From the NCBI GenBank assembly GCA_020852375.1, contig JADZAY010000008.1:9688-73687 (forward strand): a DNA stretch of 64,000 bases, read 5' to 3'. Shown in pieces: positions 1 to 64,000 of this stretch. The position numbers and the translations under genes are program-made. The number at the start of each line of letters is the position of its first letter. Positions within the stretch are counted from its first letter, which is position 1. Source of the DNA: Candidatus Yanofskybacteria bacterium (lineage in GTDB: Bacteria; Patescibacteriota; Minisyncoccia; 2-02-FULL-40-12; GWA2-44-9). A model generated the notes under the pieces. It was given only the letters and a program-made list of their open reading frames with translations. It did no database searches and was not told where the DNA came from.

Positions 1-266
1 ACGTCGCCGTAGCACCACGACGCTTCGGTTTGGTCGCCGGTGCCGCGGTGGTTCGCGCACAGGCGGTTCGCAAGGCGCTCGGCGGGGCCGTCCCAGAGGA
101 CGTACGACGTGGCGTCGATGCCGCGCCCGAACTCGGTCCGCTCGAACGGCGTGGGCCGGTAGCGGCCCTGGGCCTCGGCGACGGGGGCGTAGACGCCCAC
201 GATGACGGCGATGGCGAGGATGGCGAAGGCCACCATTGCGCACTCGGTCGACATCAGCTTCTTCAT
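1..266 (-). CDS. Hypothetical secreted/membrane protein, partial (C-terminus runs off the window start)
   Basis: Open minus-strand frame from an ATG at 264-266 to position 1 without a stop. It is preceded by GGAGGAGAA, an RBS-like sequence. The N-terminus MKKLMSTECAMVAFAILAIAVIVGVYAPVAEAQ looks like a signal peptide or TM segment. It is absent from the ORF track because no stop lies in the window. Confidence 0.4.
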   Translation of the reverse strand, partial: MKKLMSTECAMVAFAILAIAVIVGVYAPVAEAQGRYRPTPFERTEFGRGIDATSYVLWDGPAERLANRLCANHRGTGDQTEASWCYGD

Positions 267-402
267 TTCTCCTCCTGATGCCCCTGCCGGGGCTTGGAAA
301 CGTTCTTTCTTTCTTTCCTATCGTTGCCCATACATTATAGCAGAATTCCACGAATAAGTCAACTATCGGAAAGTGCAAAAAACCAGCATGTTAAGCCGAT
401 TT

Positions 403-1245
403 TTACTGCATCGAGCGAATATGCTTGAGGGCGGCGATGTCCCGATCGCGGCCCTCGCTTTCCGTTTCCAAGATCCAGTCGATGCGGGAGAACTCTGGAG
501 TGGTGAGTATATTTGCAAGACCGGTCGTCCCGATGAATCCATTTCCGATGTGGTCGTGTCGATCCTTGTGGCCACCGAGGTCGGTCTTGCTATCGTTTAC
601 ATGGCTGAGGCGGAGGCGCTTCAGTCCGATCGTGCGGTCGAACTCTTCGAGTACCCGCGCCGCGCCGTCGGGGGTTCGGAAGTCGTACCCCGATGCGAAT
701 GCGTGACAGGTATCAAAGCAGATGCCACCGAATCCTTGAACTTCGATGGCGGGTCGTATCATGTCGGCATTTTCCTGGAAGGTATCGCCGAGTACCTGCC
801 CCGCTCCGGCGGATATTTCAACGAGTAGCTCGCAGGAGCCGGTATAGTCGCGCAGGATATCTTCGAGACCTTTCTGGACGGCCTCGATCCCCTCTTCGAG
901 CGCTCTGCCGGTGTGTGATCCGGGGTGGAACATAACGAACTGCGCTCCGAGGAGAGACCCGCGCTCGAGCTCTTCCCGAATGATCCGCCGACTCGCATGC
1001 CGAGTCGCAGGGTTCGGAGAAGCAAGATTAATGTAGTAGGGCGCATGAATGACAAACCGTCCGAAACCGGCGTGCCGCATGTTCTTTTTGAATTCCGCGA
1101 TGACCTCATCGGTCAGTTGTGGGGCTGGGCCGCCCTGGGGGGACCGGGTGAAGCACTGAAATGTTTCGCAGTCCTCCTGGAGGGCGCGGATGGGGGCATT
1201 TACAATGCCCCCGGCGATGCTTACATGGGCTCCGATGGCGTTCAT
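403..1245 (-). CDS. nfo: Endonuclease IV (apurinic/apyrimidinic endonuclease, Nfo family)
   Basis: Translation starting at the internal MNAIGAHVSIAGG... shows the classic endonuclease IV N-terminus and TIM-barrel metal-binding motifs (HAPYYINLAS, HPGSH, DTCHAFASGYD). The start is moved to Met26 of the track ORF (403..1320). Confidence 0.88.
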   Translation of the reverse strand: MNAIGAHVSIAGGIVNAPIRALQEDCETFQCFTRSPQGGPAPQLTDEVIAEFKKNMRHAGFGRFVIHAPYYINLASPNPATRHASRRIIREELERGSLLGAQFVMFHPGSHTGRALEEGIEAVQKGLEDILRDYTGSCELLVEISAGAGQVLGDTFQENADMIRPAIEVQGFGGICFDTCHAFASGYDFRTPDGAARVLEEFDRTIGLKRLRLSHVNDSKTDLGGHKDRHDHIGNGFIGTTGLANILTTPEFSRIDWILETESEGRDRDIAALKHIRSMQ

Positions 1246-1247
1246 GT

Positions 1248-1607
1248 CTAGATGTTTTCGAATAGTTCGATATCGGGAGTGGTCTCCCCTATGATAACGG
1301 AGATGACGTCCATCTGCCACGGGGTCTCATCGGTGTACCGATTCGCGGAGAGCCACGTTTGCGCTGTACGCATGACCTTGTGCATCTTCCAGCCATTCGC
1401 GCGCAGGAACGGCTCGAAACCCGATACGAGGCGTTGTGCCGTCTTTACTTCAATGAAGTGGATGACTCCATTTCGGCGTGCGACGATGTCGAGTTCGCCC
1501 CACGGGCGCCGCCAATTTCGGTCGACGATAGAAAAACCGGACTCGGTGAGCCAGGCGCACGCCAATTCCTCCCCCTTTTTCCCTACTCTGTCGGTGATAT
1601 TTCCCAT
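1248..1607 (-). CDS. yraN: YraN-family (UPF0102) endonuclease-like protein
   Basis: About 119 aa from the internal Met MGNITDRVGKKGEELACAWL.... The pattern GEELA..WL...GF.I..RN.R...GELDIVA..NGV..FIEVKT is typical of the UPF0102/YraN family. Its stop lies 2 bp from the nfo start. Confidence 0.75.
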   Translation of the reverse strand: MGNITDRVGKKGEELACAWLTESGFSIVDRNWRRPWGELDIVARRNGVIHFIEVKTAQRLVSGFEPFLRANGWKMHKVMRTAQTWLSANRYTDETPWQMDVISVIIGETTPDIELFENI

Positions 1608-1775
1608 GGAGTTGACACTACTACATTGAACGGGGTCCAATATCCCTTGTGGACAATGAATCCGGTGGGCGTTGACCAAAAGACCCCAAAATGCTAATCT
1701 CTGCCAGTAATTCTCGCAAGAGAATTTTTGCTTTCTTTGGCGAAAAGCGGCGAAATTCGTTGTTTTTAGCCAAGT

Positions 1776-2957
1776 TTGCCTATTAGTACAATCCTCTCCA
1801 GAACTAGCTCACAGGTCCGCAGGTTTTTTGCCGAAAGTCGGATCGGGGCGATCATAGGACGAGTGACCGCAAGCAGATATACGGAGCTCTACGCCGTTGT
1901 TTTTGTTGCCGTCACGGCGCTCGTGTTCTATGGGTCCAGCAATGAGGGGCAGGCTTCCCTGCTCGATAACTGGGTTCGCCAGTATATCGAAGAGAAGGCC
2001 GTCGCTTTTGATACGTCCCGCGGGCTTTCCTCGTCTCAGATGGCCGATATTAATAGCATTTTTGCGGGTGTTGGCGGTGATGCGGCTATTTCCTCCCCTG
2101 CTCCCAGCATGGCAGCTTCGACCATCCGGGAAAGTGCGGTGGTTGCCATATCTCCCCCTGATACCGACTATCTCTCCCGCATATCCGGCCGGAGGTCCGG
2201 TGTTATCGAATACACCGTCCAACAGGGCGACCTCATCTCATTTATCGCGTCAGACTTCGGCGTGAGCGTGAATTCGATACTCTGGGCGAATGCACTTAAG
2301 GACGCTGACAGTATCTCCCCCGGGCAGGTTCTTCGAATTCCTCCGGTGACCGGAGTGATCCATCGCGTAAAAGGCGGGGAGACGGTTGCTGCCCTTGCAA
2401 AGAAGTACTCAGCGAGCGAGGAGCGCATTATTGCTTACAATCGCCTGCCAGTGAGCGGCGAGCTTGATGCTGGGGACGAGATCATCATCCCGGGCGGGGT
2501 CATGCAGGGGATTTCGAGCGGAACGATAAAGGTGCCGCTATTTGGCACGGCGTCCGTTGCGAGCCTCGCAAATGCCGCGAAACAGTTTGCTCACCTCCCC
2601 GATCTCGGAGATTACTTCAAGCTTCCGACCTTTGGATTCAACTGGGGGCGCATTCACGGGAGAAATGGCGTGGATATGGCGAATTCCTGCGGAACCCCGA
2701 TCTACGCGGCAGCGGACGGAAAAGTGACCGTTGCTGACGCAACTGGCTACAATGGCGGTTTTGGGAAGTACATCAAGATCTCTCACGATAATGGAACGGA
2801 AACGCTCTACGCACATGCGTCGAAGCTTCTCGTTGAGTCCGGGCAAGTAGTTGGAAAAGGGGACAAGATCGCTCTTATGGGGACGACGGGGCGCTCGACC
2901 GGATGCCACCTGCATTTCGAGGTGCATGGAGCGCAGAACCCGCTTGCTAAGAAGTAA
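1776..2957 (+). CDS. LysM-domain peptidoglycan hydrolase, peptidase M23 family
   Basis: Two LysM-like repeats (YTVQQGDLISFIASDFGVSVNSILWAN...GQVLRIP and HRVKGGETVAALAKKYSASEERIIAYNRL). The C-terminal M23 motifs are NGVDMANSCGTPIYAAADGKV, GGFGKYIKISHDNGTETLYAHAS and GTTGRSTGCHLHFEV. An N-terminal hydrophobic segment is present. The start codon is uncertain. Confidence 0.85.
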   Translation: MPISTILSRTSSQVRRFFAESRIGAIIGRVTASRYTELYAVVFVAVTALVFYGSSNEGQASLLDNWVRQYIEEKAVAFDTSRGLSSSQMADINSIFAGVGGDAAISSPAPSMAASTIRESAVVAISPPDTDYLSRISGRRSGVIEYTVQQGDLISFIASDFGVSVNSILWANALKDADSISPGQVLRIPPVTGVIHRVKGGETVAALAKKYSASEERIIAYNRLPVSGELDAGDEIIIPGGVMQGISSGTIKVPLFGTASVASLANAAKQFAHLPDLGDYFKLPTFGFNWGRIHGRNGVDMANSCGTPIYAAADGKVTVADATGYNGGFGKYIKISHDNGTETLYAHASKLLVESGQVVGKGDKIALMGTTGRSTGCHLHFEVHGAQNPLAKK

Positions 2958-4464
2958 TCCTCTCGCTCATGCGGAGCGCCATGGCCTCCGCAATATGGTG
3001 CGACTCGATGATCTGCGCACCCTCGAGATCGGCAATCGTTCGGCCGATCTTTTTTATCTTATGGTAAGCACGGAGCGAAAGATTATTTCGATTTACCGCC
3101 ATTTTAAGGAGATTCTCGGCGTCGGCCGTGAGAACGCAGAGCGAATCGATGTTCGTGTGGCGGATCTCGCTATTGGTAACAAGCCCGAACGGAGAAAGGC
3201 GTTCCTGTTGGGCTTCGCGAGCCCGTACGATGGCTTTTCTTGCCGCGATGATATCTGTGGGGGATGATGCCGCATCATCGATCCGTTCTCGCGAAACCTG
3301 GACTCGAATATCCACGCGGTCGAGGAGCGGCCCGGAGATTCGTTTTGCGTATTTCAGTGCCGTAATAGGGGAGCATGTGCATTCGGCTGACGCATCTCCG
3401 AGATTCCCGCAGGGGCATGGATTCATTGCGGCAACGAGCATGAATTTTGCAGGGAGCGTCATTGACCCCGACGCTCGCGAGATGGAAACGACACCGTCTT
3501 CAAGGGGCTGGCGGAGCGCTTCGAGGACATTTCGTGCGAATTCGGGGAGCTCGTCCAGGAAAAGAACCCCGCGATGCGCAAGGCTTACTTGGCCTGGACG
3601 AACAACGGTGCCGCCACCGACGATAGATGCTGAGGATGCCGTGTGATGAGGCGATGAAAACGGCCGGGTGATGGCGCTGACCGGCCCCCGCAAAAGTCCC
3701 GCTGCGCTCTGGATCTTTGCCACCTCGAGGGCCTCCTGGCTCGTGAGCGGCGGAAGAAGGCCCGCCAGCGAGCGTGCCAGCAGCGTCTTTCCTGAGCCGG
3801 GGGATCCGCTCATGAGTACATTGTGGGCGCCCGCGGCGGCAACAATGAGCGCTCGTTTTGCGGTTTGCTGGCCCTTGATGTGCAGAAAGGAGTCATCATT
3901 TGGCACTGGTGCCACGGCGGTGTCACCAGGTGTCACCGGTATTGGCACCTGGTGACACAGGTGTGACACCACCTGCGACAAGGTGTCAGCTCCGATGACA
4001 CCAACCCCTGACACCACCGATGCCTCCGCGGCGTTGCAGGAGGGGACGATGATCTGCTCGATCCCGAGCTCCTTGGCGAGCATTGTGGCGGCCAAAATAC
4101 CGTTCGTATGAGCGAGGTGCCCATCAAGGCCTAGCTCTCCGATGAGCAGCGTCTTTGGCCCAGCTATGACGGCCTGACGGCTCTCAGCGAGGTAGGCTAC
4201 GGCGATCGGAAGGTCGTATCCCGGCCCCTCTTTCTTGATGTCGGCCGGTGCTAAGTTCACCACAAACCGCTTATTCTTGCTCCGAGGCGCAGAGAAGCCG
4301 CTATTTTTTATAGCGGCTTCTATTCGATCGATTGATTCCTGCACCGCTTTGTCGCCAAGACCGACGATCGAAAACGCATGAATGCCCGGATTCGAATCTA
4401 TCTGAACTCGAACGAGTTGAGCGTCGATCCCACCGAGTGCAGCTGAGAGGAATTGATGCGCCAC
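2947..4464 (-). CDS. comM: Competence protein ComM / YifB-family Mg-chelatase-like AAA+ ATPase
   Basis: 505 aa. It has an N-terminal Lon-like domain, Walker A GSPGSGKT, GVLFLDELPEF, and the Cys cluster CPCGNLGDASAECTCS typical of the ComM/YifB family. Confidence 0.9.
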   Translation of the reverse strand: MAHQFLSAALGGIDAQLVRVQIDSNPGIHAFSIVGLGDKAVQESIDRIEAAIKNSGFSAPRSKNKRFVVNLAPADIKKEGPGYDLPIAVAYLAESRQAVIAGPKTLLIGELGLDGHLAHTNGILAATMLAKELGIEQIIVPSCNAAEASVVSGVGVIGADTLSQVVSHLCHQVPIPVTPGDTAVAPVPNDDSFLHIKGQQTAKRALIVAAAGAHNVLMSGSPGSGKTLLARSLAGLLPPLTSQEALEVAKIQSAAGLLRGPVSAITRPFSSPHHTASSASIVGGGTVVRPGQVSLAHRGVLFLDELPEFARNVLEALRQPLEDGVVSISRASGSMTLPAKFMLVAAMNPCPCGNLGDASAECTCSPITALKYAKRISGPLLDRVDIRVQVSRERIDDAASSPTDIIAARKAIVRAREAQQERLSPFGLVTNSEIRHTNIDSLCVLTADAENLLKMAVNRNNLSLRAYHKIKKIGRTIADLEGAQIIESHHIAEAMALRMSERITS

Positions 4465-4498
4465 AGATCAATGCGCCCCCTCAAGCGCAAAATGGGCT

Positions 4499-4825
4499 CT
4501 AGGCAGCGGTCTGACTCGTCTCCTGTATCTTATCGTTCAAACGAGCCATCTCCTCTCCTGCGCGATTTTTGAGGGCAATAAGGAGATCCTGCGTTTCTGA
4601 ATCGGCTGTGAACTCTTGCGCGTCTTCCGACGGCTCGTTTCCACCCGAGTCTGCGTGGATCATGGGGATGCGCTCTGCGAGCTTGTTTGAGAACAAGTTG
4701 TACGCTGCCCACTTTTTCCGCATTTCATCGATGCCGCCCTCGGGGAGCGACTCGATCACGCTCAATTCTTTTTGGGTTCCACTGACTTCTGCGGCGCTGG
4801 AGATATCTTCTGGAAAATGTTCCAT
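4499..4825 (-). CDS. Small acidic hypothetical protein (start uncertain)
   Basis: The track ORF 4499..5161 runs at its 5' end into a repeat-rich region that gives WCH...WCH translation artefacts. The plausible product starts at the internal Met MEHFPEDISS... (about 108 aa, acidic, no recognised domain). Confidence 0.3.
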   Translation of the reverse strand: MEHFPEDISSAAEVSGTQKELSVIESLPEGGIDEMRKKWAAYNLFSNKLAERIPMIHADSGGNEPSEDAQEFTADSETQDLLIALKNRAGEEMARLNDKIQETSQTAA

Positions 4826-5034
4826 ATGCGAAATGATTAGTGCTTCAGGTATATCACGGTGGGGCGAGGGAATCAACAGAAGAAAAGGAAAGGGCGCCCG
4901 TATACCCCGTAAACCGTAATGGTTGTTTATGGGAGAGCGCCCGTTACCGCCAGACCCCCGACCGGCAATCTTGCCTCGCCGAGAGTTGTTAGGTTGTGCT
5001 GTCGATGTGATGTGTCCGTCGGTCTCCCCAGAAG

Positions 5035-5295
5035 AGAGGTGACACGCGGTGCCATCACGCTGCAATGAACTGACACCATCATATGGCACCACGTGGCACC
5101 ACGCAATGGCACCGAGTGGATAACTTGGCACCACAATATGGCACCACGTGGCACCACGCAATGCGAATTGGCACCAGGGGGTGCAAAATTATCGGCGAAA
5201 TATAAAGAGAAAATGAATGACACCTGGGATGTGGTGCCAGGTGCCATGAGTGGTGCCACTGTGGATGACACCGGGGATAACTTGCCGGTGTCACT
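5035..5295. repeat. Clustered octamer repeats TGGCACC(A/C) / GGTGCCA and TGACACC / GGTGTCA in an intergenic region
   Basis: At least 9 direct copies of (A/G/T)TGGCACCAC occur within 5083-5175, including two exact 25-mers TGGCACCACGTGGCACCACGCAATG. An AT-rich spacer (5190-5215) follows. At least 4 copies of the reverse-complement GTGGTGCCA/GGTGCCA occur at 5228-5260, along with flanking TGACACC/GGTGTCA copies. Confidence 0.7.
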
Positions 5296-6679
5296 GCATG
5301 AGCTGGTCGATGGCGAAGAACATCGCCTCTCGTGAGCCGGTGAGGACGAGGTAATTCTTCCCGTTCGAAGCAAGGACGATGGCGTAGTCGATACTGCGGT
5401 CTGCGTAGGGGAAGTTCCAGTACCGGACGGCGATCTGGCGATAGGTTCCCGTTGAAAACTCCTGCACAACGCGGCGGCTCATACCGTAGCCGAAGAATGG
5501 CGCTCCGGCAGATGCGAGACCGGTATTTTCCCAGACGGTGAGCGCTTGGTTGGCTTTCGTGGCGTTCGAGAGCTCCATCACGATCGCGATGCGAGTTCCG
5601 ACCGCGGCGTCGGGGTCAACGGTGCCGGAGGCGGTGAACTGCTCGGTCTGGCCGAAGGCGAGTACCATCCAGTCGGAGGCGAGCGTTGATGCGAGGTCGG
5701 CCGGCACTCCGCCATCAAGCATAATGTCCAAGAACTGAGCAGCTGTTGCGGACCCGCCGTTCAGCTCCACAATGACCGGAACCGCCTGCTTGCTCTTCGG
5801 CGCAGTGTTCGCAAGGGCGCTTGCGAAATCAGTCCGTGCAACGGTGTCATTCTTCAGCGTCGCAGTCACCGTCTGTCCTTTGAAGTACGAGGAGAGTGAG
5901 CGGCCGAGCACCGGGGCTGATGTTGCTGCAGCGGGAGTGGGGGTTTGGGATGGGGTTGGCGTTTCATCTCCGCCGAAGAGCGATGTAATGAGGAGCGCGA
6001 TCCCTCCGATGACGATCGCGCCGAGGATGCCCACGACGACTTTCTTCAGCATCCCCGAAGGCGCAGTTGCGGCGGGAACGGAAATCGTAGGCGCCTGCCG
6101 AGGCGCTTCGGCAGGCGTTTTTTGTTGCGGCGGAACTCCCATTGGGGCTTGGCCGACGCGGATGTTCCCGATATCGGCCGACATCGTGCGAAGCTCGCTG
6201 CTGTAATCAGCCGCGGTTTCCGTCTTTTGCGTTGGTTTCGGCGCCTGGGGTATTACTGGGGGCGCAGGTGGAGCTGGCGGGCGTGGGGCGACTGGGCGTA
6301 TCGGCGCCACAGGAGTCTTCGGCGGTGGTGGCGGCGGGGGAGGCATCGCGGGTCGTCCGAGCGGCGCGACTCCCTGCGGCGCTGGCGGCATTGCGGGAGG
6401 AGTTTTTGGAGCTTGAGGTGTGGGTGCCGGCGAGGGAGGAGGCGTTGCGACCGGCTGCGGTGCGGCCATTTTGGGTTGTGCTGGTGTCGGGGCGGGCATT
6501 GGTGCCAGAACCGCCGGCTGCGGTGCTTGCCCCGGCGCACGGATCGGGAGATTCGTCGGAGCGCCTGATCGCGTTGGTGCTGGCGGATTCGACGCCTGAT
6601 CTTTTGCCCGCTGAGCCGCGAGGTCATTGAGCATAGCGCTGATACGAGCGGCATTCGGGGATTGCGGTTGGTCGGGCAT
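5291..6679 (-). CDS. Proline-rich membrane-anchored hypothetical protein
   Basis: 462 aa. The N-terminal roughly 200 aa are a low-complexity P/A/Q-rich segment. A single TM helix (VVVGILGAIVIGGIALLITSLFGG) follows. The roughly 220-aa C-terminal globular domain has no recognised motif. Confidence 0.6.
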   Translation of the reverse strand: MPDQPQSPNAARISAMLNDLAAQRAKDQASNPPAPTRSGAPTNLPIRAPGQAPQPAVLAPMPAPTPAQPKMAAPQPVATPPPSPAPTPQAPKTPPAMPPAPQGVAPLGRPAMPPPPPPPPKTPVAPIRPVAPRPPAPPAPPVIPQAPKPTQKTETAADYSSELRTMSADIGNIRVGQAPMGVPPQQKTPAEAPRQAPTISVPAATAPSGMLKKVVVGILGAIVIGGIALLITSLFGGDETPTPSQTPTPAAATSAPVLGRSLSSYFKGQTVTATLKNDTVARTDFASALANTAPKSKQAVPVIVELNGGSATAAQFLDIMLDGGVPADLASTLASDWMVLAFGQTEQFTASGTVDPDAAVGTRIAIVMELSNATKANQALTVWENTGLASAGAPFFGYGMSRRVVQEFSTGTYRQIAVRYWNFPYADRSIDYAIVLASNGKNYLVLTGSREAMFFAIDQLMQ

Positions 6680-6762
6680 TGTGAGAGTGGTTATGCGTCA
6701 ATCATACCTCCGAAGTAGAGAAATCGAAAAGGCCCTCGCGGGCCTTTTCGGAAACGTGTGCG

Positions 6763-8916
6763 TTACGAGTGTCGGCTTCGGTCGCCGCCGCCGCGGGGGC
6801 GTTCCCCTCGCGGCTTTCCGTTTGGGCCGAGCATCGAAAGGGAGATCTTCCCCTCCGGGCTTACGGAGACGACCCACACATGTACTTTTTGGCCTTCCTT
6901 CACCACGTCTGAAGGATGAGCGACTCGTTCGGTGCTCATCTCTGAGACATGGACCATACCGTCCTTGCCGGGGACGATCTCAACGAAAGCGCCGAAATCC
7001 TTTATCGAGACGACAGTTCCGTCGAACTCATCGCCCGGCTTTGGTTCGTAGGTGAGCTGTTCAATGCGCTCGATGGCAAGCTTCATGCCATCCGCAGAGG
7101 CGCAAGTGATGAAGACCATGCCATCGTCTTCGATGTCGATAGTCGCGCCAGTTTCATCGATGATCGCGTTGATCGTCTTTCCACCGGAGCCGATGACCAA
7201 GCCGATCTTTTCGGGGTCGATTCGCATGGTGTGGACGCGCGGGGCATGCGGTGAAAGCTCGGAGCGGGGCGCGGCGATCGCAGATTCCATGACCGCGAGG
7301 ATCTCCAAGCGCGCCTTTCGGGCCTGCGCAAGTGTTTCGCGCACGATGGTCGGTGTGATGCCGTCGATCTTCACATCCATCTGCATGGCTGTGACGCCGT
7401 CTTTTGTTCCGGCCACTTTCAGGTCCATGTCGCCGTGGTGGTCCTCCGGGCCCTGGATATCGGTAAGGATCTTGTAGCTTTCTCCTTTCTCATCCAGCAT
7501 AAGCCCCATCGCGATACCGGCAGCCGGCGCGAGGATCGGGACGCCGCCATCCATAAGCGCAAGGGTGGAGCCGCATACGGATGCCTGCGACGATGACCCG
7601 TTCGATCCGAGAATTTCTGAAACAACACGGATCGTGTAGGGGAATTTCTCCCGAGAGGGGATGATCGGTGCGAGCGCACGCTCGGCGAGGGCTCCATGGC
7701 CAACCTCACGCCGCCCGGGAGCTCCCATGCGTCCCGTTTCACCGACCGAGTACGGAGGGAAGTTGTAGTGGTGGATGAATCCTTTCTTTGTGAGGTCGAT
7801 CTCCATGCTCTCGAGCCACTGCTCTTGGCCCGGCGCGCCGAGCGTTAGCACAGACAGCGCCTGCGTTTCGCCGCGCATAAAGAGCCCGTTTCCGTGGGTG
7901 CGCGGGATCACGCCGATCTCCGCGCTGATGGGGCGGAGCTCATCGAGCTTTCGTCCGTCCACGCGCCGGTTCTTCTCGAGAACGTTGCGGTGAACGACGT
8001 TGTTGATCGCCTCCTCAAACAGACTTTCGGCGGCGGTTTTCTTTGCTTCGAGATCGGGGGCTCCCGCATAGGTCTCGTCCAAGTGCTTCATGAGCTCTTC
8101 TTTCACTGCCGCCTGTCCGGCGTAGTGCTCCGCTTTCGACGATGTGAAGATGGCAGTGTCGAGCTTCGGTTCGCAGAAATCGCGAACCTCGCGGGCGAGC
8201 GCTTCGTCGACGGCCGCCATGGCGAGTTCGGCCTTCTGTTTGCCGACCTCTTTCGCGATCGTTATCTGGAGGTCATTGAGCTCCTTGAGAGCTTTGAATC
8301 CCGCTTCAATGGCATCACCCATGACATCCTCGGAAACGATCTTCGCTCCCGCCTCGATCATATTGATGCGGGTCGAGGTGCCGGAAACGATGATGTCGAG
8401 GTCGCTCTCGAGGCGCTCTGCGTAGGTTGGGTTGATGACGAATGCGCCATTGATGCGGCCGACGCGCACGCTTGCCACCGGACCCGCGTAGGGGATGTCA
8501 GAGATCATGAGCGCCGTGGAAACGGCGAAGACCGCCGGCATATCGGCGTCGTTGATCTTGTCGAAGGTGAGCACGGTCGCAACGCACTGAAGCTCGTTTC
8601 GCGTGCGATGATCGAAGCGAGGGCGAATGGAGCGATCGATGACCCGCCCCGTCAGGATCGCCTCTTCGGTGGGGCGGCCTTCGCGCTTCAGCCACTTCGA
8701 ATCCTTGATCTTCCCCGCAGCGTAATAGCGTTCCTCAAAGTCGACGGACAACGGAAAATAATCCTTCGGGGTGACGTTGCCGAGGACTGCCGTCGCCAGA
8801 ACGGTCGTTTCGCCGTACTGGACCAACACCGAACCGTTCGCTTGCTGCGCCAACTTGCCCGTCTTTATGATGAGCGGCTTTCCCGCGAATGTCGCGGTAT
8901 ATACTTTTTCTGCCAT
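6763..8916 (-). CDS. pnp: Polynucleotide phosphorylase (polyribonucleotide nucleotidyltransferase)
   Basis: Two RNase PH-like domains, then KH (GLVIGSGGKTI) and S1 (GTVVSIKDFGAFVEI) domains. The start is set at the internal MAEKVYTATF... (Met26 of track ORF 6763..8991). A short Arg/Gly-rich C-terminal tail is present. Confidence 0.95.
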   Translation of the reverse strand: MAEKVYTATFAGKPLIIKTGKLAQQANGSVLVQYGETTVLATAVLGNVTPKDYFPLSVDFEERYYAAGKIKDSKWLKREGRPTEEAILTGRVIDRSIRPRFDHRTRNELQCVATVLTFDKINDADMPAVFAVSTALMISDIPYAGPVASVRVGRINGAFVINPTYAERLESDLDIIVSGTSTRINMIEAGAKIVSEDVMGDAIEAGFKALKELNDLQITIAKEVGKQKAELAMAAVDEALAREVRDFCEPKLDTAIFTSSKAEHYAGQAAVKEELMKHLDETYAGAPDLEAKKTAAESLFEEAINNVVHRNVLEKNRRVDGRKLDELRPISAEIGVIPRTHGNGLFMRGETQALSVLTLGAPGQEQWLESMEIDLTKKGFIHHYNFPPYSVGETGRMGAPGRREVGHGALAERALAPIIPSREKFPYTIRVVSEILGSNGSSSQASVCGSTLALMDGGVPILAPAAGIAMGLMLDEKGESYKILTDIQGPEDHHGDMDLKVAGTKDGVTAMQMDVKIDGITPTIVRETLAQARKARLEILAVMESAIAAPRSELSPHAPRVHTMRIDPEKIGLVIGSGGKTINAIIDETGATIDIEDDGMVFITCASADGMKLAIERIEQLTYEPKPGDEFDGTVVSIKDFGAFVEIVPGKDGMVHVSEMSTERVAHPSDVVKEGQKVHVWVVSVSPEGKISLSMLGPNGKPRGERPRGGGDRSRHS

Positions 8917-9104
8917 CTGAATGGCGGCGATGCCGAGCGTGCCTCTCGCATTCTGAGGAGTGCGGGAGGCGGAGTTCACTCTAAGCCGCAATGTTTCGGT
9001 TGAAACGCTTCGGTCTAGATTGAACTCGGTGTCCGTATCGTGCAGGGCCGCGTTGTGAATCTACGCGGAAAAGTATGCCACAAATGACGAGAAAAAGCCA
9101 GCGC

Positions 9105-10010
9105 TTATCGCGCGCTGACAGCCCCCTCTCGGAGGAGTTGTTCGACCTCTTCGAACCCGGGCGGGAACGCGTAGTTGTATCGGGCGGGAATCGCGAAGAC
9201 GTATGCCGCGTTACGCGCGAGTTCGCCCGGTTGGAACGGAGCTGCGCTGACCGACCACTCATCGCTCTGGATATGTTTCCACTGCTCGATCGTGAACACC
9301 ATGATGGGAATGTCCTGGCGCGGTGATGTGGCCGTTGAGAGGGGGTGGGTGATATGGAGCTCGGGGCCGTCGGCGACGGGTATGGATGGCGAATCTCCCC
9401 GCATGGAAACGGCATGCCACGCTTCACGCTGAACCTTAAAACCGATCCAGCTACCGGGGAGTTGAACGCGGAGGCCGTAGGTGACGTCGTCGTACGCCGC
9501 GGCGTACGACACCGACCCTGTCGTGGCGAGCTGCGAGGCGATGGCTCGGAAGACGTCGGTTGTTTCGCGAGAGCTGTCGGCGGTCCAGAGCGCGAACCGA
9601 AGAGCGTCGCGCCCCTCATACCGGGCACAGGCTCGTCCGGGGACATCGGTGCAAAGGAGCGCGTCCGATTGCGGGCCTCCGGCGTTCAGAATTGCGAGCC
9701 CGGAAGTGTCCGGGGTCTTTCCGTTCTTAAGAACTTGGAATCCAACGACCTCCCCGGCTTCACCCTGTTCCGCTTGAGCCGGTGTTCGGTAGGCGATGGG
9801 CGCGATATACCATCCGGCGGGGGCGGTAAGGGTGATCGAGCCCCACGAGAACGAAGGCGATTCCTGCAGGGGAGAGGGAGATGGCTCCGGGGTGGTGGGA
9901 TGCGGGCGAAGTCCCCAAATGAGCCCCAGAGTGATGGTGACAGCGAGCAATATCACCATGACCCCGGTAAGGATGTGTGGTGAGGGAGAGTTTGCTGAGG
10001 GAGCGTTCAT
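9105..10010 (-). CDS. Membrane-anchored hypothetical protein
   Basis: The start is set at the internal MNAPSANS..., followed by a single TM (ILTGVMVILLAVTITLGLIWGL) and a roughly 250-aa extracytoplasmic domain with no recognised motifs. Same architecture as the neighbouring gene. Confidence 0.5.
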   Translation of the reverse strand: MNAPSANSPSPHILTGVMVILLAVTITLGLIWGLRPHPTTPEPSPSPLQESPSFSWGSITLTAPAGWYIAPIAYRTPAQAEQGEAGEVVGFQVLKNGKTPDTSGLAILNAGGPQSDALLCTDVPGRACARYEGRDALRFALWTADSSRETTDVFRAIASQLATTGSVSYAAAYDDVTYGLRVQLPGSWIGFKVQREAWHAVSMRGDSPSIPVADGPELHITHPLSTATSPRQDIPIMVFTIEQWKHIQSDEWSVSAAPFQPGELARNAAYVFAIPARYNYAFPPGFEEVEQLLREGAVSAR

Positions 10011-10012
10011 GG

Positions 10013-10618
10013 CTACTTCGTGAGTTCGAGCGATGACACGATGCGCTCCTGGAGGGCGATATCTTTGTCGATGCGATTGGTGTCGCTTGAGCAGGCCGCG
10101 AACGCAATGCGGAGCGTTTGCTGGCCGAGCGGGGCATGGAAGACCGATGCCGCGCATTCATCATCGCCGATGGTGAAGCGCACGCCCTTGCCCGTCGGCA
10201 GGTCGAGTACCTCGACGTTCTTCGGATCCATTCCATCACGAACGTTCGTGAGACTGACGGGGCGATCGATCACGCCAACAGCCATCCATCCGGACGGTCC
10301 TTTCTGACGCAGGACCTGGGTGATCTGCTCACCACCACCTCCCAGCGGGAGCACTGATTTGGTGTAGGTGATTTCCGGGAACTTCGCCACAGGGTATGCG
10401 ATCTTGAACCCGTACTCACTGTTCGGGTACCACTTCCATGCGTCCGACGGGGCGGGCGTTTTTGATGTGCTCGGGAGCGGCGTCGGGGACGGCAACACCG
10501 AGTCCGACGTGGCGGGCGTCTCTTGGGACACCGTTTCGCTGCGGGAATTCTTCAGAAACCAGCCAGCTGCCAGCACGACTACTACGACTCCGATCGCGAT
10601 TCCGATGCGTTTATTCAT
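10013..10618 (-). CDS. Membrane-anchored hypothetical protein
   Basis: The start is set at MNKRIGIAIGVVVVVLAAGWFL (N-terminal TM). A Ser/Thr/Pro-rich linker is followed by a roughly 130-aa domain. The upstream part of track ORF 10013..10939 is Arg/Ser-rich and probably noncoding. Confidence 0.5.
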   Translation of the reverse strand: MNKRIGIAIGVVVVVLAAGWFLKNSRSETVSQETPATSDSVLPSPTPLPSTSKTPAPSDAWKWYPNSEYGFKIAYPVAKFPEITYTKSVLPLGGGGEQITQVLRQKGPSGWMAVGVIDRPVSLTNVRDGMDPKNVEVLDLPTGKGVRFTIGDDECAASVFHAPLGQQTLRIAFAACSSDTNRIDKDIALQERIVSSLELTK

Positions 10619-10670
10619 ACCCGTACTATGCCAAAAAATGCCGATCCCCGCTAGAGGCGGGGATCGGGGG

Positions 10671-11300
10671 CTACTCTTCGTCGTGTCGGATGCGCGGAGG
10701 CATGAATCCGGTGAGAGTTGCTTCCGGTTTTTCGGTCCGAACCGGTTTTCGGGGGGTTGGCGTGCCAGTTCGGGAGCGGCTTCCCGGAATGCGCATGAGC
10801 ACCTTCTTGTGTTCGTCCAGGTCGTAGTAGTTGTTGACCGCTTCTTTGAGCTTGAGCGAGGTCGAGCGACCGAACGAGACCGCTTCAACGATGAGTCCGT
10901 TATGGCGCAGGTATTCGACGAGGGGAACGAAGTCGCCATCGCCGGTCACCAGGACGGCAACATCGAGCTGCTTCGCCATCGAGATGACGTCAACGGCCAT
11001 ACCGACATCCCAGTCTGCTTTTTTGGCGCCGCCGGCAAAGACCTGGAGGTCTTTCATTTTCAGTTCCAGTCCGCTCTTTTCGAGCGCCTCGAAGAACGGC
11101 TGCTCTTCGGTTTCGCCGCTTTTGACGACGTATACGAGCGCCCGGACGATCTGGCGGTCTGCAACGGCGAGCTTCAACAGCTCGGCAAAATTGATGCGAG
11201 CGTTATGGAGGTGCTTCGCGGAGTGGTACAGGTTCTGCATGTCCACGAACACTCCAACACGGTGGTTACTCCGCGGTTTGATGGTGACCTTGTCCGGCAT
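10671..11300 (-). CDS. NYN-domain (LabA-like, PIN-related) putative ribonuclease
   Basis: The pattern VGVFVDMQNLYHSA...LVYV...GETEEQ...GDGDFVPLVEYLRHNGLIVEAVSF matches the NYN/LabA fold with conserved acidic residues. It is followed by a basic C-terminal tail. Confidence 0.75.
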   Translation of the reverse strand: MPDKVTIKPRSNHRVGVFVDMQNLYHSAKHLHNARINFAELLKLAVADRQIVRALVYVVKSGETEEQPFFEALEKSGLELKMKDLQVFAGGAKKADWDVGMAVDVISMAKQLDVAVLVTGDGDFVPLVEYLRHNGLIVEAVSFGRSTSLKLKEAVNNYYDLDEHKKVLMRIPGSRSRTGTPTPRKPVRTEKPEATLTGFMPPRIRHDEE

Positions 11301-11305
11301 AGCGA

Positions 11306-11572
11306 TTACTTCTTGAGGCCGAGCTTCGACGCGAGTTTCGCGTAGCGCTTTTCGTCGGTGCGCTTGAGGTAGTCGAGCAAGCGCTTGCGCTTGGCGACCA
11401 TCTTCAACAGACCCACGCGGGAGCTGTTGTCCTTTGCGTGCTTCTTCAAATGTTTCGTGAGGGCCTCGATCTCAGCGGTGAACAGGGCGATCTGGCTCTC
11501 CGGCGAGCCCGTGTCCTTTGTGTGGACCTGGTGCTCGGCGATCAACTTCGACTTCTGCTTCGGTGTAAGCAT
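11306..11572 (-). CDS. rpsO: 30S ribosomal protein S15
   Basis: 88 aa, reading MLTPKQKSKLIAEHQVHTKDTGSPESQIALFTAEIEALTKHLKKHAKDNSSRVGLLKMVAKRKRLLDYLK, a canonical S15. Confidence 0.95.
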   Translation of the reverse strand: MLTPKQKSKLIAEHQVHTKDTGSPESQIALFTAEIEALTKHLKKHAKDNSSRVGLLKMVAKRKRLLDYLKRTDEKRYAKLASKLGLKK

Positions 11573-11678
11573 GAAATGGTCACGGACACATCAGAAACCA
11601 ATGGAATCCGACGAGCCGTCGTTAGTGGTGGCTACAGCCACCTGACTGACACTACTCCTCCAGAATAGCATACTTTTC

Positions 11679-11711
11679 ACAAAAAAACAAGACCCGCCTA
11701 CATGGCGGGTC
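11679..11711 (-). terminator. Rho-independent terminator (minus strand) after the gene at 11733..12146
   Basis: On the minus strand the stem GACCCGCC / GGCGGGTC is followed by TTGTTTTTTTGTG. Confidence 0.6.
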
Positions 11712-11732
11712 GGATTGTCGGGAGTAGGGGGA

Positions 11733-12146
11733 CTACAGACCCCACTTGGCTCGCTTGGCGGCAGCCTCGGCCTCGGCTTTCTGCGTCTCGGCTTTTGCAG
11801 CGACCTCGGTGCGCTCTTTCGCTTCGAACCAGAGAGTATTGAGGACCGCTTCCCAGTCACCGGGGACGAAGCATTCGATCTCTTGCGCCGTCTTGCTGAA
11901 CACCAGAGATTCGGAGGCGTGGATCGTGACTTGGAACAGGAATCCGCCTGCTACGATGAACGCCGAGCTAGTAGCAACTCGGAGTCCATCGCGTTCGAAC
12001 TCGACTATCCTTTCAGAGGCCCCAAAGTAATAGCGGAGCCGTTCTTTGCCGAGCTGCTGTACGATAAGCCGTGCCTTCTCCTCGATTTTCTTGTCTCTTG
12101 CTTCCTGCTTACGTTCTTCGATTGCTTTCACTAGCCCTTCGCTCAT
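11733..12146 (-). CDS. Hypothetical protein
   Basis: 137 aa with normal composition, no recognised motif, and its own downstream terminator. Confidence 0.5.
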   Translation of the reverse strand: MSEGLVKAIEERKQEARDKKIEEKARLIVQQLGKERLRYYFGASERIVEFERDGLRVATSSAFIVAGGFLFQVTIHASESLVFSKTAQEIECFVPGDWEAVLNTLWFEAKERTEVAAKAETQKAEAEAAAKRAKWGL

Positions 12147-12241
12147 ACTGCACTCCTTTGCATGTGCTGGTTTCTTTTACCGATTCATGAGCACCCTGTC
12201 AATAGCGAAAGAAAACCCCGCCGGTGATGGCGGGGGAGGGG

Positions 12242-12526
12242 TCAGAATCCTGCTGTCCTTGGTGGCGGCACCAGCTTCGTTTTGCGGGGACCGAACAGGA
12301 GGCGCCAGAGTGGACCGAAGATTCGGTACTCGATGAGGACGGAGCGTGCGTGGCAGTGTCCGGCCGGACAGGTCAGATACACATATGCCTCGCCGATGCC
12401 CAGGAATCCCGGTTCCCAGTCCGTGTCGCTCTGGTCGAATTCGAAAACCGTCTTGCAGATACGGCACTCTGCCCGACCGTGACGGGTCTTTCTCGGGTCG
12501 GGTGATTCGCGCACGATCGTGGCCAT
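12242..12526 (-). CDS. Small Cys-rich (zinc-ribbon-like) hypothetical protein
   Basis: 94 aa with a CRIC...CPAGHC arrangement. The start overlaps the stop of the upstream pseudopilin gene, suggesting translational coupling. Confidence 0.4.
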   Translation of the reverse strand: MATIVRESPDPRKTRHGRAECRICKTVFEFDQSDTDWEPGFLGIGEAYVYLTCPAGHCHARSVLIEYRIFGPLWRLLFGPRKTKLVPPPRTAGF

Positions 12527-12528
12527 GC

Positions 12529-12900
12529 TCAGAACCCTTCCTTCTTCGCGATGGCGTGAATGCGGATGCAGTCCTGCGAGGGACCGCGCTCACGCTCTGC
12601 CACCCTATCAAGTTGACCCTGGACGAGCGTTCGGTCGAGTGTCCCTGGCGGAAGCGGTAGGATCGCTTCGGGTTCGGGGCATAGGGCGGCGATGCGCGCT
12701 TGGACGAATGGCCGCAGGACTTCGATCTGGGCAGGGGTGAGCGGTGTGGACAGATTTCGGAACTCGCCGCCGAATAGGAATTTGCGGTCGACTTCCCGTT
12801 TCGCCGCGAGCAGGGATGAGATTGCGATCGATGCTATGACCCCGATGACCGCGAGAACGACGAGAAGCTCGATGAGCGTGAAGCCGCGCTGGTTGCGCAT
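12529..12900 (-). CDS. Prepilin-type N-terminal cleavage/methylation domain protein (pseudopilin)
   Basis: The N-terminus MRNQRGFTLIELLVVLAVIGVIASIA is a class III (type IV pilin) signal. Confidence 0.7.
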   Translation of the reverse strand: MRNQRGFTLIELLVVLAVIGVIASIAISSLLAAKREVDRKFLFGGEFRNLSTPLTPAQIEVLRPFVQARIAALCPEPEAILPLPPGTLDRTLVQGQLDRVAERERGPSQDCIRIHAIAKKEGF

Positions 12901-13133
12901 AACATCCTCCGTTGTAAGGGAACGAACCTTTCTAGCGAATTATCCACAGGATGTCAATTTCGACATTGTGCGACCTGTGCATGGTGCTAAAATTGAAGAA
13001 CGTTCAGATTCGGATAAGCTGCGAGGCGCGGGCGAGGAACGGAGCGAGCCGTATCAAGGCATACGGTGAGCGAGTACCAGAGCGGGCGTGCGAAGCCGCC
13101 ATACACCGCAACAAAGCAGATCGCCGAATATGA

Positions 13134-14078
13134 ATGTTCGTGACTATGCCGACACTGAAGCAACTCAAGAACGAATACCTCGAATATCTGGAGATCGAGC
13201 GGAACCGCGCGCTCAAGACAATCGAGAACTACGGGCGCTACCTCGAGCGGTTCATTCATTTCGCATCGAGCACTGCGGGGGAAGATGTTGCCGATCTCAA
13301 TGAGGACGTCATCCGGCAATACCGCTTATGGTTGAATCGATTCAAAGACTCCGAAACGGGGGAGCCGTTGAAGCGCATCACACAGAATTACCACATCATC
13401 GCGCTACGGAACTTTCTGAAGTATTTGGTCAAGCGGCAGATCAAATCGGTCGCTCCCGAGCGGGTTGAGCTGGGAAAACAAGAGGATCGACAGGTGAGTT
13501 TCTTGGAGCCCAGCGAACTCGAGCGGCTCCTCGATGCTCCGGAAGGCTCCGATCTTCCTGCGCTCCGTGATCGCGCGCTGTTGGCGACGCTGTTCTCGAC
13601 CGGTATGCGCGTGAGCGAGTTGTGCTCGCTGAATCGGGATATGGTATCGGTTGAGCGCGGTGAGCTTTCGGTGCGTGGAAAGGGTGGCAAGGTGCGCCCG
13701 GTGTTCGTTGCCGACGACGCGGCGAAGCACCTGCAAGAATGGATGAAAGCGCGCTCGGATCTGGATCAAGCGCTCTTTATCCGCATCCCGCGCAATCAGC
13801 GGTTCGGTTCGTATGAAGATCTCCGTCTGACGCCGCGCTCGGTCCAGCGCATTGTGAAGGGCCACGCGATCGCCGCGGGCATTGTGGGGAAAAAGGTCAG
13901 CCCGCACACGCTTCGGCATTCATTCGCGACCGATCTGCTTCGCAACGGGGCCGACATTCGCTCCGTACAGGCCATGCTTGGCCATTCCAGCGTGACGACG
14001 ACGCAGATCTACACCCACGTCACCGACAAGGGACTCAAAGAGGTGCACCAGAAGTTTTTGAAGGGCGGCAAGCGCTAG
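13134..14078 (+). CDS. Tyrosine recombinase, XerC/XerD family
   Basis: It has an N-terminal SAM-like core-binding domain. The C-terminal catalytic motifs include R..., HTLRHSFATDLLRNGADIRSVQAMLGHSSVTTTQIYTHV (RHRH + Tyr). MPTLKQL at 13146 is an alternative start. Confidence 0.88.
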   Translation: MFVTMPTLKQLKNEYLEYLEIERNRALKTIENYGRYLERFIHFASSTAGEDVADLNEDVIRQYRLWLNRFKDSETGEPLKRITQNYHIIALRNFLKYLVKRQIKSVAPERVELGKQEDRQVSFLEPSELERLLDAPEGSDLPALRDRALLATLFSTGMRVSELCSLNRDMVSVERGELSVRGKGGKVRPVFVADDAAKHLQEWMKARSDLDQALFIRIPRNQRFGSYEDLRLTPRSVQRIVKGHAIAAGIVGKKVSPHTLRHSFATDLLRNGADIRSVQAMLGHSSVTTTQIYTHVTDKGLKEVHQKFLKGGKR

Positions 14079-14107
14079 GGAAATCCCCTTGCGCAGAGGA
14101 GCGGCAC

Positions 14108-14854
14108 ATGCACAATACACTGCATATGCCGAACGTTTTGATACCGATGGCAACGCGGGCACTCGGAGGTGATCGAGTCGGGACGCTGCATTTTGCACGA
14201 GCACCCTATGTGTGGCAGTTGGTGGAACGGGGAATCGAGCCGGTGCTCGTGTCTTCGCTGTTGACATCCGACATGATCGCGCGGGCGTACGCGGCAAGCG
14301 ACGGTCTCTTGTGCATGGGGGGAGGCGATCTCGATGCGCGGTGGTACGGACACGAAAATCATGCGCTCAACGATCGCGCAGAGCCAGAGCGCGACATGCT
14401 CGAACTGGCCCTGATCCGAATGGCGATCGCCGATCGGAAGCCGTTCCTTGGTATTTGTCGCGGCATGCAGGCGCTGGCGGTCGCAATGGGTGGATCGCTG
14501 TACCAGCACATTCCCGATATTCCCGGAACGGAGGAGCATGGGATCGGGGAGGGGAACGGATACGATGCGCTGTTGCATCGGAGGAAACACGTGGTACGTA
14601 TCGCTCCGTACACCCGCGTGCGGAGTATCCTCGGAGCCGATGAGGTGCACATGAATTCAGGGCATCATCAGGCGGTTGCATCGCTGGGGGCGGGACTTCG
14701 AGAGGCAGGGGCCACAGCGGATGGCGTCCTTGAGTTCATTGAGCACCGAGACCCGGGATATTTCTGCGTCGGCGTTCAGGGGCACCCCGAAGCCCAGGAC
14801 GATCCTGTGGCGCGCCGGTTATTCGATGCCTTTTCGGATGCCGTGGCCGGTTGA
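14108..14854 (+). CDS. Class I glutamine amidotransferase-like, gamma-glutamyl-GABA hydrolase family (peptidase C26)
   Basis: Nucleophile elbow FLGICRGMQALAVAMGGSL, with downstream His/Glu (GHHQ...GVQGHPE). Confidence 0.75.
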   Translation: MHNTLHMPNVLIPMATRALGGDRVGTLHFARAPYVWQLVERGIEPVLVSSLLTSDMIARAYAASDGLLCMGGGDLDARWYGHENHALNDRAEPERDMLELALIRMAIADRKPFLGICRGMQALAVAMGGSLYQHIPDIPGTEEHGIGEGNGYDALLHRRKHVVRIAPYTRVRSILGADEVHMNSGHHQAVASLGAGLREAGATADGVLEFIEHRDPGYFCVGVQGHPEAQDDPVARRLFDAFSDAVAG

Positions 14855-14966
14855 GCTGTGGCGATGGAATGGTACAATGAGCCGGTACTGCTCTCGAACA
14901 TCCGCCGATCGTTCGTGGTGTGCATCGCCTCGGGCTATGCATGGGCGCATGACGACGGGTATCGCT

Positions 14967-15089
14967 ATGGACGAGCAGAAATGCACGCAGTGCGGAGGAG
15001 AGGTCCAGGATGGAAAGTGTGTCGAATGTGGCGCGGAGGCGCCAGCGGCTGAGCCGACCACCGAGGCTCCTGCCGAAGAGGCGTTCTAA
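14967..15089 (+). CDS. Possible small zinc-ribbon protein
   Basis: 40 aa, MDEQKCTQCGGEVQDGKCVECGAEA..., with a CxxC-N9-CxxC arrangement. Weak call. Confidence 0.25.
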   Translation: MDEQKCTQCGGEVQDGKCVECGAEAPAAEPTTEAPAEEAF

Positions 15090-15144
15090 CACCGTTCCGA
15101 ACGTATGAAAACAGCCGAGAGCGTTCGCTCTCGGCTGTTGCCGT

Positions 15145-15954
15145 CTACTGGACGGGGGACTTGGGGACGGGGCCCTTGTCCTGGGCCCACAGGAGCAGGT
15201 CCTCGACCGTGAAGTATCCGTAGTTGTTCGAGCTCTGCTCGACGGGGTTGAGCCAGAACCAGATCGGGTGGGCCATTTTCGGGGGATTCTCCTTCGGGAG
15301 CCAGCGGGGGGAGAGGGCGAAGTATCCCTTCCCGGCCGCCTTGAGGCGACTGGGCAACGCCGTGGCCCGGTACACCTCTTCGGTGGCGTCGCGCAGGCGG
15401 AGGCGCTCGAGATCGGCTGCCTTCATCGTATCCAGCGTCTCGCGCGGGACACGGGACCTGATGACAATGACGAGCCCGGTACCACCGAACGGAGCCGCGC
15501 TCGAGCAGAAGATCAGGGCGTCCTTTTCGAGGAGCGCCTTGTGGATCTCGCCGAGACCGATGCCGGTCGTGGTGCGGATGACGAAGTCGCTCTCGTCCCA
15601 GCATGCGACGGTCTCGTCCTCGGGGAAGAGGCGAAAGGTTCGGTCGAAAAGCTCCGCGCTTGGCGTTTGGCCCTGGAGCAGGTCGTTGATGAACCGGTAG
15701 CAGAGCAGGTAGTCCTTGCCGTTCAGGTTCTCGTAGAACCGCATGTACGAAGGGACGCGCGTGGTCGTACGGACATCGGCGCCCACCAGGTCGTGCCCGC
15801 CGGGAACATGCCGCGGGCTGCCGGGAATCCCGAACTCGTCCATGATGATGCGGATGCCGAATTCGTGTTCGGCCGCCGCATCCCATCCGAGACAGATGCC
15901 GACGACGCGCTTCTTGTTCTCGATCAAGCCGACATCGAACATGCCAGGCTTCAT
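15145..15954 (-). CDS. Hypothetical protein (269 aa)
   Basis: Normal composition. It is preceded by a near-consensus promoter and an AGGAGG RBS 6 nt before the ATG. The overlapping Arg-rich ORF 15086..15985 in another frame is judged spurious. Confidence 0.6.
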   Translation of the reverse strand: MKPGMFDVGLIENKKRVVGICLGWDAAAEHEFGIRIIMDEFGIPGSPRHVPGGHDLVGADVRTTTRVPSYMRFYENLNGKDYLLCYRFINDLLQGQTPSAELFDRTFRLFPEDETVACWDESDFVIRTTTGIGLGEIHKALLEKDALIFCSSAAPFGGTGLVIVIRSRVPRETLDTMKAADLERLRLRDATEEVYRATALPSRLKAAGKGYFALSPRWLPKENPPKMAHPIWFWLNPVEQSSNNYGYFTVEDLLLWAQDKGPVPKSPVQ

Positions 15955-15985
15955 ACCGCCTCCTGAGTGTGAAACGTGCCGACAT

Positions 15986-16013
15986 TATTATACGCTTTCA
16001 TAGTATATTGTCA
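15986..16013 (-). promoter_or_regulatory. Sigma70-like promoter (TTGACA-N16-TATAAT) for the gene at 15145..15954
   Basis: On the minus strand, TTGACAATATACTATGAAAGCGTATAAT is followed about 25 nt later by AGGAGGCGGTATG. Confidence 0.55.
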
Positions 16014-16112
16014 AGAATCCGCGGGGGTGGCACATCGCTCCGGGCTTCGATTCCTACCGCAACCACCAATGACAGAACAGGGACTGCCATTCGGCAGCCC
16101 CTGTTCTGTATG

Positions 16113-16184
16113 TGCTCTCGGTAGGAATCGAACCTACATTTCCTCCTTCGGAGGGAGATGTCCTATCCATTGAACGACGAGAGC
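16113..16184 (-). tRNA. tRNA-Arg (anticodon CCG)
   Basis: Cloverleaf read by eye. Acceptor GCTCTCG/CGAGAGC. Anticodon loop CUCCGAA. T-arm GGTTCGATTCC. CCA is not encoded. Confidence 0.75.
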
Positions 16185-16185
16185 G

Positions 16186-16270
16186 TGGTGCCCGGGGTCG
16201 GAGTCGAACCGACACGCCTTGCGGCAATCGATCTTAAGTCGATCGTGTCTGCCAATTTCACCACCCGGGC
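16186..16270 (-). tRNA. tRNA-Leu (anticodon UAA)
   Basis: 85 nt with a long variable arm. Acceptor GCCCGGG/CCCGGGC. Anticodon loop ACUUAAGA. CCA is encoded. It sits 1 nt from tRNA-Arg. Confidence 0.8.
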
Positions 16271-16303
16271 TTTCGTGATGGCGATATTCTTCAGTGCACC
16301 CCT

Positions 16304-16378
16304 TGGAGGCGGCGGCGGGAATCGAACCCGCGTGTAAGAGTTTTGCAGACTCTCGCCTTACCACTTGGCTACGCCGCC
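16304..16378 (-). tRNA. tRNA-Cys (anticodon GCA)
   Basis: Sequence GGCGGCGTAGCCAAGTGGTAAGGCGAGAGTCTGCAAAACTCTTACACGCGGGTTCGATTCCCGCCGCCGCCTCCA. Acceptor GGCGGCG/CGCCGCC. Loop CUGCAAA. Discriminator U. CCA is encoded. Confidence 0.8.
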
Positions 16379-16389
16379 AAGGGGTGCAC

Positions 16390-16635
16390 TCAATGAACGC
16401 GATGAAGGGATTTTAGGCACTCCTTCTGCTGGTGGGATCTTAGGAGTCTTTCCATTTTGACGGCTTCGCTTCGAGATGGCAACATTCGCACCTCAACGAG
16501 TTTCCACGGACGGTTCGGTTTTGTAGATCGAACGCGACCCGCATTGTGCAGCTTCAGGCGGTGATCGACATTCTCCGTAGAGCCAATATACATGTCTCCG
16601 TTCCGCTGGCTTATCAGCACATATGCGTAGAACAT
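16390..16635 (-). CDS. GIY-YIG nuclease domain protein (81 aa, stand-alone catalytic domain)
   Basis: MFYAYVLISQRNGDMYIGSTENVDHRLKLHNAGRVRSTKPNRPWKLVEV matches the GIY-YIG motifs (YVL/YIG...R...H N ... PW.L). It lies between an intact tRNA-Cys and a truncated tRNA-Cys 5' half. Confidence 0.75.
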   Translation of the reverse strand: MFYAYVLISQRNGDMYIGSTENVDHRLKLHNAGRVRSTKPNRPWKLVEVRMLPSRSEAVKMERLLRSHQQKECLKSLHRVH

Positions 16636-16674
16636 TGTGTTTTGTCTCGCTTCGCGAGATCTCGCAGAGCGAGA

Positions 16675-16708
16675 CAGACTCTCGCCTTACCACTTGGCTA
16701 CTGCGCCG
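16675..16708 (-). pseudogene. Truncated tRNA-Cys-like 5' half (acceptor through anticodon position 34), interrupted by a palindrome
   Basis: The minus-strand read GGCGCAGTAGCCAAGTGGTAAGGCGAGAGTCTG matches positions 1-34 of the tRNA-Cys at 16304..16378. Only 3 acceptor-stem nucleotides differ. A 30-32 nt imperfect palindrome (16644-16675) follows, then CAAAAC (the rest of the Cys anticodon loop), and 9 nt later the GIY-YIG ATG. Confidence 0.6.
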
Positions 16709-16709
16709 A

Positions 16710-18236
16710 CTATAACGTCTGTTGTACCGTTTCTTCGGTCACGAACTCAAGCACATCGCCCTCTTGAATATCGCCGTCGAAGCTTGATGTGTCAATCCGC
16801 AAGCCGCACTCAACGCCTTGCGCGACTTCCGAAACGTCCTCTTTTTCCTGCTGGAGATTGGTCACCTTACCGATGCGAGTGGGCGTTTCGCCACGAGCAA
16901 GATCGACGAGTGAGCCTTTCTTCACGGAGCCGGAGGTGACCTTTCCGCCAAGGATGACCGCGCGTGATTCGGTTTTAAAGATCGCAAGAACGCGGAGTTT
17001 TCCCAGCACGGTGCGCTTGGTTTCTGTGGGGAGTAGGGTGGCCAGATTGGTTCGGACGGCTTCGACGAGTTCGTAGATGATATCGAAGGATGCGATACGG
17101 ATACCGTCGCGCTCGGCAAGTTTCTGTGCCGCCGGTTCGGTGGCGACACGGAACCCGAGAATGATCGCTCCCTTCGCCGCCGCAGTTTTCACGTCGGCTT
17201 CAGTGATGTTCCCGATGCCGGAAGCGAGCACACGCAGACCGACGTGTTCGTTCGGAATGGACGCGACCGCAAGTTCGATCGCTTCCAGCGAGCTCGCGAC
17301 GTCCGCCTTGAAGATGACGTTCAGGAGGGAGCGGTCACTTCCCGGAGCTTCCTGTCCGCGGTAGGTGTCGAACGCGACCGGCGGGGGAGTGATCGAATCG
17401 GCCGCGAGGTCTTCGGCGGCTTTCTTTGCGGTTGCCGTGCGGAACTGTCCGCCGACACGGGGCGCTTCGGGCCAACCGGTGAGGAGCACCGGTTGGGAGG
17501 GGGACGCCGTTTCCAGGGCGGCTCCGCGGAAATCCTCCATGCTCTTCACCTTTCCAACGACATGGTCAACGACGATCCAGTCGCCGACGCGGAGCGTGCC
17601 ATTCTGCACGAGCGCGGTCGCGACATATCCGCGCCGCTTATCGAGATTCGACTCGATGATGACGCCTGACGCAGGGCCGGTGGTGGTACTGGTGAGTTCC
17701 TGCAGCTCTGCGACCAGGTTGACCATGTCGAGCAGTTCGGGGATGCCCGCTCCGGTCTTTGCGCTGATCTCGAGTGCGGGCGTCTGCCCGCCCCACTCTT
17801 CGACGAGCACGTCTTCCTGGGCGAGGTCTTGCTTTACTTTCGCGGGGTTCGCGCCTTCTTTGTCGGTCTTGTTGATGGCGACGATGCAGGGGATCCCCGC
17901 GTCCTTGATGATGCGGATGGCCTCGCGGGTCTGTGGCTTGACGGATTCGTCGGCGGCGACGACGAGAACGGCGACATCGGCGACCTTCGCGCCGCGGCTG
18001 CGGATCGCGGTGAATGCTTCGTGACCCGGGGTGTCGAGGAATGTGATCAGGCGTCCGTTGGTCTCGGCTTGGTAGGCGCCGATGTGCTGCGTGATGCCGC
18101 CGGATTCACCTTCAATGACATTCGTGTTGCGGATGGCGTCGAGCAGCTTGGTTTTTCCGTGGTCGACGTGACCCAACACCACCACGACGGGTGGGCGCGA
18201 AGCTGAGTGCTCGGTTGAGGATGAGAGTTCGGCCAT
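16710..18236 (-). CDS. infB: Translation initiation factor IF-2 (short form)
   Basis: G-domain motifs VVVVLGHVDHGKTKLLD, DTPGHEAF and NKTD, plus C-terminal beta-barrel domains. 508 aa, lacking the long N-terminal region of E. coli-type IF-2. Confidence 0.92.
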   Translation of the reverse strand: MAELSSSTEHSASRPPVVVVLGHVDHGKTKLLDAIRNTNVIEGESGGITQHIGAYQAETNGRLITFLDTPGHEAFTAIRSRGAKVADVAVLVVAADESVKPQTREAIRIIKDAGIPCIVAINKTDKEGANPAKVKQDLAQEDVLVEEWGGQTPALEISAKTGAGIPELLDMVNLVAELQELTSTTTGPASGVIIESNLDKRRGYVATALVQNGTLRVGDWIVVDHVVGKVKSMEDFRGAALETASPSQPVLLTGWPEAPRVGGQFRTATAKKAAEDLAADSITPPPVAFDTYRGQEAPGSDRSLLNVIFKADVASSLEAIELAVASIPNEHVGLRVLASGIGNITEADVKTAAAKGAIILGFRVATEPAAQKLAERDGIRIASFDIIYELVEAVRTNLATLLPTETKRTVLGKLRVLAIFKTESRAVILGGKVTSGSVKKGSLVDLARGETPTRIGKVTNLQQEKEDVSEVAQGVECGLRIDTSSFDGDIQEGDVLEFVTEETVQQTL

Positions 18237-18334
18237 AGGGGGAAATATGCGGTCATGGAGGCCTTATCGCCGAATATGACGACCACAAAATCTACCACAT
18301 TCCGAGGTTTTCGACAAACCGTTCCGTTGTGCCG

Positions 18335-18643
18335 TTATGAACGAAGGCCGAGCGCTCGGGCGATGGAGTAGTTGTCGCCGAAGAGGTGGCGAGTGGTCAA
18401 CTCGGTCTCGATGACGGTATCAACGGGGATCGCGCGCACATCTCCCTCGGATACCACCACAGGGATGTGTTTCCACTTCGGCGTGTGCATTTCCATGTGC
18501 TTTCCGTTCTTGTCGGTCAGGTCGTAGATGAAATGCTCGCTGTCTTCTCGGATGACTCCAGGAAAGCGTGCGCGCAACTGCTCCATGCGGCGCATGGTCT
18601 TTTCATCGAGACGCTCAGGCCGGAGAGACGGCGCGCGTTCCAT
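18335..18643 (-). CDS. Hypothetical protein (102 aa) upstream of infB
   Basis: No recognised motif. It occupies the position where nusA/ylxR-type genes often sit, but it is not YlxR-like. Confidence 0.45.
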   Translation of the reverse strand: MERAPSLRPERLDEKTMRRMEQLRARFPGVIREDSEHFIYDLTDKNGKHMEMHTPKWKHIPVVVSEGDVRAIPVDTVIETELTTRHLFGDNYSIARALGLRS

Positions 18644-18648
18644 GGGGG

Positions 18649-19071
18649 CTACTTATAGTGCGAACGGACCTGGAAGAGGATGTAGAGCGAGATGCCGGTG
18701 CCGATGATGAGTCCACCGAGGTCGAAGCGGAGAAGCGAGTGTACGCCGCTCAGGAGCGTGTTGTAGTACATGAACTGCCAGCCAGACGATGTGCGAGCGA
18801 ACAGGCCGGGAATGGAGAGGCCGAGCAGGGCGATGCTGGCGAGCGAGAAGACGATGCCGAGCGTGCCGCCGTAGACTCCGTATCCACCCATCATGCCGTA
18901 CGGGAGCATCATGGCGCCGAATCCGAGCAGTGCCAGCACTGCCGGAAGCGACAGGATGAGTCCGATGACCGCAAGGTACGGGGCGATCTTTACCAAGAAC
19001 GCACGAACATTCTCCGGGAGGTTCGGGAGCTTCGCGAACAGATCCGACAGCATCTTTTCGAGGTCTTTCAT
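18649..19071 (-). CDS. Hypothetical integral membrane protein
   Basis: 140 aa with 3-4 predicted TM helices (AVIGLILSLPAVLALLGFGAMML, GIVFSLASIALLGLSIPGLF, LGGLIIGTGISLYILF). Confidence 0.55.
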   Translation of the reverse strand: MKDLEKMLSDLFAKLPNLPENVRAFLVKIAPYLAVIGLILSLPAVLALLGFGAMMLPYGMMGGYGVYGGTLGIVFSLASIALLGLSIPGLFARTSSGWQFMYYNTLLSGVHSLLRFDLGGLIIGTGISLYILFQVRSHYK

Positions 19072-19125
19072 GAATATACATTAACCGATGCGAATACTAT
19101 AGCACGATTCGACGGAGGAAGGGGA

Positions 19126-19261
19126 GGTGTGTGAAGAGGATTCGGACTGGCCACTGCCTCGCGGTGTCCGCTTCTGCGGACACACCGCTCCGGCGTTCGA
19201 ATCCTCCCGTTTCACACACACCGAAACAATACAGACTCCCACGTGGGAGTCTGTATTGTTT
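19126..19261. other. Structured region: perfect 17-bp hairpin (19224-19261) plus a roughly 97-nt imperfect palindrome (19126-19222) immediately 3' of tRNA-Ser
   Basis: Hairpin AAACAATACAGACTCCC-ACGT-GGGAGTCTGTATTGTTT. Palindrome GGTGTGTGAAGAGGATTCGGAC ... GTCCGC-TTCT-GCGGAC ... GTTCGAATCCTCCCGTTTCACACACACC. The right arm (GTTCGAATCCTCCCG) is identical to the T-loop and 3' stem of the adjacent tRNA-Ser, but in inverted orientation. Confidence 0.6.
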
Positions 19262-19264
19262 ATG

Positions 19265-19353
19265 CGGAGACGGGAGGATTCGAACCTCCGGACCGGTGTA
19301 ACCCGGTCAACACGTTAGCACCGTGCCGCTTTAGACCACTCAGCCACGTCTCC
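19265..19353 (-). tRNA. tRNA-Ser (anticodon GCU)
   Basis: 89 nt with a long variable arm. Acceptor GGAGACG/CGTCTCC. Anticodon loop GUGCUAA. T-arm GGAGGTTCGAATCCTCC. CCA is not fully encoded. Confidence 0.8.
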
Positions 19354-19511
19354 AAATTTTTATTATCTCGGCAAGGCCTCGCTCAAAAAACTGAGGGAGC
19401 CGTGTCTGCCGGGGCGGCTTTTGCCCGCCCGCTGAATACTCGCCTTCTCGCATTCGGCCCACGCCTCCAATAGCCAGGAGATTCTAGCACTTTTCGCCGC
19501 TCTCATCAACC

Positions 19512-20165
19512 TCAGCCGCGCGCGACGGTGAGTGCGGTGACGGAACGGGCGCCGGCGGCGCGGAGAGCGCGGGCGCACGCTTGAAGCGTGGCTCCGGTGG
19601 TACACACATCGTCAACGAGCATGACGGCTCGCCCTCGTATCGCGGCGGGTTTGTTGCAGGCGAATGCGTCGCGCATGTTCTCGAGTCGTTCGCCACGGTC
19701 GGCCGTTGCGACCTGGCTTCCCGTGTTGCGCGTGCGGGTGAGCGCGGTGGCGTCGCAGGGGAGTGCGGTGATGTGCGCCCATGCTCGGGCGATGAGCTCG
19801 GCCTGATTGTACCCGCGCTCACGGAAACGCGATGGATGCAGAGGAACCGGGACGACGACCGCATTCTTCTTGGTGTGCTGGAGCGCCTCCGGTGTCTGTG
19901 CGACCGCGTCAGCCAGCCAGCATGCAAGCGGGCCCGCGAGTGCGGTGAGCGATCGGTATTTCAGCCGCCACACGGCCTGGGCGAGCAGGGGGTGTGCGAG
20001 CGGGCCACCCGATATTGCCCGAGTGCCGTCGGCGAGCCTACGGACGTCCGGGGCGGATGGAATGCGCTCGCGGCATGGCGAACATAGGGCCTCTCCGATC
20101 TCATCGCAGGCAATGCATCGGTTGGGCCACAGCGTATCGCGCAGCCATGCCAAAATGTCCTTCAT
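19512..20165 (-). CDS. comFC: ComF-family protein (ComFC-like phosphoribosyltransferase with N-terminal zinc ribbon)
   Basis: The start is set at MKDILAWLRDTLWPNRCIACDE...CSPC (double CxxC). The C-terminal PRTase motif is VMLVDDVCTTGATL. Confidence 0.8.
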   Translation of the reverse strand: MKDILAWLRDTLWPNRCIACDEIGEALCSPCRERIPSAPDVRRLADGTRAISGGPLAHPLLAQAVWRLKYRSLTALAGPLACWLADAVAQTPEALQHTKKNAVVVPVPLHPSRFRERGYNQAELIARAWAHITALPCDATALTRTRNTGSQVATADRGERLENMRDAFACNKPAAIRGRAVMLVDDVCTTGATLQACARALRAAGARSVTALTVARG

Positions 20166-20221
20166 ATATATAATCCACACACTGCCGACCCGGGCGGCTC
20201 CGTGGCTGGGGTATACTAGAT

Positions 20222-21322
20222 ATGACGATGCCATTCAACCTCTTCAAGGCAAAAAGCAAGCTCGGTATCGATATTGGTACTTCGAGCATCAAGATCGTTG
20301 AGCTTTCCCAGGAGAACGGTCGCTGGAAGCTTGAGAATTATGCGATGTACGAGCTACATAGCAAAGATGGTCGCGCGGATACCGCGAACACGGTGATGGA
20401 CCTTTCGGACGACGAGATCGCGAGCGCCATCAAAGAGACGATCTCGACCGCGGGTATGAAGAGTCGCGATGCGGTCGCGTCGGTATCGGCGTTCTCGACG
20501 TTCGCGACCGTTATCGAAATGCCGTATGTGAGCGAAGAGGATCTCGCGAAGACTATACCGTTCGAGGCGCGGAAGTATGTGCCGGTGCCGCTCGACCAAG
20601 TTGTCCTTGATTGGTCCATCATCGGCGTTGTCGATGGGAAGGGGGGAGTGAGCGAGTTGCCGCCGGGTCCTGCGGCACCCGGGGCAACTGTCACGGTGGA
20701 GGTGTTCTTGGCGGCGGTTCCTAAAGATGAGACCGCCCGGTACCAGCGCATCATGCGCGCGGCGGGAGTGAATCTTGTTGCGCTTGAATTGGAGAACTCC
20801 AGTCTGGTGCGGGCGTTGCTGGGGAACGACCTTTCTCCGACCGCGATCCTGAATGTGGGAGGGCGGAGCACTTCGATCCTCGTGGTAAGCAAGGGGTATG
20901 AGCGGTTGAGCCACAACTACGAGATCGGCGGATACGAGATCACCAAAGCCATTGCGACTGCGCTTGGCATCAGCGCCGAACAGGCGGAGGCGCTGAAGCG
21001 GAAATACGGAGTCATTGATAATCCCGAGAACAAAGCGCGTGCCGCAATGATGCCGCTGATCGATATGATGGTATTCGAGACGAACAAGACCATCGAGGCG
21101 TTCGAGCAGTCGCGGAAGTCGCGTATCAGCCGGGTTGTGCTCATCGGCGGTCTTGCCAACATGCCGGGTCTCGCCCAATACGTGAAGCAGCGCATCCCTC
21201 GGGATGTCCTCATCGGCAATGTGTTCGCACGGTTGGTGCACCCGCCGGAGCTTGCTCCGCTGGTACAGACCTTGAGCAACACGCTTGCCATCGCAGTCGG
21301 CTGCGCCATGCGGGAGACGTGA
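20222..21322 (+). CDS. pilM: Type IV pilus assembly protein PilM
   Basis: Actin-like ATPase fold: LGIDIGTSSIKIVEL..., VVLIGGLANMPGL. This is the first gene of the pilMNO block. Confidence 0.88.
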   Translation: MTMPFNLFKAKSKLGIDIGTSSIKIVELSQENGRWKLENYAMYELHSKDGRADTANTVMDLSDDEIASAIKETISTAGMKSRDAVASVSAFSTFATVIEMPYVSEEDLAKTIPFEARKYVPVPLDQVVLDWSIIGVVDGKGGVSELPPGPAAPGATVTVEVFLAAVPKDETARYQRIMRAAGVNLVALELENSSLVRALLGNDLSPTAILNVGGRSTSILVVSKGYERLSHNYEIGGYEITKAIATALGISAEQAEALKRKYGVIDNPENKARAAMMPLIDMMVFETNKTIEAFEQSRKSRISRVVLIGGLANMPGLAQYVKQRIPRDVLIGNVFARLVHPPELAPLVQTLSNTLAIAVGCAMRET

Positions 21323-21932
21323 TATACTAGAAGGGGAACACTGTTCTGTCGTGCCATACAAAGGAGGGGTACAACTTTTGCCGGAAACCGAACGCCGCCC
21401 AACGCTGGCGTCGTATACGAGCGGCAATTCCTATTTCTACACTGCCGTCGCGCTCGGTATCGCGATCATCATCATCGGCGCCACGCTGGGCGGCTACAAG
21501 GCGAGCCTTCGTCAGCAGATCGCGAGCCTGGACGGGCAGTTGGATGCCAGCGAACAGCAGCGCAACAAGACACAGGAGCAAGAGCTGATCGCGGCATCGA
21601 AGCAGTCGCGGGTCATGCGGCAGTTGCTGGCCGGGAAGTGGTACTGGTCGCAGGCGCTCGAGCGCATGGAACAGATGACCCAGGCCTCGGTTGCGCTCAC
21701 GCAGCTCGGTGCTTCCGCTACGAAGGGGACGATCACATTCCGCGGGACCGCTGATGGGTACGCGGCGGTCGCTCGACAGCTCGCCGCATTCGTCGCGGCG
21801 ACCGGCGTGAAGGATGTTTCGTTGCGTTCGGTCAAGACCAATCCCCAGGGCGTCATTGAATTCGACGGGGAACTCTCCATTGATACGCGGACACTAGTCG
21901 GAAAACCATCACCTTCACCCTCTACGCCATGA
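21285..21932 (+). CDS. pilN: PilN-like type IV pilus assembly protein (start uncertain)
   Basis: It has one TM segment (FYTAVALGIAIIIIGATLGGY) followed by a coiled coil, and sits between pilM and pilO. The track ORF overlaps pilM by 38 bp. The true start may be an internal GTG/TTG. Confidence 0.6.
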   Translation: MPSQSAAPCGRRDILEGEHCSVVPYKGGVQLLPETERRPTLASYTSGNSYFYTAVALGIAIIIIGATLGGYKASLRQQIASLDGQLDASEQQRNKTQEQELIAASKQSRVMRQLLAGKWYWSQALERMEQMTQASVALTQLGASATKGTITFRGTADGYAAVARQLAAFVAATGVKDVSLRSVKTNPQGVIEFDGELSIDTRTLVGKPSPSPSTP

Positions 21933-22462
21933 CGAGCGGCAAAGCGATCTTCGGAGCGTGCACGATTGCCATTGCGGCCTTCTTCTTTTGGCCGTCGGTG
22001 ATCGGGTCGTGGCAAGAGATGCAGGCGTTGCGGGCTGCACGCAATGAGCGAGAGGCATTACTGAAAGATCGCACCGACATTCTTGCGCGCGCGACCGAGC
22101 AGTATGCATCCTACCAGGCGGCACTTGCGGGGGAGGGAGGGCGTGCACTTTTCTCGATGGTCCCGGCGAAGAAAGATACGGCCGAACTCGTGTCCGCGAT
22201 CCAGGATATCGCCGCGCGGTCCGGGGCACAGATCGGCGAGATCCGCACCGCGGACAGCAAGGGAAAGACCAGCGACCCCTACCGAACCCTGACACTGACC
22301 ATTGAGCTGTCGGGCTCGTACAGCGCCTTGCGTTCGTTCTTGTCCGGGCTTGAACAGTACGTGCGCGTTATGAGCGTCGAGAGTATCGAAGTAAGCACGG
22401 ATACACGCGCGCCGGGATCGTTGCGGTTCGGTATCCGCGCCGACACCTATTTCATCCAGTAG
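21929..22462 (+). CDS. pilO: PilO-like type IV pilus assembly protein
   Basis: N-terminal TM (IFGACTIAIAAFFFW), a coiled coil, then a PilO-like C-terminal domain. It overlaps the pilN stop. Confidence 0.7.
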   Translation: MTSGKAIFGACTIAIAAFFFWPSVIGSWQEMQALRAARNEREALLKDRTDILARATEQYASYQAALAGEGGRALFSMVPAKKDTAELVSAIQDIAARSGAQIGEIRTADSKGKTSDPYRTLTLTIELSGSYSALRSFLSGLEQYVRVMSVESIEVSTDTRAPGSLRFGIRADTYFIQ

Positions 22463-22464
22463 CC

Positions 22465-22731
22465 ATGGGCACGACCAAACAAAACTCTTCACTGCTCTAC
22501 CTTATTATGTTGCTGGGGTTTGTGTTGGGCTTTCTCTACAACAGCCGTCTCGATCCGACGGCAGGTGTTCCGCCGGTCGATGGTCGGCATCAGTTGACCT
22601 CGCTCAGGGGACTCGAGTCGGCTCGCATCGACACCTCGTTCCTGTCTTCGGAGCAATTCAAAGAGCTGCGTATATTCGGTTCGCTTCCGGTACAACCGGT
22701 GGGAAACGGGAAGTCGGATCCATTTCACTAG
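22465..22731 (+). CDS. Small membrane protein (PilP-position hypothetical)
   Basis: 88 aa with an N-terminal TM (LLYLIMLLGFVLGFLY). It sits between pilO and pilB. Confidence 0.45.
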   Translation: MGTTKQNSSLLYLIMLLGFVLGFLYNSRLDPTAGVPPVDGRHQLTSLRGLESARIDTSFLSSEQFKELRIFGSLPVQPVGNGKSDPFH

Positions 22732-22743
22732 CAATTCTCGTGT

Positions 22744-24516
22744 ATGCCCGGCAAGGCGCCTCAAACACTTATCAATGAGCTGGTACGCATCGGCCGCCTG
22801 ACAAAGGCGGACGCTGATGCTTTGGTCTCGGCGGCAGTCCGAGAGGGGAAAGACGTCGGTGCGGCGCTGATCGAGGCCGGCACCATGAGCGATGCCGAGC
22901 TCGCGAAATTCAAAAGCGAATTGTATCGGCTCCCGCAAGTTGACCTTTCGCAGACGGAACCGGATCCTGCTGCGCTCGGTGAGATCAGCGAGGATGTCGC
23001 CGGATTCTACCGGGTCATTCCGTTCGCGGTCGCCGACGGAGTGCTAAAGGTCGGTATTGTCGATCCGGAAGACATCAATGCGCTCGAGGCGCTGAAGTTC
23101 ATTGCCGCGGACAAGGGCTTGAAGCTGGAGAAGTATGTGCTCATGTACCGAGATTTCGCCGGAGCGCTCAAGCGGTTCAAGTCGTTGAGCGGCGAGGTCG
23201 GCAAAGCTCTGGAGTCGATCGCGGAAGAGGCGGGACAGGCGGTCGGTGGCGGGGAGCCGGAGCTGTCGCTCGACCAGATCACCGCAGAGAGCCCGGTGAC
23301 GAAAGTCGTATCGGCGATGCTCGCGCACGCGATCGATGGCCGTGCGTCCGATATTCACATCGAGCCGTTCGACACGGATACGCGCGTTCGGTTCCGCGTC
23401 GATGGCGTCCTGCAGGCGGTACTCACGCTTCCGAAGAATCTCCACCCGTCCGTGGTGACGCGCATCAAGATCCTCTCGAATCTCAAGATCGATGAGACGC
23501 GCGTTCCGCAGGATGGACGCTTCAGCATCTACCAGGGCAAGACGAAGATTGATTTTCGTGTCAGCACGTTCCCGACGAAAGCGGGGGAGAAGGTAGTGAT
23601 GCGCATCCTTGACCCGCTGTCGAGCCGCATCGATCTTCCGGGGCTCGGAGTGACCGGCCGAAGTGCTACGCTCCTACAGGAGGCGATCGAGAAGCCTTAC
23701 GGCATCATTCTGATCACCGGGCCGACCGGCTCCGGAAAATCGACGACCATTGCCGCGTTGTTGAAACAGATGAACACCGAGGAGATCAACATTGTGACCC
23801 TCGAGGATCCGATCGAGTACTACATCGACGGGGTGAACCAGTCGCAGACGCACGAAGAGATCGGGTACACATTCGCAAATGGCCTTCGCTCGATCCTGCG
23901 CCAAGACCCGGACGTTATCATGGTTGGTGAGATCCGAGATCGTGAGACTGCAGGGCTTGCGGTACAGGCGGCACTGACAGGGCATATCGTGCTCTCAACG
24001 CTCCACACGAACGATGCGCTCGGGGTGATCCCGCGCTTGGTGGATATGGGGGTCGAGAAGTATCTGCTTCCGCCGGTGCTGAACCTTGCGGTTGCTCAGC
24101 GACTTCTGCGTCGGCTGTGTCCGACGTGCAAAGTGAAGGATGTCGCGAACGAGGCGGAAGCGAAGATCATTTCCGATGCGCTTGCGCACATGCCGCAGGA
24201 GCTGGTCGCTCCATATCTGAAGGAACAGTTCGAGGTGTATCGTCCGAACACGAAGTCGCCGTGCAAGGAGTGCGGCGGGAAGGCTTTCAAGGGGCGTATC
24301 GCGATCTTCGAGATGCTGCACATGACCGACGAGCTTGAGGGTATTATCCTGGGAAACCTCTCCGAAGCAGCATTGCGTGATGAAGCGAAGCGGCAGGGGA
24401 TGGTCAGTATGTTCCAGGACGGCATCTTGAAAGTGCTCGACGGGACTTGCTCACTCCAGGAGCTGCTCGAAGTCGCTCAGGCGAGTGACGAGGAGGAGCC
24501 GCCGAAGGCCGCATAA
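22744..24516 (+). CDS. pilB: Type IV pilus assembly ATPase PilB (GspE family)
   Basis: It has an N-terminal GspII-like domain, Walker A GPTGSGKSTT, Asp/His boxes and a tetracysteine motif CPTC...CKEC. Confidence 0.92.
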   Translation: MPGKAPQTLINELVRIGRLTKADADALVSAAVREGKDVGAALIEAGTMSDAELAKFKSELYRLPQVDLSQTEPDPAALGEISEDVAGFYRVIPFAVADGVLKVGIVDPEDINALEALKFIAADKGLKLEKYVLMYRDFAGALKRFKSLSGEVGKALESIAEEAGQAVGGGEPELSLDQITAESPVTKVVSAMLAHAIDGRASDIHIEPFDTDTRVRFRVDGVLQAVLTLPKNLHPSVVTRIKILSNLKIDETRVPQDGRFSIYQGKTKIDFRVSTFPTKAGEKVVMRILDPLSSRIDLPGLGVTGRSATLLQEAIEKPYGIILITGPTGSGKSTTIAALLKQMNTEEINIVTLEDPIEYYIDGVNQSQTHEEIGYTFANGLRSILRQDPDVIMVGEIRDRETAGLAVQAALTGHIVLSTLHTNDALGVIPRLVDMGVEKYLLPPVLNLAVAQRLLRRLCPTCKVKDVANEAEAKIISDALAHMPQELVAPYLKEQFEVYRPNTKSPCKECGGKAFKGRIAIFEMLHMTDELEGIILGNLSEAALRDEAKRQGMVSMFQDGILKVLDGTCSLQELLEVAQASDEEEPPKAA

Positions 24517-24525
24517 CATCGAACC

Positions 24526-25740
24526 ATGCAGTTTTCCTATCAGGTCAAACACCAGGACGGAACGCTCCACAGCGGACTCATCGAAGCCCCGGACGAAGGA
24601 GCTGCGGTCGCCGAGCTGCACGGGCGCGGGTTTGTGGTGCTTTCGCTGGCGTCTGCGCAGAAGGGGATATTCTCCGGCGGCGATCTCAACCAGCTGTTCA
24701 ATCGGCCGAAGACGAAAGACGTCGTCGTATTCACGCGACAGCTCGCGACGCTTATCGAGGCGGATGTGCCGCTCGCGGAGAGTATGCGCACATTGGCAGG
24801 GCAGACCGATAATCCGGCGTTCTCGCGTATCATCGCGGAAGTAAGCGACAAGCTCGAAGGGGGGACATCGTTGTCGGCCGCATTCGCGGCGCACCCGAAG
24901 TTGTTCTCGCAGTTCTACGTGAAACTCGTTCGGTCGGGTGAGATCTCCGGTCGTCTCCAGCAGTCGCTCCAGTATCTTGCCGATTACCTGGAGCGCAACC
25001 AGGCGATCGCAGGGAAGGTGCGCAACGCCCTCGCGTATCCCATCTTCGTCATCTTTGCCATGGTCGCGGTCGCGCTGATCATGGTGGTGTATGTGTTGCC
25101 GCAGCTGCTCGTCATCTTCAAGGAGTCAGGTGTCACCGATCTTCCTATCACCACGAAGGCGCTGATCGCAGTGACTGATTTTACCAACAGCTATATCGTG
25201 TTGATCCTTGGCATGCTGGTGATCACGGTCGTCGGTGCCCTGCAGTGGGTGCGGACGCCGGACGGACGGCACTGGTGGGATGCGTTCAAAGTGCGCATGC
25301 CGTTGTTCGGGATCATTCTTAAGTCGCTCTACCTCGCGCGCATCGCCGAGAACATGGCGACGCTCATCAAGAGCGACATCGCCATCCTCGATGCGCTTCG
25401 CGTGACGGGTGATATCGTCGACAATGTGGTCTATCGCGACATTCTTCTGCACGCCGAAGAGCAGGTGCGAGGCGGCGGGAGCGTTTCGGAGGTGTTCCGG
25501 CAGTATCGGGCCAGCATCCCGCCGCTGATGGCGTCGATGATCGCGATCGGGGAGCGCACGGGGAAACTGGATTACATGCTGGGCCATGTGAGCGCGTTCT
25601 ATCGTACCGATTCTGAAAGCCGCATCGACAACATTTCCGCACTCATCGAGCCGGTACTGGTCGTGGTGCTTGGATTGGGGGTTGCGATCCTTGTCGCTTC
25701 CATTCTCCTCCCGCTCTACTCTCTTGTGGGCGTGTCGTAG
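24526..25740 (+). CDS. pilC: Type IV pilus inner-membrane platform protein PilC (GspF family)
   Basis: 404 aa. Two GspF repeats with the conserved IAEN / GE..G motif, and 3 TM segments. Confidence 0.9.
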   Translation: MQFSYQVKHQDGTLHSGLIEAPDEGAAVAELHGRGFVVLSLASAQKGIFSGGDLNQLFNRPKTKDVVVFTRQLATLIEADVPLAESMRTLAGQTDNPAFSRIIAEVSDKLEGGTSLSAAFAAHPKLFSQFYVKLVRSGEISGRLQQSLQYLADYLERNQAIAGKVRNALAYPIFVIFAMVAVALIMVVYVLPQLLVIFKESGVTDLPITTKALIAVTDFTNSYIVLILGMLVITVVGALQWVRTPDGRHWWDAFKVRMPLFGIILKSLYLARIAENMATLIKSDIAILDALRVTGDIVDNVVYRDILLHAEEQVRGGGSVSEVFRQYRASIPPLMASMIAIGERTGKLDYMLGHVSAFYRTDSESRIDNISALIEPVLVVVLGLGVAILVASILLPLYSLVGVS

Positions 25741-25825
25741 AGGCGTCGTGCACGAGATTGACGTATCGCGAATTTAGCGTACTGTAGCGCTCGGTGGCTT
25801 TGCTCTTTCGGATATTTCCGCGGCA

Positions 25826-26482
25826 GTGCTGCGGACCCTTGTCCTCCGGGCAGGAGGAAGCTTCTCCGCGATCAGCGGGAAGGAGATTGAAATGAAGTAC
25901 GGTCAGTTGACGATGGGGCAGATTGAAGCGGTGGTCAACAAGCTTGGCGGGATGGAGGGTGTTCAACGCCTACTCGCGGGAGACCTCATGATCACCGAGC
26001 TTGCTGAGCGGTTCAAGCCGATGGAGTGGAGGCGAATCGTTCTCGGGGTGCGCGACTCCTGGGATGCGTATCGCGCGTCGTGCGAATCGGCGGGCGTGAT
26101 CGGGGAGGATCTCCGAAGGTACTTTCCTTCTCACAAGATTAGCACCGTTCCGCGTGAGGTTGTCCTTACCGTGGTGTCGGGTGCCCAGCTCGGATTTTCG
26201 AGGCCGGCTAAGCGCGCCGCAATCATTGCCCGTGCTGAAAGTGTGGGGGTTCGGACATGTCCAGGGGAAGTTGCCCTCGTGCTTTCCATGGCATATCTCG
26301 ACCAGCCTCCTCACGAGGTGCTGACGATTGCCACGGATCCGGCGCAGGAGTTTGGCGAGACTCCCGGGGTGTTTCAGGTCGCTGCAGGACTTCTGTCGCG
26401 AAGACTAATCCGTCGTCCCAGCGACCCGTCCGCTCTCTGGAGTCCGGAAGTCCAATGGGTGTTTCGGATGATGGTCCGCTAG
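25826..26482 (+). CDS. Hypothetical protein (embedded in pilus cluster)
   Basis: 218 aa (or 196 aa from MKYGQLTMGQ at 25892). No recognised motif. Its 3' end overlaps the next gene by 28 bp. Confidence 0.45.
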   Translation: MLRTLVLRAGGSFSAISGKEIEMKYGQLTMGQIEAVVNKLGGMEGVQRLLAGDLMITELAERFKPMEWRRIVLGVRDSWDAYRASCESAGVIGEDLRRYFPSHKISTVPREVVLTVVSGAQLGFSRPAKRAAIIARAESVGVRTCPGEVALVLSMAYLDQPPHEVLTIATDPAQEFGETPGVFQVAAGLLSRRLIRRPSDPSALWSPEVQWVFRMMVR

Positions 26483-26985
26483 CATTTCAGCCCGGCAACG
26501 CGCCGGGCTTTTTGTTCGCATACCTTGACTCAACGCATGGGAGTTGTATCGTTGCTGTCGGTTCTTTCAGAGGAGGCGTCATGGGACGATGGTGTCCTAC
26601 CCTCGATGATGTGTTTTACTTCAGCTATGACTGCCCTTATGTCCAGGAGATACAGCTTGCGAGGGAGAGGGGTGCCCGAGTGGTCATCGTGCATTCGGGG
26701 GCTGTCGGAATAAGCGAGGTGAAGCTGTTCGATTCCTGCACTTCTGTCCCACGGGTTCGGGTGAGCGGCGAAGCGTCTGGCCCAGAGCCGCTTGCGGAGG
26801 CCACTGCGCTTCTGTTTGTTCATGGGTGGGATCTCCATGATGCCGCTACGCGGGAGTGGCTTGATCGCTACACATACGCGATACGGGCGTTGCGGGAGGG
26901 GGATCCCATGGGCTATGCAGGGGCGCTCGAACGGGTCGAGAAAGTTTGCCCCGACCGCTACGTACCGATTTGGACTGTGCCGTAA
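26455..26985 (+). CDS. Hypothetical protein (embedded in pilus cluster)
   Basis: The start is set at the internal MGVSDDGPLAF (track ORF 26257..26985). About 176 aa, Cys-containing, no recognised motif. Confidence 0.4.
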   Translation: MGVSDDGPLAFQPGNAPGFLFAYLDSTHGSCIVAVGSFRGGVMGRWCPTLDDVFYFSYDCPYVQEIQLARERGARVVIVHSGAVGISEVKLFDSCTSVPRVRVSGEASGPEPLAEATALLFVHGWDLHDAATREWLDRYTYAIRALREGDPMGYAGALERVEKVCPDRYVPIWTVP

Positions 26986-27061
26986 TGATTCGGTTTCGCC
27001 GCCCTTCTCGGCGGCTTTTTGTTTGGTTCGCGGGAAGGACAAGGGCGAACGGCATTGACTT

Positions 27062-27832
27062 TTGTATGAAATGATGCTGCCATTAGAAGGCAGGGCGACT
27101 CAGTTCCCGTGCGCTTTGAAAACGGCAAGTCCCGGGCCCGTCATGGTGACGGGTAAGGGATACGCCATAGTTAAGGAGGCGAGCATGGCTCGTCAGAAGA
27201 GCGAGTTCCTGAAAGGGTGGGGGAAGGCCTTCGAGGTGTTCAAGGCCATCGTCGATTCGGTTCTGGCGCTGGGCGGCGGCGATGCCGACCTAGAGCGGGT
27301 CCTCACCGACAAGACCCTACGGACCGAGATCGCCAAGCTTATTGTCGGCACCGCAAAGGTGATCCGTTCCGTCAGCGTTGTCACCGCTCCCGCCGTCGCG
27401 AAATTCGTTGCGCATGACCGCTTCACGGTGAACATCGCTGCGAACCTCCCGGTCCGCATCGGCTACCTCGGCGACAACTTCAAGAAGCACTTCCTGTCCA
27501 AGACGGAGGAGAACGTCGCCCGGGCCGAGCTCACGAGCTTCCAGCTCACCAAGGACTCCCTAGACAGGGACATCTTGGCCCAGCTGGGAGACACGGCCGA
27601 GATCTCCCTGGCCCACCTCTGGTACCTGCTCTCGCTCCAGCCCAACGGCGAGCCAGGCTTCCTGCTCACCAACGGCTACGCCAACATCTTCTACATCCGC
27701 GATGCCTCCGGAATCCTCTGGGCCGTCCGCGCGGACTGGGACGCCGGTTACGGCCACTGGGGTGTGGAGGCGTACTCGGTGTCCGGCCCGGACGGGTGGA
27801 GCGCCGGCCGCCAGGTGGTTTCTCGCGAGTAG
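27062..27832 (+). CDS. Hypothetical protein (embedded in pilus cluster)
   Basis: 256 aa (alternative start MARQKSEF at about 27185). Normal composition, no recognised motif. A strong terminator follows. Confidence 0.5.
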   Translation: MYEMMLPLEGRATQFPCALKTASPGPVMVTGKGYAIVKEASMARQKSEFLKGWGKAFEVFKAIVDSVLALGGGDADLERVLTDKTLRTEIAKLIVGTAKVIRSVSVVTAPAVAKFVAHDRFTVNIAANLPVRIGYLGDNFKKHFLSKTEENVARAELTSFQLTKDSLDRDILAQLGDTAEISLAHLWYLLSLQPNGEPGFLLTNGYANIFYIRDASGILWAVRADWDAGYGHWGVEAYSVSGPDGWSAGRQVVSRE

Positions 27833-27861
27833 CGCTTGGGCGCTTTGACTCTCGACTCTCG

Positions 27862-27895
27862 GACCCGGTGCGGTTTATCCGCACCGGGTCTTTTT
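27862..27895 (+). terminator. Rho-independent terminator
   Basis: GACCCGGTGCGG-TTTAT-CCGCACCGGGTC followed by TTTTT. Confidence 0.7.
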
Positions 27896-27975
27896 GACAC
27901 ACGCTCTGTTGATAACGGACTGTCGTTTCGGGGGAGGGGGATATACAATGAAGGCGTATTCACGTTACTCGTTTT

Positions 27976-28473
27976 ATGTTCACACCCACTAAGTTCCTCC
28001 GGCGTGAGAAGGGCTTCACTCTTGTGGAGCTGTTGGTCGTTATCGCTATCATTGGCGTACTGGCGACGCTGGTACTCCTCCAGCTCGGCACCGCTCGCGC
28101 TCGCGCTCGCGATACCAAGCGCATCACGGATGTGAACCAGATCCGCACGGCGATCGAGCAGTATTTCGAAGACAACGGTGGCGTCTATCCGACCGCGATC
28201 ACTTCGACCGAGATCGGGCGCTATCTCACGCGCGTTCCCGTCGATCCGCTGACCGGTCAGCCGTACGGCTACGCATACAATCCCGCCGCATCACCCTCGC
28301 AGTTCCAGGTGTGGGCGCTTCTTGAGCAGACCGCTGCCGCCTTGAATGGTGACGCCGACATCGACAGTAGTGGGTGGTCGGGGGATACGAATAGCGTGGG
28401 GACTGGAGACTCTGAGTGTGGCAAAGGCGCAAAGGGAAGCACTGTGTGCGTCTACGATCAGGGAATTCAGTAG
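27976..28473 (+). CDS. pilA: Type IV pilin (major pilin candidate, PilA-like)
   Basis: Class III signal and N-terminal helix KGFTLVELLVVIAIIGVLATLVLLQLGTAR. 165 aa. A strong hairpin follows immediately downstream. Confidence 0.85.
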   Translation: MFTPTKFLRREKGFTLVELLVVIAIIGVLATLVLLQLGTARARARDTKRITDVNQIRTAIEQYFEDNGGVYPTAITSTEIGRYLTRVPVDPLTGQPYGYAYNPAASPSQFQVWALLEQTAAALNGDADIDSSGWSGDTNSVGTGDSECGKGAKGSTVCVYDQGIQ

Positions 28474-28495
28474 TTCGCGGATAGTAGCGTGTGCA

Positions 28496-28521
28496 TTCCG
28501 CCCTCCAAAAGGAGGGCGGAA
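28496..28521 (+). terminator. Hairpin terminator after the pilin gene
   Basis: TTCCGCCCTCC-AAAA-GGAGGGCGGAA, an 11-bp perfect stem. The U-tract is weak. Confidence 0.5.
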
Positions 28522-28536
28522 TGGTATACTGAGGGC

Positions 28537-29295
28537 ATGGAGATCGTCATCGTTGCACTCGTCGGAATGCTCTTGGGGAGCTTTTTGAGCGTACTCATCG
28601 GACGGTGGCCCCACTGGCGTGGCGTTGCAACGGGCAGGTCGCACTGTCCGAACTGCATGCACACGCTCGCGTGGTATGACCTTATCCCCGTGGCGAGCTG
28701 GGCGTGGTTGCGCGGACGGTGCCGGTATTGCGGCGGCCCGATCTCGCCACTCTACCCGGCGCTCGAGGTGAGCGTTGCGGCTGTTCTCGGAATCGCGGTC
28801 GCGCTTTTTGGGGTCGGTTCGTGGTGGAGCATCATCGGGCTCGTCATATTGTTCGGACTTATCGCGCTCTTCTTTTTCGATCTGATCCACCGGATGCTTC
28901 CCGATGTCATTGTCTATCCGTTGACCGGCGTCGTGCTGTTCCGGATCTTGCTGGAGCGACCCGATCTGTTGGTCAATGCGCTGGCGGCCGGCGTGCTATT
29001 GAGTGCCGCGTTCGGATTGTTGTACCTGCGTTCACGCGGGCGATGGCTTGGGCTCGGCGATGTGAAGCTTGCGTTCACGATCGGCGTATTGTTCGGATAT
29101 CCGATTGCGATCGGCGTCACGTTGGTGGCGATCTGGGTTGGGGCGCTGATGGGCGTTGGATTGATGCTATTCCGGCGGGCGACGATGACCACCGAGCTTC
29201 CGTTCGGGTCGTTCTGGACTGCAGCGGCGATCGTAACGATATTGAGTCCCGGCTGGGTCGCGTATCTTTCGGGCCTTTTGATGCCGGCCTGGTAA
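28537..29295 (+). CDS. pilD: Prepilin peptidase PilD (peptidase A24)
   Basis: The start is set at MEIVIVALVG.... The Cys box CPNC...CRYC and multiple TM helices follow. The upstream part of track ORF 28489.. overlaps the terminator hairpin. Confidence 0.85.
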   Translation: MEIVIVALVGMLLGSFLSVLIGRWPHWRGVATGRSHCPNCMHTLAWYDLIPVASWAWLRGRCRYCGGPISPLYPALEVSVAAVLGIAVALFGVGSWWSIIGLVILFGLIALFFFDLIHRMLPDVIVYPLTGVVLFRILLERPDLLVNALAAGVLLSAAFGLLYLRSRGRWLGLGDVKLAFTIGVLFGYPIAIGVTLVAIWVGALMGVGLMLFRRATMTTELPFGSFWTAAAIVTILSPGWVAYLSGLLMPAW

Positions 29296-29302
29296 CAATC
29301 AC

Positions 29303-29839
29303 ATGGGGCATCAGGGACAACAAGGATTCACACTGCTCGAGGTGCTCGTTGTGGCGAGCATCACCGTGTTCATCACCGGGCTTTTGGTCGTGAACTTTTC
29401 TCGGACGCGGGTCGATCTGAATCAAACGATCCTGACGATCCAGGATGCGATACGCGAAGTGCAGGGGCAGGCGCTTTCGGGTTCTCTGGTGCGGGGGACG
29501 CATCGGTGCGGATACGGCATCGTCTTCACTGCGACCGGATACACGCTCTATGCAGGGCCGGACTCCGCGGCGGTGGATTGTGTCGGGGCGCCGCGGACGT
29601 TCGATGCGGGTGCGAGCACGGTCCTTCGCCAGGCACTCCTTGCAAGCAACGTGCTTGAGGTGGTATCTCCGTTGCCGGATATTTACTTCGAGCCGCCGAA
29701 TCCGACCACGTACCTGAACGGAGCGGCGAACCCAGGAGCAACGGCGACGATACTGGTTCGCCGAAAAGGCGCGCAGTGTCCGTCCGCGGATTGCCGTGCG
29801 CTGACCGTGTCATCGTCAGGTCGCATTGAATTGCAATGA
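29303..29839 (+). CDS. Prepilin-type N-terminal cleavage/methylation domain protein (minor pilin)
   Basis: N-terminus QGFTLLEVLVVASITVFITGLLVV. Confidence 0.7.
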   Translation: MGHQGQQGFTLLEVLVVASITVFITGLLVVNFSRTRVDLNQTILTIQDAIREVQGQALSGSLVRGTHRCGYGIVFTATGYTLYAGPDSAAVDCVGAPRTFDAGASTVLRQALLASNVLEVVSPLPDIYFEPPNPTTYLNGAANPGATATILVRRKGAQCPSADCRALTVSSSGRIELQ

Positions 29840-30318
29840 ACAAGCGAGGATTCACATTGGTCGAAGTGTTGGTCGCGTTGGCGCTCCTGAGCGTCGGGTT
29901 GGTGCCCGCATTCATCCAGGCGACAAATGCGCTCATGCTTTCCACTACCGTGCGGAATTCGCTCATCGCCGCGCACCTTGCCCAAGAGGGTGTCGAGGTG
30001 CTGCGCGCTCTGCGAGACGACAACTGGTTTGCCGGGCGCGCATTCGATGCTGGTCTTGATGCGTGCCAGGTGGGATGCATTCTTGCGTGGAATGCCGACA
30101 CGCCCCAGGATGCTGCCGGTAACCTTCCGCTCAAGTTCGATGCCGCGACGGGCATGTATCAGTACGCAACCGGTACGGACTCGCCATTCCGCCGGAAGAT
30201 TACGGTTGCCCACGTTTCTCCCGTCGAGCTTTCCGTGATCAGCGAGGTGACGTGGCGCGAGCGCTCGGTCGACAAGCGGTTCGTCGTAGAATCGCATTTG
30301 TACAACTGGCTCCCATGA
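29836..30318 (+). CDS. Prepilin-type N-terminal cleavage/methylation domain protein (minor pilin)
   Basis: N-terminus MNKRGFTLVEVLVALALLSVGLV. It overlaps neighbouring genes by 4 bp on each side. Confidence 0.7.
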   Translation: MNKRGFTLVEVLVALALLSVGLVPAFIQATNALMLSTTVRNSLIAAHLAQEGVEVLRALRDDNWFAGRAFDAGLDACQVGCILAWNADTPQDAAGNLPLKFDAATGMYQYATGTDSPFRRKITVAHVSPVELSVISEVTWRERSVDKRFVVESHLYNWLP

Positions 30319-30890
30319 CGCGAACCACACTTCCGATCTCTGATCCTCAGCCTCAGGAAAAGGGGTTCTCCCTTATCGAGCTGCTGGTCGCCGCGACGAT
30401 CTTTACCTTTGTGGTAACAGGAGTGACCGGGCTCTTCCTGCAAGCGCTCGACCTCCAGCGTCGCGCCTCGGGCATCCAGAAGATCGAGGAGAACGCGCAG
30501 TTTCTGATCGAGTCCATCGCACGCGAGATCCGCGTGAGCCGCATCACGAGTTCCGATTCGATCTGCACGCCGCCGGATCCTGCCACGACTCGAACGCTGG
30601 TGATCGAACATCCCGTGAACGGGACCATCACCTATACCTACGCGAAGGTTGGTGGCGTCGGAGCGGTGATGCGCGATGACGGGAGTGGTCCCCAGCAGGT
30701 CACCGCGAAGGATGTCGACCTCACAGCATTCGCGTTTTGCGTGACCGGATCCGGGCCCGGCGGCAAGCAGGCCCGGGTGACCATTCCCATGACGCTCCGT
30801 TCGACCGCCGGCCGTGCCGGTGCGCAGGTATCAGTGTCGCTGCAGACGACTATCGTCGCCCGGGACCTTTCTCAAGACATTGTTCCATGA
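30315..30890 (+). CDS. Prepilin-type N-terminal cleavage/methylation domain protein (minor pilin)
   Basis: The start is set at MTRTTLPISDPQPQEKGFSLIELLVAATIFTFVV. There are ATGA overlaps at both ends. Confidence 0.65.
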   Translation: MTRTTLPISDPQPQEKGFSLIELLVAATIFTFVVTGVTGLFLQALDLQRRASGIQKIEENAQFLIESIAREIRVSRITSSDSICTPPDPATTRTLVIEHPVNGTITYTYAKVGGVGAVMRDDGSGPQQVTAKDVDLTAFAFCVTGSGPGGKQARVTIPMTLRSTAGRAGAQVSVSLQTTIVARDLSQDIVP

Positions 30891-31261
30891 ATCACACACG
30901 CGAGCGCCAACGGGGGAGCGTTATCATCTACGCCATGCTGACCATGTCGGTCATGCTGGCGATCGGGCTTACGCTCAACGCGCTATTCATCGGGAAGCTG
31001 CGATCCGCTTCCGCGGCGCGCGATTCGATGGTCGCACTGTACGCCGCCGATAGCGCGGCTGAGCTCTGTCTTATTGAAGCTCGCTCGGCCACCGACCAGC
31101 CGCCCATCACGTTCTCCATGGGGGCCACCTATCAGATCACCGATGTGGGTTCGGGTGCGGATGTGACCGACAACTGCATGGCGCTTGGGAGCGCCTCGTT
31201 CCAATTCCGAGCGGTTGGCCGCTATCGTGGGACCTCTCGGGCGCTAGAGATCAGCCAATAA
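30887..31261 (+). CDS. Pilus-associated small protein with N-terminal TM (PilX-like minor pilin candidate)
   Basis: The start is set at MNHTRERQRGSVIIYAMLTMSVMLAIGLTL. 124 aa. This is the last gene of the pilin block. Confidence 0.5.
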   Translation: MNHTRERQRGSVIIYAMLTMSVMLAIGLTLNALFIGKLRSASAARDSMVALYAADSAAELCLIEARSATDQPPITFSMGATYQITDVGSGADVTDNCMALGSASFQFRAVGRYRGTSRALEISQ

Positions 31262-31479
31262 GCATCTGCTCCACGCTCGCACGCGCCTCTCCGATGTGCG
31301 CGGCTCGCGTTGCGCTGGGGGACCGCCGTATTCGGCGGTCTTCTGCGTTATCGGCTCCGGTCCTCGCTCACCGTACCTACAGTACGACTCGCTCCGGTTC
31401 TCGCCGATGCCTTGAATCTCATCCAAATACGGCGGTCCGAGCTATGACGCACCGCCTTTATTTCTGCTATGATTCGGGC

Positions 31480-33507
31480 ATGGAAAAGGTCGCCGCCCGG
31501 GAGCGCATTGAGAAGCTCCGAAAACTCATTGACCAGTACCGGTACGAGTACCATGTGCTCGACCGGCTTTCGATATCCGAGGACGCTCTGGACTCGCTGA
31601 AAAAGGAGCTGTTCGATCTTGAGCAGGAGCACCCCGAGCTTATTACCCCTGATTCGCCGACCCAACGGGTCGCTGGGAAGCCGCTGGAGGGATTCACGAA
31701 GGTGGAGCATCCCGGGCGGATGATATCGCTGAACGACGCTTTTTCCGAAGCCGACCTTCGGGCCTGGCGCGAGCGGCTGGAGAATTTTCTAGGCGCGCCG
31801 TATCGCGGAGGATTCTACTGCGATCTGAAGATGGACGGGCTGGCTATCGAGCTGCGCTACGAGCGCGGCGTCTTGGTGCAGGCATCGACGCGGGGAGACG
31901 GTATGGTAGGGGAGGATGTGACGCAGAACATTCGTACCGTCGAGGCGGTTCCGCTACGGCTCCGAGATACGGAGCGAAATATTCCCGAGACGCTCCTGGT
32001 CCGCGGCGAGGCGTTTCTCATGAAGAGTGAGTTCGCACGCATCAATGCGGAGTTGGCTGAAAACGGCGAAAAGACATACGCGAATCCGCGAAACCTCGCC
32101 GCCGGCACGATCCGGCAGCTCGATCCCTCGGTGACCGCCGGACGAAAGTTGTCGTTTTACGGATACAGCGTGGTCGCAACCGACGGCGCATACGGGGGAG
32201 ACTTCGCGACGCATGCCGACGAATATGCGGCGTTGCGCGCGTGGGGTGTTCCGGTCAACCCGCACGGCATCGTTGCCGACGACCTCGACGGCGTGCTGGC
32301 GTTCTATCGTGCATGGGAGGAGAAGCGTGACGCGCTGGACTATGAGTTCGACGGCACGGTCATTTCGGTGAACGACAACGAAATCTATCGCCGCGCGGGT
32401 ATTGTGGGGAAGTCGCCGCGTGGGGCCATCGCATTCAAGTTCGCACCGCGGCAGGCGGAGACCGTCGTCGAAGACATTCAAGTGCAGGTCGGGCGGACCG
32501 GCGTGCTCACGCCTGTCGCGCATCTGCGCCCGGTCCACATCGGCGGCACTACGGTGAGCCGCGCGACACTGCACAATCTCGACGAAGTGCGCCGCCTCGA
32601 TGTGCGCATCGGGGATACGGTCATTGTCGGTCGGGCCGGAGATGTGATCCCCGATATCCTCAAATCGTTACCCGAGCTTCGGCCGGCCGGCGCAAAAGAA
32701 TTCTCTATGCCGAAGAAGTGTCCGGTGTGCGGTGCGGCGATCGTCCAGCAGAACGAGCAGGTTGCCTTCGTGTGTCCGAACACGGAGTGCCCCGCAAAGC
32801 AACGGCGGAGCATGTATCACTTCGCCAGTCGGAATGCGCTGAACATCGAAGGGCTGGGGCCGCAGACCCTTGACCAACTGCTCGATGCCGGACTCATCAC
32901 CGATGCCGCCGACCTGTTCGTGCTGACTCCCGAGGATCTTCTGAACCTGGAGGGATTTGCGGATGTTTCGAGCGCGAAGCTTGTTGGATCCATTCGATCG
33001 CGGAAAAAAGTTCCGCTTTCCCGATTCGTGTATGCGTTGGGCATCGAGCATGTGGGGGAGGAGACTGCGCGGGCGCTCGCCCACCATTTCCATACGCTTT
33101 CCGCGCTTGCAGGTGCATCGGAAGGAGAGCTGGTCGCCGTGCCCGATATCGGTCCGGTGGTTGCGCGGAGTATCGCGGAGTGGTTTGCGCGGCCGTACAA
33201 TAAGCAGCTGCTCAAGAAGTTCGACGCTGCGGGAGTGCAGGTGCTTGCCGAGAAAGGTGCGGCAAAAGGAAAGCTGTCCGGTAAAACGTTCGTGGTCACC
33301 GGGACACTGGACTCCATGAGCCGCGAGGAGGCGGAGGAGAAGATTCGCGCCCTGGGCGGGAAAGCGGTGAGCTCGGTGAGCAAGGCAACGACCGCGGTCA
33401 TCGTGGGAACCAATCCGGGTTCCGCAAAGATCGCTGCCGCCCAGAAATACGGCACTGAACAGCTTACCGAGCAAGAATTCCTTGTTCTCGTCCGCCGAAT
33501 ACCGTGA
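31480..33507 (+). CDS. ligA: NAD-dependent DNA ligase
   Basis: The start is set at MEKVAARERIEKLR.... The adenylation motif is KMDGLA. It has an OB-fold, a Zn finger (CPVCGA...CPNTEC), HhH repeats and a C-terminal BRCT domain (FVVTGTL..SR.EAE). Confidence 0.92.
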   Translation: MEKVAARERIEKLRKLIDQYRYEYHVLDRLSISEDALDSLKKELFDLEQEHPELITPDSPTQRVAGKPLEGFTKVEHPGRMISLNDAFSEADLRAWRERLENFLGAPYRGGFYCDLKMDGLAIELRYERGVLVQASTRGDGMVGEDVTQNIRTVEAVPLRLRDTERNIPETLLVRGEAFLMKSEFARINAELAENGEKTYANPRNLAAGTIRQLDPSVTAGRKLSFYGYSVVATDGAYGGDFATHADEYAALRAWGVPVNPHGIVADDLDGVLAFYRAWEEKRDALDYEFDGTVISVNDNEIYRRAGIVGKSPRGAIAFKFAPRQAETVVEDIQVQVGRTGVLTPVAHLRPVHIGGTTVSRATLHNLDEVRRLDVRIGDTVIVGRAGDVIPDILKSLPELRPAGAKEFSMPKKCPVCGAAIVQQNEQVAFVCPNTECPAKQRRSMYHFASRNALNIEGLGPQTLDQLLDAGLITDAADLFVLTPEDLLNLEGFADVSSAKLVGSIRSRKKVPLSRFVYALGIEHVGEETARALAHHFHTLSALAGASEGELVAVPDIGPVVARSIAEWFARPYNKQLLKKFDAAGVQVLAEKGAAKGKLSGKTFVVTGTLDSMSREEAEEKIRALGGKAVSSVSKATTAVIVGTNPGSAKIAAAQKYGTEQLTEQEFLVLVRRIP

Positions 33508-33519
33508 TAGACTTCCGCC

Positions 33520-35688
33520 ATGCCTTCCGAACCGCACCCGAACACCGCTCCGGAATTCAAATCCGTCCGCGAAGAACACCGCGCTCTGCGTAAGGTCCAG
33601 AAGAGCATGGCTGAACACGGAGCGGTACCCGAAGACCTGGCCGCGGAGCTGGAATCGCTCAAACAGCGAGCCCGCGATCTTGTTGCGCAAGCCGGAGGAT
33701 TCTGGGAGTTGCGGAAACAGCGGCGGGAGACCGAATCTCTGCGGCCAATCGTTCGCTCCGTTTCGTCCGGCCGCGCCGAACTCCGCCGGCGAGCGTTTCA
33801 GATCGCCCGTGCATCGGCACAGCACGGCATGACGGCGTGGGCGGAGCGCGCCCTTGCCGCCCTGGACACCGACCTTCGCGCAATGGACGAGCAGATCGAG
33901 AAGCTCCGGCAGGACCCGGAATCCGCCGTCCAGCTCCGGATGATCGAACTCTCCGGCTGGCGCGACCAACTTCAGGAAGGGTACGCAGCCACGCAATCCC
34001 GCCAAGAGCACCTGGACCGCATGCAGGAGCTCATCCAGGCCGGCAAGCCCATCTTCCTGAAGGGACCCACCGGCACGGGGAAAACGGAGCTGGCCCGCAG
34101 GCTCGTACACGAGCTGTACGGAAAAGACCCTGAAATCGTCCGCGGCAACCCGAACGTGCAGGAGTGGACCATGATCGGGCAGGTGGGGCTCCGGGCAACC
34201 GAGCAGGGAGCAACCGAAACGGTGTTCGACCCCGGTCCGGTCATCCGAGCCATGACCCGGGGCATTCCCGTCGTCATCGACGAGTTCAACCAGATCGATC
34301 CGCAGGTCCGATTCGTGCTCAAGGAGCTGTACAACCGCAGGCCGGGCGACTGCGTGCAGGTGCCGAACAACGGAACGCACTGCATCGAGGACGGATTTGC
34401 CATTATCGTGACTGCCAACCTGGGCAGCCGCTACGAGAAGGCGCGGTTCCCGTTGGACGATGCCGAAGAGCGGGTGTTCCTGGATTGCACCGTGGATGTC
34501 GGCTACCTCCCGCCCCACGAACTCTACGACCTCTGCCTGGCATCGCTTATTGCGGTGCGCGGCCAGGCACCGGTGAGCGCGGCGGAGGCGGCGGACGTCC
34601 TGAAGCGGTACTGCGACGCCGTCAGCGAGATCGACCGCATCTACACGGACGGCACGAGCGCATTCGATCTGGAGGGCAAGGCATCCCGCGGCGTCAAACA
34701 GGCGCTGGAGAAAACCGTCATCGATCCCGGTCTCGCGCTCCGCCTGGTCCGCGACTACGCGGTCGCCGGCTCGCGCGCCGCATCGCTGGCGGAACACCTC
34801 GCGCGCCGCGTCACCGACCTCCTGGTGAACCTCAACAACGACAACGACCGCAACCTCATGGCGAAGGTGTTTTCCCAGTTCGGCATCATCACCGTCCCGA
34901 TCGGCGATCTCGCCGCGACTGCCGCCACCCGCACGGTGCTCTCCTCCGCGCCGCTGCCGGCATCGGAGCGCGGCAGTATCCCGCTCCGCGACGCGGCACT
35001 CCTGGACCCGTACCGCCGCCGCGCCGCGTCCCTGGAAGCGGATGCGGAATCGCTGGGAGTGTCCCGGGTCAAGCCACCGGACACAATCATCCCCGGCGGT
35101 TCGCCGGAGCGCGCATCCGCCGCGGTGACCGCCTTCCTCCGCGACACGTTCCAGAACGCCTGGAGCTACACTCCGAAGCAGCTCGCGATCGCGGAGCAGA
35201 ATCTGAAGCCCGAATTCGTCGCTCCCTCCGTTGTGGACTACGCCGCGCGCAAAGCCGATGTCAATGCGGCGCAATCCGGCCAGTACACCCTGAACCCCGA
35301 AACCGTCGGCATCGACTGGGATTCCCTGACTCCCGAGCAGATCGCCGAACGGACCGAGATCGTCGACCTCAACGCCGATCCCGTATTCGCGAAGCTCGCA
35401 GACAAATCGCTCGCTTCCGTTGCCGACTTCGTTACCCGTACCTACGGCTCCGCCCGTCTCCCCGGTCTGGAGCTGGAACGGCGCCTCTACGCGCTCGGCA
35501 ACCAGGCTCCCGCCGCCTTCAAAGAGGTCGGCGCGTATGTATTTTTCTTCGGATCGCTTATCCGGAACGCCAACGGCTACTGGAATGTGCCGTATGCGTA
35601 CTGGGGCGGTGCGGGGTGGTTTCGGGGCGGCTACTGGCTTGAGAATGGCTGGAATGCCGATTGCCGCCTCGTCCTCGTGAAGAGATAG
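33520..35688 (+). CDS. AAA (AAA_5/MoxR-like) ATPase with a C-terminal C-type-lectin-like variable region, the DGR target protein
   Basis: 722 aa. Walker A FLKGPTGTGKTELARR and Walker B VVIDEFNQ. The C-terminal 40 aa (NANGYWNVPYAYWGGAGWFRGGYWLENGWNADCRLVLVKR) are encoded by the VR copy of the DGR repeat. Confidence 0.8.
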   Translation: MPSEPHPNTAPEFKSVREEHRALRKVQKSMAEHGAVPEDLAAELESLKQRARDLVAQAGGFWELRKQRRETESLRPIVRSVSSGRAELRRRAFQIARASAQHGMTAWAERALAALDTDLRAMDEQIEKLRQDPESAVQLRMIELSGWRDQLQEGYAATQSRQEHLDRMQELIQAGKPIFLKGPTGTGKTELARRLVHELYGKDPEIVRGNPNVQEWTMIGQVGLRATEQGATETVFDPGPVIRAMTRGIPVVIDEFNQIDPQVRFVLKELYNRRPGDCVQVPNNGTHCIEDGFAIIVTANLGSRYEKARFPLDDAEERVFLDCTVDVGYLPPHELYDLCLASLIAVRGQAPVSAAEAADVLKRYCDAVSEIDRIYTDGTSAFDLEGKASRGVKQALEKTVIDPGLALRLVRDYAVAGSRAASLAEHLARRVTDLLVNLNNDNDRNLMAKVFSQFGIITVPIGDLAATAATRTVLSSAPLPASERGSIPLRDAALLDPYRRRAASLEADAESLGVSRVKPPDTIIPGGSPERASAAVTAFLRDTFQNAWSYTPKQLAIAEQNLKPEFVAPSVVDYAARKADVNAAQSGQYTLNPETVGIDWDSLTPEQIAERTEIVDLNADPVFAKLADKSLASVADFVTRTYGSARLPGLELERRLYALGNQAPAAFKEVGAYVFFFGSLIRNANGYWNVPYAYWGGAGWFRGGYWLENGWNADCRLVLVKR
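35557..35677 (+). repeat. DGR variable repeat (VR) at the 3' end of the target gene
   Basis: 121 bp. Compared with the copy at 35961-36081, 111 of 121 positions are identical. All 10 differences are T or G here where the other copy has A. Confidence 0.85.
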
Positions 35689-35960
35689 CTCGTTGTGCTT
35701 GATCCGTTGTGATGATTCTTGATCTGTTGGTGGTTGGTCTGCGCCGCGAATATCGGCAGGCCGGATGTTCCCGTCTGCCGCGGCGTCGAGACGAATGACT
35801 CCCGAATGCGGTCTGCCAGCGCTCGCCGCAGTGCGGGTCATGCACATCGTGACGATACGAAGCGCGTCTGCGTAAGATGCCAGGGCATTGCGATGCCGAA
35901 TCAGATTCAGCCCCGAGGAAGGAGAACCAAGGGGCGGTGACACGGAAGGCATTCTGCGCT

Positions 35961-36081
35961 CATATCCGGAACGCCAACGGCAACTGGAATGTGCCGTATG
36001 CGAACTGGGACGGTACGGGGTGGAATCGGAACGGCAACTGGCTTGAGAATGGCTGGAATGCCGATTGCCGCCTCGTCCTCG
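35961..36081 (+). repeat. DGR template repeat (TR)
   Basis: This is the A-bearing copy. The AAC codons correspond to TAC/TTT/GGC/GCG-type codons in the VR. Identity ends at the same GC-rich 3' block (GCCGATTGCCGCCTCGTCCTCG), a candidate IMH element. Confidence 0.85.
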
Positions 36082-36084
36082 CCG

Positions 36085-36471
36085 CTACGCGCCTGTATGT
36101 CTGCCCGCCTGGTGCTTCCAGCCGTAGAGCATGCGGCCGATCTCTTCCAGGCGGGCGGACAAGTCAGAAAACCTCGTCTCGCCGATTCCTTCAAGCTCCC
36201 ACAGCGCGGTGAGCATGAATTTTAAGACATCGTTTCGCGCGATGGCCCGTGCGAGGAGCGGCGGTCGTTCAAGCGAGGGAGCGAATTGCGCCGCGGCAAT
36301 CAGTTCTACGAGTTCCGCAAAGAGCGCGTCAATACGGATGCCAAGAGAGTAGCGACGCATCTTGGGGATGTGGCGCGTAATGGAATGCCATTGCACATAT
36401 GCAGCGAGCAGTTTTGCGGCAGTTCCGGAAATCCTGTCCGTGCGGATGTTTTTCGGGGGGGGGTGCTCCAT
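36085..36471 (-). CDS. avd: Accessory variability determinant (Avd)-like four-helix-bundle protein
   Basis: 128 aa from the internal MEHPPPKN.... The motifs IPKMRRYSLGIRIDALFAELVELIAAAQ and the C-terminal EIGRMLYGWKHQ match the bAvd / 23S-rRNA-IVS-protein family pattern. It is basic. Its start codon lies 3 bp from the RT start, on the opposite strand. Confidence 0.65.
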   Translation of the reverse strand: MEHPPPKNIRTDRISGTAAKLLAAYVQWHSITRHIPKMRRYSLGIRIDALFAELVELIAAAQFAPSLERPPLLARAIARNDVLKFMLTALWELEGIGETRFSDLSARLEEIGRMLYGWKHQAGRHTGA

Positions 36472-36473
36472 GT

Positions 36474-37466
36474 ATGACTCTGAATGTAGCATACGACAGC
36501 ATATTTTCATACGAGCGGCTCTTCGCGAGCTGGCGTGCGTTTGCGCGCGGGAAGCGGCAGCGTGCGGACGTCGCCGCATACGCCGTGCGCCTGATAGACA
36601 ATATCTCGTCATTGCACCGTGACCTTGCGAACGGAACATGGCAGCATGGCGGGTATCGCCGTTTTTGTGTTTCCGATCCGAAACCGCGCATTATCCACAA
36701 GGCATCGGTACGCGACCGCATTGTCCACCACGCGATCATGTCCGCGCTCGGTCCGTACTTTGAGCGGCGATTCATTCCGGATTCATACTCCTGCAGAATC
36801 GGGAAGGGAACTCATTGTGCGCTGGGCAGGTTCGCGGAGTTCATCCGAAGCGGCAGTCGCAACGACACGCGCACCTGCTGGGTGCTCCAGTGTGACATTC
36901 GGAAGTGCTTCGCATCGCTTGATCAAAGGGTGCTCATCGCACTTCTTTCACGGCATGTACCCTGCGAGAAGTTGATGCGGGTGCTCCGGTCGGTCATTGA
37001 GAGTTACTCGTCCGGGGCATCGGGAGCTGGAATTCCGCTTGGCAACCTCACGAGCCAGCTGTTCGTAAATGTGTACCTTCATGAACTCGACAGGTTCATG
37101 GGGAAGACGCTTCGATGCTTGCAGTATATTCGCTACGCCGATGACTTTGCGGTAGTTTCTCCGAACCGCGCGTGGCTCATGTCACTCGTGCCGCATATCC
37201 GTAATTTTCTGGGCACTGCTCTCAAGTTGCAACTGCATCCGGGCAAACTCACTCTGCGGACAGTCGCTTCGGGCGTGGATTTCCTCGGGTGGGTCCATTT
37301 TCCGAACCACCGCGTCTTGCGCACGGCAACGAAGCGGCGAATGTTCCATGCATTGCGGCGATCCGCCGCGCTTCCGACGGTCGCGTCGTACCTTGGCTTG
37401 CTCGGCAATGGAAATACGCATCGCCTCGTGCAAATGGTCAGAGGGCTTGCTATACTCCACGAATAA
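36474..37466 (+). CDS. DGR-type reverse transcriptase
   Basis: The start is set at MTLNVAYDS.... RT motifs include FIPDSYSCRIGKGTH, the DGR-characteristic IPLGNLTSQLFVNVYL (LGxxxSQ) and the catalytic YADDF. About 330 aa, with no maturase or endonuclease domains. Confidence 0.85.
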   Translation: MTLNVAYDSIFSYERLFASWRAFARGKRQRADVAAYAVRLIDNISSLHRDLANGTWQHGGYRRFCVSDPKPRIIHKASVRDRIVHHAIMSALGPYFERRFIPDSYSCRIGKGTHCALGRFAEFIRSGSRNDTRTCWVLQCDIRKCFASLDQRVLIALLSRHVPCEKLMRVLRSVIESYSSGASGAGIPLGNLTSQLFVNVYLHELDRFMGKTLRCLQYIRYADDFAVVSPNRAWLMSLVPHIRNFLGTALKLQLHPGKLTLRTVASGVDFLGWVHFPNHRVLRTATKRRMFHALRRSAALPTVASYLGLLGNGNTHRLVQMVRGLAILHE

Positions 37467-37468
37467 GC

Positions 37469-39343
37469 ATGACGGAGCGCATCTCGGAGCCAACACCGGA
37501 GCAGACCGCGCGGCGGGAAATGGCCGAGCGAATTTGGCGCGAGCATGGGAGGTATTTTGAATCGTATGCGGGCACGTATGGGTTGGAAGTCAAGCCGTCG
37601 CCTCCCGGACTGGGAACATTCGCTGTCAATTTGGAAAAAGGCATCCTCTATATCGCGACGGAGTGGTTCCTGGAGCGGGGATATTCCGAAGCGGAGATTC
37701 CCGCCTATGTACTGCACGAGATGGAGCATATGCGGGAAGCGGATGCGCTGGTGCGTACTCATGGCGGACTGGGGGTGTGGCGAGAGCACGGCAAGCGGTG
37801 CAAGGCCAGCCGACGATTCCGTATTTTAGATAACTGCGTAGATGACATCAAGATGAACCGGACCGTAATGCTCCGTGCGCCGGTACAGACAGAAACGCTT
37901 CTCGACTTTTATCGCAGGCGGTTCAATGGGGGAACGAATGATCTTTCGGGAGCGCCGCGGCATTTGCAGTTTGCGTACGCGCTCCTGCGGCTGGCAATGT
38001 TGCCTGATGAACCGGTCGTCGTGGCACCCGAAGTACGGGAGGCGCTGGACGAGCTGGAGGCGCTCCGTGGCCGAAGCGGTCGCACCGCGCTGGACATTAT
38101 GACGGATCCACAGGTGGATATGGCCACACGTCTTACGCTCCAGGAAAAAAACGTTGAACCGCTGTTCGAGCGGTTGTATGAGCGGGATCGTCGGGAGCGG
38201 CAACCGGAAAAACCGGGCGATAGCCAGGGCGGGGAGAAAAGTGGCGGCGAAGGCGGGGGCGAGGGCGACGATCCGTTCGCCAGCGAGTATGACCGTTTTG
38301 ATGCGCAGAATCCGGATGGAGCGCTCTCCGACGACGCGCTCGGGGACGCGGTGGACGAGGCGGATGCGTCCGGCGCGCTTGCGCGTCCGCGCGGCGGACA
38401 GCTGGCAGACGCGGCACGGGATGCTCGTTCTGCGTACGCTCGTGAACATGGCGTTTCCGAATCCGAACTTGCCGCATACCGGCGATTCTACGATCAGTTG
38501 ACAGCGCTTACTGACCCCGAAACGGGTCGCACGGTTGTTGACGGTTTGCGGGATGTGTTTGAGCAAATCATTTCGGAACGTGAGCGACCACGGGTGGTGC
38601 CGAAGCATCCGGTTATACATGGCCACCGGCTTTCACGGCCGGCACAGGCGCATATTGCGGCGCGAACGGGCGACCGGCACCCCTCTGTGTGGGAGACGGT
38701 CGAACGAAAGGAGAAAAAAGGCGAGCTGTACGGCGACGTTGATGTAGTGCTCGTCTGTGATCGGTCGGGGAGCATGCTCGGCCAGAAGGCAATCCAGCAG
38801 CGACTGGCGGCGGGTTTGATGCTGGAGGCGCTTGCCGACTTTTCCGAGCTCATCCATGAGCGTGCGAGCGGGCTGACCGATCCGCTGGTCGTGCGAACCC
38901 AGACGTGGTCGTTCGGTGACGAGGCGGTCACGAACGAGCTCAAGCCGTTGAGCGATAACCTAACCGAGCGCGATCGCGTGGCCGTGTTTCATGCGCTCGG
39001 CTCTACTCCGGGCAGCTCCACGATGGATTACGAAGCGCTCAAGCGTATTGCAGACGGCATTGATGCGGGCGAACAGCAACTGCTCCGTCAGAAAAAACTG
39101 AAGAAGATCATCATCGCGCTTACCGATGGCGTTAGTAGCGATATGCCCGCGTTGCGTGGCCAGATTGAGCGGCTCCGTGGCATGGGCGCGGTTGTTGTCG
39201 GTGTTGGTATCACCAAAGACGGCGTATCGGCCGAGACATCATATGCTCCGAACGGCCTTGTCTGTGCGGAGGTCGCAGCTCTGCCGCGCACGCTCGCCGA
39301 CCTATTGAAAAAGCATTTGGCTGACCTGAATGTCCGGCGGTGA
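37469..39343 (+). CDS. von Willebrand factor A domain protein with N-terminal HExxH (zinc-metallopeptidase-like) domain
   Basis: The start is set at MTERISEPTPEQ... (3 bp after the RT stop). The N-terminal domain has YVLHEMEHMREADAL. An acidic Gly-rich linker follows. The C-terminal VWA has a MIDAS-like motif VVLVCDRSGSM...IIIALTDGVS. Confidence 0.75.
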   Translation: MTERISEPTPEQTARREMAERIWREHGRYFESYAGTYGLEVKPSPPGLGTFAVNLEKGILYIATEWFLERGYSEAEIPAYVLHEMEHMREADALVRTHGGLGVWREHGKRCKASRRFRILDNCVDDIKMNRTVMLRAPVQTETLLDFYRRRFNGGTNDLSGAPRHLQFAYALLRLAMLPDEPVVVAPEVREALDELEALRGRSGRTALDIMTDPQVDMATRLTLQEKNVEPLFERLYERDRRERQPEKPGDSQGGEKSGGEGGGEGDDPFASEYDRFDAQNPDGALSDDALGDAVDEADASGALARPRGGQLADAARDARSAYAREHGVSESELAAYRRFYDQLTALTDPETGRTVVDGLRDVFEQIISERERPRVVPKHPVIHGHRLSRPAQAHIAARTGDRHPSVWETVERKEKKGELYGDVDVVLVCDRSGSMLGQKAIQQRLAAGLMLEALADFSELIHERASGLTDPLVVRTQTWSFGDEAVTNELKPLSDNLTERDRVAVFHALGSTPGSSTMDYEALKRIADGIDAGEQQLLRQKKLKKIIIALTDGVSSDMPALRGQIERLRGMGAVVVGVGITKDGVSAETSYAPNGLVCAEVAALPRTLADLLKKHLADLNVRR

Positions 39344-39358
39344 TATCTGAAACAGCGC

Positions 39359-39679
39359 GTGCATACGGCATGGATTGACTTTGATTCTCGTACGGCCTAC
39401 CATCGGGTTATGGAAAAAGACGTGCGTGACGCCATCGAGGATTTAGCGCTTGTGACGGCTCGCGAGTTTCAAACACTTCGAGAAGATCTCAAGCAGTTTG
39501 CCACGAAAGAAGATCTCAAGCAGTTTGCCACGAAAGAAGATCTCGCGGCGGGATTTTCAATGGTGATGGATATTATTCGTCCTATGCGGCGGGATTATGA
39601 AGCTCTTAAAGACGACCTGGCGCCCCGGATGGATAGCGTGGAGCAGCGCCTGCTGAAGGTGGAGCACAAGGTTGCATAG
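39359..39679 (+). CDS. Small coiled-coil hypothetical protein with internal tandem repeat
   Basis: 106 aa (alternative start MEKDVRDA). It contains a 27-bp tandem duplication encoding KEDLKQFAT twice. Confidence 0.4.
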   Translation: MHTAWIDFDSRTAYHRVMEKDVRDAIEDLALVTAREFQTLREDLKQFATKEDLKQFATKEDLAAGFSMVMDIIRPMRRDYEALKDDLAPRMDSVEQRLLKVEHKVA

Positions 39680-39796
39680 GCACTGGTGCCACTTCTTTTT
39701 CGTGCTCTTGAAGTAGTCCGCAGGGAGTGGCATAGTAGCGGCGCACCGTGACGGTGCTGTGCGGCATCTCGTCGCACACTCCCGTGAGGGGAGGGT

Positions 39797-40237
39797 TTGA
39801 CAATGGCGAAAGGGAAAGAGCTTTCCGAGCGAGAGTTGGTAGCGCTGAGCGCCCTGAAGATCGCTCTCACCGCCGTCGCCGTTTCTCCGGTGTCGGTGAC
39901 CCATGTAAGGCGCTTCACGAAGGTGCGTGAGACCAACAAAGACGGGGTCCGTCGGTGCACAATGCGCTTGGCATTTGGTTTCCGGCGACTCGATGTTGAT
40001 GAGTGCGGCACGGGGACGGCGTCCATAACGCTTTGGCTTGTGGTTGCTGCGGACAGTGCAAAGCTGTGCTCCTACTACTCCGTGTGGGCTCCGGTTGATG
40101 CCCATATCACGGTAACGCAAGGGAAGGACCTGTTCCGCTTGCCCTTTGCCTGTCCCGTGAGTGCGGGCAGAGTTGGGACCGGTGAGCGCTCGTACTTCGT
40201 CGCTGTGCGGGGCGCTCTCAGTGTTCGCAAGAAGTAG
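39797..40237 (+). CDS. Hypothetical protein
   Basis: 146 aa, no recognised motif. Confidence 0.4.
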   Translation: MTMAKGKELSERELVALSALKIALTAVAVSPVSVTHVRRFTKVRETNKDGVRRCTMRLAFGFRRLDVDECGTGTASITLWLVVAADSAKLCSYYSVWAPVDAHITVTQGKDLFRLPFACPVSAGRVGTGERSYFVAVRGALSVRKK

Positions 40238-40298
40238 GCCTTCCGATCGCCCGACGCTATCCCTTTTTCGCGAGCAACGAAGTTGCTAGAATCCAATT

Positions 40299-40376
40299 GG
40301 CGGCGTGGCGAAGGAAAACGCGCAGGGCCTGCAAACCCTGTACTCGATGGGTTGGAATTCCCATCCGTCGCCTCCA
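40299..40376 (+). ncRNA. tRNA-like element (degenerate tRNA-Cys(GCA)-like, non-canonical loops)
   Basis: Sequence GGCGGCG-TG-GCG-AAGGAAAA-CGC-G-CAGGG-CCTGCAAA-CCCTG-TACTC-GATGG(G)-TTGGAATT-(C)CCATC-CGTCGCC-T-CCA. The acceptor stem, discriminator U and CCA are the same as in the tRNA-Cys at 16304. The anticodon and T loops are 8 nt rather than 7. Confidence 0.4.
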
Positions 40377-40383
40377 TCCTCAT

Positions 40384-40415
40384 CCCCGGACACCTGTCCG
40401 GGGCTTTCGTTTTGA
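40384..40415 (+). terminator. Rho-independent terminator
   Basis: CCCCGGACA-CCT-TGTCCGGGG followed by CTTTCGTTTTG. Confidence 0.65.
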
Positions 40416-40532
40416 TAATGCATACGGCGTTATCAAAACGGGCAGAATCGCAGCGGCTACGCCGCTTGGGCGATTCTGAGTTACCGTAAAGAGTCTATTT
40501 ATTTCAGCGGATTTCCATGCTAGGATGCCGTC

Positions 40533-40838
40533 ATGCTGACAGATGCAGAAGTAAATCATATCGCCAAACTTGCGCGCATCGAGCTCACCGATGCATTGCG
40601 TGAGCGGATGAAAAAAGACCTCTCGAGCGTGCTCGAGTATGTCGCATTGCTTGAGAAGGCCGATACCGCCGGCGTCGAGCCGTTGTATCAGGTGACCGGT
40701 CTTCAGAACCAAACCCGGCCCGACGAGCGTCGCGCCGATTTTCCCATGGACGCAGCGCTCTTCGAGCGCCTGGTCGGGCAGGCGCCGGCTCATGATGGGC
40801 GCCTTGTGAAGGTGAAGGCGGTTAAACGAACGACATGA
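40533..40838 (+). CDS. gatC: Asp/Glu-tRNA(Asn/Gln) amidotransferase subunit C
   Basis: 101 aa. [40 protein letters not shown] is typical GatC. Its stop overlaps the gatA start. Confidence 0.88.
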
Positions 40839-42262
40839 AGGATTTCGGATATACTATCGCATCTGCACGGGAAGCATTTTTGTCGGGGACGCTCACGCCC
40901 GAGCGGTTGTTCGAGCACTACCAGCGTCGGATCGCCGAGCAGAACGGCACCCTGAACGCCTACCGTTCGGTCGATTTTTCATATGCTGACCACGGGCGCG
41001 ATGCGTCGATCCTTGCCGGGATTCCATATGCCCTGAAAGACAACATGCTTGTCGGCGGGACGATCGCGACAGCCGGATCGAAGATCCTCGAGCGCTATGT
41101 TTCCGCATACGATTCGACCGTGTACGCGAAGCTCCGATCCGGAGGCGCACAGCTTCTCGGGAAGACCAATATGGATGAGTTCGCTATGGGGTCGTCAGGG
41201 GAGAACAGTGCGTACGGTGTCGTACGGAACCCATGGGACACGGACCGTGTTCCCGGGGGAAGTTCCGCCGGCTCTGCTGCTGCCGTCGCCGCCGACCTGT
41301 GTGTATTTTCTCTGGGATCGGATACGGGCGGCTCGATCCGTCAGCCCGCCGCGATGTGTGGTGTGGTTGGGTTGAAGCCGACGTACGGCCGCGTGAGTCG
41401 GCATGGCTTGATGGCAATGGCATCGTCGCTTGACCAGATCGGGCCATTCACGAAGACCGTTGAAGACGCGGCGCTGGTGCTCGGTGCCATCGCAGGGCCG
41501 GATCCGCTTGATTCGACGACCGTTCCGCATGATGTGCCAGACTATGTAGCGGAAATGAACGGGGACATGACCGGCGTGCGCGTCGGTGTTCCAAAGGAAT
41601 ATTTTGGAGAAGGCTTGAGCGCCGAGGTTCGTGAGCGCGTCGAGGGGGGGATCCGCGCATTGGAGCGCGCGGGTGCCGAGATTGTTGAGGTATCGTTGCC
41701 GCACAGCGCATACGCGCTGGCGGTCTACTATATCGTTCAGCCGAGCGAAGTGTCTGCGAACCTTGCGCGATACGACGGCATTCGGTACGGGCACTCCGCT
41801 TCCGATGCCGATACGCTGCTGGAGGTATACACCAAGAGCCGTGCGCAGGGATTTGGACCCGAGCCGCTCCGGCGCATCATGCTCGGCACCTATGCGCTGT
41901 CGGCGGGGTATTTTGATGCCTATTATCTGAGGGCGCAAAAAGTCCGCGCGCTCATCCGGCAGGACTTCGATCGCGCGTTCGAGCGTGTCGATGTGATCGT
42001 CGGTCCGACGTCGCCGACCGTCGCGTTCAAAATTGGAGAGAAGAGCGATGACCCGCTTGCGATGTATCTCTCTGATATCTACACGGTGCCCGTGAACCTC
42101 GCAGGAGTACCGGCTCTTTCGGTGCCATGTGGGCTTGGCGCAGCATCCGGGTTGCCAGTCGGTTTCCATATCATCGGGGACATGTTCCGGGAGGGAATGG
42201 TCCTGCGCGTCGCGCGCCATATTGAACATGCTGTACGAGAATCTTCGGAACACACTCACTGA
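40835..42262 (+). CDS. gatA: Asp/Glu-tRNA(Asn/Gln) amidotransferase subunit A (amidase)
   Basis: Amidase signature [13 protein letters not shown] with the Ser-cisSer-Lys triad context. 475 aa. No gatB follows. Confidence 0.92.
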
Positions 42263-42842
42263 GCTTGCCGCGGCGCTCTTACTGAGGGGATCCGCGTGGG
42301 ATGACGCGTCTCTTCCGGCGCGTATCGGAGATGTTCTTCACAATAATGCTATCGCGGGGGATGCGCGCACGCTCATCTCGGAGATTGCATTCATTCTCTG
42401 CGTCGGATTGGTTGCGTTTATTGCATTCGTTGCGCGGCAGAAGCGCGCGCTCCAGGCAAAGCAGGCCGTTGCCGTGCCGGCTGCAGTTCCCGAGGCGGCG
42501 GAAGCGGTCGGCAATCAGCCTGTCGGGATGCTGCGGGCGCGGTGGGATGCGATCCTGAAGCATCTCGATTCGAATCGGGAAGGAGACTGGAAGCTTGCCG
42601 TGCTCGAGGCGGATAAGTTGGTGGAAGACGCACTGGCGCGGGCGGGATTCCCGGGAGATTCGTTCGGAGACCGCCTCACGAACATACAGCCCGGAACACT
42701 ACAGTCGCTCGACGGGATCTGGTGGGCGCACAAGGTCAGGAATCGGGTCGCACATGAGATCGATTACTTTCTCCGGTATACTGAAGCGAAGCAGGTGCTG
42801 GGATATTTTGAGACAGCGCTCGTTGAGCTGAACTTTCTGTGA
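42228..42842 (+). CDS. Hypothetical membrane protein
   Basis: The start is set at MLYENLRN... (overlapping the gatA 3' end by about 35 bp). One TM ([20 protein letters not shown]), then a roughly 120-aa soluble domain. Confidence 0.45.
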
Positions 42843-44686
42843 TCGGTATGGCAACACTACCTGACATACTAAAATCTACGCGAACCCGGATCGTTGGTGC
42901 GGTCGCGGCCGGGATCGTCGTGCTTGGAACAACGGCGTACGGCTGGTACACCGCCGAGCGCATTGTCCCGAACACCTGGGTCGGTTCGGTTGATGTTGGC
43001 GGTCTGACGCGTGACGAGGCGGCGCTGCGGCTTCAGGACGAGTTAGACCGGGTGGCGGTTTCCGGCGTTCAGCTTTCCATCGATGGCGCCCCGCAGTCGA
43101 TCGACCTTGATACGGTTGGTTTTGACCTCAATATCGCGCAAGCGGTTGACGAAGCGTTCGTGCGAGGGCATGGCGGATCGCTGCCTGCGCGCCTCGGTGA
43201 GCGGATCCGTGCACTGTGGCACGCTGAGCGTGTTGCGGCTCCGATTCGTGTCGATGAGAATGCTCTCCGGGCACAGGTTGCAGAGGTTGCCGATGTGACT
43301 GACGTCGATCGGCGCGACGTCCGACTGGAGATCGAGGGAACGACGGTCCGCGTGCTTACCGATACGAAGCCTGGGAGGGCGATCAATCAGCAGGAGGCGT
43401 TCTCGGCGACGCTCGATACGCTTCGCGCGCTTGGTGGCGCATCGATCGCGCTGCAGTTGTACGACGACCCGCCGCGTATCGATCCTGCTACCGCGGACGA
43501 CGCCGCACTCGCTGCGCGCCGCATGATTGCGCGACCGCTTACACTCCAGTACGAAGACCTCTTTTTTACAATCAACCGAGAGAAGATCGGGTCCTGGATT
43601 GTTTCCCATGCGGGAGCCTCGGATGGGCCACAGCAACGGACGCTCGTCGCGAGCGTTGATCCGGCTTCTGTCGCAGCCTATGTGACAACGGTTGCCCGCA
43701 CACTGAATGTAGACCCGCAGCCGCCGCAGATTACCACAGAAGGAGGCCGCGTGACCGGATTCGTACCTCCGAAGGTCGGGCGTGCGGTGAAGGAGGACGT
43801 TCTGGTCCAAATGATTGTTGACGCACTCGCAAGTCGCGCATCGAACGGAAAGGTGGGGGATGTCCTCACGGTCCCGCTGAAGGCGACCAGTATGGCGCTC
43901 GAAGGACTTGATGCGGCGGCCGGCATCCGCGAGATCATCGGGCGCGCGACGACTCCGTTCGCGGGGAGCCCGAAGAACCGCATCAGCAACATCAAGAACG
44001 GGGTAAAGTTCCTGACCGGGGCCGTCGTGAAGGCGGGGGAGGAGTTCTCGACTCTGCAGACGCTGGGGACCATCGACAACACGACCGGATATCTCCCCGA
44101 GCTGGTCATCAAGGGAGATCGGACGCTTCCCGAGTTCGGGGGTGGGTTGTGCCAGGTCTCAACGACGCTGTTCCGCGCCGTGCTCAACGCCGGGTTGCCG
44201 GTGACCGCGCGCCGCAACCACAGCTACCGGGTCACCTACTACGAAAAGGATGGCGACGGGAAAAAGATCGGGCCCGGGCTTGATGCGACCATCTACGAGC
44301 CGAACGTAGACTTCAAATTCAAGAACGACACTGCGCATCCGATCCTGATCATCGGATATGTCATCGGCGATAAGGTCTCTTTCGACCTCTACGGTACGAA
44401 AGATGGCCGCACGAGTCAGCTTATCGGGCCGCGAACGCTCACCGAGACGCCCCCGGGCGAGCCGGTATATATTGAGACGACCGAGCTCGCGCCGGGGGTC
44501 GTCAAACAGGTTGAGACGCCGCATCCCGGCGGCTCGGCGGTTGCGACCTATGTCGTGACATATCCGGACGGGCACAAGGAGGTTCAGGAGTTCAAGAGCT
44601 GGTATCGTAAATGGCCGGCGAAGTATCTCAAGGGCGTCGCCCAGCTTTCCTCGACCCCGTCACCGCTCTCTGCGGCGCAAGAATAG
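42839..44686 (+). CDS. VanW-family protein (peptidoglycan-associated, with N-terminal TM)
   Basis: 615 aa. It has an N-terminal TM. The VanW-domain core is GGGLCQVSTTLFRAVLNAGLPVTARRNHSY. A C-terminal beta-rich domain follows. Confidence 0.75.
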   Translation: MIGMATLPDILKSTRTRIVGAVAAGIVVLGTTAYGWYTAERIVPNTWVGSVDVGGLTRDEAALRLQDELDRVAVSGVQLSIDGAPQSIDLDTVGFDLNIAQAVDEAFVRGHGGSLPARLGERIRALWHAERVAAPIRVDENALRAQVAEVADVTDVDRRDVRLEIEGTTVRVLTDTKPGRAINQQEAFSATLDTLRALGGASIALQLYDDPPRIDPATADDAALAARRMIARPLTLQYEDLFFTINREKIGSWIVSHAGASDGPQQRTLVASVDPASVAAYVTTVARTLNVDPQPPQITTEGGRVTGFVPPKVGRAVKEDVLVQMIVDALASRASNGKVGDVLTVPLKATSMALEGLDAAAGIREIIGRATTPFAGSPKNRISNIKNGVKFLTGAVVKAGEEFSTLQTLGTIDNTTGYLPELVIKGDRTLPEFGGGLCQVSTTLFRAVLNAGLPVTARRNHSYRVTYYEKDGDGKKIGPGLDATIYEPNVDFKFKNDTAHPILIIGYVIGDKVSFDLYGTKDGRTSQLIGPRTLTETPPGEPVYIETTELAPGVVKQVETPHPGGSAVATYVVTYPDGHKEVQEFKSWYRKWPAKYLKGVAQLSSTPSPLSAAQE

Positions 44687-44702
44687 TGGTAGCGCGTCGC
44701 TC

Positions 44703-44735
44703 GGCGACCCACTATGTGGGTCGCTTATTTATCTT
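44703..44735 (+). terminator. Rho-independent terminator after the VanW-family gene, overlapping the ileS promoter -35 element
   Basis: Stem-loop CGACCCAC-TAT-GTGGGTCG followed by CTTATTTATCTT. It is then followed by TTGAAA-N17-TACCAT ending about 9 nt before the ileS ATG, suggesting a leaderless or short-leader ileS mRNA. Confidence 0.55.
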
Positions 44736-44770
44736 GAAAAAGCGGGGAAAGTTGCGTACCATGAACGAAT

Positions 44771-47700
44771 ATGGCGGAATTCAAGGAGCTCGAAGAGCGA
44801 ATACAAAAGTTCTGGGAAGACAACGACGTCTTCCGAAAAAGCATGCGCCAGCGCGAGGGCGCTGAGCCATTCGTGTTCTACGAGGGTCCGCCGACCGCGA
44901 ACGGGAATCCGGGGATCCACCATGTGATCGCGCGCATCTTCAAAGATATCTTCAACCGCTACCAGACCATGCGGGGGCGCTATGTGCTCCGCAAGGGGGG
45001 ATGGGATACCCATGGTCTTCCGGTCGAGATCCAAGTCGAGAAAGAGCTCGGGTTCAAGAGCAAGAAGGACATCGAGGCGTTCGGTATCGCTCCGTACAAC
45101 GCCAAATGCCGCGAGTCGGTGTGGAAGTTTAAGAGCGAGTGGGACCGTTTCACACGCCGCATCGGCTACTGGGTGGATCTGCAGAACCCGTACATTACCT
45201 ACGAGAATCCCTACATCGAATCGCTCTGGAACATCATCGGACGGTTCTGGGAGCGAAAGCTTCTGTATCAGGCGCATCGGGTTGTGCCGTACTGCACGCG
45301 GTGCGGGACGCCGCTTTCGAGTCACGAGGTTGCGCAGGGATATAAAACGGTCACCGACACGTCGGTCTATCTGAAGTTCAAGATCAAAAGCACGAAGGTG
45401 AAGATCAACGGCGTCTCCGTGCCGAAGGGAACGTACCTGCTCGCATGGACGACGACCCCGTGGACGCTTCCTGGGAATGTTGCGCTAGCGGTCGGTTCGA
45501 CCGTTCGCTATGCGCTTGCCCGGCGGAACGATGAGCACTTTATCCTCGCCGCCGATCTTGCCAATAGCGTCTTGGGCGCGCCGCTCGAGATCCTTGGCGA
45601 GTTTGATGGCGCGAGCTTGGTCGGCACGACCTACGAGCCGCTCTTTCCGGTGCGTGCGCTCAAGAAGCCGGCATCCTATAAAGTGTACGAGGCGGACTTC
45701 GTCACGACGACGGACGGCACAGGGATCGTGCACACCGCTGTTATGTACGGAGAGGACGACTATCGGCTCGGTGTCGCCGTTGGGTTGCCGCGCGTCCATA
45801 CGGTGGATGAGCGCGGAAAGTTCGTGGGAGTTTCCGATGATCTTGATGGGCGGTATGTGAAATCCGCCGAGACAGAGGCGCTGATTCTCGACCAGCTTAC
45901 CGCACGCGGTCTCCTGCTTGCGAAGGTGCCCTACGAGCATGAGTACCCGTTCTGTTGGCGATGCGATACGCCGCTGTTGTATTACGCAAAGGATAGCTGG
46001 TTCGTTCGCATGAGCTCGCTGAATGCGGAACTCCTCGCGAACAACAGCACGATCAACTGGGTCCCGAGCCACCTGAAAGAGGGGCGATTCGGGCAATGGC
46101 TCCGCGAGAGCAAGGACTGGAACTTTTCGCGTGAACGATATTGGGGCACGCCGCTCCCGATCTGGGCCGCCCGTGACCGGCGGGGGCAGATCGTCGGTCA
46201 GCCGCTGGTCGTTTCGTCGTTGGAGGATCTCACCGAATACCGCGCAGACGCGCCGGCGACGATCTGGGCCGTTCGCCATGGAGAGTCGCTCAAGAACGTT
46301 GAGGGTATCATCGATCAGGGGGAAGGGGACTCTCCGCTGACCGATACAGGGCGAGAGCAAGTCATCGCGGCGGCGCGTGCATTCAAGCGTGAACTTGCCC
46401 GCAAGCGGGTGAAGCTGTCGGTTGTGGTGACATCGCCGATCCAGCGCACGATGCAGACCGCAGAGCTGTTTGCTCAGGAGCTTGGCATCAAGAAGGTAGT
46501 TTCGGATGACCGCCTGCGAGAGATCCGTCTCGGGCCGAGCCTGCAGGGGTGTCACGATGCGGCATACCACGAACGGTATCCGACCTATGAGCGGAAGTTC
46601 ACCGAGCAGCCCCCCGGAGGGGAGTCGTTGGCCGACCTGCGCGCGCGCATGTGGGGCGTCTTGAAAGATTTCAATGATTCCTACGCGGGGAGGCATGTGC
46701 TGGTGGTAAGTCACGAGTATCCGATCTGGATGCTGGTGGATGCCGCGAATGGCTGGACGACCGCCGAATCCATCACTGAGAAAGAGCGGCGCGGTTCCGA
46801 TTTTGTCCCGTACGCAACTCCCGAGAAGGTCGTCGCGAAGAACCTCCCAAGAAATGCGCGTGGCGAAGTCGATCTGCACCGGCCCTATATCGACGACATT
46901 GTCCTCAAGCGGGGAGGGAAGGTGCTGCGGCGCGTCCCGGAGATTTGTGACGTGTGGTTCGATTCCGGGGCTATGCCGTATGCGCAATGGCATTGGCCGT
47001 TCGAGAACGAGTCAGTGTTCGAGCGGCAGTTCCCGGCGGATTTCATTTCGGAAGCCGTCGACCAGACGCGTGGGTGGTTCTATACGCTCCTGGCGGTATC
47101 CACTGCACTCGGCATGAAGGCGCCGTTCAAGAACGTCGTATCGTTAGGGCATGTCCTCGACGAGAAAGGGCAGAAGATGTCCAAGTCGCGCGGCAATGTG
47201 ATCTTCCCGAACGATGTGTTCGATGCGGTCGGCGTCGACGCGACTCGCTGGTATTTCTACACTGTGAACGCTCCCGGGGACACCAAGAACTTTAGCGTGC
47301 GCGAAGTGCGGGAGCGGTTGACCGGATTCCTGGGAACGCTGGGGAACTGCCTGCGGTTCTACGAGTTGTACCGAACGGAGCACGAGAACGACTCCGAGAA
47401 CGAGGGGCATCTGCTCGACGAATGGGTCCTCTCGCGGCTCAATGAGGTGACGGTGTTGGTAACGGATCGCCTCGATCACTACGACACCACGGCTGCCGCG
47501 CGGGAGCTCGAGCGATTTGTTGTCGATGATTTCAGCCAGTGGTGGCTTCGACGGAGCAGGAAACGTAACGGCGCGCTTCCGGTGTTGCGCCGCGTGCTGC
47601 GTTCGCTGGCACTCTTGCTGGCGCCGTTCATCCCGTTCACCGCAGAGGATCTCTGGCAGAAACTGAAGCGTTCGGGAGATCCGGAATCCGTTCACCTCGC

Positions 47701-48232
47701 CGATTGGGAGGCGGGCAATGCGCGTCTTGTGAACGACGAGCTTCACCAGCACATGAAGCAGGTGCGGGAGCACATCAGTGCGGGGCTGGCGATACGAAAG
47801 GAGCAGCAGATCCGAGTGCGCCAGCCGCTTCGGTCGGTGACCGTTCCGGGCAATGCGTTGCCTGCGGATCTCGAGATGCTCATCAAAGACGAGCTGAACG
47901 TGAAAGAGGTCGCTTATGCGCCGGGAGTTCCGGTATCGCTCGACACGACCATTGGCGCGGAGTTGCGGGCCGAAGGGTTCGCGCGGGAGGTGATGCGCGC
48001 GGTCCAGGATATGCGTAAGGAGGCCGGGTGCCGCGTAAGCGACCGGGTACAGTGTTTCTGGTCTAGCGAGGACGCGGAAGTGTCCCGTGCGCTGCTTTCC
48101 TACACACAGATGATCGCGGACGAGACCGGGCTTTCGGTATTCACGAACCAGCGTGATGCAGGCGTCTTCGCTCTGGAGAAGACGACCGACCTCATTCCCG
48201 GGAAGACGATCTGGATCGCACTTCGCACCTAA
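44771..48232 (+). CDS. ileS: Isoleucyl-tRNA synthetase (type 2 architecture) with an inserted histidine-phosphatase (PGAM-like) domain
   Basis: 1153 aa. Order of motifs: PTANGNPGIHH, CP1 editing domain, HEYPFCWRCDTPL, WNFSRERYWGTPLPIW, then a roughly 200-aa insert, then DVWFDSGAMPYAQ and KMSKSRGNV. The insert has WAVRHGESLKN, LTDTGREQ and LVVSHEYPIW, the RHG/His-phosphatase signature. A C-terminal anticodon-binding extension is present. Confidence 0.9.
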   Translation: MAEFKELEERIQKFWEDNDVFRKSMRQREGAEPFVFYEGPPTANGNPGIHHVIARIFKDIFNRYQTMRGRYVLRKGGWDTHGLPVEIQVEKELGFKSKKDIEAFGIAPYNAKCRESVWKFKSEWDRFTRRIGYWVDLQNPYITYENPYIESLWNIIGRFWERKLLYQAHRVVPYCTRCGTPLSSHEVAQGYKTVTDTSVYLKFKIKSTKVKINGVSVPKGTYLLAWTTTPWTLPGNVALAVGSTVRYALARRNDEHFILAADLANSVLGAPLEILGEFDGASLVGTTYEPLFPVRALKKPASYKVYEADFVTTTDGTGIVHTAVMYGEDDYRLGVAVGLPRVHTVDERGKFVGVSDDLDGRYVKSAETEALILDQLTARGLLLAKVPYEHEYPFCWRCDTPLLYYAKDSWFVRMSSLNAELLANNSTINWVPSHLKEGRFGQWLRESKDWNFSRERYWGTPLPIWAARDRRGQIVGQPLVVSSLEDLTEYRADAPATIWAVRHGESLKNVEGIIDQGEGDSPLTDTGREQVIAAARAFKRELARKRVKLSVVVTSPIQRTMQTAELFAQELGIKKVVSDDRLREIRLGPSLQGCHDAAYHERYPTYERKFTEQPPGGESLADLRARMWGVLKDFNDSYAGRHVLVVSHEYPIWMLVDAANGWTTAESITEKERRGSDFVPYATPEKVVAKNLPRNARGEVDLHRPYIDDIVLKRGGKVLRRVPEICDVWFDSGAMPYAQWHWPFENESVFERQFPADFISEAVDQTRGWFYTLLAVSTALGMKAPFKNVVSLGHVLDEKGQKMSKSRGNVIFPNDVFDAVGVDATRWYFYTVNAPGDTKNFSVREVRERLTGFLGTLGNCLRFYELYRTEHENDSENEGHLLDEWVLSRLNEVTVLVTDRLDHYDTTAAARELERFVVDDFSQWWLRRSRKRNGALPVLRRVLRSLALLLAPFIPFTAEDLWQKLKRSGDPESVHLADWEAGNARLVNDELHQHMKQVREHISAGLAIRKEQQIRVRQPLRSVTVPGNALPADLEMLIKDELNVKEVAYAPGVPVSLDTTIGAELRAEGFAREVMRAVQDMRKEAGCRVSDRVQCFWSSEDAEVSRALLSYTQMIADETGLSVFTNQRDAGVFALEKTTDLIPGKTIWIALRT

Positions 48233-48258
48233 AAACGACCTCCGCATCAGCGGAGGTC
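48232..48258. terminator. Bidirectional hairpin terminator between convergent ileS and the BFN gene
   Basis: AAAAAC-GACCTCCGC-ATCA-GCGGAGGTC. Confidence 0.55.
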
Positions 48259-48766
48259 AGGCTTCTGGGGGCTTGTGGGTGTGAAAGTAATCATCCCAAC
48301 TGATGTTGTCTAGGTCGCCAGTGAGAGGCTTTTGTTCGCTGGGCGGGAGATCGAACGGACTCAGACTTTGGAAGAACTCCTCGTCGATGTAGAGAGGGGC
48401 TTTTGCGAGGCGGGTAATCGAGAATGCGTCGGATGCTCTGCAGCGAATGCGCCACAAGCGCTCGCCGGAACGTAGATGGAGTGACGCTAGGAGAATGGAG
48501 TCATCATCCCGCCCTTCGAATCGGGCGCAGACGATCTCGATTTCGAGCTTGTGGAGAACCGATACCATCAATTGTTGAGGGGACGGAGGCGTGGTGGTTC
48601 TTCCTCGTGCTGCCTGGAGAATGGGTTCGATATCGTCTTCGTCGATGGCGAGAGCGATGACTTTTGTCGTACCATGCCGCCGCATGCAGAACGCAAAGTG
48701 GTCGTTATCGTCATCCTGCGGGGATTCGACCTGTACAATGCGTCCGAACACGAGTTCGATGTCCAT
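48257..48766 (-). CDS. Bifunctional nuclease (BFN/DUF151) family protein
   Basis: The start is set at MDIELVFGRIVQVES.... The conserved segments are VIALAIDEDDIEPIL and DDDSILLASLHLRSGERLWRIRCRASDAFSI. The N-terminal extension of the track ORF is not used. Confidence 0.65.
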   Translation of the reverse strand: MDIELVFGRIVQVESPQDDDNDHFAFCMRRHGTTKVIALAIDEDDIEPILQAARGRTTTPPSPQQLMVSVLHKLEIEIVCARFEGRDDDSILLASLHLRSGERLWRIRCRASDAFSITRLAKAPLYIDEEFFQSLSPFDLPPSEQKPLTGDLDNISWDDYFHTHKPPEA

Positions 48767-48849
48767 GCGCACCTCCGAATGGGTTTTACACGATTTTCCG
48801 GTTGTTGCCCAGGGGTTGCCTTGGGTCGTGGGTTCGCTACCATTGGTGC

Positions 48850-49539
48850 ATGGCAAAACTCATTACCTTTCTCGTACTTGTTGCGGCAGCTATCGGCGGC
48901 GCGCTGTATATAACATCAAAAGACGATCGTGGCCCGATCGGGGCGCCGGTGCTTTCGGAAACTCCTGCGGAAGCGACGGAGACGCCCGCGGCGTTCGCCG
49001 ACGGCATCTATCGTCTCGACGCGGCGGCATCGCGCATGGAGTGGTCGGGGACCAAGACGCTGATCGTGAACTATGTTGATCGCGGCACCGTTTCCATCGC
49101 GAGCGGTTCCGCTGCTGTGGTTGATGGCGTGGTGGCAAGCGGCTCTGTGGTCGTTGACCTCGCGACGATTACCCCGACGGTTACCGGTCGGGGGAGCGGG
49201 GAGAGCACACTGCAGAAGCATCTGAAGTCCGCTGATTTCTTCGACATCGCAAAATACCCGACCGCCACGTTCGTATTCGAGAAACTGGTACCCGCTTCAC
49301 TGTCCGGCCAATTTACTGTTTCCGGTTCGCTGACCATTAAGGGTGTTACGAAGCCGATCGAATTTCCGGCGGTGCTTACTGGAGAGGAGGACCGGCTGAC
49401 CATGGAGGCGACGGCCACGCTTGACCGCACGCAATGGGGCCTGACCTATGCGTCGGGGAACTTTTTCAAGAACCTTGGCGATAAGGTGATCGGCGACATG
49501 TTCACTGTGCACTTTGTGGCGGTCGGTACTCGCCAGTAG
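48850..49539 (+). CDS. YceI-family periplasmic protein
   Basis: The start is set at MAKLITFLVLVAAAIGGALY (signal peptide/anchor). YceI-like beta-barrel motifs include WSGTK and FDIAKYPTATF. Confidence 0.7.
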   Translation: MAKLITFLVLVAAAIGGALYITSKDDRGPIGAPVLSETPAEATETPAAFADGIYRLDAAASRMEWSGTKTLIVNYVDRGTVSIASGSAAVVDGVVASGSVVVDLATITPTVTGRGSGESTLQKHLKSADFFDIAKYPTATFVFEKLVPASLSGQFTVSGSLTIKGVTKPIEFPAVLTGEEDRLTMEATATLDRTQWGLTYASGNFFKNLGDKVIGDMFTVHFVAVGTRQ

Positions 49540-49541
49540 GG

Positions 49542-49865
49542 GTGTATACTTGCGGCATGAATGCCAACGCAGCACAAGCGGTCGCGGGCCACGCGGCAGG
49601 GAAGTCAGTGGTGCTCGATGTTCGTCGGGACGATGAGTGGGCGGCGGGGCATGCTGAGGGCGCGCTCCACTGGGAGCTTGCTCGCCTTGAGGGGGGAGAG
49701 ATGCCGGATGTTCCAAAGGACGCCACAGTGTATACCTATTGCGCAGCGGGTGGCCGCGCCGGGAAGGCGGCAGAGATCCTTGCCGCGCACGGCTGGGAGC
49801 GCGTCGCGAGCATCGGTGGGCTGAAGGACTGGGAGGAGGCTGGTGGCGCGGTCGAGCATTTGTAG
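49542..49865 (+). CDS. Rhodanese-domain protein (sulfurtransferase-like)
   Basis: 107 aa with the active-site loop YCAAGGRAGKA and its conserved Cys. Confidence 0.75.
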   Translation: MYTCGMNANAAQAVAGHAAGKSVVLDVRRDDEWAAGHAEGALHWELARLEGGEMPDVPKDATVYTYCAAGGRAGKAAEILAAHGWERVASIGGLKDWEEAGGAVEHL

Positions 49866-49890
49866 CTGTATACGCATGGGAGCAGTGTCC

Positions 49891-50349
49891 ATGAAAATTA
49901 TTGGCGTGGCATTGGTTCTGCTTGGGGCGGTCCTTTTCGGCGCGCGGTGGCTTCGGCCGGTGCTGCAGAGCGGGAGCGTCGCCACGGAGTCGCCGATGGC
50001 AACTCCGATCGCTACACCGCTTGCGGACGACGTGGTCGTCATCGATGAGCCGCTGCCGCTTGCCAGTATCAGCTCGCCGCTTCGGGTCGCGGGAAAGGCG
50101 CGAGGGACTTGGTTTTTCGAGGGGAGCTTTCCGGTCATTCTGACGGACTGGGATGGTCGCATTATCGCAACTGTTCCGGCGCAAGCGCAGAGCGAATGGA
50201 TGACGACTGATTGGGTGCCATTTGAGGCAATCCTCACCTTCGAGAAGCCGTCGTACGGCGCACGCGGCTCGCTCATATTGAAGAAGGATAATCCATCGGG
50301 ACTACCCGAGCACGATGATGCTCGAGAGATGACGATCTTTTTCCGCTAA
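49891..50349 (+). CDS. Secreted Gmad2/GerMN-like immunoglobulin-fold protein
   Basis: The start is set at MKIIGVALVLLGAV (signal). Motifs: LRVAGKARGTWFFEGSFPVILTDWDGRIIAT...ILTFEKP. Confidence 0.5.
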   Translation: MKIIGVALVLLGAVLFGARWLRPVLQSGSVATESPMATPIATPLADDVVVIDEPLPLASISSPLRVAGKARGTWFFEGSFPVILTDWDGRIIATVPAQAQSEWMTTDWVPFEAILTFEKPSYGARGSLILKKDNPSGLPEHDDAREMTIFFR

Positions 50350-50355
50350 CCGGAT

Positions 50356-50931
50356 ATGCATGTACGCGCGATCGTGATACGGAAGATCCCTGTTCGCGAA
50401 CACGACCAATTGGTCGTGTTGTATACGAAGGAGGCGGGGCGGCTTGCCGCAACGGCGAAGGGATCGCTTCGTGCAAGCAGTGCGCAGGCGCTTGCGCTCG
50501 ACGAGGGGAATATGATCGAGTGCGAGTTGGTGCAGGGGCGCAATGGTCTCCTCATCACTGGCGCCCAGGTGTCGCGAGCGTTTTCGGGTGCCAAATCATC
50601 GGTTGCCCGGTGGGCTGCGGCGCAATTCTTCCTACAGGTCATTCAGTTGTCGGTGTATGACGAGCAGCCTGATATCCAGCTCTGGCGGCACCTTGTCGAT
50701 GTCCTTGAGCAGGTTGATGGTGCTTCAGCCGACGCGCTTCTCTCGGTGTTCCGGTCTTGTCAGGGGCGCATGCTCGAGGTCCTTGGGTACGGGGCTTCGG
50801 GGGCGGCACAGCTCGTGTCGCATATCGGGAGGACACCGCTCGATGATCGGTTCGAAGAGATCGCGCAGCGCCGCATGGCCTCACTCGATCTGCTCTATGA
50901 CGCGCTTCGTCTCGCCGGGGTTTCATGCTAG
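50356..50931 (+). CDS. recO: DNA repair protein RecO (short form)
   Basis: The N-terminal OB fold (AIVIRKIPVREHDQLVVLYTKEAGRLAATAKG) and the following helical region resemble RecO. 191 aa, with no zinc-finger C-terminal domain. Confidence 0.55.
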   Translation: MHVRAIVIRKIPVREHDQLVVLYTKEAGRLAATAKGSLRASSAQALALDEGNMIECELVQGRNGLLITGAQVSRAFSGAKSSVARWAAAQFFLQVIQLSVYDEQPDIQLWRHLVDVLEQVDGASADALLSVFRSCQGRMLEVLGYGASGAAQLVSHIGRTPLDDRFEEIAQRRMASLDLLYDALRLAGVSC

Positions 50932-50941
50932 CATACAAGGC

Positions 50942-52765
50942 ATGCCAGCAGACTTTGAGATCTCGCCGCTCATTACGCCGGTGACGCCAACGCCATCGGC
51001 CCGTCCCCAAATGCCTTCGTCGGGCGGGGGAGCCGTGCCTCCTATGCGCAGACGTTCGAACCAACTCTTGAAGTGGTTGATCCTTGCGGCCGCAGGGCTT
51101 TTCGTGCTGACGGTTGGGTCTCTCTGGTGGGGCGGGAGCTCATTTTCCGATAAGGGAGTTTCGATAGCGCTGCAGGCGCCCGATCACGCAACGTCGGGGG
51201 ACGAGATCACCTATACCATCACCTATCGGAACGACACGAAGGTCCCGCTCACCGATATCCGGTTCCGCCTTTTTTATCCCGAAGGGACGATCGTCCTCAA
51301 AGACGGTGCACCAACGACACCTGAAAGTGAGGGGTTCACCGTTGACCAGCTTGATCCGGGTCGGTCAGGATCCCAGGAGGTGAAGGCTATTCTGGTCGGA
51401 GACAAGGGCGCTATGCAGACGGCTCGCCTGAAGACCATTTTCCGAGCCGGTACGCTCCGTTCGAATTTCGAAAAAGAATCAACGGCGACAACGACGATCA
51501 CGGCGCTACCGGTCACGCTGACGCTCGCTGCGCCCCCCACGACCGTCGCGGGGCAGGCGGTGCAGTATGTGCTCGATATTAGGAACGATTCGGGCGCGGA
51601 TCTTTCCGATCTCAAAGTGACGCTTGCCTATCCGGATGGATTCGTCGTCCAGAAGATGGATCCGAACCCCTCATCCGGGAACACCGTATGGAATATCGAG
51701 TCGCTGAATGCGGGGGCGGGTAAACGTATTCGCGTGGACGGAGCGCTCTCCGGCTCGGAGGGTGAGGCGAAGATCGTATCGGCGGTCATCCAGCGGAATC
51801 TGAACGGCCAGTATGTCGACTATGTCCGGACGGAGGCGTTCACCATGATCTCGAGCCCGCTCCTCTCGGTTTCCATCACTCCCGCCGGCGGACGCGACTA
51901 CGTTGCGTTTCCGGGAGATGTCCTTCGCTACACCATCGCCTACGCAAACAACTCCCGCTTCACGCTCCTCGGGCTCATGCTCGGGGTCAAGCTGGAAGGG
52001 GATATGTACGACACCTCCCGTGTCGATGTGTCTCCGGGGTTCTTTGACGACGCGACCAAGACAGCGGTATTCGATGCCGCCAGCGTTCCTGATTTTTCCG
52101 CGCTCCCTCCCGGGAAGAGCGGGAAGGTGATGCTTTCCGTTCCATTGAAGGCGGGACTTTCGGGCGGCCAACTCGGCGGCGCGAAAAGCTTCTTCGTGAA
52201 GGCGACGGCACGCTTGGCGACTTCACAGGTTCCGACCGGGATCGATGGGAATGAAGTGTTCGCGATCGACAGCGTGGTGACCAAGATCGGTTCTCAGCCC
52301 ACGCTCACGCAGGCACTGGTGTATGACGGAGGAGCCGGATCGGGCCCCTTGCCGCCGGTTGCCGGTCAGGAGACCTCGGTCATGGTGCGGTGGCAGCTTG
52401 CGAATCCGGGGAATGATGTGCGTGATGCGAAGGTCATCGCGACACTTCCCGCAGGAGTGGTGTTCGCAGGTGCGCCAACCGCGGCGCAGGGGACTGCTCC
52501 GGTGTACGACCGAACTCGGAACACCGTGACGTGGAGTGTTGGAACGCTTCCGTTCGGCACGGGGAACGGCACGCCCCGCTATGAGGCGACGTTCAAGATC
52601 TCGTTCAAGCCATCTGAGAGCCAGCGAGGACAGAGCGTCCCGCTCATCAACGGCGCGACCCTGACGGGCACCGATGCGTTTACCGGCCAGCTGGTGCAGG
52701 CGACCCTGCGCAATCTCACGACCGACAACATCGAGGGCCATCCGAACGATGGCCGGGTGCAATAA
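50942..52765 (+). CDS. Large surface protein with repeated DUF11-type (CARDB-like) beta-sandwich domains
   Basis: The start is set at MPADFEIS.... An N-terminal TM anchor is present. At least 4 repeats follow the pattern GDEITYTITYRNDT..L.D.....P.G (SGDEITYTITYRNDTKVPLTD, AGQAVQYVLDIRNDSGADLSD, PGDVLRYTIAYANNSRFTLLG, GQETSVMVRWQLANPGNDVRDA). Confidence 0.7.
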   Translation: MPADFEISPLITPVTPTPSARPQMPSSGGGAVPPMRRRSNQLLKWLILAAAGLFVLTVGSLWWGGSSFSDKGVSIALQAPDHATSGDEITYTITYRNDTKVPLTDIRFRLFYPEGTIVLKDGAPTTPESEGFTVDQLDPGRSGSQEVKAILVGDKGAMQTARLKTIFRAGTLRSNFEKESTATTTITALPVTLTLAAPPTTVAGQAVQYVLDIRNDSGADLSDLKVTLAYPDGFVVQKMDPNPSSGNTVWNIESLNAGAGKRIRVDGALSGSEGEAKIVSAVIQRNLNGQYVDYVRTEAFTMISSPLLSVSITPAGGRDYVAFPGDVLRYTIAYANNSRFTLLGLMLGVKLEGDMYDTSRVDVSPGFFDDATKTAVFDAASVPDFSALPPGKSGKVMLSVPLKAGLSGGQLGGAKSFFVKATARLATSQVPTGIDGNEVFAIDSVVTKIGSQPTLTQALVYDGGAGSGPLPPVAGQETSVMVRWQLANPGNDVRDAKVIATLPAGVVFAGAPTAAQGTAPVYDRTRNTVTWSVGTLPFGTGNGTPRYEATFKISFKPSESQRGQSVPLINGATLTGTDAFTGQLVQATLRNLTTDNIEGHPNDGRVQ

Positions 52766-52802
52766 AGCCCCCGACGCGAGCGGGCGTCGGGGGTGGTGTG
52801 TA

Positions 52803-54635
52803 CTAACGGAGAACGCCAGCGATCTGGTTGTGGAGCAATCGCTGGTATACCGAGCAGCGCCTTGCAAGCTCTTCGTGTGTACCATAATCCACCAGATGCC
52901 CCTCATCCATGACGAGGATGCGGTCAGCGCCGCGGATCGTCGAGAACCGGTGGGCGACGATGAGGGTTGTTCGATTCTTCGAGACCTCATCGAGCGCCTT
53001 CCGGAACCTGTCCTCATTTTCGGCGTCGAGACTGCTCGTCGCTTCGTCGAGGATAAGGATTGCGGGGTTCTTGATGATCGCCCGGGCGATGCCAACGCGC
53101 TGACGCTGGCCACCTGACAGCTGGATGCCGCGCTCGCCGATAACGGTGTCGTACCCGTGCTCGAGTCGACCCTTGAACTCGTCGACACAGCACAGGCGTG
53201 CGATGCGGTCGAGCTCGTCATCCGTTACGCTCGCTCGCGCTGCACGGTCGAGGCCGAATGTGATGTTGTACCGCATGGTGTTATCGAACAGGGTGACATC
53301 TTGGTCGACGAGGCCGATGGAGCGGCGGAGTCGCTTGAGCGACAACTCTCGGATGTCGTAGCCGTCGATCTTAATGAGGCCATCGGTAACATCGAACGCG
53401 CGCAGGATGAGCTTTACGAGCGTCGATTTCCCGGCACCGGACGGACCCACAATGGCCACGCGTTCACCCGGGTTGATGGTGAACGACACGCTCCCGACAG
53501 ACTCGGCGTGCTCGCCGGGCGTCTCGCCGTTCTCCGGCTCGCCGTCCACGGGAAGCGCCTTGCGTGCCGGGTAGGAGAACGAAACGTCGATGAATTCGAT
53601 CTTTCCGCGGAGCGCGGCGGGCCATATCGGTCGCGGCACTTCTTTGACGTCGGGCTCCATGGCGAGCATGTCCCAGTAGCGCTCGATAGCGGCCCGCATG
53701 GTCATGATGCGACGCTGGATATTTCCGAAGTTCTCGACTCTGCCAATGGGGGAGAGTGACCACCAGACGAGGGTGATGAACTGTCCCGGCGTTGCGGCGC
53801 CAGACGCCACCGCGTATGCCGCTGTTGCCACAACAGCGGCGACGGTGCCGCCGATGATGACGCCGTTCTTTGCGGCGTTCTTCAGGAGGTAGGAGAGCCA
53901 GATTCGTTTTGCGAATACATGAACCTTCCCGATGCTTTCCTGTGTTTCGGCGACCATGCGCTTTTCCTGCGCGCTGAACTGCACGAGCGGGATGTTGCGC
54001 ATAACCTCTGCGTACAACCGGCTGTCGTCGTGCCACATGCGCTCGAGTTTCTTGAGCTGGGGCACGAACGGGCGATTGATCAAGTAGGTCGCAACAAGGT
54101 AGGCGATGATGCCGCTGATGACAACCGTCCCGACCCGCCAGTTTAGCCACAGGAGGCCGACGATGAGGATGCAGACCTCCAGCACGAGCGGCGCGACCTC
54201 GTAGATGAGGGTGTACGCCATGGTGCTGAGCGAGTGCTGGCCCTTGTTGACCACGGACTGCTTGAGCCCGGAGTTCTCTGCCATGTGCTGACCGGGAGAG
54301 AACTCCATGAGGCGTTCGAGCGTGCGTCGCGCGGTCAGTTGGCCGACCTCGAAGTCGAGTCGTGCGACCTCGATGTGCTGGCGCAGGCCCCAGAGGGCGT
54401 TCGATGCGAGCGATGTGCCCAGAAGGAGTCCGATGATCGGGAGTACGCTCACCATAGCTTCTCGGAGCGGGAGCGTATGGGCGTTGGCGGAGATGAGGCG
54501 GTCGCTGATCACTCCGAACAGGTAGGGGCGGACCATCGAGATGATCTGCCCGATGATGAGGAGGCCGAACACGACGGTCGCAGGGGCGCGGAATGTCCGG
54601 TAGACCTCGAGGGTCCGGCGAAGAAATCCCAGCAT
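52803..54635 (-). CDS. ABC transporter, fused permease/ATP-binding protein (MsbA-like exporter)
   Basis: Six N-terminal TM helices. The NBD has Walker A GPSGAGKST, signature LSGGQRQRVGIARA, Walker B ILILDEATSSLD and an H-loop. Confidence 0.9.
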   Translation of the reverse strand: MLGFLRRTLEVYRTFRAPATVVFGLLIIGQIISMVRPYLFGVISDRLISANAHTLPLREAMVSVLPIIGLLLGTSLASNALWGLRQHIEVARLDFEVGQLTARRTLERLMEFSPGQHMAENSGLKQSVVNKGQHSLSTMAYTLIYEVAPLVLEVCILIVGLLWLNWRVGTVVISGIIAYLVATYLINRPFVPQLKKLERMWHDDSRLYAEVMRNIPLVQFSAQEKRMVAETQESIGKVHVFAKRIWLSYLLKNAAKNGVIIGGTVAAVVATAAYAVASGAATPGQFITLVWWSLSPIGRVENFGNIQRRIMTMRAAIERYWDMLAMEPDVKEVPRPIWPAALRGKIEFIDVSFSYPARKALPVDGEPENGETPGEHAESVGSVSFTINPGERVAIVGPSGAGKSTLVKLILRAFDVTDGLIKIDGYDIRELSLKRLRRSIGLVDQDVTLFDNTMRYNITFGLDRAARASVTDDELDRIARLCCVDEFKGRLEHGYDTVIGERGIQLSGGQRQRVGIARAIIKNPAILILDEATSSLDAENEDRFRKALDEVSKNRTTLIVAHRFSTIRGADRILVMDEGHLVDYGTHEELARRCSVYQRLLHNQIAGVLR

Positions 54636-54757
54636 GGCTTCTCCTTCAGTTGGAAATGTTCTCTATCTTTCGGGGATGTACTATACATAAAAACACTGAA
54701 AAGTCAATCTTTTGGCGCCTGGATTCCCGAAGGTGAGTGGGGTATGATGACCAGACC

Positions 54758-56092
54758 ATGGCATCGCAACCGGATCGTATGGACGCTATCATCTCGCTCG
54801 CCAAGCGGCGCGGTTTTGTGTATCCGGGAAGCGATGTCTACGGCGGACTTGCGAACTCATGGGACTACGGTCCGCTGGGTGCTGAGCTGCGGCGCAATAT
54901 TAAAGAAGCGTGGTGGTGGCGTTTTGTGCAGAAGCGCGATGATGTCGTCGGCATCGAGACGGCGCTCATCATGAATCCGAAGGTGTGGCAGGCGAGCGGG
55001 CACCTGGCAACGTTCTCCGATCCGCTCGTGGAGTGCAAGAAGTGTCATGCCCGGTATCGCGCAGACCAGCTCGAGGGGGCCTGTCCGAGTTGTGGCGGCA
55101 AAGAATTCAGCGAAGCGCGCCAATTCAATTTGATGTTCAAGACGTTCATCGGCCCCGCAGAGGAAGCGGCGAATGTCGCGTACCTCCGTCCCGAAACGGC
55201 CCAGGGCATGTTCGTGAATGTGAAGAACGTGTTGGATTCCAACCGTGTGAAATTGCCGTTCGGTATCGCGCAGATCGGGAAGGCGTTTCGCAACGAGATC
55301 ACGCCGGGCAATTTCATCTTCCGCACGCGCGAGTTCGAACAGATGGAGATCGAGTACTTCATCAGGCCGCCGGCGAACGACGAGGAATGGCAGAACGTGT
55401 TCGAGCACTGGCGCAATGAGATGCATGCATGGATGCGCGATGTCGGCATTGATGCGGCGCGGGTGAGTGAGTTCGAGGTTCCCGCAGAAGACCGCGCCCA
55501 TTACTCCAAGCGCACCATTGATTTCATGTTTGCGTTCCCATTCGGGGTCAAAGAGCTCTATGGACTCGCGTATCGAACTGACTTTGACCTCAAGAATCAC
55601 ATGGAGCAGAGCGGGAAGGATCTTTCCTACCTCGATCCGGAGACCAATGAGCGTACTGTTCCGCACTGCGTAGAGCCGACGTGGGGTGTGGACCGCACCC
55701 TTCTAGCCGTGCTCCTGTCGGCCTACACCGAAGAGGGAGAGGGGGATGATGCGCGCGTGGTGCTGAAGCTGAAGCCGGCGCTTGCCCCGTTCAAGGCGGC
55801 GGTGTTCCCGCTGCTGAAGAACAAGCCTGAGTTGGTCGCCAAGGCGAAAGAGGTTCGTTCGCAGCTCATGGACGGGGATCCGCGTCTGCTTCCCATCGCA
55901 TGGGATGATCGTGGCAATATCGGCAAGCGCTACCTTGCGCAGGACGAGATCGGCACTCCCGCGTGCATCACCGTGGACTTCCAGACGCTCGAAGACGATA
56001 CGGTGACCATCCGCGACCGCGACACGAAAGAGCAGCGTAGGGTTGCGGTGGCAGACCTCCCGAGTGTGCTGGGGGAGTTCCTCGCCCGATAG
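54758..56092 (+). CDS. glyQS: Glycyl-tRNA synthetase (class II, single-chain glyQS type)
   Basis: Motif 1-3 context RRGFVYPGSDVYGGLANSWDYGPLG, FRNEITP and FEQMEIEYF. The C-terminal anticodon-binding domain follows. The start is at the ATG 21 nt inside the track ORF. Confidence 0.9.
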   Translation: MASQPDRMDAIISLAKRRGFVYPGSDVYGGLANSWDYGPLGAELRRNIKEAWWWRFVQKRDDVVGIETALIMNPKVWQASGHLATFSDPLVECKKCHARYRADQLEGACPSCGGKEFSEARQFNLMFKTFIGPAEEAANVAYLRPETAQGMFVNVKNVLDSNRVKLPFGIAQIGKAFRNEITPGNFIFRTREFEQMEIEYFIRPPANDEEWQNVFEHWRNEMHAWMRDVGIDAARVSEFEVPAEDRAHYSKRTIDFMFAFPFGVKELYGLAYRTDFDLKNHMEQSGKDLSYLDPETNERTVPHCVEPTWGVDRTLLAVLLSAYTEEGEGDDARVVLKLKPALAPFKAAVFPLLKNKPELVAKAKEVRSQLMDGDPRLLPIAWDDRGNIGKRYLAQDEIGTPACITVDFQTLEDDTVTIRDRDTKEQRRVAVADLPSVLGEFLAR

Positions 56093-56106
56093 GGAATAAA
56101 GAGAAC

Positions 56107-56135
56107 ACCCGCCTGTGGCGGGTGTTTACGCGCCC
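56107..56135 (+). terminator. Rho-independent terminator after glyQS
   Basis: ACACCCGCC-TGT-GGCGGGTGT followed by TTACG. Confidence 0.5.
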
Positions 56136-56416
56136 TTCTTGTCGCGCAACTCTGCGACGAGGAAGAATAGCATCCGGGCGGTCAGCTCGTGGGTGCGCAC
56201 CTCTTCCTCCGGCGCTCTTTCCCGAGCGCACCGCTCCTTTGCCTCTTCCGAAGACATGAGAAACGCGAGCTCCATTTCGTCGCACGCGGCATCGCGGCTC
56301 ATGCCGAATTTCCGCATGGCGGTCTCAAGCAGTTTCTCCAGTTTCGGGGCCCACTCTGCACGGAGAGCGGCGGGAATGTCCACGGAACACCTCCGGAACT
56401 GGCAGTACGGTAGCAT
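56126..56416 (-). CDS. Hypothetical small protein (weak call)
   Basis: Track ORF 56126..56464 trimmed to an internal Met so that it does not cover the promoter at 56458. Normal composition, no motif. Confidence 0.3.
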   Translation of the reverse strand: MLPYCQFRRCSVDIPAALRAEWAPKLEKLLETAMRKFGMSRDAACDEMELAFLMSSEEAKERCARERAPEEEVRTHELTARMLFFLVAELRDKKGA

Positions 56417-56457
56417 GTGGTGAGAAAAGCGCAAAACCCCCGGTTTTCGCGGATATA

Positions 56458-56487
56458 TTGACAATCTACTATATATTATGCTATAAT
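56458..56487 (+). promoter_or_regulatory. Sigma70-like promoter (TTGACA-N18-TATAAT) upstream of the lipoprotein gene
   Basis: TTGACAATCTACTATATATTATGCTATAAT within an AT-rich island. It is preceded by the hairpin AAAACCCCCGGTTTT. Confidence 0.55.
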
Positions 56488-56548
56488 ATAGCTGCCAGTT
56501 CGGTCTTTTCCAATCCCTATTTCAGACGCGGCGCTGCCGCGTCAGGAG

Positions 56549-57553
56549 GTGACCATGCGCACCCTTCTGCGTGCCGCCTTCTGCGCGGCATTCACGCTCC
56601 TGGCCGTGGCGTGCGACGGCCAGTCGCCCATGGCGGCCAGTTCTGCTCCCACGCTCGTCTCTGGCATCTTGACCGTCCGGTCGAACCGGACCGGCCAGCC
56701 GATTTCCGGAGCGGCCGTGACGGTGAGCGGCCAGCCGTTCGTTACGACCTCCGACGGGACCGTCACGCTGATGGCCATCCCGTCGGACGCCGTCTGCGTC
56801 ATCGACGCGGACGGGTACCTGCACTCCCGGGTTGCGAAGTGCGCACTCGGGGGAGTGGAGTACCTCCACCCCGACGATGCGCGGATGCCGTACGCGTCGT
56901 TGCTGTATACGCTGTACGGCAATGGCGTTCTCTACCGTACCACCACGTCGCACGTCACCGTCTTCCCGGACGCGACGTTCCGGAACGACCGTGACGCATG
57001 GCGCGATCTCGAGTGGGCGGTTGGGAAGCTCAATGCGACCCGCGACACGCTTGCGGCGGTTCCGCGTCCCGGAACCTCGATGCTGCCGACCTGGAGCATC
57101 GCGGCGAGGGACGACGAGGCGGCCGAGTTCAGGCTCGTCCTGAAGTTCGACCCCTCGAACGAGTGGTTCCACAAGCCCGGCTACGAAAATGCCGGCGCCC
57201 TGACCTTCGCGCACTACCGTGGGTACGTGCAGGTAGGGGCGGACGTCGTCTTCCAGTACCTGGGCGACGTTTTCTTCGGGGATCACTTGAAGAGGGCGGT
57301 CATCCATGAGTTCACCCACGCCATCGGTGTGGGCCACCTGCGGGAGGAAGATCCCGAGGGGATCATGGGCGGTTCCGCCCGCGGTGGAGCTCCTCTGGAG
57401 TTCAGCCCCGAGGAGTACGACCTGCTCCGTTACCTGACCGCTCGTCCGGCGGGCACCGTGCCCGTCGACGACAGCACGAAGGCCGAGGCTTCCAAGCCTG
57501 CGGCTCTCGGCAAGACGCAGACCCGTCTGGTCTGCGCGGCGAAGGTCAGGTAG
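56549..57553 (+). CDS. Secreted lipoprotein with metzincin-type zinc-binding motif (putative metallopeptidase)
   Basis: Signal peptide plus lipobox (LLAVAC). The motif HEFTHAIGVGH is HExxHxxGxxH. 334 aa. Confidence 0.6.
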   Translation: MTMRTLLRAAFCAAFTLLAVACDGQSPMAASSAPTLVSGILTVRSNRTGQPISGAAVTVSGQPFVTTSDGTVTLMAIPSDAVCVIDADGYLHSRVAKCALGGVEYLHPDDARMPYASLLYTLYGNGVLYRTTTSHVTVFPDATFRNDRDAWRDLEWAVGKLNATRDTLAAVPRPGTSMLPTWSIAARDDEAAEFRLVLKFDPSNEWFHKPGYENAGALTFAHYRGYVQVGADVVFQYLGDVFFGDHLKRAVIHEFTHAIGVGHLREEDPEGIMGGSARGGAPLEFSPEEYDLLRYLTARPAGTVPVDDSTKAEASKPAALGKTQTRLVCAAKVR

Positions 57554-57626
57554 TCCGTTCGGCCACCCCGAGCCCAGCTCGGTCGGGGTGGCCTTTTCTT
57601 TTGCCAAGATATGGTAGGATGCTCCT

Positions 57627-58100
57627 ATGCCGAACGTAACCATCAACCGAACAAAGAGCTATCTTGCCATGATCCGCAATGCGGCTGCAGGAGAGAACCG
57701 TATGTTCCGCAGTCTTATTGCCTCAGTAGACGGCGTGGAGTCTGACATCCTCAAAGATGGAGCGCTTTCCTGCGCATTTTTTGCGTCGGCAATCCTGTAT
57801 ATCAATAAGCTCATCGGCGATGTGCATGCCGGGGTGCCCGGTCTTGAGCGTGATCTTGCCGCGAGCGGGTGGCAGCAGATATCCGATCTTCGAGAGGGAG
57901 CAGTGATCGCCTGGGAGGCGCAGAAGGGGAGCTTCGTTCCCGGTATGGGAGAGGAGCATGGGCATATCGGTTTTTACATTGGCAACGACCGCGCGGTCAG
58001 TAACGGCTCGAACACGAGCCATGTACCCGAGGAACATCATGTGACCTATGACGGTACCCGAAAGATCGTGCGTATCTGGTGGCATGCTGAGCTGGAGTAA
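57627..58100 (+). CDS. NlpC/P60-like (papain-fold) putative hydrolase
   Basis: 157 aa. A candidate Cys (LSCAFFASAI), downstream HGHIGFYIGNDRAVSNGSN and a terminal His resemble the NlpC/P60-type Cys-His-His arrangement. Weak. Confidence 0.35.
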   Translation: MPNVTINRTKSYLAMIRNAAAGENRMFRSLIASVDGVESDILKDGALSCAFFASAILYINKLIGDVHAGVPGLERDLAASGWQQISDLREGAVIAWEAQKGSFVPGMGEEHGHIGFYIGNDRAVSNGSNTSHVPEEHHVTYDGTRKIVRIWWHAELE

Positions 58101-58124
58101 AGCACCGATATAGCTTTGGCGCAT

Positions 58125-58161
58125 AAAAACACAAGAGGCCTTCCGGGCCTCTTGTGTTTTT
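58125..58161. terminator. Bidirectional perfect hairpin terminator
   Basis: AAAAACACAAGAGGCC-TTCCG-GGCCTCTTGTGTTTTT, a 16-bp perfect stem with A/T runs on both sides. It lies between a plus-strand CDS and the minus-strand tRNA-Asp. Confidence 0.75.
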
Positions 58162-58164
58162 ATG

Positions 58165-58238
58165 CGCGGTGGACGGGACTCGAACCCGCGACCTCCGCCG
58201 TGACAGGGCGGCGCTCTAACCAGCTGAGCTACCACCGC
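58165..58238 (-). tRNA. tRNA-Asp (anticodon GUC)
   Basis: Sequence GCGGTGGTAGCTCAGCTGGTTAGAGCGCCGCCCTGTCACGGCGGAGGTCGCGGGTTCGAGTCCCGTCCACCGCG. CCA is not encoded. Confidence 0.85.
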
Positions 58239-58357
58239 AGTAGGCGACGGCAACGGTCGGGAGGTACCCGCTGTCACCGGGCTTCATGCGTGGATGTAGT
58301 GTACACTCTTTTTTCGCCCCGTGCAAGGTCTGGGCCGGTTTTTGGTATACTAACGGG

Positions 58358-58726
58358 ATGAGAATACGCCCGTGGGTCATTACTGGAGCGGCGTGGTGCT
58401 GTGCGGCTGCTGCCGGAGCCGTTCTGGTGCTCACAGTGACCCCGCAAGAGGCTTCGGCGGGACTTATTGCGCTGGCGTGGGGCGTTGGTTTCATCCTGCT
58501 TTGGAGCGGGGCGGCGACACTGCTCTTGCTGGCTCGCCAGTCGATCCTTCAGGCGATCTGGGCGCCCCTCCCGCTCGCTGTGGTGGTCGTTGGAGGTGTC
58601 CTTGCTCGCCATGCGTTCGGGGTAGGGTGGAGATTGCTGGGGGGCGTACTTTTGGCTACACTGTTCATATCGGCCTATGTCCTGTGGCGCCTGCGCCGCG
58701 GGTTCGAGCATGAAGAATCAGCTTGA
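58358..58726 (+). CDS. Hypothetical integral membrane protein
   Basis: The start is set at MRIRPWVITGAAW. There are 4 hydrophobic helices. Its 3' end overlaps the pheS start by about 17 bp. Confidence 0.45.
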   Translation: MRIRPWVITGAAWCCAAAAGAVLVLTVTPQEASAGLIALAWGVGFILLWSGAATLLLLARQSILQAIWAPLPLAVVVVGGVLARHAFGVGWRLLGGVLLATLFISAYVLWRLRRGFEHEESA

Positions 58727-59717
58727 TCGCATCAAAGAGGTTGCACTGAAGGATCTCGAGAATCTCCGCACGCTGGCGGAACTTGAAACTGCGCGCGTGC
58801 AGGCGCTTGGGCGGAGCTCGGAGCTTTCGCAGTTCCTCCGCTCATTGAAGGAGCGGAGCGAGGACGAGCGACGCGAGTTGGGTGCGCTTGCGAATCGCAT
58901 CCGGGGCGAACTCGAAGAGCAGTTCGAGCGGGCGAAGGAGCGCCTTGAAGATCTCGCATATGCTGCCCTCGAAAAACTCGATGTCTCCGCCCCGGGCATG
59001 AAGGTCCAGCGAGGACACGTGCACCCGCTGACCCAGGTGCAGGACGACATCAACGCCATCTTCGCGTCCATGGGATTTCGTATCGTGGAGGGCCCCGAGG
59101 TGGAAACCGAGTGGGCCAATTTCGACGCGCTGAACACGCCTCCGGACCACCCGGCCCGCGGCATGCAGGATACCTTCTGGCTCCAAGGGATGCAGCATCT
59201 GATGCGAACGCATACCAGCCCGATGCAGGTGCGCTTTATGCAGCAGCATCAGCCGCCGTTCCGCATTATCGTGCCGGGGAGGGTGTACCGCAACGAGGCG
59301 ACCGACGCTACGCACGAGTTTCAATTCCATCAGATCGAAGGACTCATGGTGACTCGCACCGGCCCCGGGGCACCGTCCATGGCGAATCTGAAAGGGGTTA
59401 TGGAGCATTTCTACCAGCGCTTCTTCCGCGATCCGAACATCGAGGTTCGTTTCAACGCTTCGTATTTCCCGTTCGTGGAGCCCGGAGTCGAGGTGTACAT
59501 CAAGGGTTCGTCAGGCAAGCTAGCGGGGAAGTGGCTGGAGGTCGCCGGTGCGGGCATGGTGCACCAGAATGTATTCGAGCATGTGGGATATGTGCGAGGG
59601 GAGATGCAGGGATTCGCGTTCGGTATGGCGCTCGAGCGTATGGCGATGCTGAAGTACAAGATCGATGATATTCGTCTGTTCAATGGCGGCGACCTTCGCT
59701 TTCTGCGGCAATTCTAG
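58710..59717 (+). CDS. pheS: Phenylalanyl-tRNA synthetase alpha subunit
   Basis: The start is set at MKNQLDRIKE.... Class II motifs are FRIIVPGRVYRNE, FHQIEGLMV and GFAFGMALERMAML. Confidence 0.92.
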   Translation: MKNQLDRIKEVALKDLENLRTLAELETARVQALGRSSELSQFLRSLKERSEDERRELGALANRIRGELEEQFERAKERLEDLAYAALEKLDVSAPGMKVQRGHVHPLTQVQDDINAIFASMGFRIVEGPEVETEWANFDALNTPPDHPARGMQDTFWLQGMQHLMRTHTSPMQVRFMQQHQPPFRIIVPGRVYRNEATDATHEFQFHQIEGLMVTRTGPGAPSMANLKGVMEHFYQRFFRDPNIEVRFNASYFPFVEPGVEVYIKGSSGKLAGKWLEVAGAGMVHQNVFEHVGYVRGEMQGFAFGMALERMAMLKYKIDDIRLFNGGDLRFLRQF

Positions 59718-59719
59718 GC

Positions 59720-61795
59720 ATGAAATTCTCCTACGAATGGATCAAAGAGCTGTCGGGCACTACGCTTTCTGCCGAGGACGCGTCTGCGGTGCTGACCGCG
59801 AAGGCGTTCGAGGTGAAAGAGTCCGGCCCTGTGCTGGATATCGACATCCTTCCGAACCGTCCTGATGCGGTATCGCATCTTGGTGTCGCGCGGGAGCTGT
59901 GCGCGCTGAGCGGGCAGCGATTCGCAGCGCCGGTATACGAGTATGCGGTCAGCGAACGACCGGATGTTGAGATCGAGATTCGCGATGCCGCTGCGTGCAT
60001 GCGGTATAGCGCGTTGATCGTCCGGGGAGTAACGGTCGGACCTTCTCCCGCGTGGCTCCGCGAGCGCCTTGAAGCGTGCGGCCTTCAGAGCATCAACAAT
60101 GTCGTCGACGTGACGAACTATGTCATGTTGGAGCTTGGGCAGCCGATGCATGCGTTCGACCGTGCGCTGATCGATCGGATCGTGGTTCGTCGTGCAGAGA
60201 CCGGTGAAACGCTCCAGGCGCTCGATGAGGCGCGCACGAGCTACGCACTCGACAACTCCATGCTCGTGATCGCTGACGGAACGCGCCCGCTCGCGATCGC
60301 CGGCATCAAAGGAGGGGTGGGGACGGGCATCACTGATGCGACGACCGATGTACTACTCGAGGCGGCGGCATTCGGCCCCGAGTCGGTCCGTGCAACGAGC
60401 CGCGCTCTGAATCTCCGCACCGATGCGTCCATTCGTTTTGGGTATGGCGTTGATCCGAACCTGACCGCTCCGGCGCTCGTGCGTGCGGGCGAGCTGCTTG
60501 CGAAGGCCGCTGGTGGGACGCCCGATTCCAGCATCATTGATGTGTATCCGAGCCCTGCATCTGATCGGGTTCTCTCGCTCGACCCCGAGTACGTACGAGC
60601 GCTCCTCGGTATTGCGATACCGAACGCGCAGATCAGGAGCATCCTCGAATCACTTAGTTTTGAAGTCACCGAGCATGAAGGGAGCATGAATGTTCGAGTG
60701 CCAACGCGACGGCTCGATGTGGTCGGCCAGGAAGATCTTGTCGAAGAGGTTGGGCGAGTCTATGGATACGACGCCATTCCCGCCGCGGCTCCGGTGCTTC
60801 CCATTTACGATCAGCATTCGTGGGTGCAGGAAGATACGGCGGTTGCGTGGGATGAGGCAAGCTTTATTCGTGAGCGAGCGGCTCTGGTGCGGCTCCTGGC
60901 GGGTGCAGGGTATGCGGAGGTGTACAATTACGTCTTTCTATCCGATGAGCTGCGGACCCTTCTGAAGCTCGAGCATTTGCACGAGCTGGCGCAACCTCAG
61001 TCCGGCGAGTATCGGTGGCTCCGCTCATCGCTGGTCCCGCGGCTCCTGGTGAACGCTCGCGACAATCTCCGCTTTGCAGAGCGGGTGCGCCTGTTCGAGA
61101 CGGGTCATACATTCAGCCGCATCGGAGAGGGGAAAGAGGATGTGCGTGTAGGGATCGTGCTTGCATCTCGCGCTGGCGGCGATGAGCTGTTCTATGAGCT
61201 GAAAGGGGTTGTTGCGCTCCTGCTTGAGCGGCTGGGCATTACCGGGACCTATTCGGACGATGCGGCTCCGTTCCCGTGGGATGCGTCCGCTGTGCATGCG
61301 ACGCTGGGAGGGCGCCAGGCGCTCGTGCGCGCTGACGACGATACGGTGCTCGGATTCATTGGTGCGGTCCACCCGCGCATCGCTTCCGCACTGAAGCTGA
61401 AGGGCTACGCCGCGATCGCGGAGCTCGACCTCCGAGCGCTGGTTCGCTTCGCGCAAGAGGAGCGCGAGTTCGCTCCGTTGCCGAAATATCCGAGTGTTGT
61501 CCGGGACATTGCGCTCTTTGTCGACCAGGGCGTGAAGATCGATGATATCATTCAGACGATTCACGGCGCCGATCCCAGCGATCTCGTCGACGATGTCGAT
61601 GTCTTCGATATCTTTGTGCCGACCGGCACTGAAAAGCTCAAGGCGGAGGGGGATACTCCGGAGTATGGCAAGAGTGTGGCATTCCACCTCGTATTCCGTT
61701 CCGACGAGCGGACCCTGACGGACGCGGAAGTTGATGCCGCCGAGGTCGTGATCAAGCAGGCGCTCCAGGAGAAACTCAACGCCCGCGTGCGGTGA
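59720..61795 (+). CDS. pheT: Phenylalanyl-tRNA synthetase beta subunit (short form)
   Basis: 691 aa. B3/B4, B5 and C-terminal catalytic-like/anticodon-binding domains are present. It starts 3 nt after the pheS stop. Confidence 0.9.
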   Translation: MKFSYEWIKELSGTTLSAEDASAVLTAKAFEVKESGPVLDIDILPNRPDAVSHLGVARELCALSGQRFAAPVYEYAVSERPDVEIEIRDAAACMRYSALIVRGVTVGPSPAWLRERLEACGLQSINNVVDVTNYVMLELGQPMHAFDRALIDRIVVRRAETGETLQALDEARTSYALDNSMLVIADGTRPLAIAGIKGGVGTGITDATTDVLLEAAAFGPESVRATSRALNLRTDASIRFGYGVDPNLTAPALVRAGELLAKAAGGTPDSSIIDVYPSPASDRVLSLDPEYVRALLGIAIPNAQIRSILESLSFEVTEHEGSMNVRVPTRRLDVVGQEDLVEEVGRVYGYDAIPAAAPVLPIYDQHSWVQEDTAVAWDEASFIRERAALVRLLAGAGYAEVYNYVFLSDELRTLLKLEHLHELAQPQSGEYRWLRSSLVPRLLVNARDNLRFAERVRLFETGHTFSRIGEGKEDVRVGIVLASRAGGDELFYELKGVVALLLERLGITGTYSDDAAPFPWDASAVHATLGGRQALVRADDDTVLGFIGAVHPRIASALKLKGYAAIAELDLRALVRFAQEEREFAPLPKYPSVVRDIALFVDQGVKIDDIIQTIHGADPSDLVDDVDVFDIFVPTGTEKLKAEGDTPEYGKSVAFHLVFRSDERTLTDAEVDAAEVVIKQALQEKLNARVR

Positions 61796-61849
61796 GAAAA
61801 ATCGGCGTTTTGACGCCGTTTTTTGCCCATTTGTCCAGTTGATTTTTGA

Positions 61850-64000
<2,151 letters not shown>

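Follow-up and report, generated by a model that had tools for sequence, protein, structure and literature searches.

Does the AAA ATPase that a DGR diversifies in a CPR bacterium act together with the VWA protein encoded on the other side of the retroelement, and what could such a pair do? DGRs are unusually common in CPR, where the commonest target type is an AAA ATPase with a variable tail whose function is unexplained. MoxR-type AAA ATPases are typically paired with an adjacent VWA gene, as in RavA-ViaA, CbbQ-CbbO and NorQ-NorD. DGR-coupled MoxR-vWA systems and AAA-CLec targets in CPR are already published, and Roux et al. explicitly left open whether the non-membrane DGR targets of CPR are genuine. 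The locus analysed here comes from Candidatus Yanofskybacteria bacterium (GCA_020852375.1), and the window, which is the whole stretch of DNA considered, comprises 64,000 nt (contig JADZAY010000008.1, positions 9,688–73,687, forward strand).

The DGR cassette and its AAA_5 target

The DGR at this locus is genuine. Its target is an AAA_5 ATPase of 722 aa (Pfam AAA_5) encoded at 33520..35688 on the + strand, which consists of an N-terminal coiled region, one AAA_5 module, a helical middle part and a small C-terminal domain holding the VR. The AAA_5 module is of the MoxR/midasin type (residues 178–303, Pfam E 1.7e-13), and its Walker A (GPTGTGKT, 181–188) and Walker B (D254-E255) motifs are invariant across 15 homologues. 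Among sequences of solved structures the best matches to the AAA part are the AAA modules of midasin (E 9e-13), with NorQ at E 1.5e-3. The target has no hydrophobic segment (Kyte-Doolittle maximum 1.32).

The VR makes up the final ~40 codons of the target gene (35558..35677, + strand) and forms a direct repeat with the TR at 35962..36081 on the same strand. The repeat spans 130 nt with 89% identity, and 9/9 mismatches are opposite TR adenines. A second VR in the window was considered and rejected, 35558–35677 being the only VR copy there. The Avd accessory gene lies at 36085..36411 on the − strand, its exact start being uncertain (Pfam bAvd, E 5e-9; NCBIfam DivGenRetAVD NF033474, E 1.9e-10), and is followed by the reverse transcriptase (RT) gene at 36474..37466 on the + strand (RVT_1, E 6.3e-18; PADLOC RT, E 4.8e-48), which has an in-frame ATG at 36474 in an ORF open from 36399. 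The opposite orientation of Avd corresponds to the CPR-typical "B3" architecture, in which avd and TR take up a variant order and orientation and which Wu et al. 2018 (PMC5758913) report for 90% of the DGRs of CPR. Pfam and PADLOC scans of five genes of the cassette, outside the 1.1-kb stretch before gatA and with no VMAP-specific profile included, detected no VMAP, iSTAND, trypsin or caspase domain, and no third component with an FtsH domain was seen either.

A preliminary description of this DNA had suggested that the retroelement diversifies one component of an ATPase/VWA pair. This is correct in that the VR belongs to the AAA gene, but the part that is rewritten is the C-terminal ligand-binding tail and not the ATPase or the VWA fold.

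The zincin-like/VWA protein encoded behind the reverse transcriptase

The stop-free ORF at 37469–39343 (+ strand) translates into a zincin-like/VWA protein of 624 aa. The RT stop codon TAA occupies 37464–37466 and the ATG of the VWA gene is at 37469, which leaves a spacer of 2 nt; neither a promoter-like nor a terminator-like site was seen at this junction. The position of the VWA gene right behind the RT stop, pointed out in the preliminary description, is a recurring feature, as the same order is found in at least nine related loci: in L001 and L002 the spacer is similarly tight (1 and 12 nt, respectively), and the order was also detected by tblastn in L003, L006, L008, L010, L011, L012 and L013. 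A 106-aa ORF downstream of the VWA gene was rejected as a member of the system, having no homologue in any related locus. Neither the VWA protein nor the AAA target contains a signal peptide-like or transmembrane segment, and none of the PADLOC models matches the VWA protein.

The same description had placed a VWA domain with a MIDAS-like motif at the C-terminus of this protein and HEMEH in its N-terminal domain, and both are present. The VWA domain (38741..39343, + strand) is identified by Pfam VWA (PF00092; residues 425–584, E 2.2e-8, 34.9 bits vs a cut-off of 23.8), by Foldseek and by residue conservation. Its MIDAS is complete, with D431-x-S433-x-S435 (D431 at 38759–38761), T518 (39020–39022) and D553 (39125–39127) all invariant in 22 homologues. 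Across 129 full-length family members, D431 is kept in 129/129, S433 in 127 with Thr in the other 2, S435 in 128 with 1 Thr, T518 in 118 with Asn in 10 more, and D553 in 128/129. The AF2 model of the domain is an alpha/beta Rossmann-like fold with pLDDT mostly >90 at residues 421–600, and its top structural matches include TEM8, the NorD VWA domain in the NorQ-NorD complex (9qh8_G) and the MIDAS domain of Rea1 (6qt8), with E from 3e-8 to 1e-7; the MIDAS of MDN1 is also among the top matches. The Foldseek alignments to NorD and to the Rea1 MIDAS extend over 291–318 columns vs ~200 for stand-alone VWA domains. The protein ends with the VWA domain; nothing lies behind it, and the VR domain resides on the AAA protein. 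The preceding linker and pre-VWA segment (38204..38740, + strand) were delimited by pLDDT and conservation. The linker proper (~residues 246–330) is acidic, Gly-rich and modelled with low confidence (pLDDT <50 at 251–266 and 306–315), and the pre-VWA segment (330–424) is conserved, with helical and extended parts and the family consensus PKxPxSEGExLxRPAEA...EPEVWET.

The N-terminal domain (residues 1–245; 37469..38203, + strand) appears zincin-like by its HEMEH motif, its model and its conservation. HEMEH (residues 83–87, nt 37715–37729) is located on a predicted helix (76–96) behind strands 40–43, 52–54 and 59–62 in a model with pLDDT 92.6. Among the 129 full-length members, H83 is present in 128 and E84 in all 129, and near-invariant positions besides the motif are N122, D126, N130, P163, H165 and Q167, with N122, D126, N130, H165 and Q167 kept in 119–129 members each. 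Candidate third metal ligands are position 90 (E, D or H in 120/129), D126 (126/129) and H165 (128/129). The HExxH spacing is found in 103 members, and the remaining 26 (~20%) mostly have HExxxH. One member (P0025) lacks the first His of the motif, and in another (P0067) the second is replaced by Glu. The deviating spacing in about a fifth of the family and the missing first His in P0025 are unusual for a catalytic zincin.

Profile, PDB and structural searches yielded no significant similarity of the N-terminal domain to a known peptidase family. Pfam, NCBIfam and PADLOC gave no match to it, also when E values as high as 10 were allowed for 15 members, nor did its profile (A3) match any PDB sequence, and a broader profile (A4) retrieved from PDB sequences only selecase and proabylysin, both below significance. 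Selecase, abylysin, M48, Wss1 and IrrE, all zincins, are among the top structural and profile matches, all of them weak and sub-significant. HMM annotation, proposed earlier for both halves of the protein, was successful for the VWA half, and the N-terminal half matches no peptidase family significantly. The preliminary description had also named a missing third zinc ligand or helix context as a ground for refutation, and this check did not refute the idea. The term "metallopeptidase-like" used there is partly borne out: HExxH is placed on a helix after a beta-sheet, as in zincins, but the zincin matches are weak and the third metal ligand is represented by candidates only. The minigluzincins and M48-like zincins (selecase, proabylysin, projannalysin, ZMPSTE24, BepA) differ from the present domain, which has no significant match among them, is about twice their size and shows HExxxH spacing in part of its members. 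We infer a peptidase activity for the domain.

Related loci with and without a reverse transcriptase

Related VWA-family loci with enough flanking DNA (~16 informative loci) were compared. An AAA_5 gene is part of the cassette in all of them, the linkage being counted from VWA-family loci and not from homologues of the AAA target. It had been suggested that the partnership would be refuted if homologues of the VWA protein never adjoin AAA_5 genes; the opposite was found. AAA_5 and VWA occur together with an RT in the window and in L001, L002/L007, L004, L008, L010 and L012. In L004 the VWA gene is upstream of the target, away from the RT. L023 has both genes and Avd, with no RT found, and L069 keeps both but lacks TR and avd as well as the RT's 5′ part. 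For L016–L022, tblastn detected no RT in the 7–16 kb available per locus. Among the loci where no RT was found only L016 is taxonomically classified; all 13 of 13 genome loci of the VWA family belong to Patescibacteria or unclassified MAGs. Queries starting from the AAA target were less informative than those from the VWA family: a word-indexed protein search returned 3 proteins only, and a metagenome scan with a 6-member AAA alignment returned 45 unrelated AAA loci through the generic Walker A pattern, 0 of which had a VWA or RT homologue.

The two genes stay together whether or not an RT was found, and where none was found they are adjacent or nearly so. This arrangement fits the earlier proposal of an AAA-VWA pair split by the retroelement. 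Taken by itself, the notion that the 624-aa protein is a dedicated VWA/MIDAS partner of the AAA_5 ATPase across the DGR is very probably correct. By analogy with the known MoxR-VWA pairs, the two proteins would also interact physically. A DGR may act in trans at the loci where no RT was found, and in L018 the C-terminus of the AAA protein is VR-like in appearance.

The position of the variable tail is occupied by different modules in different loci. The same AAA scaffold bears C-terminal VR domains of different classes, and in L010 a separate VR-bearing target of 337 aa is encoded between the VWA and AAA genes. In L016, arrays of WG_beta_rep are fused to tandem AAA paralogues (E 7.6e-41), in L019 a WG-repeat protein is encoded separately, and in L020 at least two LRR proteins are encoded downstream of the AAA-VWA pair. 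The presence of WG-repeat and LRR modules at the sensor position in loci where RT was not found indicates that the system's core is the AAA_5 and zincin-like-VWA pair, to which a swappable sensor is attached, and we regard a partnership of this composition as likely, if less secure than the partnership alone.

The flanking genes vary by locus (ligA/gatA; hisS/MFS; purD), so that the cassette itself is the conserved unit. The neighbours are mostly housekeeping genes, and a syntenic relative carries the cassette at the same ligA/gatCA site; together these observations suggest stable vertical inheritance, not a mobile defence island. A consistent defence-island context was not established across the loci examined. 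As for individual neighbours, L023 is surrounded by ThiF/JAB and SIR2_2 genes and L016 adjoins a patatin gene.

Possible function of the AAA-VWA pair

These results lead us to propose a three-module cytoplasmic machine composed of a MoxR/midasin-type AAA+ motor, a sensor and the VWA protein. We infer the cytoplasmic location of both proteins. The sensor would be a ligand-binding module at or next to the C-terminus of the motor, in the present case the small VR domain rewritten by the DGR. By analogy with NorQ-NorD, CbbQ-CbbO and midasin, the VWA protein would dock on the AAA ring, with its N-terminal zincin-like domain serving as the output. The hypervariable tail could bind a ligand that changes over time, for which a protein from a phage or another invader is the most plausible candidate, and the bound ligand would alter the ATPase activity. 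The motor might then pull or twist the VWA protein and its long linker, and this pull could activate the zincin-like domain or position it for cleavage of a substrate; alternatively, the bound ligand might be remodelled via the MIDAS site. In NorQD structures, a VWA finger is located in the AAA pore and force is exerted on the linker (PMC13036017). New sensor specificities would come from the DGR. A role of the AAA-VWA system in defence or in the sensing of invaders is conceivable, and we hold it with slightly more doubt than confidence. More tentative still is the complete proposal, in which the system is an innate-immune-like CPR receptor with a MoxR-type AAA+ motor, a tail that a DGR rewrites or that LRR or WG modules replace, and a VWA-tethered zincin output that is switched mechanically.

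Several other explanations have to be weighed against a dedicated pair with an enzymatic output. The 2-nt spacer behind the RT stop and the repetition of this order in at least nine loci could be taken to mean that the VWA protein, like Avd, HRDC or MSL, is an accessory factor of the DGR, translationally coupled to the RT because it assists cDNA synthesis or retrohoming, and that it does not act with the target protein. We consider this very improbable: the VWA family stands beside AAA_5 in L016–L022, where no RT was found, the gene is placed away from the RT in L004, L069 keeps VWA and AAA after the loss of DGR components, the protein has no nucleic-acid-binding domain, and it is unmentioned among the four accessory-gene classes of Wu et al. 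2018 (PMC5758913). The pair could also be a MoxR-VWA maturation chaperone of the ordinary kind, whose task is metal insertion into a housekeeping enzyme or the remodelling of one, with the variable tail only tuning client binding. Every MoxR-VWA pair that has been characterised by experiment is a chaperone or metal insertase and not an immune system (PMC13036017, PMC9976466), and the housekeeping neighbours and the synteny of the cassette in a relative agree with such a role. However, no conserved client gene was found with the pair and the flanks are different in every locus, the HExxH domain on the VWA protein is absent from the chaperone partners, and the hypermutation, the tandem paralogues with differing repeat arrays and the LRR and WG sensors suggest that the ligands change and that there is no fixed client, which makes the chaperone explanation unlikely.

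Less likely again is an interaction of the CPR episymbiont with its host, in which the variable tail would be exported along a route that has escaped recognition and would then bind molecules of the host. Such roles have been proposed for DGR targets of CPR and DPANN, as cited in PMC10907252, and the family is seemingly restricted to CPR among the classified loci, but the AAA target and the VWA protein lack signal peptides and transmembrane segments, AAA+ ATPases require cytoplasmic ATP, and membrane anchors are absent from CPR targets (Roux et al.). A different doubt concerns the output. The N-terminal domain might be non-enzymatic, HExxH being a structural element or a metal-binding remnant and the protein acting only as a MIDAS adaptor or scaffold. 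The HExxxH spacing, the member without the first His and the sub-significance of every zincin match are consistent with this possibility, as is the predominance of inactive peptidase domains at the effector position of vWA ternary systems (Kaur et al., PMC7159879). Set against it is the retention of H83 and E84 in 128–129 and of N122, D126, N130, H165 and Q167 in 119–129 of the 129 members, a pattern expected of an active site and not of a decaying one. We therefore view a non-enzymatic domain as possible but rather unlikely, and retain the partnership with a putative zincin-like output as the preferred reading.

The proposed machine resembles several known systems. DGR-diversified sensors have been described in MoxR-vWA conflict systems (Kaur, Burroughs, Iyer & Aravind 2020, PMC7159879; Dore et al. 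2024, PMC10907252), and these ternary systems share with the present one an AAA_5/MoxR ATPase and a vWA protein, a DGR-diversified domain of C-type-lectin type and a peptidase module; in both, the components are predicted to be cytoplasmic or regulated, and a sensor or effector function is ascribed to the variable domain. In the ternary systems, however, it is the vWA protein to which the variable FGS/CLec domain is fused, whereas here that domain is on the ATPase or stands alone, and the trypsin or caspase is carried by a third, VMAP/iSTAND protein, whereas here the vWA protein itself carries an N-terminal zincin-like domain. The C-terminal fusion of vWA to an effector or FGS domain by which Kaur et al. 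define their systems is not found here; their survey left CPR outside its multicellularity statistics, and the present architecture is absent from its text. CPR DGR targets with an AAA N-terminus are known (Paul et al. 2017, as cited in PMC10907252), "UVR4/Midasin" and the P-loop category g1 are CPR target classes in Wu et al. 2018 (PMC5758913), and the AAA domain has been proposed to transduce a signal from the CLec tail (PMC10907252). The present target is similar to these in its midasin-like AAA, C-terminal VR and B3 cassette, but the accounts in PMC5758913 and PMC10907252 mention no VWA gene behind the RT, no zincin-like domain and no relatives without an RT.

NorQ-NorD, CbbQ-CbbO and RavA-ViaA likewise consist of an AAA_5 ATPase with one module and a VWA/MIDAS partner encoded next to it, but they have fixed clients (cNOR, Rubisco, fumarate reductase/LdcI) and no hypervariable or HExxH domain. 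Midasin/Rea1, the best AAA sequence match, is similar in that AAA_5 and MIDAS act jointly on a bound ligand; it differs in having six AAA modules and the MIDAS in one 550-kDa chain, compared with one module per chain and a MIDAS on a separate protein in the present system. The exchange of C-terminal or adjacent repeat sensors (LRR, WG propeller) between paralogues with an NTPase core is reminiscent of NLR/STAND receptors, which however use a STAND ATPase (with LRR, WD or TPR sensors) and not a MoxR-type AAA+ with output via a separate VWA protein.

The family of zincin-like-VWA partners and its architecture were not found in the searchable literature, although an earlier mention in Paul et al. 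2017 is possible; full-text searches combining DGR with von Willebrand or with Patescibacteria returned no paper on the AAA/zincin-VWA pair. With the VWA/HExxH partner, and with the relatives that use LRR and WG modules where no RT was found, a target that was "hypothetical" becomes a defined three-module machine with a testable model, and the theme of MoxR-vWA systems coupled to DGRs, described in multicellular bacteria, is widened to symbionts with reduced genomes, in which the wiring is different. Should the receptor proposal be true, the system would represent an ATP-driven protease or sensor of programmable specificity and would explain the commonest class of CPR DGR targets. A word search among 5.8 billion proteins found only 25 matches to the VWA family, whereas the full profile search found at least 485 clusters when grouped at 50% identity, almost all with lengths of 600–800 aa, which defines a sizeable uncharacterised family with a fold that has no significant PDB match.

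The VWA gene and the cassette around it

The gene at 37469–39343 (+) is open throughout, and its 624-aa product has homologues with E values down to 0. The Pfam VWA match to the C-terminal part exceeds the curated cut-off, and the MIDAS residues D431, S433, S435, T518 and D553 show no variation across 22 homologues and almost none among 129 full-length family members. The HEMEH motif occupies residues 83–87, on a predicted helix preceded by three short strands. The preliminary description of a real gene with an N-terminal HEMEH and a C-terminal VWA domain carrying a MIDAS-like motif is confirmed. A word-indexed search with the VWA protein returned only 25 relatives; the full profile search with its N-terminal domain (residues 1–245) returned 485 clusters at 50% identity, 313 of them at E ≤ 1e-10. 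Nearly all are 600–800 aa long, which indicates that the two-domain architecture is the rule. The family was found in 13 genome loci, all from Patescibacteria (the Candidate Phyla Radiation, CPR) or unclassified MAGs, including Kaiserbacteria, Berkelbacteria, Peribacteria and Absconditabacterales.

Database records place the identical VWA and AAA_5 proteins in a Candidatus Yanofskybacteria MAG, within the CPR. In the GC-rich window (~60%), ligA (31294–33507) and gatA (40835–42262) bracket a compact cassette comprising a diversity-generating retroelement (DGR) and the AAA_5 and VWA genes. The AAA_5 gene (33520–35688, +; 722 aa) ends in the only copy of the variable region (VR, 35558–35677) within the window, which takes up its last ~40 codons. 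The template region (TR, 35962–36081) differs from the VR at nine positions, all nine at TR adenines, and is followed by the accessory gene avd (~36085–36411, minus strand; NCBIfam and Pfam matches) and the reverse transcriptase (RT) gene (36474–37466; Pfam and PADLOC matches). This is the CPR-typical "B3" architecture as defined by Wu et al. 2018 (PMC5758913). The VWA gene begins 2 nt past the RT stop, as tightly as previously noted. Because the junction has no promoter-like or terminator-like site and the same tight arrangement is shared by at least nine further loci, the co-transcription proposed earlier is likely.

A run of nine G at 36455–36463, 11 nt 5' of the in-frame RT ATG (36474), lies inside a long minus-strand ORF containing avd; it may serve as a ribosome-binding site or be prone to slippage. 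Downstream of the VWA gene, a 106-aa ORF (39359–39679) includes the sequence KEDLKQFAT repeated in tandem. Neither a homologue in the related loci nor a family match was found for it, and it is therefore probably not a component of the system.

Linkage of the AAA_5 and VWA genes across loci

Related loci from other genomes and metagenomes were mapped by tblastn with the four proteins of the window. The RT gene is followed by the VWA gene in L001, L002/L007, L003, L006, L008, L010, L011, L012 and L013. L004 has the order VWA, AAA target, Avd, RT, and the two code-25 loci, L014 and L015, have a divergent RT. An AAA_5 homologue is present wherever the contig is long enough (L001, L002, L004, L008, L010 and L012), and with the exception of L010 its gene has a VR at the 3' end. 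The TR lies 360–490 nt downstream in L001, L002, L004 and L008, and ~1.4 kb downstream in L012, where a second VR intervenes. The single TR of L012 (6437–6556) matches both VRs (region 5004–6556), one ending the AAA_5 gene and the other within a duplicated C-terminal segment ~940 nt further downstream.

The pairing is conserved, judging by gene neighbourhoods, with or without an RT. An AAA_5 gene adjoins more distant VWA members (23–30% identity) in L016–L022, and no RT was found in the locus sequence searched. L016, a complete code-25 Patescibacteria chromosome (GC 25%), has a VWA homologue divergent from tandem near-identical AAA_5 paralogues (974–11470); a patatin-like phospholipase gene lies directly downstream. 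In L023 (1759–16376) two tandem AAA_5 paralogues and then a minus-strand Avd come after the VWA gene. Over their final ~40 residues the two paralogues vary at scattered sites in the manner of VR tails; again no RT was found in the locus sequence searched. The neighbours of L023 (ThiF + Prok-JAB, an HTH protein and a SIR2_2 gene) resemble a defence island.

L069 is syntenic with the window (ligA, AAA, VWA, gatC, gatA, VanW; 62–74% amino-acid identity) and lacks, at 5900–6400 (window 35914–36880), ~970 bp, a stretch that in the window encompasses TR, avd and ~137 codons at the start of the RT gene. Most differences between the L069 VR and the window TR fall at TR adenines. The locus resembles the remains of a decayed DGR beside retained AAA and VWA genes, in an assembly whose ~2.5x coverage and many frameshifts mean that the deletion could be an artefact. 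An AAA_5 gene was present in every informative locus, in agreement with the earlier proposal of an AAA–VWA pair. The genes flanking the cassette vary from locus to locus, marking the cassette itself as the conserved unit.

A putative variable sensor and a zincin-like domain

The C-terminal VR domains on the common AAA scaffold fall into different sequence classes, and the module can be replaced or detached. In L010 the DGR target is a separate 337-aa protein (3538–4551) encoded between the VWA and AAA_5 genes. It has a canonical C-type-lectin-type (CLec) ending (…NYGFRPSVNI), and its first ~80 nt reappear at 96% identity directly after the AAA_5 gene (6482–6562), which suggests a second target paralogue. 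The AAA proteins of L016 end in WG_beta_rep arrays (E 7.6e-41) that differ in repeat number between paralogues, and the AAA–VWA pair is followed by a separate WG-repeat protein in L019 and by at least two LRR proteins in L020. The DGR-diversified tail thus occupies the position taken in other loci by ligand-recognition repeats, which supports interpreting it as the sensor of an AAA/VWA machine. The VWA protein might instead be a retrohoming factor; the filling of the sensor position elsewhere by classical ligand-recognition repeats argues against this. Of the suggestion that the DGR diversifies one component of an ATPase/VWA machine, the diversified component is evident in the AAA_5 gene, and the machine is what we infer.

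The N-terminal domain was modelled alone with high confidence (pLDDT 92.6, pTM 0.87). Foldseek gave no significant match (best E 0.5, selecase), and a 31-member profile against PDB placed selecase and proabylysin on top at a sub-significant E of 0.12–0.16, with alignments spanning the strands and the HExxH helix. These lines are concordant, none being significant, and we therefore call the domain zincin-like and do not assign it to a peptidase family. Conservation among the 129 members is active-site-like (H83 128, E84 129, N122 123, D126 126, N130 119, H165 128 and Q167 129). The HExxH of the earlier claim holds and lies on a predicted helix; "metallopeptidase" applies weakly, at fold level only. 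In ~20% of full-length members (e.g. P0070, P0077, P0098, P0164) the second His is moved by one residue (HExxxH), with the MIDAS and H165/Q167 motifs retained. Such spacing is unusual in a zincin, and the metal site may be built differently; candidate third ligands are position 90, D126 or H165.

A possible AAA–VWA machine and its role

The closest matches of the AAA module are AAA modules of midasin (E 9e-13), and NorQ is matched as well (E 1.5e-3); "Midasin" matches had already been noted for CPR "UVR4" targets (Wu et al. 2018, PMC5758913). In the full-length VWA model (mean pLDDT 80), the top Foldseek matches of the VWA domain include the NorD VWA in the NorQ–NorD complex (9qh8_G) and the Rea1/MDN1 MIDAS domain, aligned over 291–318 columns compared with ~200 for stand-alone VWA domains. 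In NorQD the AAA pore receives a finger of the VWA domain, and a linker is put under strain by the motor (PMC13036017). By analogy, the conserved extended pre-VWA segment and long low-confidence linker are candidate transmitters of force to the N-terminal domain. Both proteins have no hydrophobic segment and are probably cytoplasmic.

In published MoxR–vWA ternary systems the vWA protein carries the DGR-diversified FGS/CLec domain as a fusion, alongside peptidase components of VMAP or iSTAND type (Kaur et al. 2020, PMC7159879; Dore et al. 2024, PMC10907252). The parts list is common, but the wiring differs: in the window it is the ATPase that bears the variable domain and the vWA protein that bears the zincin-like one, Pfam and PADLOC scans of five cassette genes showed no VMAP component, and the host belongs to the CPR, which the Kaur survey excluded from its multicellularity statistics. 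The text of Kaur et al. 2020 does not describe this architecture. CPR AAA-CLec targets are known from Wu et al. 2018 (PMC5758913) and, by way of PMC10907252, from Paul et al. 2017; the VWA partner, its N-terminal domain and the RT-less relatives were not found in the searchable literature, which does not extend to Paul et al. 2017.

The linkage and modular logic of the AAA/VWA/sensor system are apparent in the loci themselves and support the AAA–VWA reading of the preliminary description; we infer interaction, catalysis and biological role. A MoxR/midasin-type AAA+ ring would act as motor, with a variable ligand-binding module on its subunits or on an adjacent protein, and would work with a VWA/MIDAS partner bearing the zincin-like output domain. 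Ligand binding could drive ATP-dependent remodelling of the VWA protein, and thereby zincin-domain activation or processing of the bound ligand, with sensor specificity renewed by the DGR. For the main CPR class of DGR targets, this provides a molecular context that is concrete and can be tested. Several features suggest a role in conflict or defence: the hypermutation itself, the expanded sets of paralogues, sensors of LRR/WG type, the defence-type genes that sometimes lie nearby (ThiF/JAB, SIR2_2, patatin) and the parallel already described for multicellular bacteria (PMC7159879, PMC10907252). This reading is tempered by the housekeeping gene context and the stable synteny with L069. In the window, ~130 residues precede the adenylation domain of the NAD-dependent DNA ligase (31294–33507); the L069 ligase has a Pfam Nlig-Ia domain at its N-terminus, before the adenylation domain.
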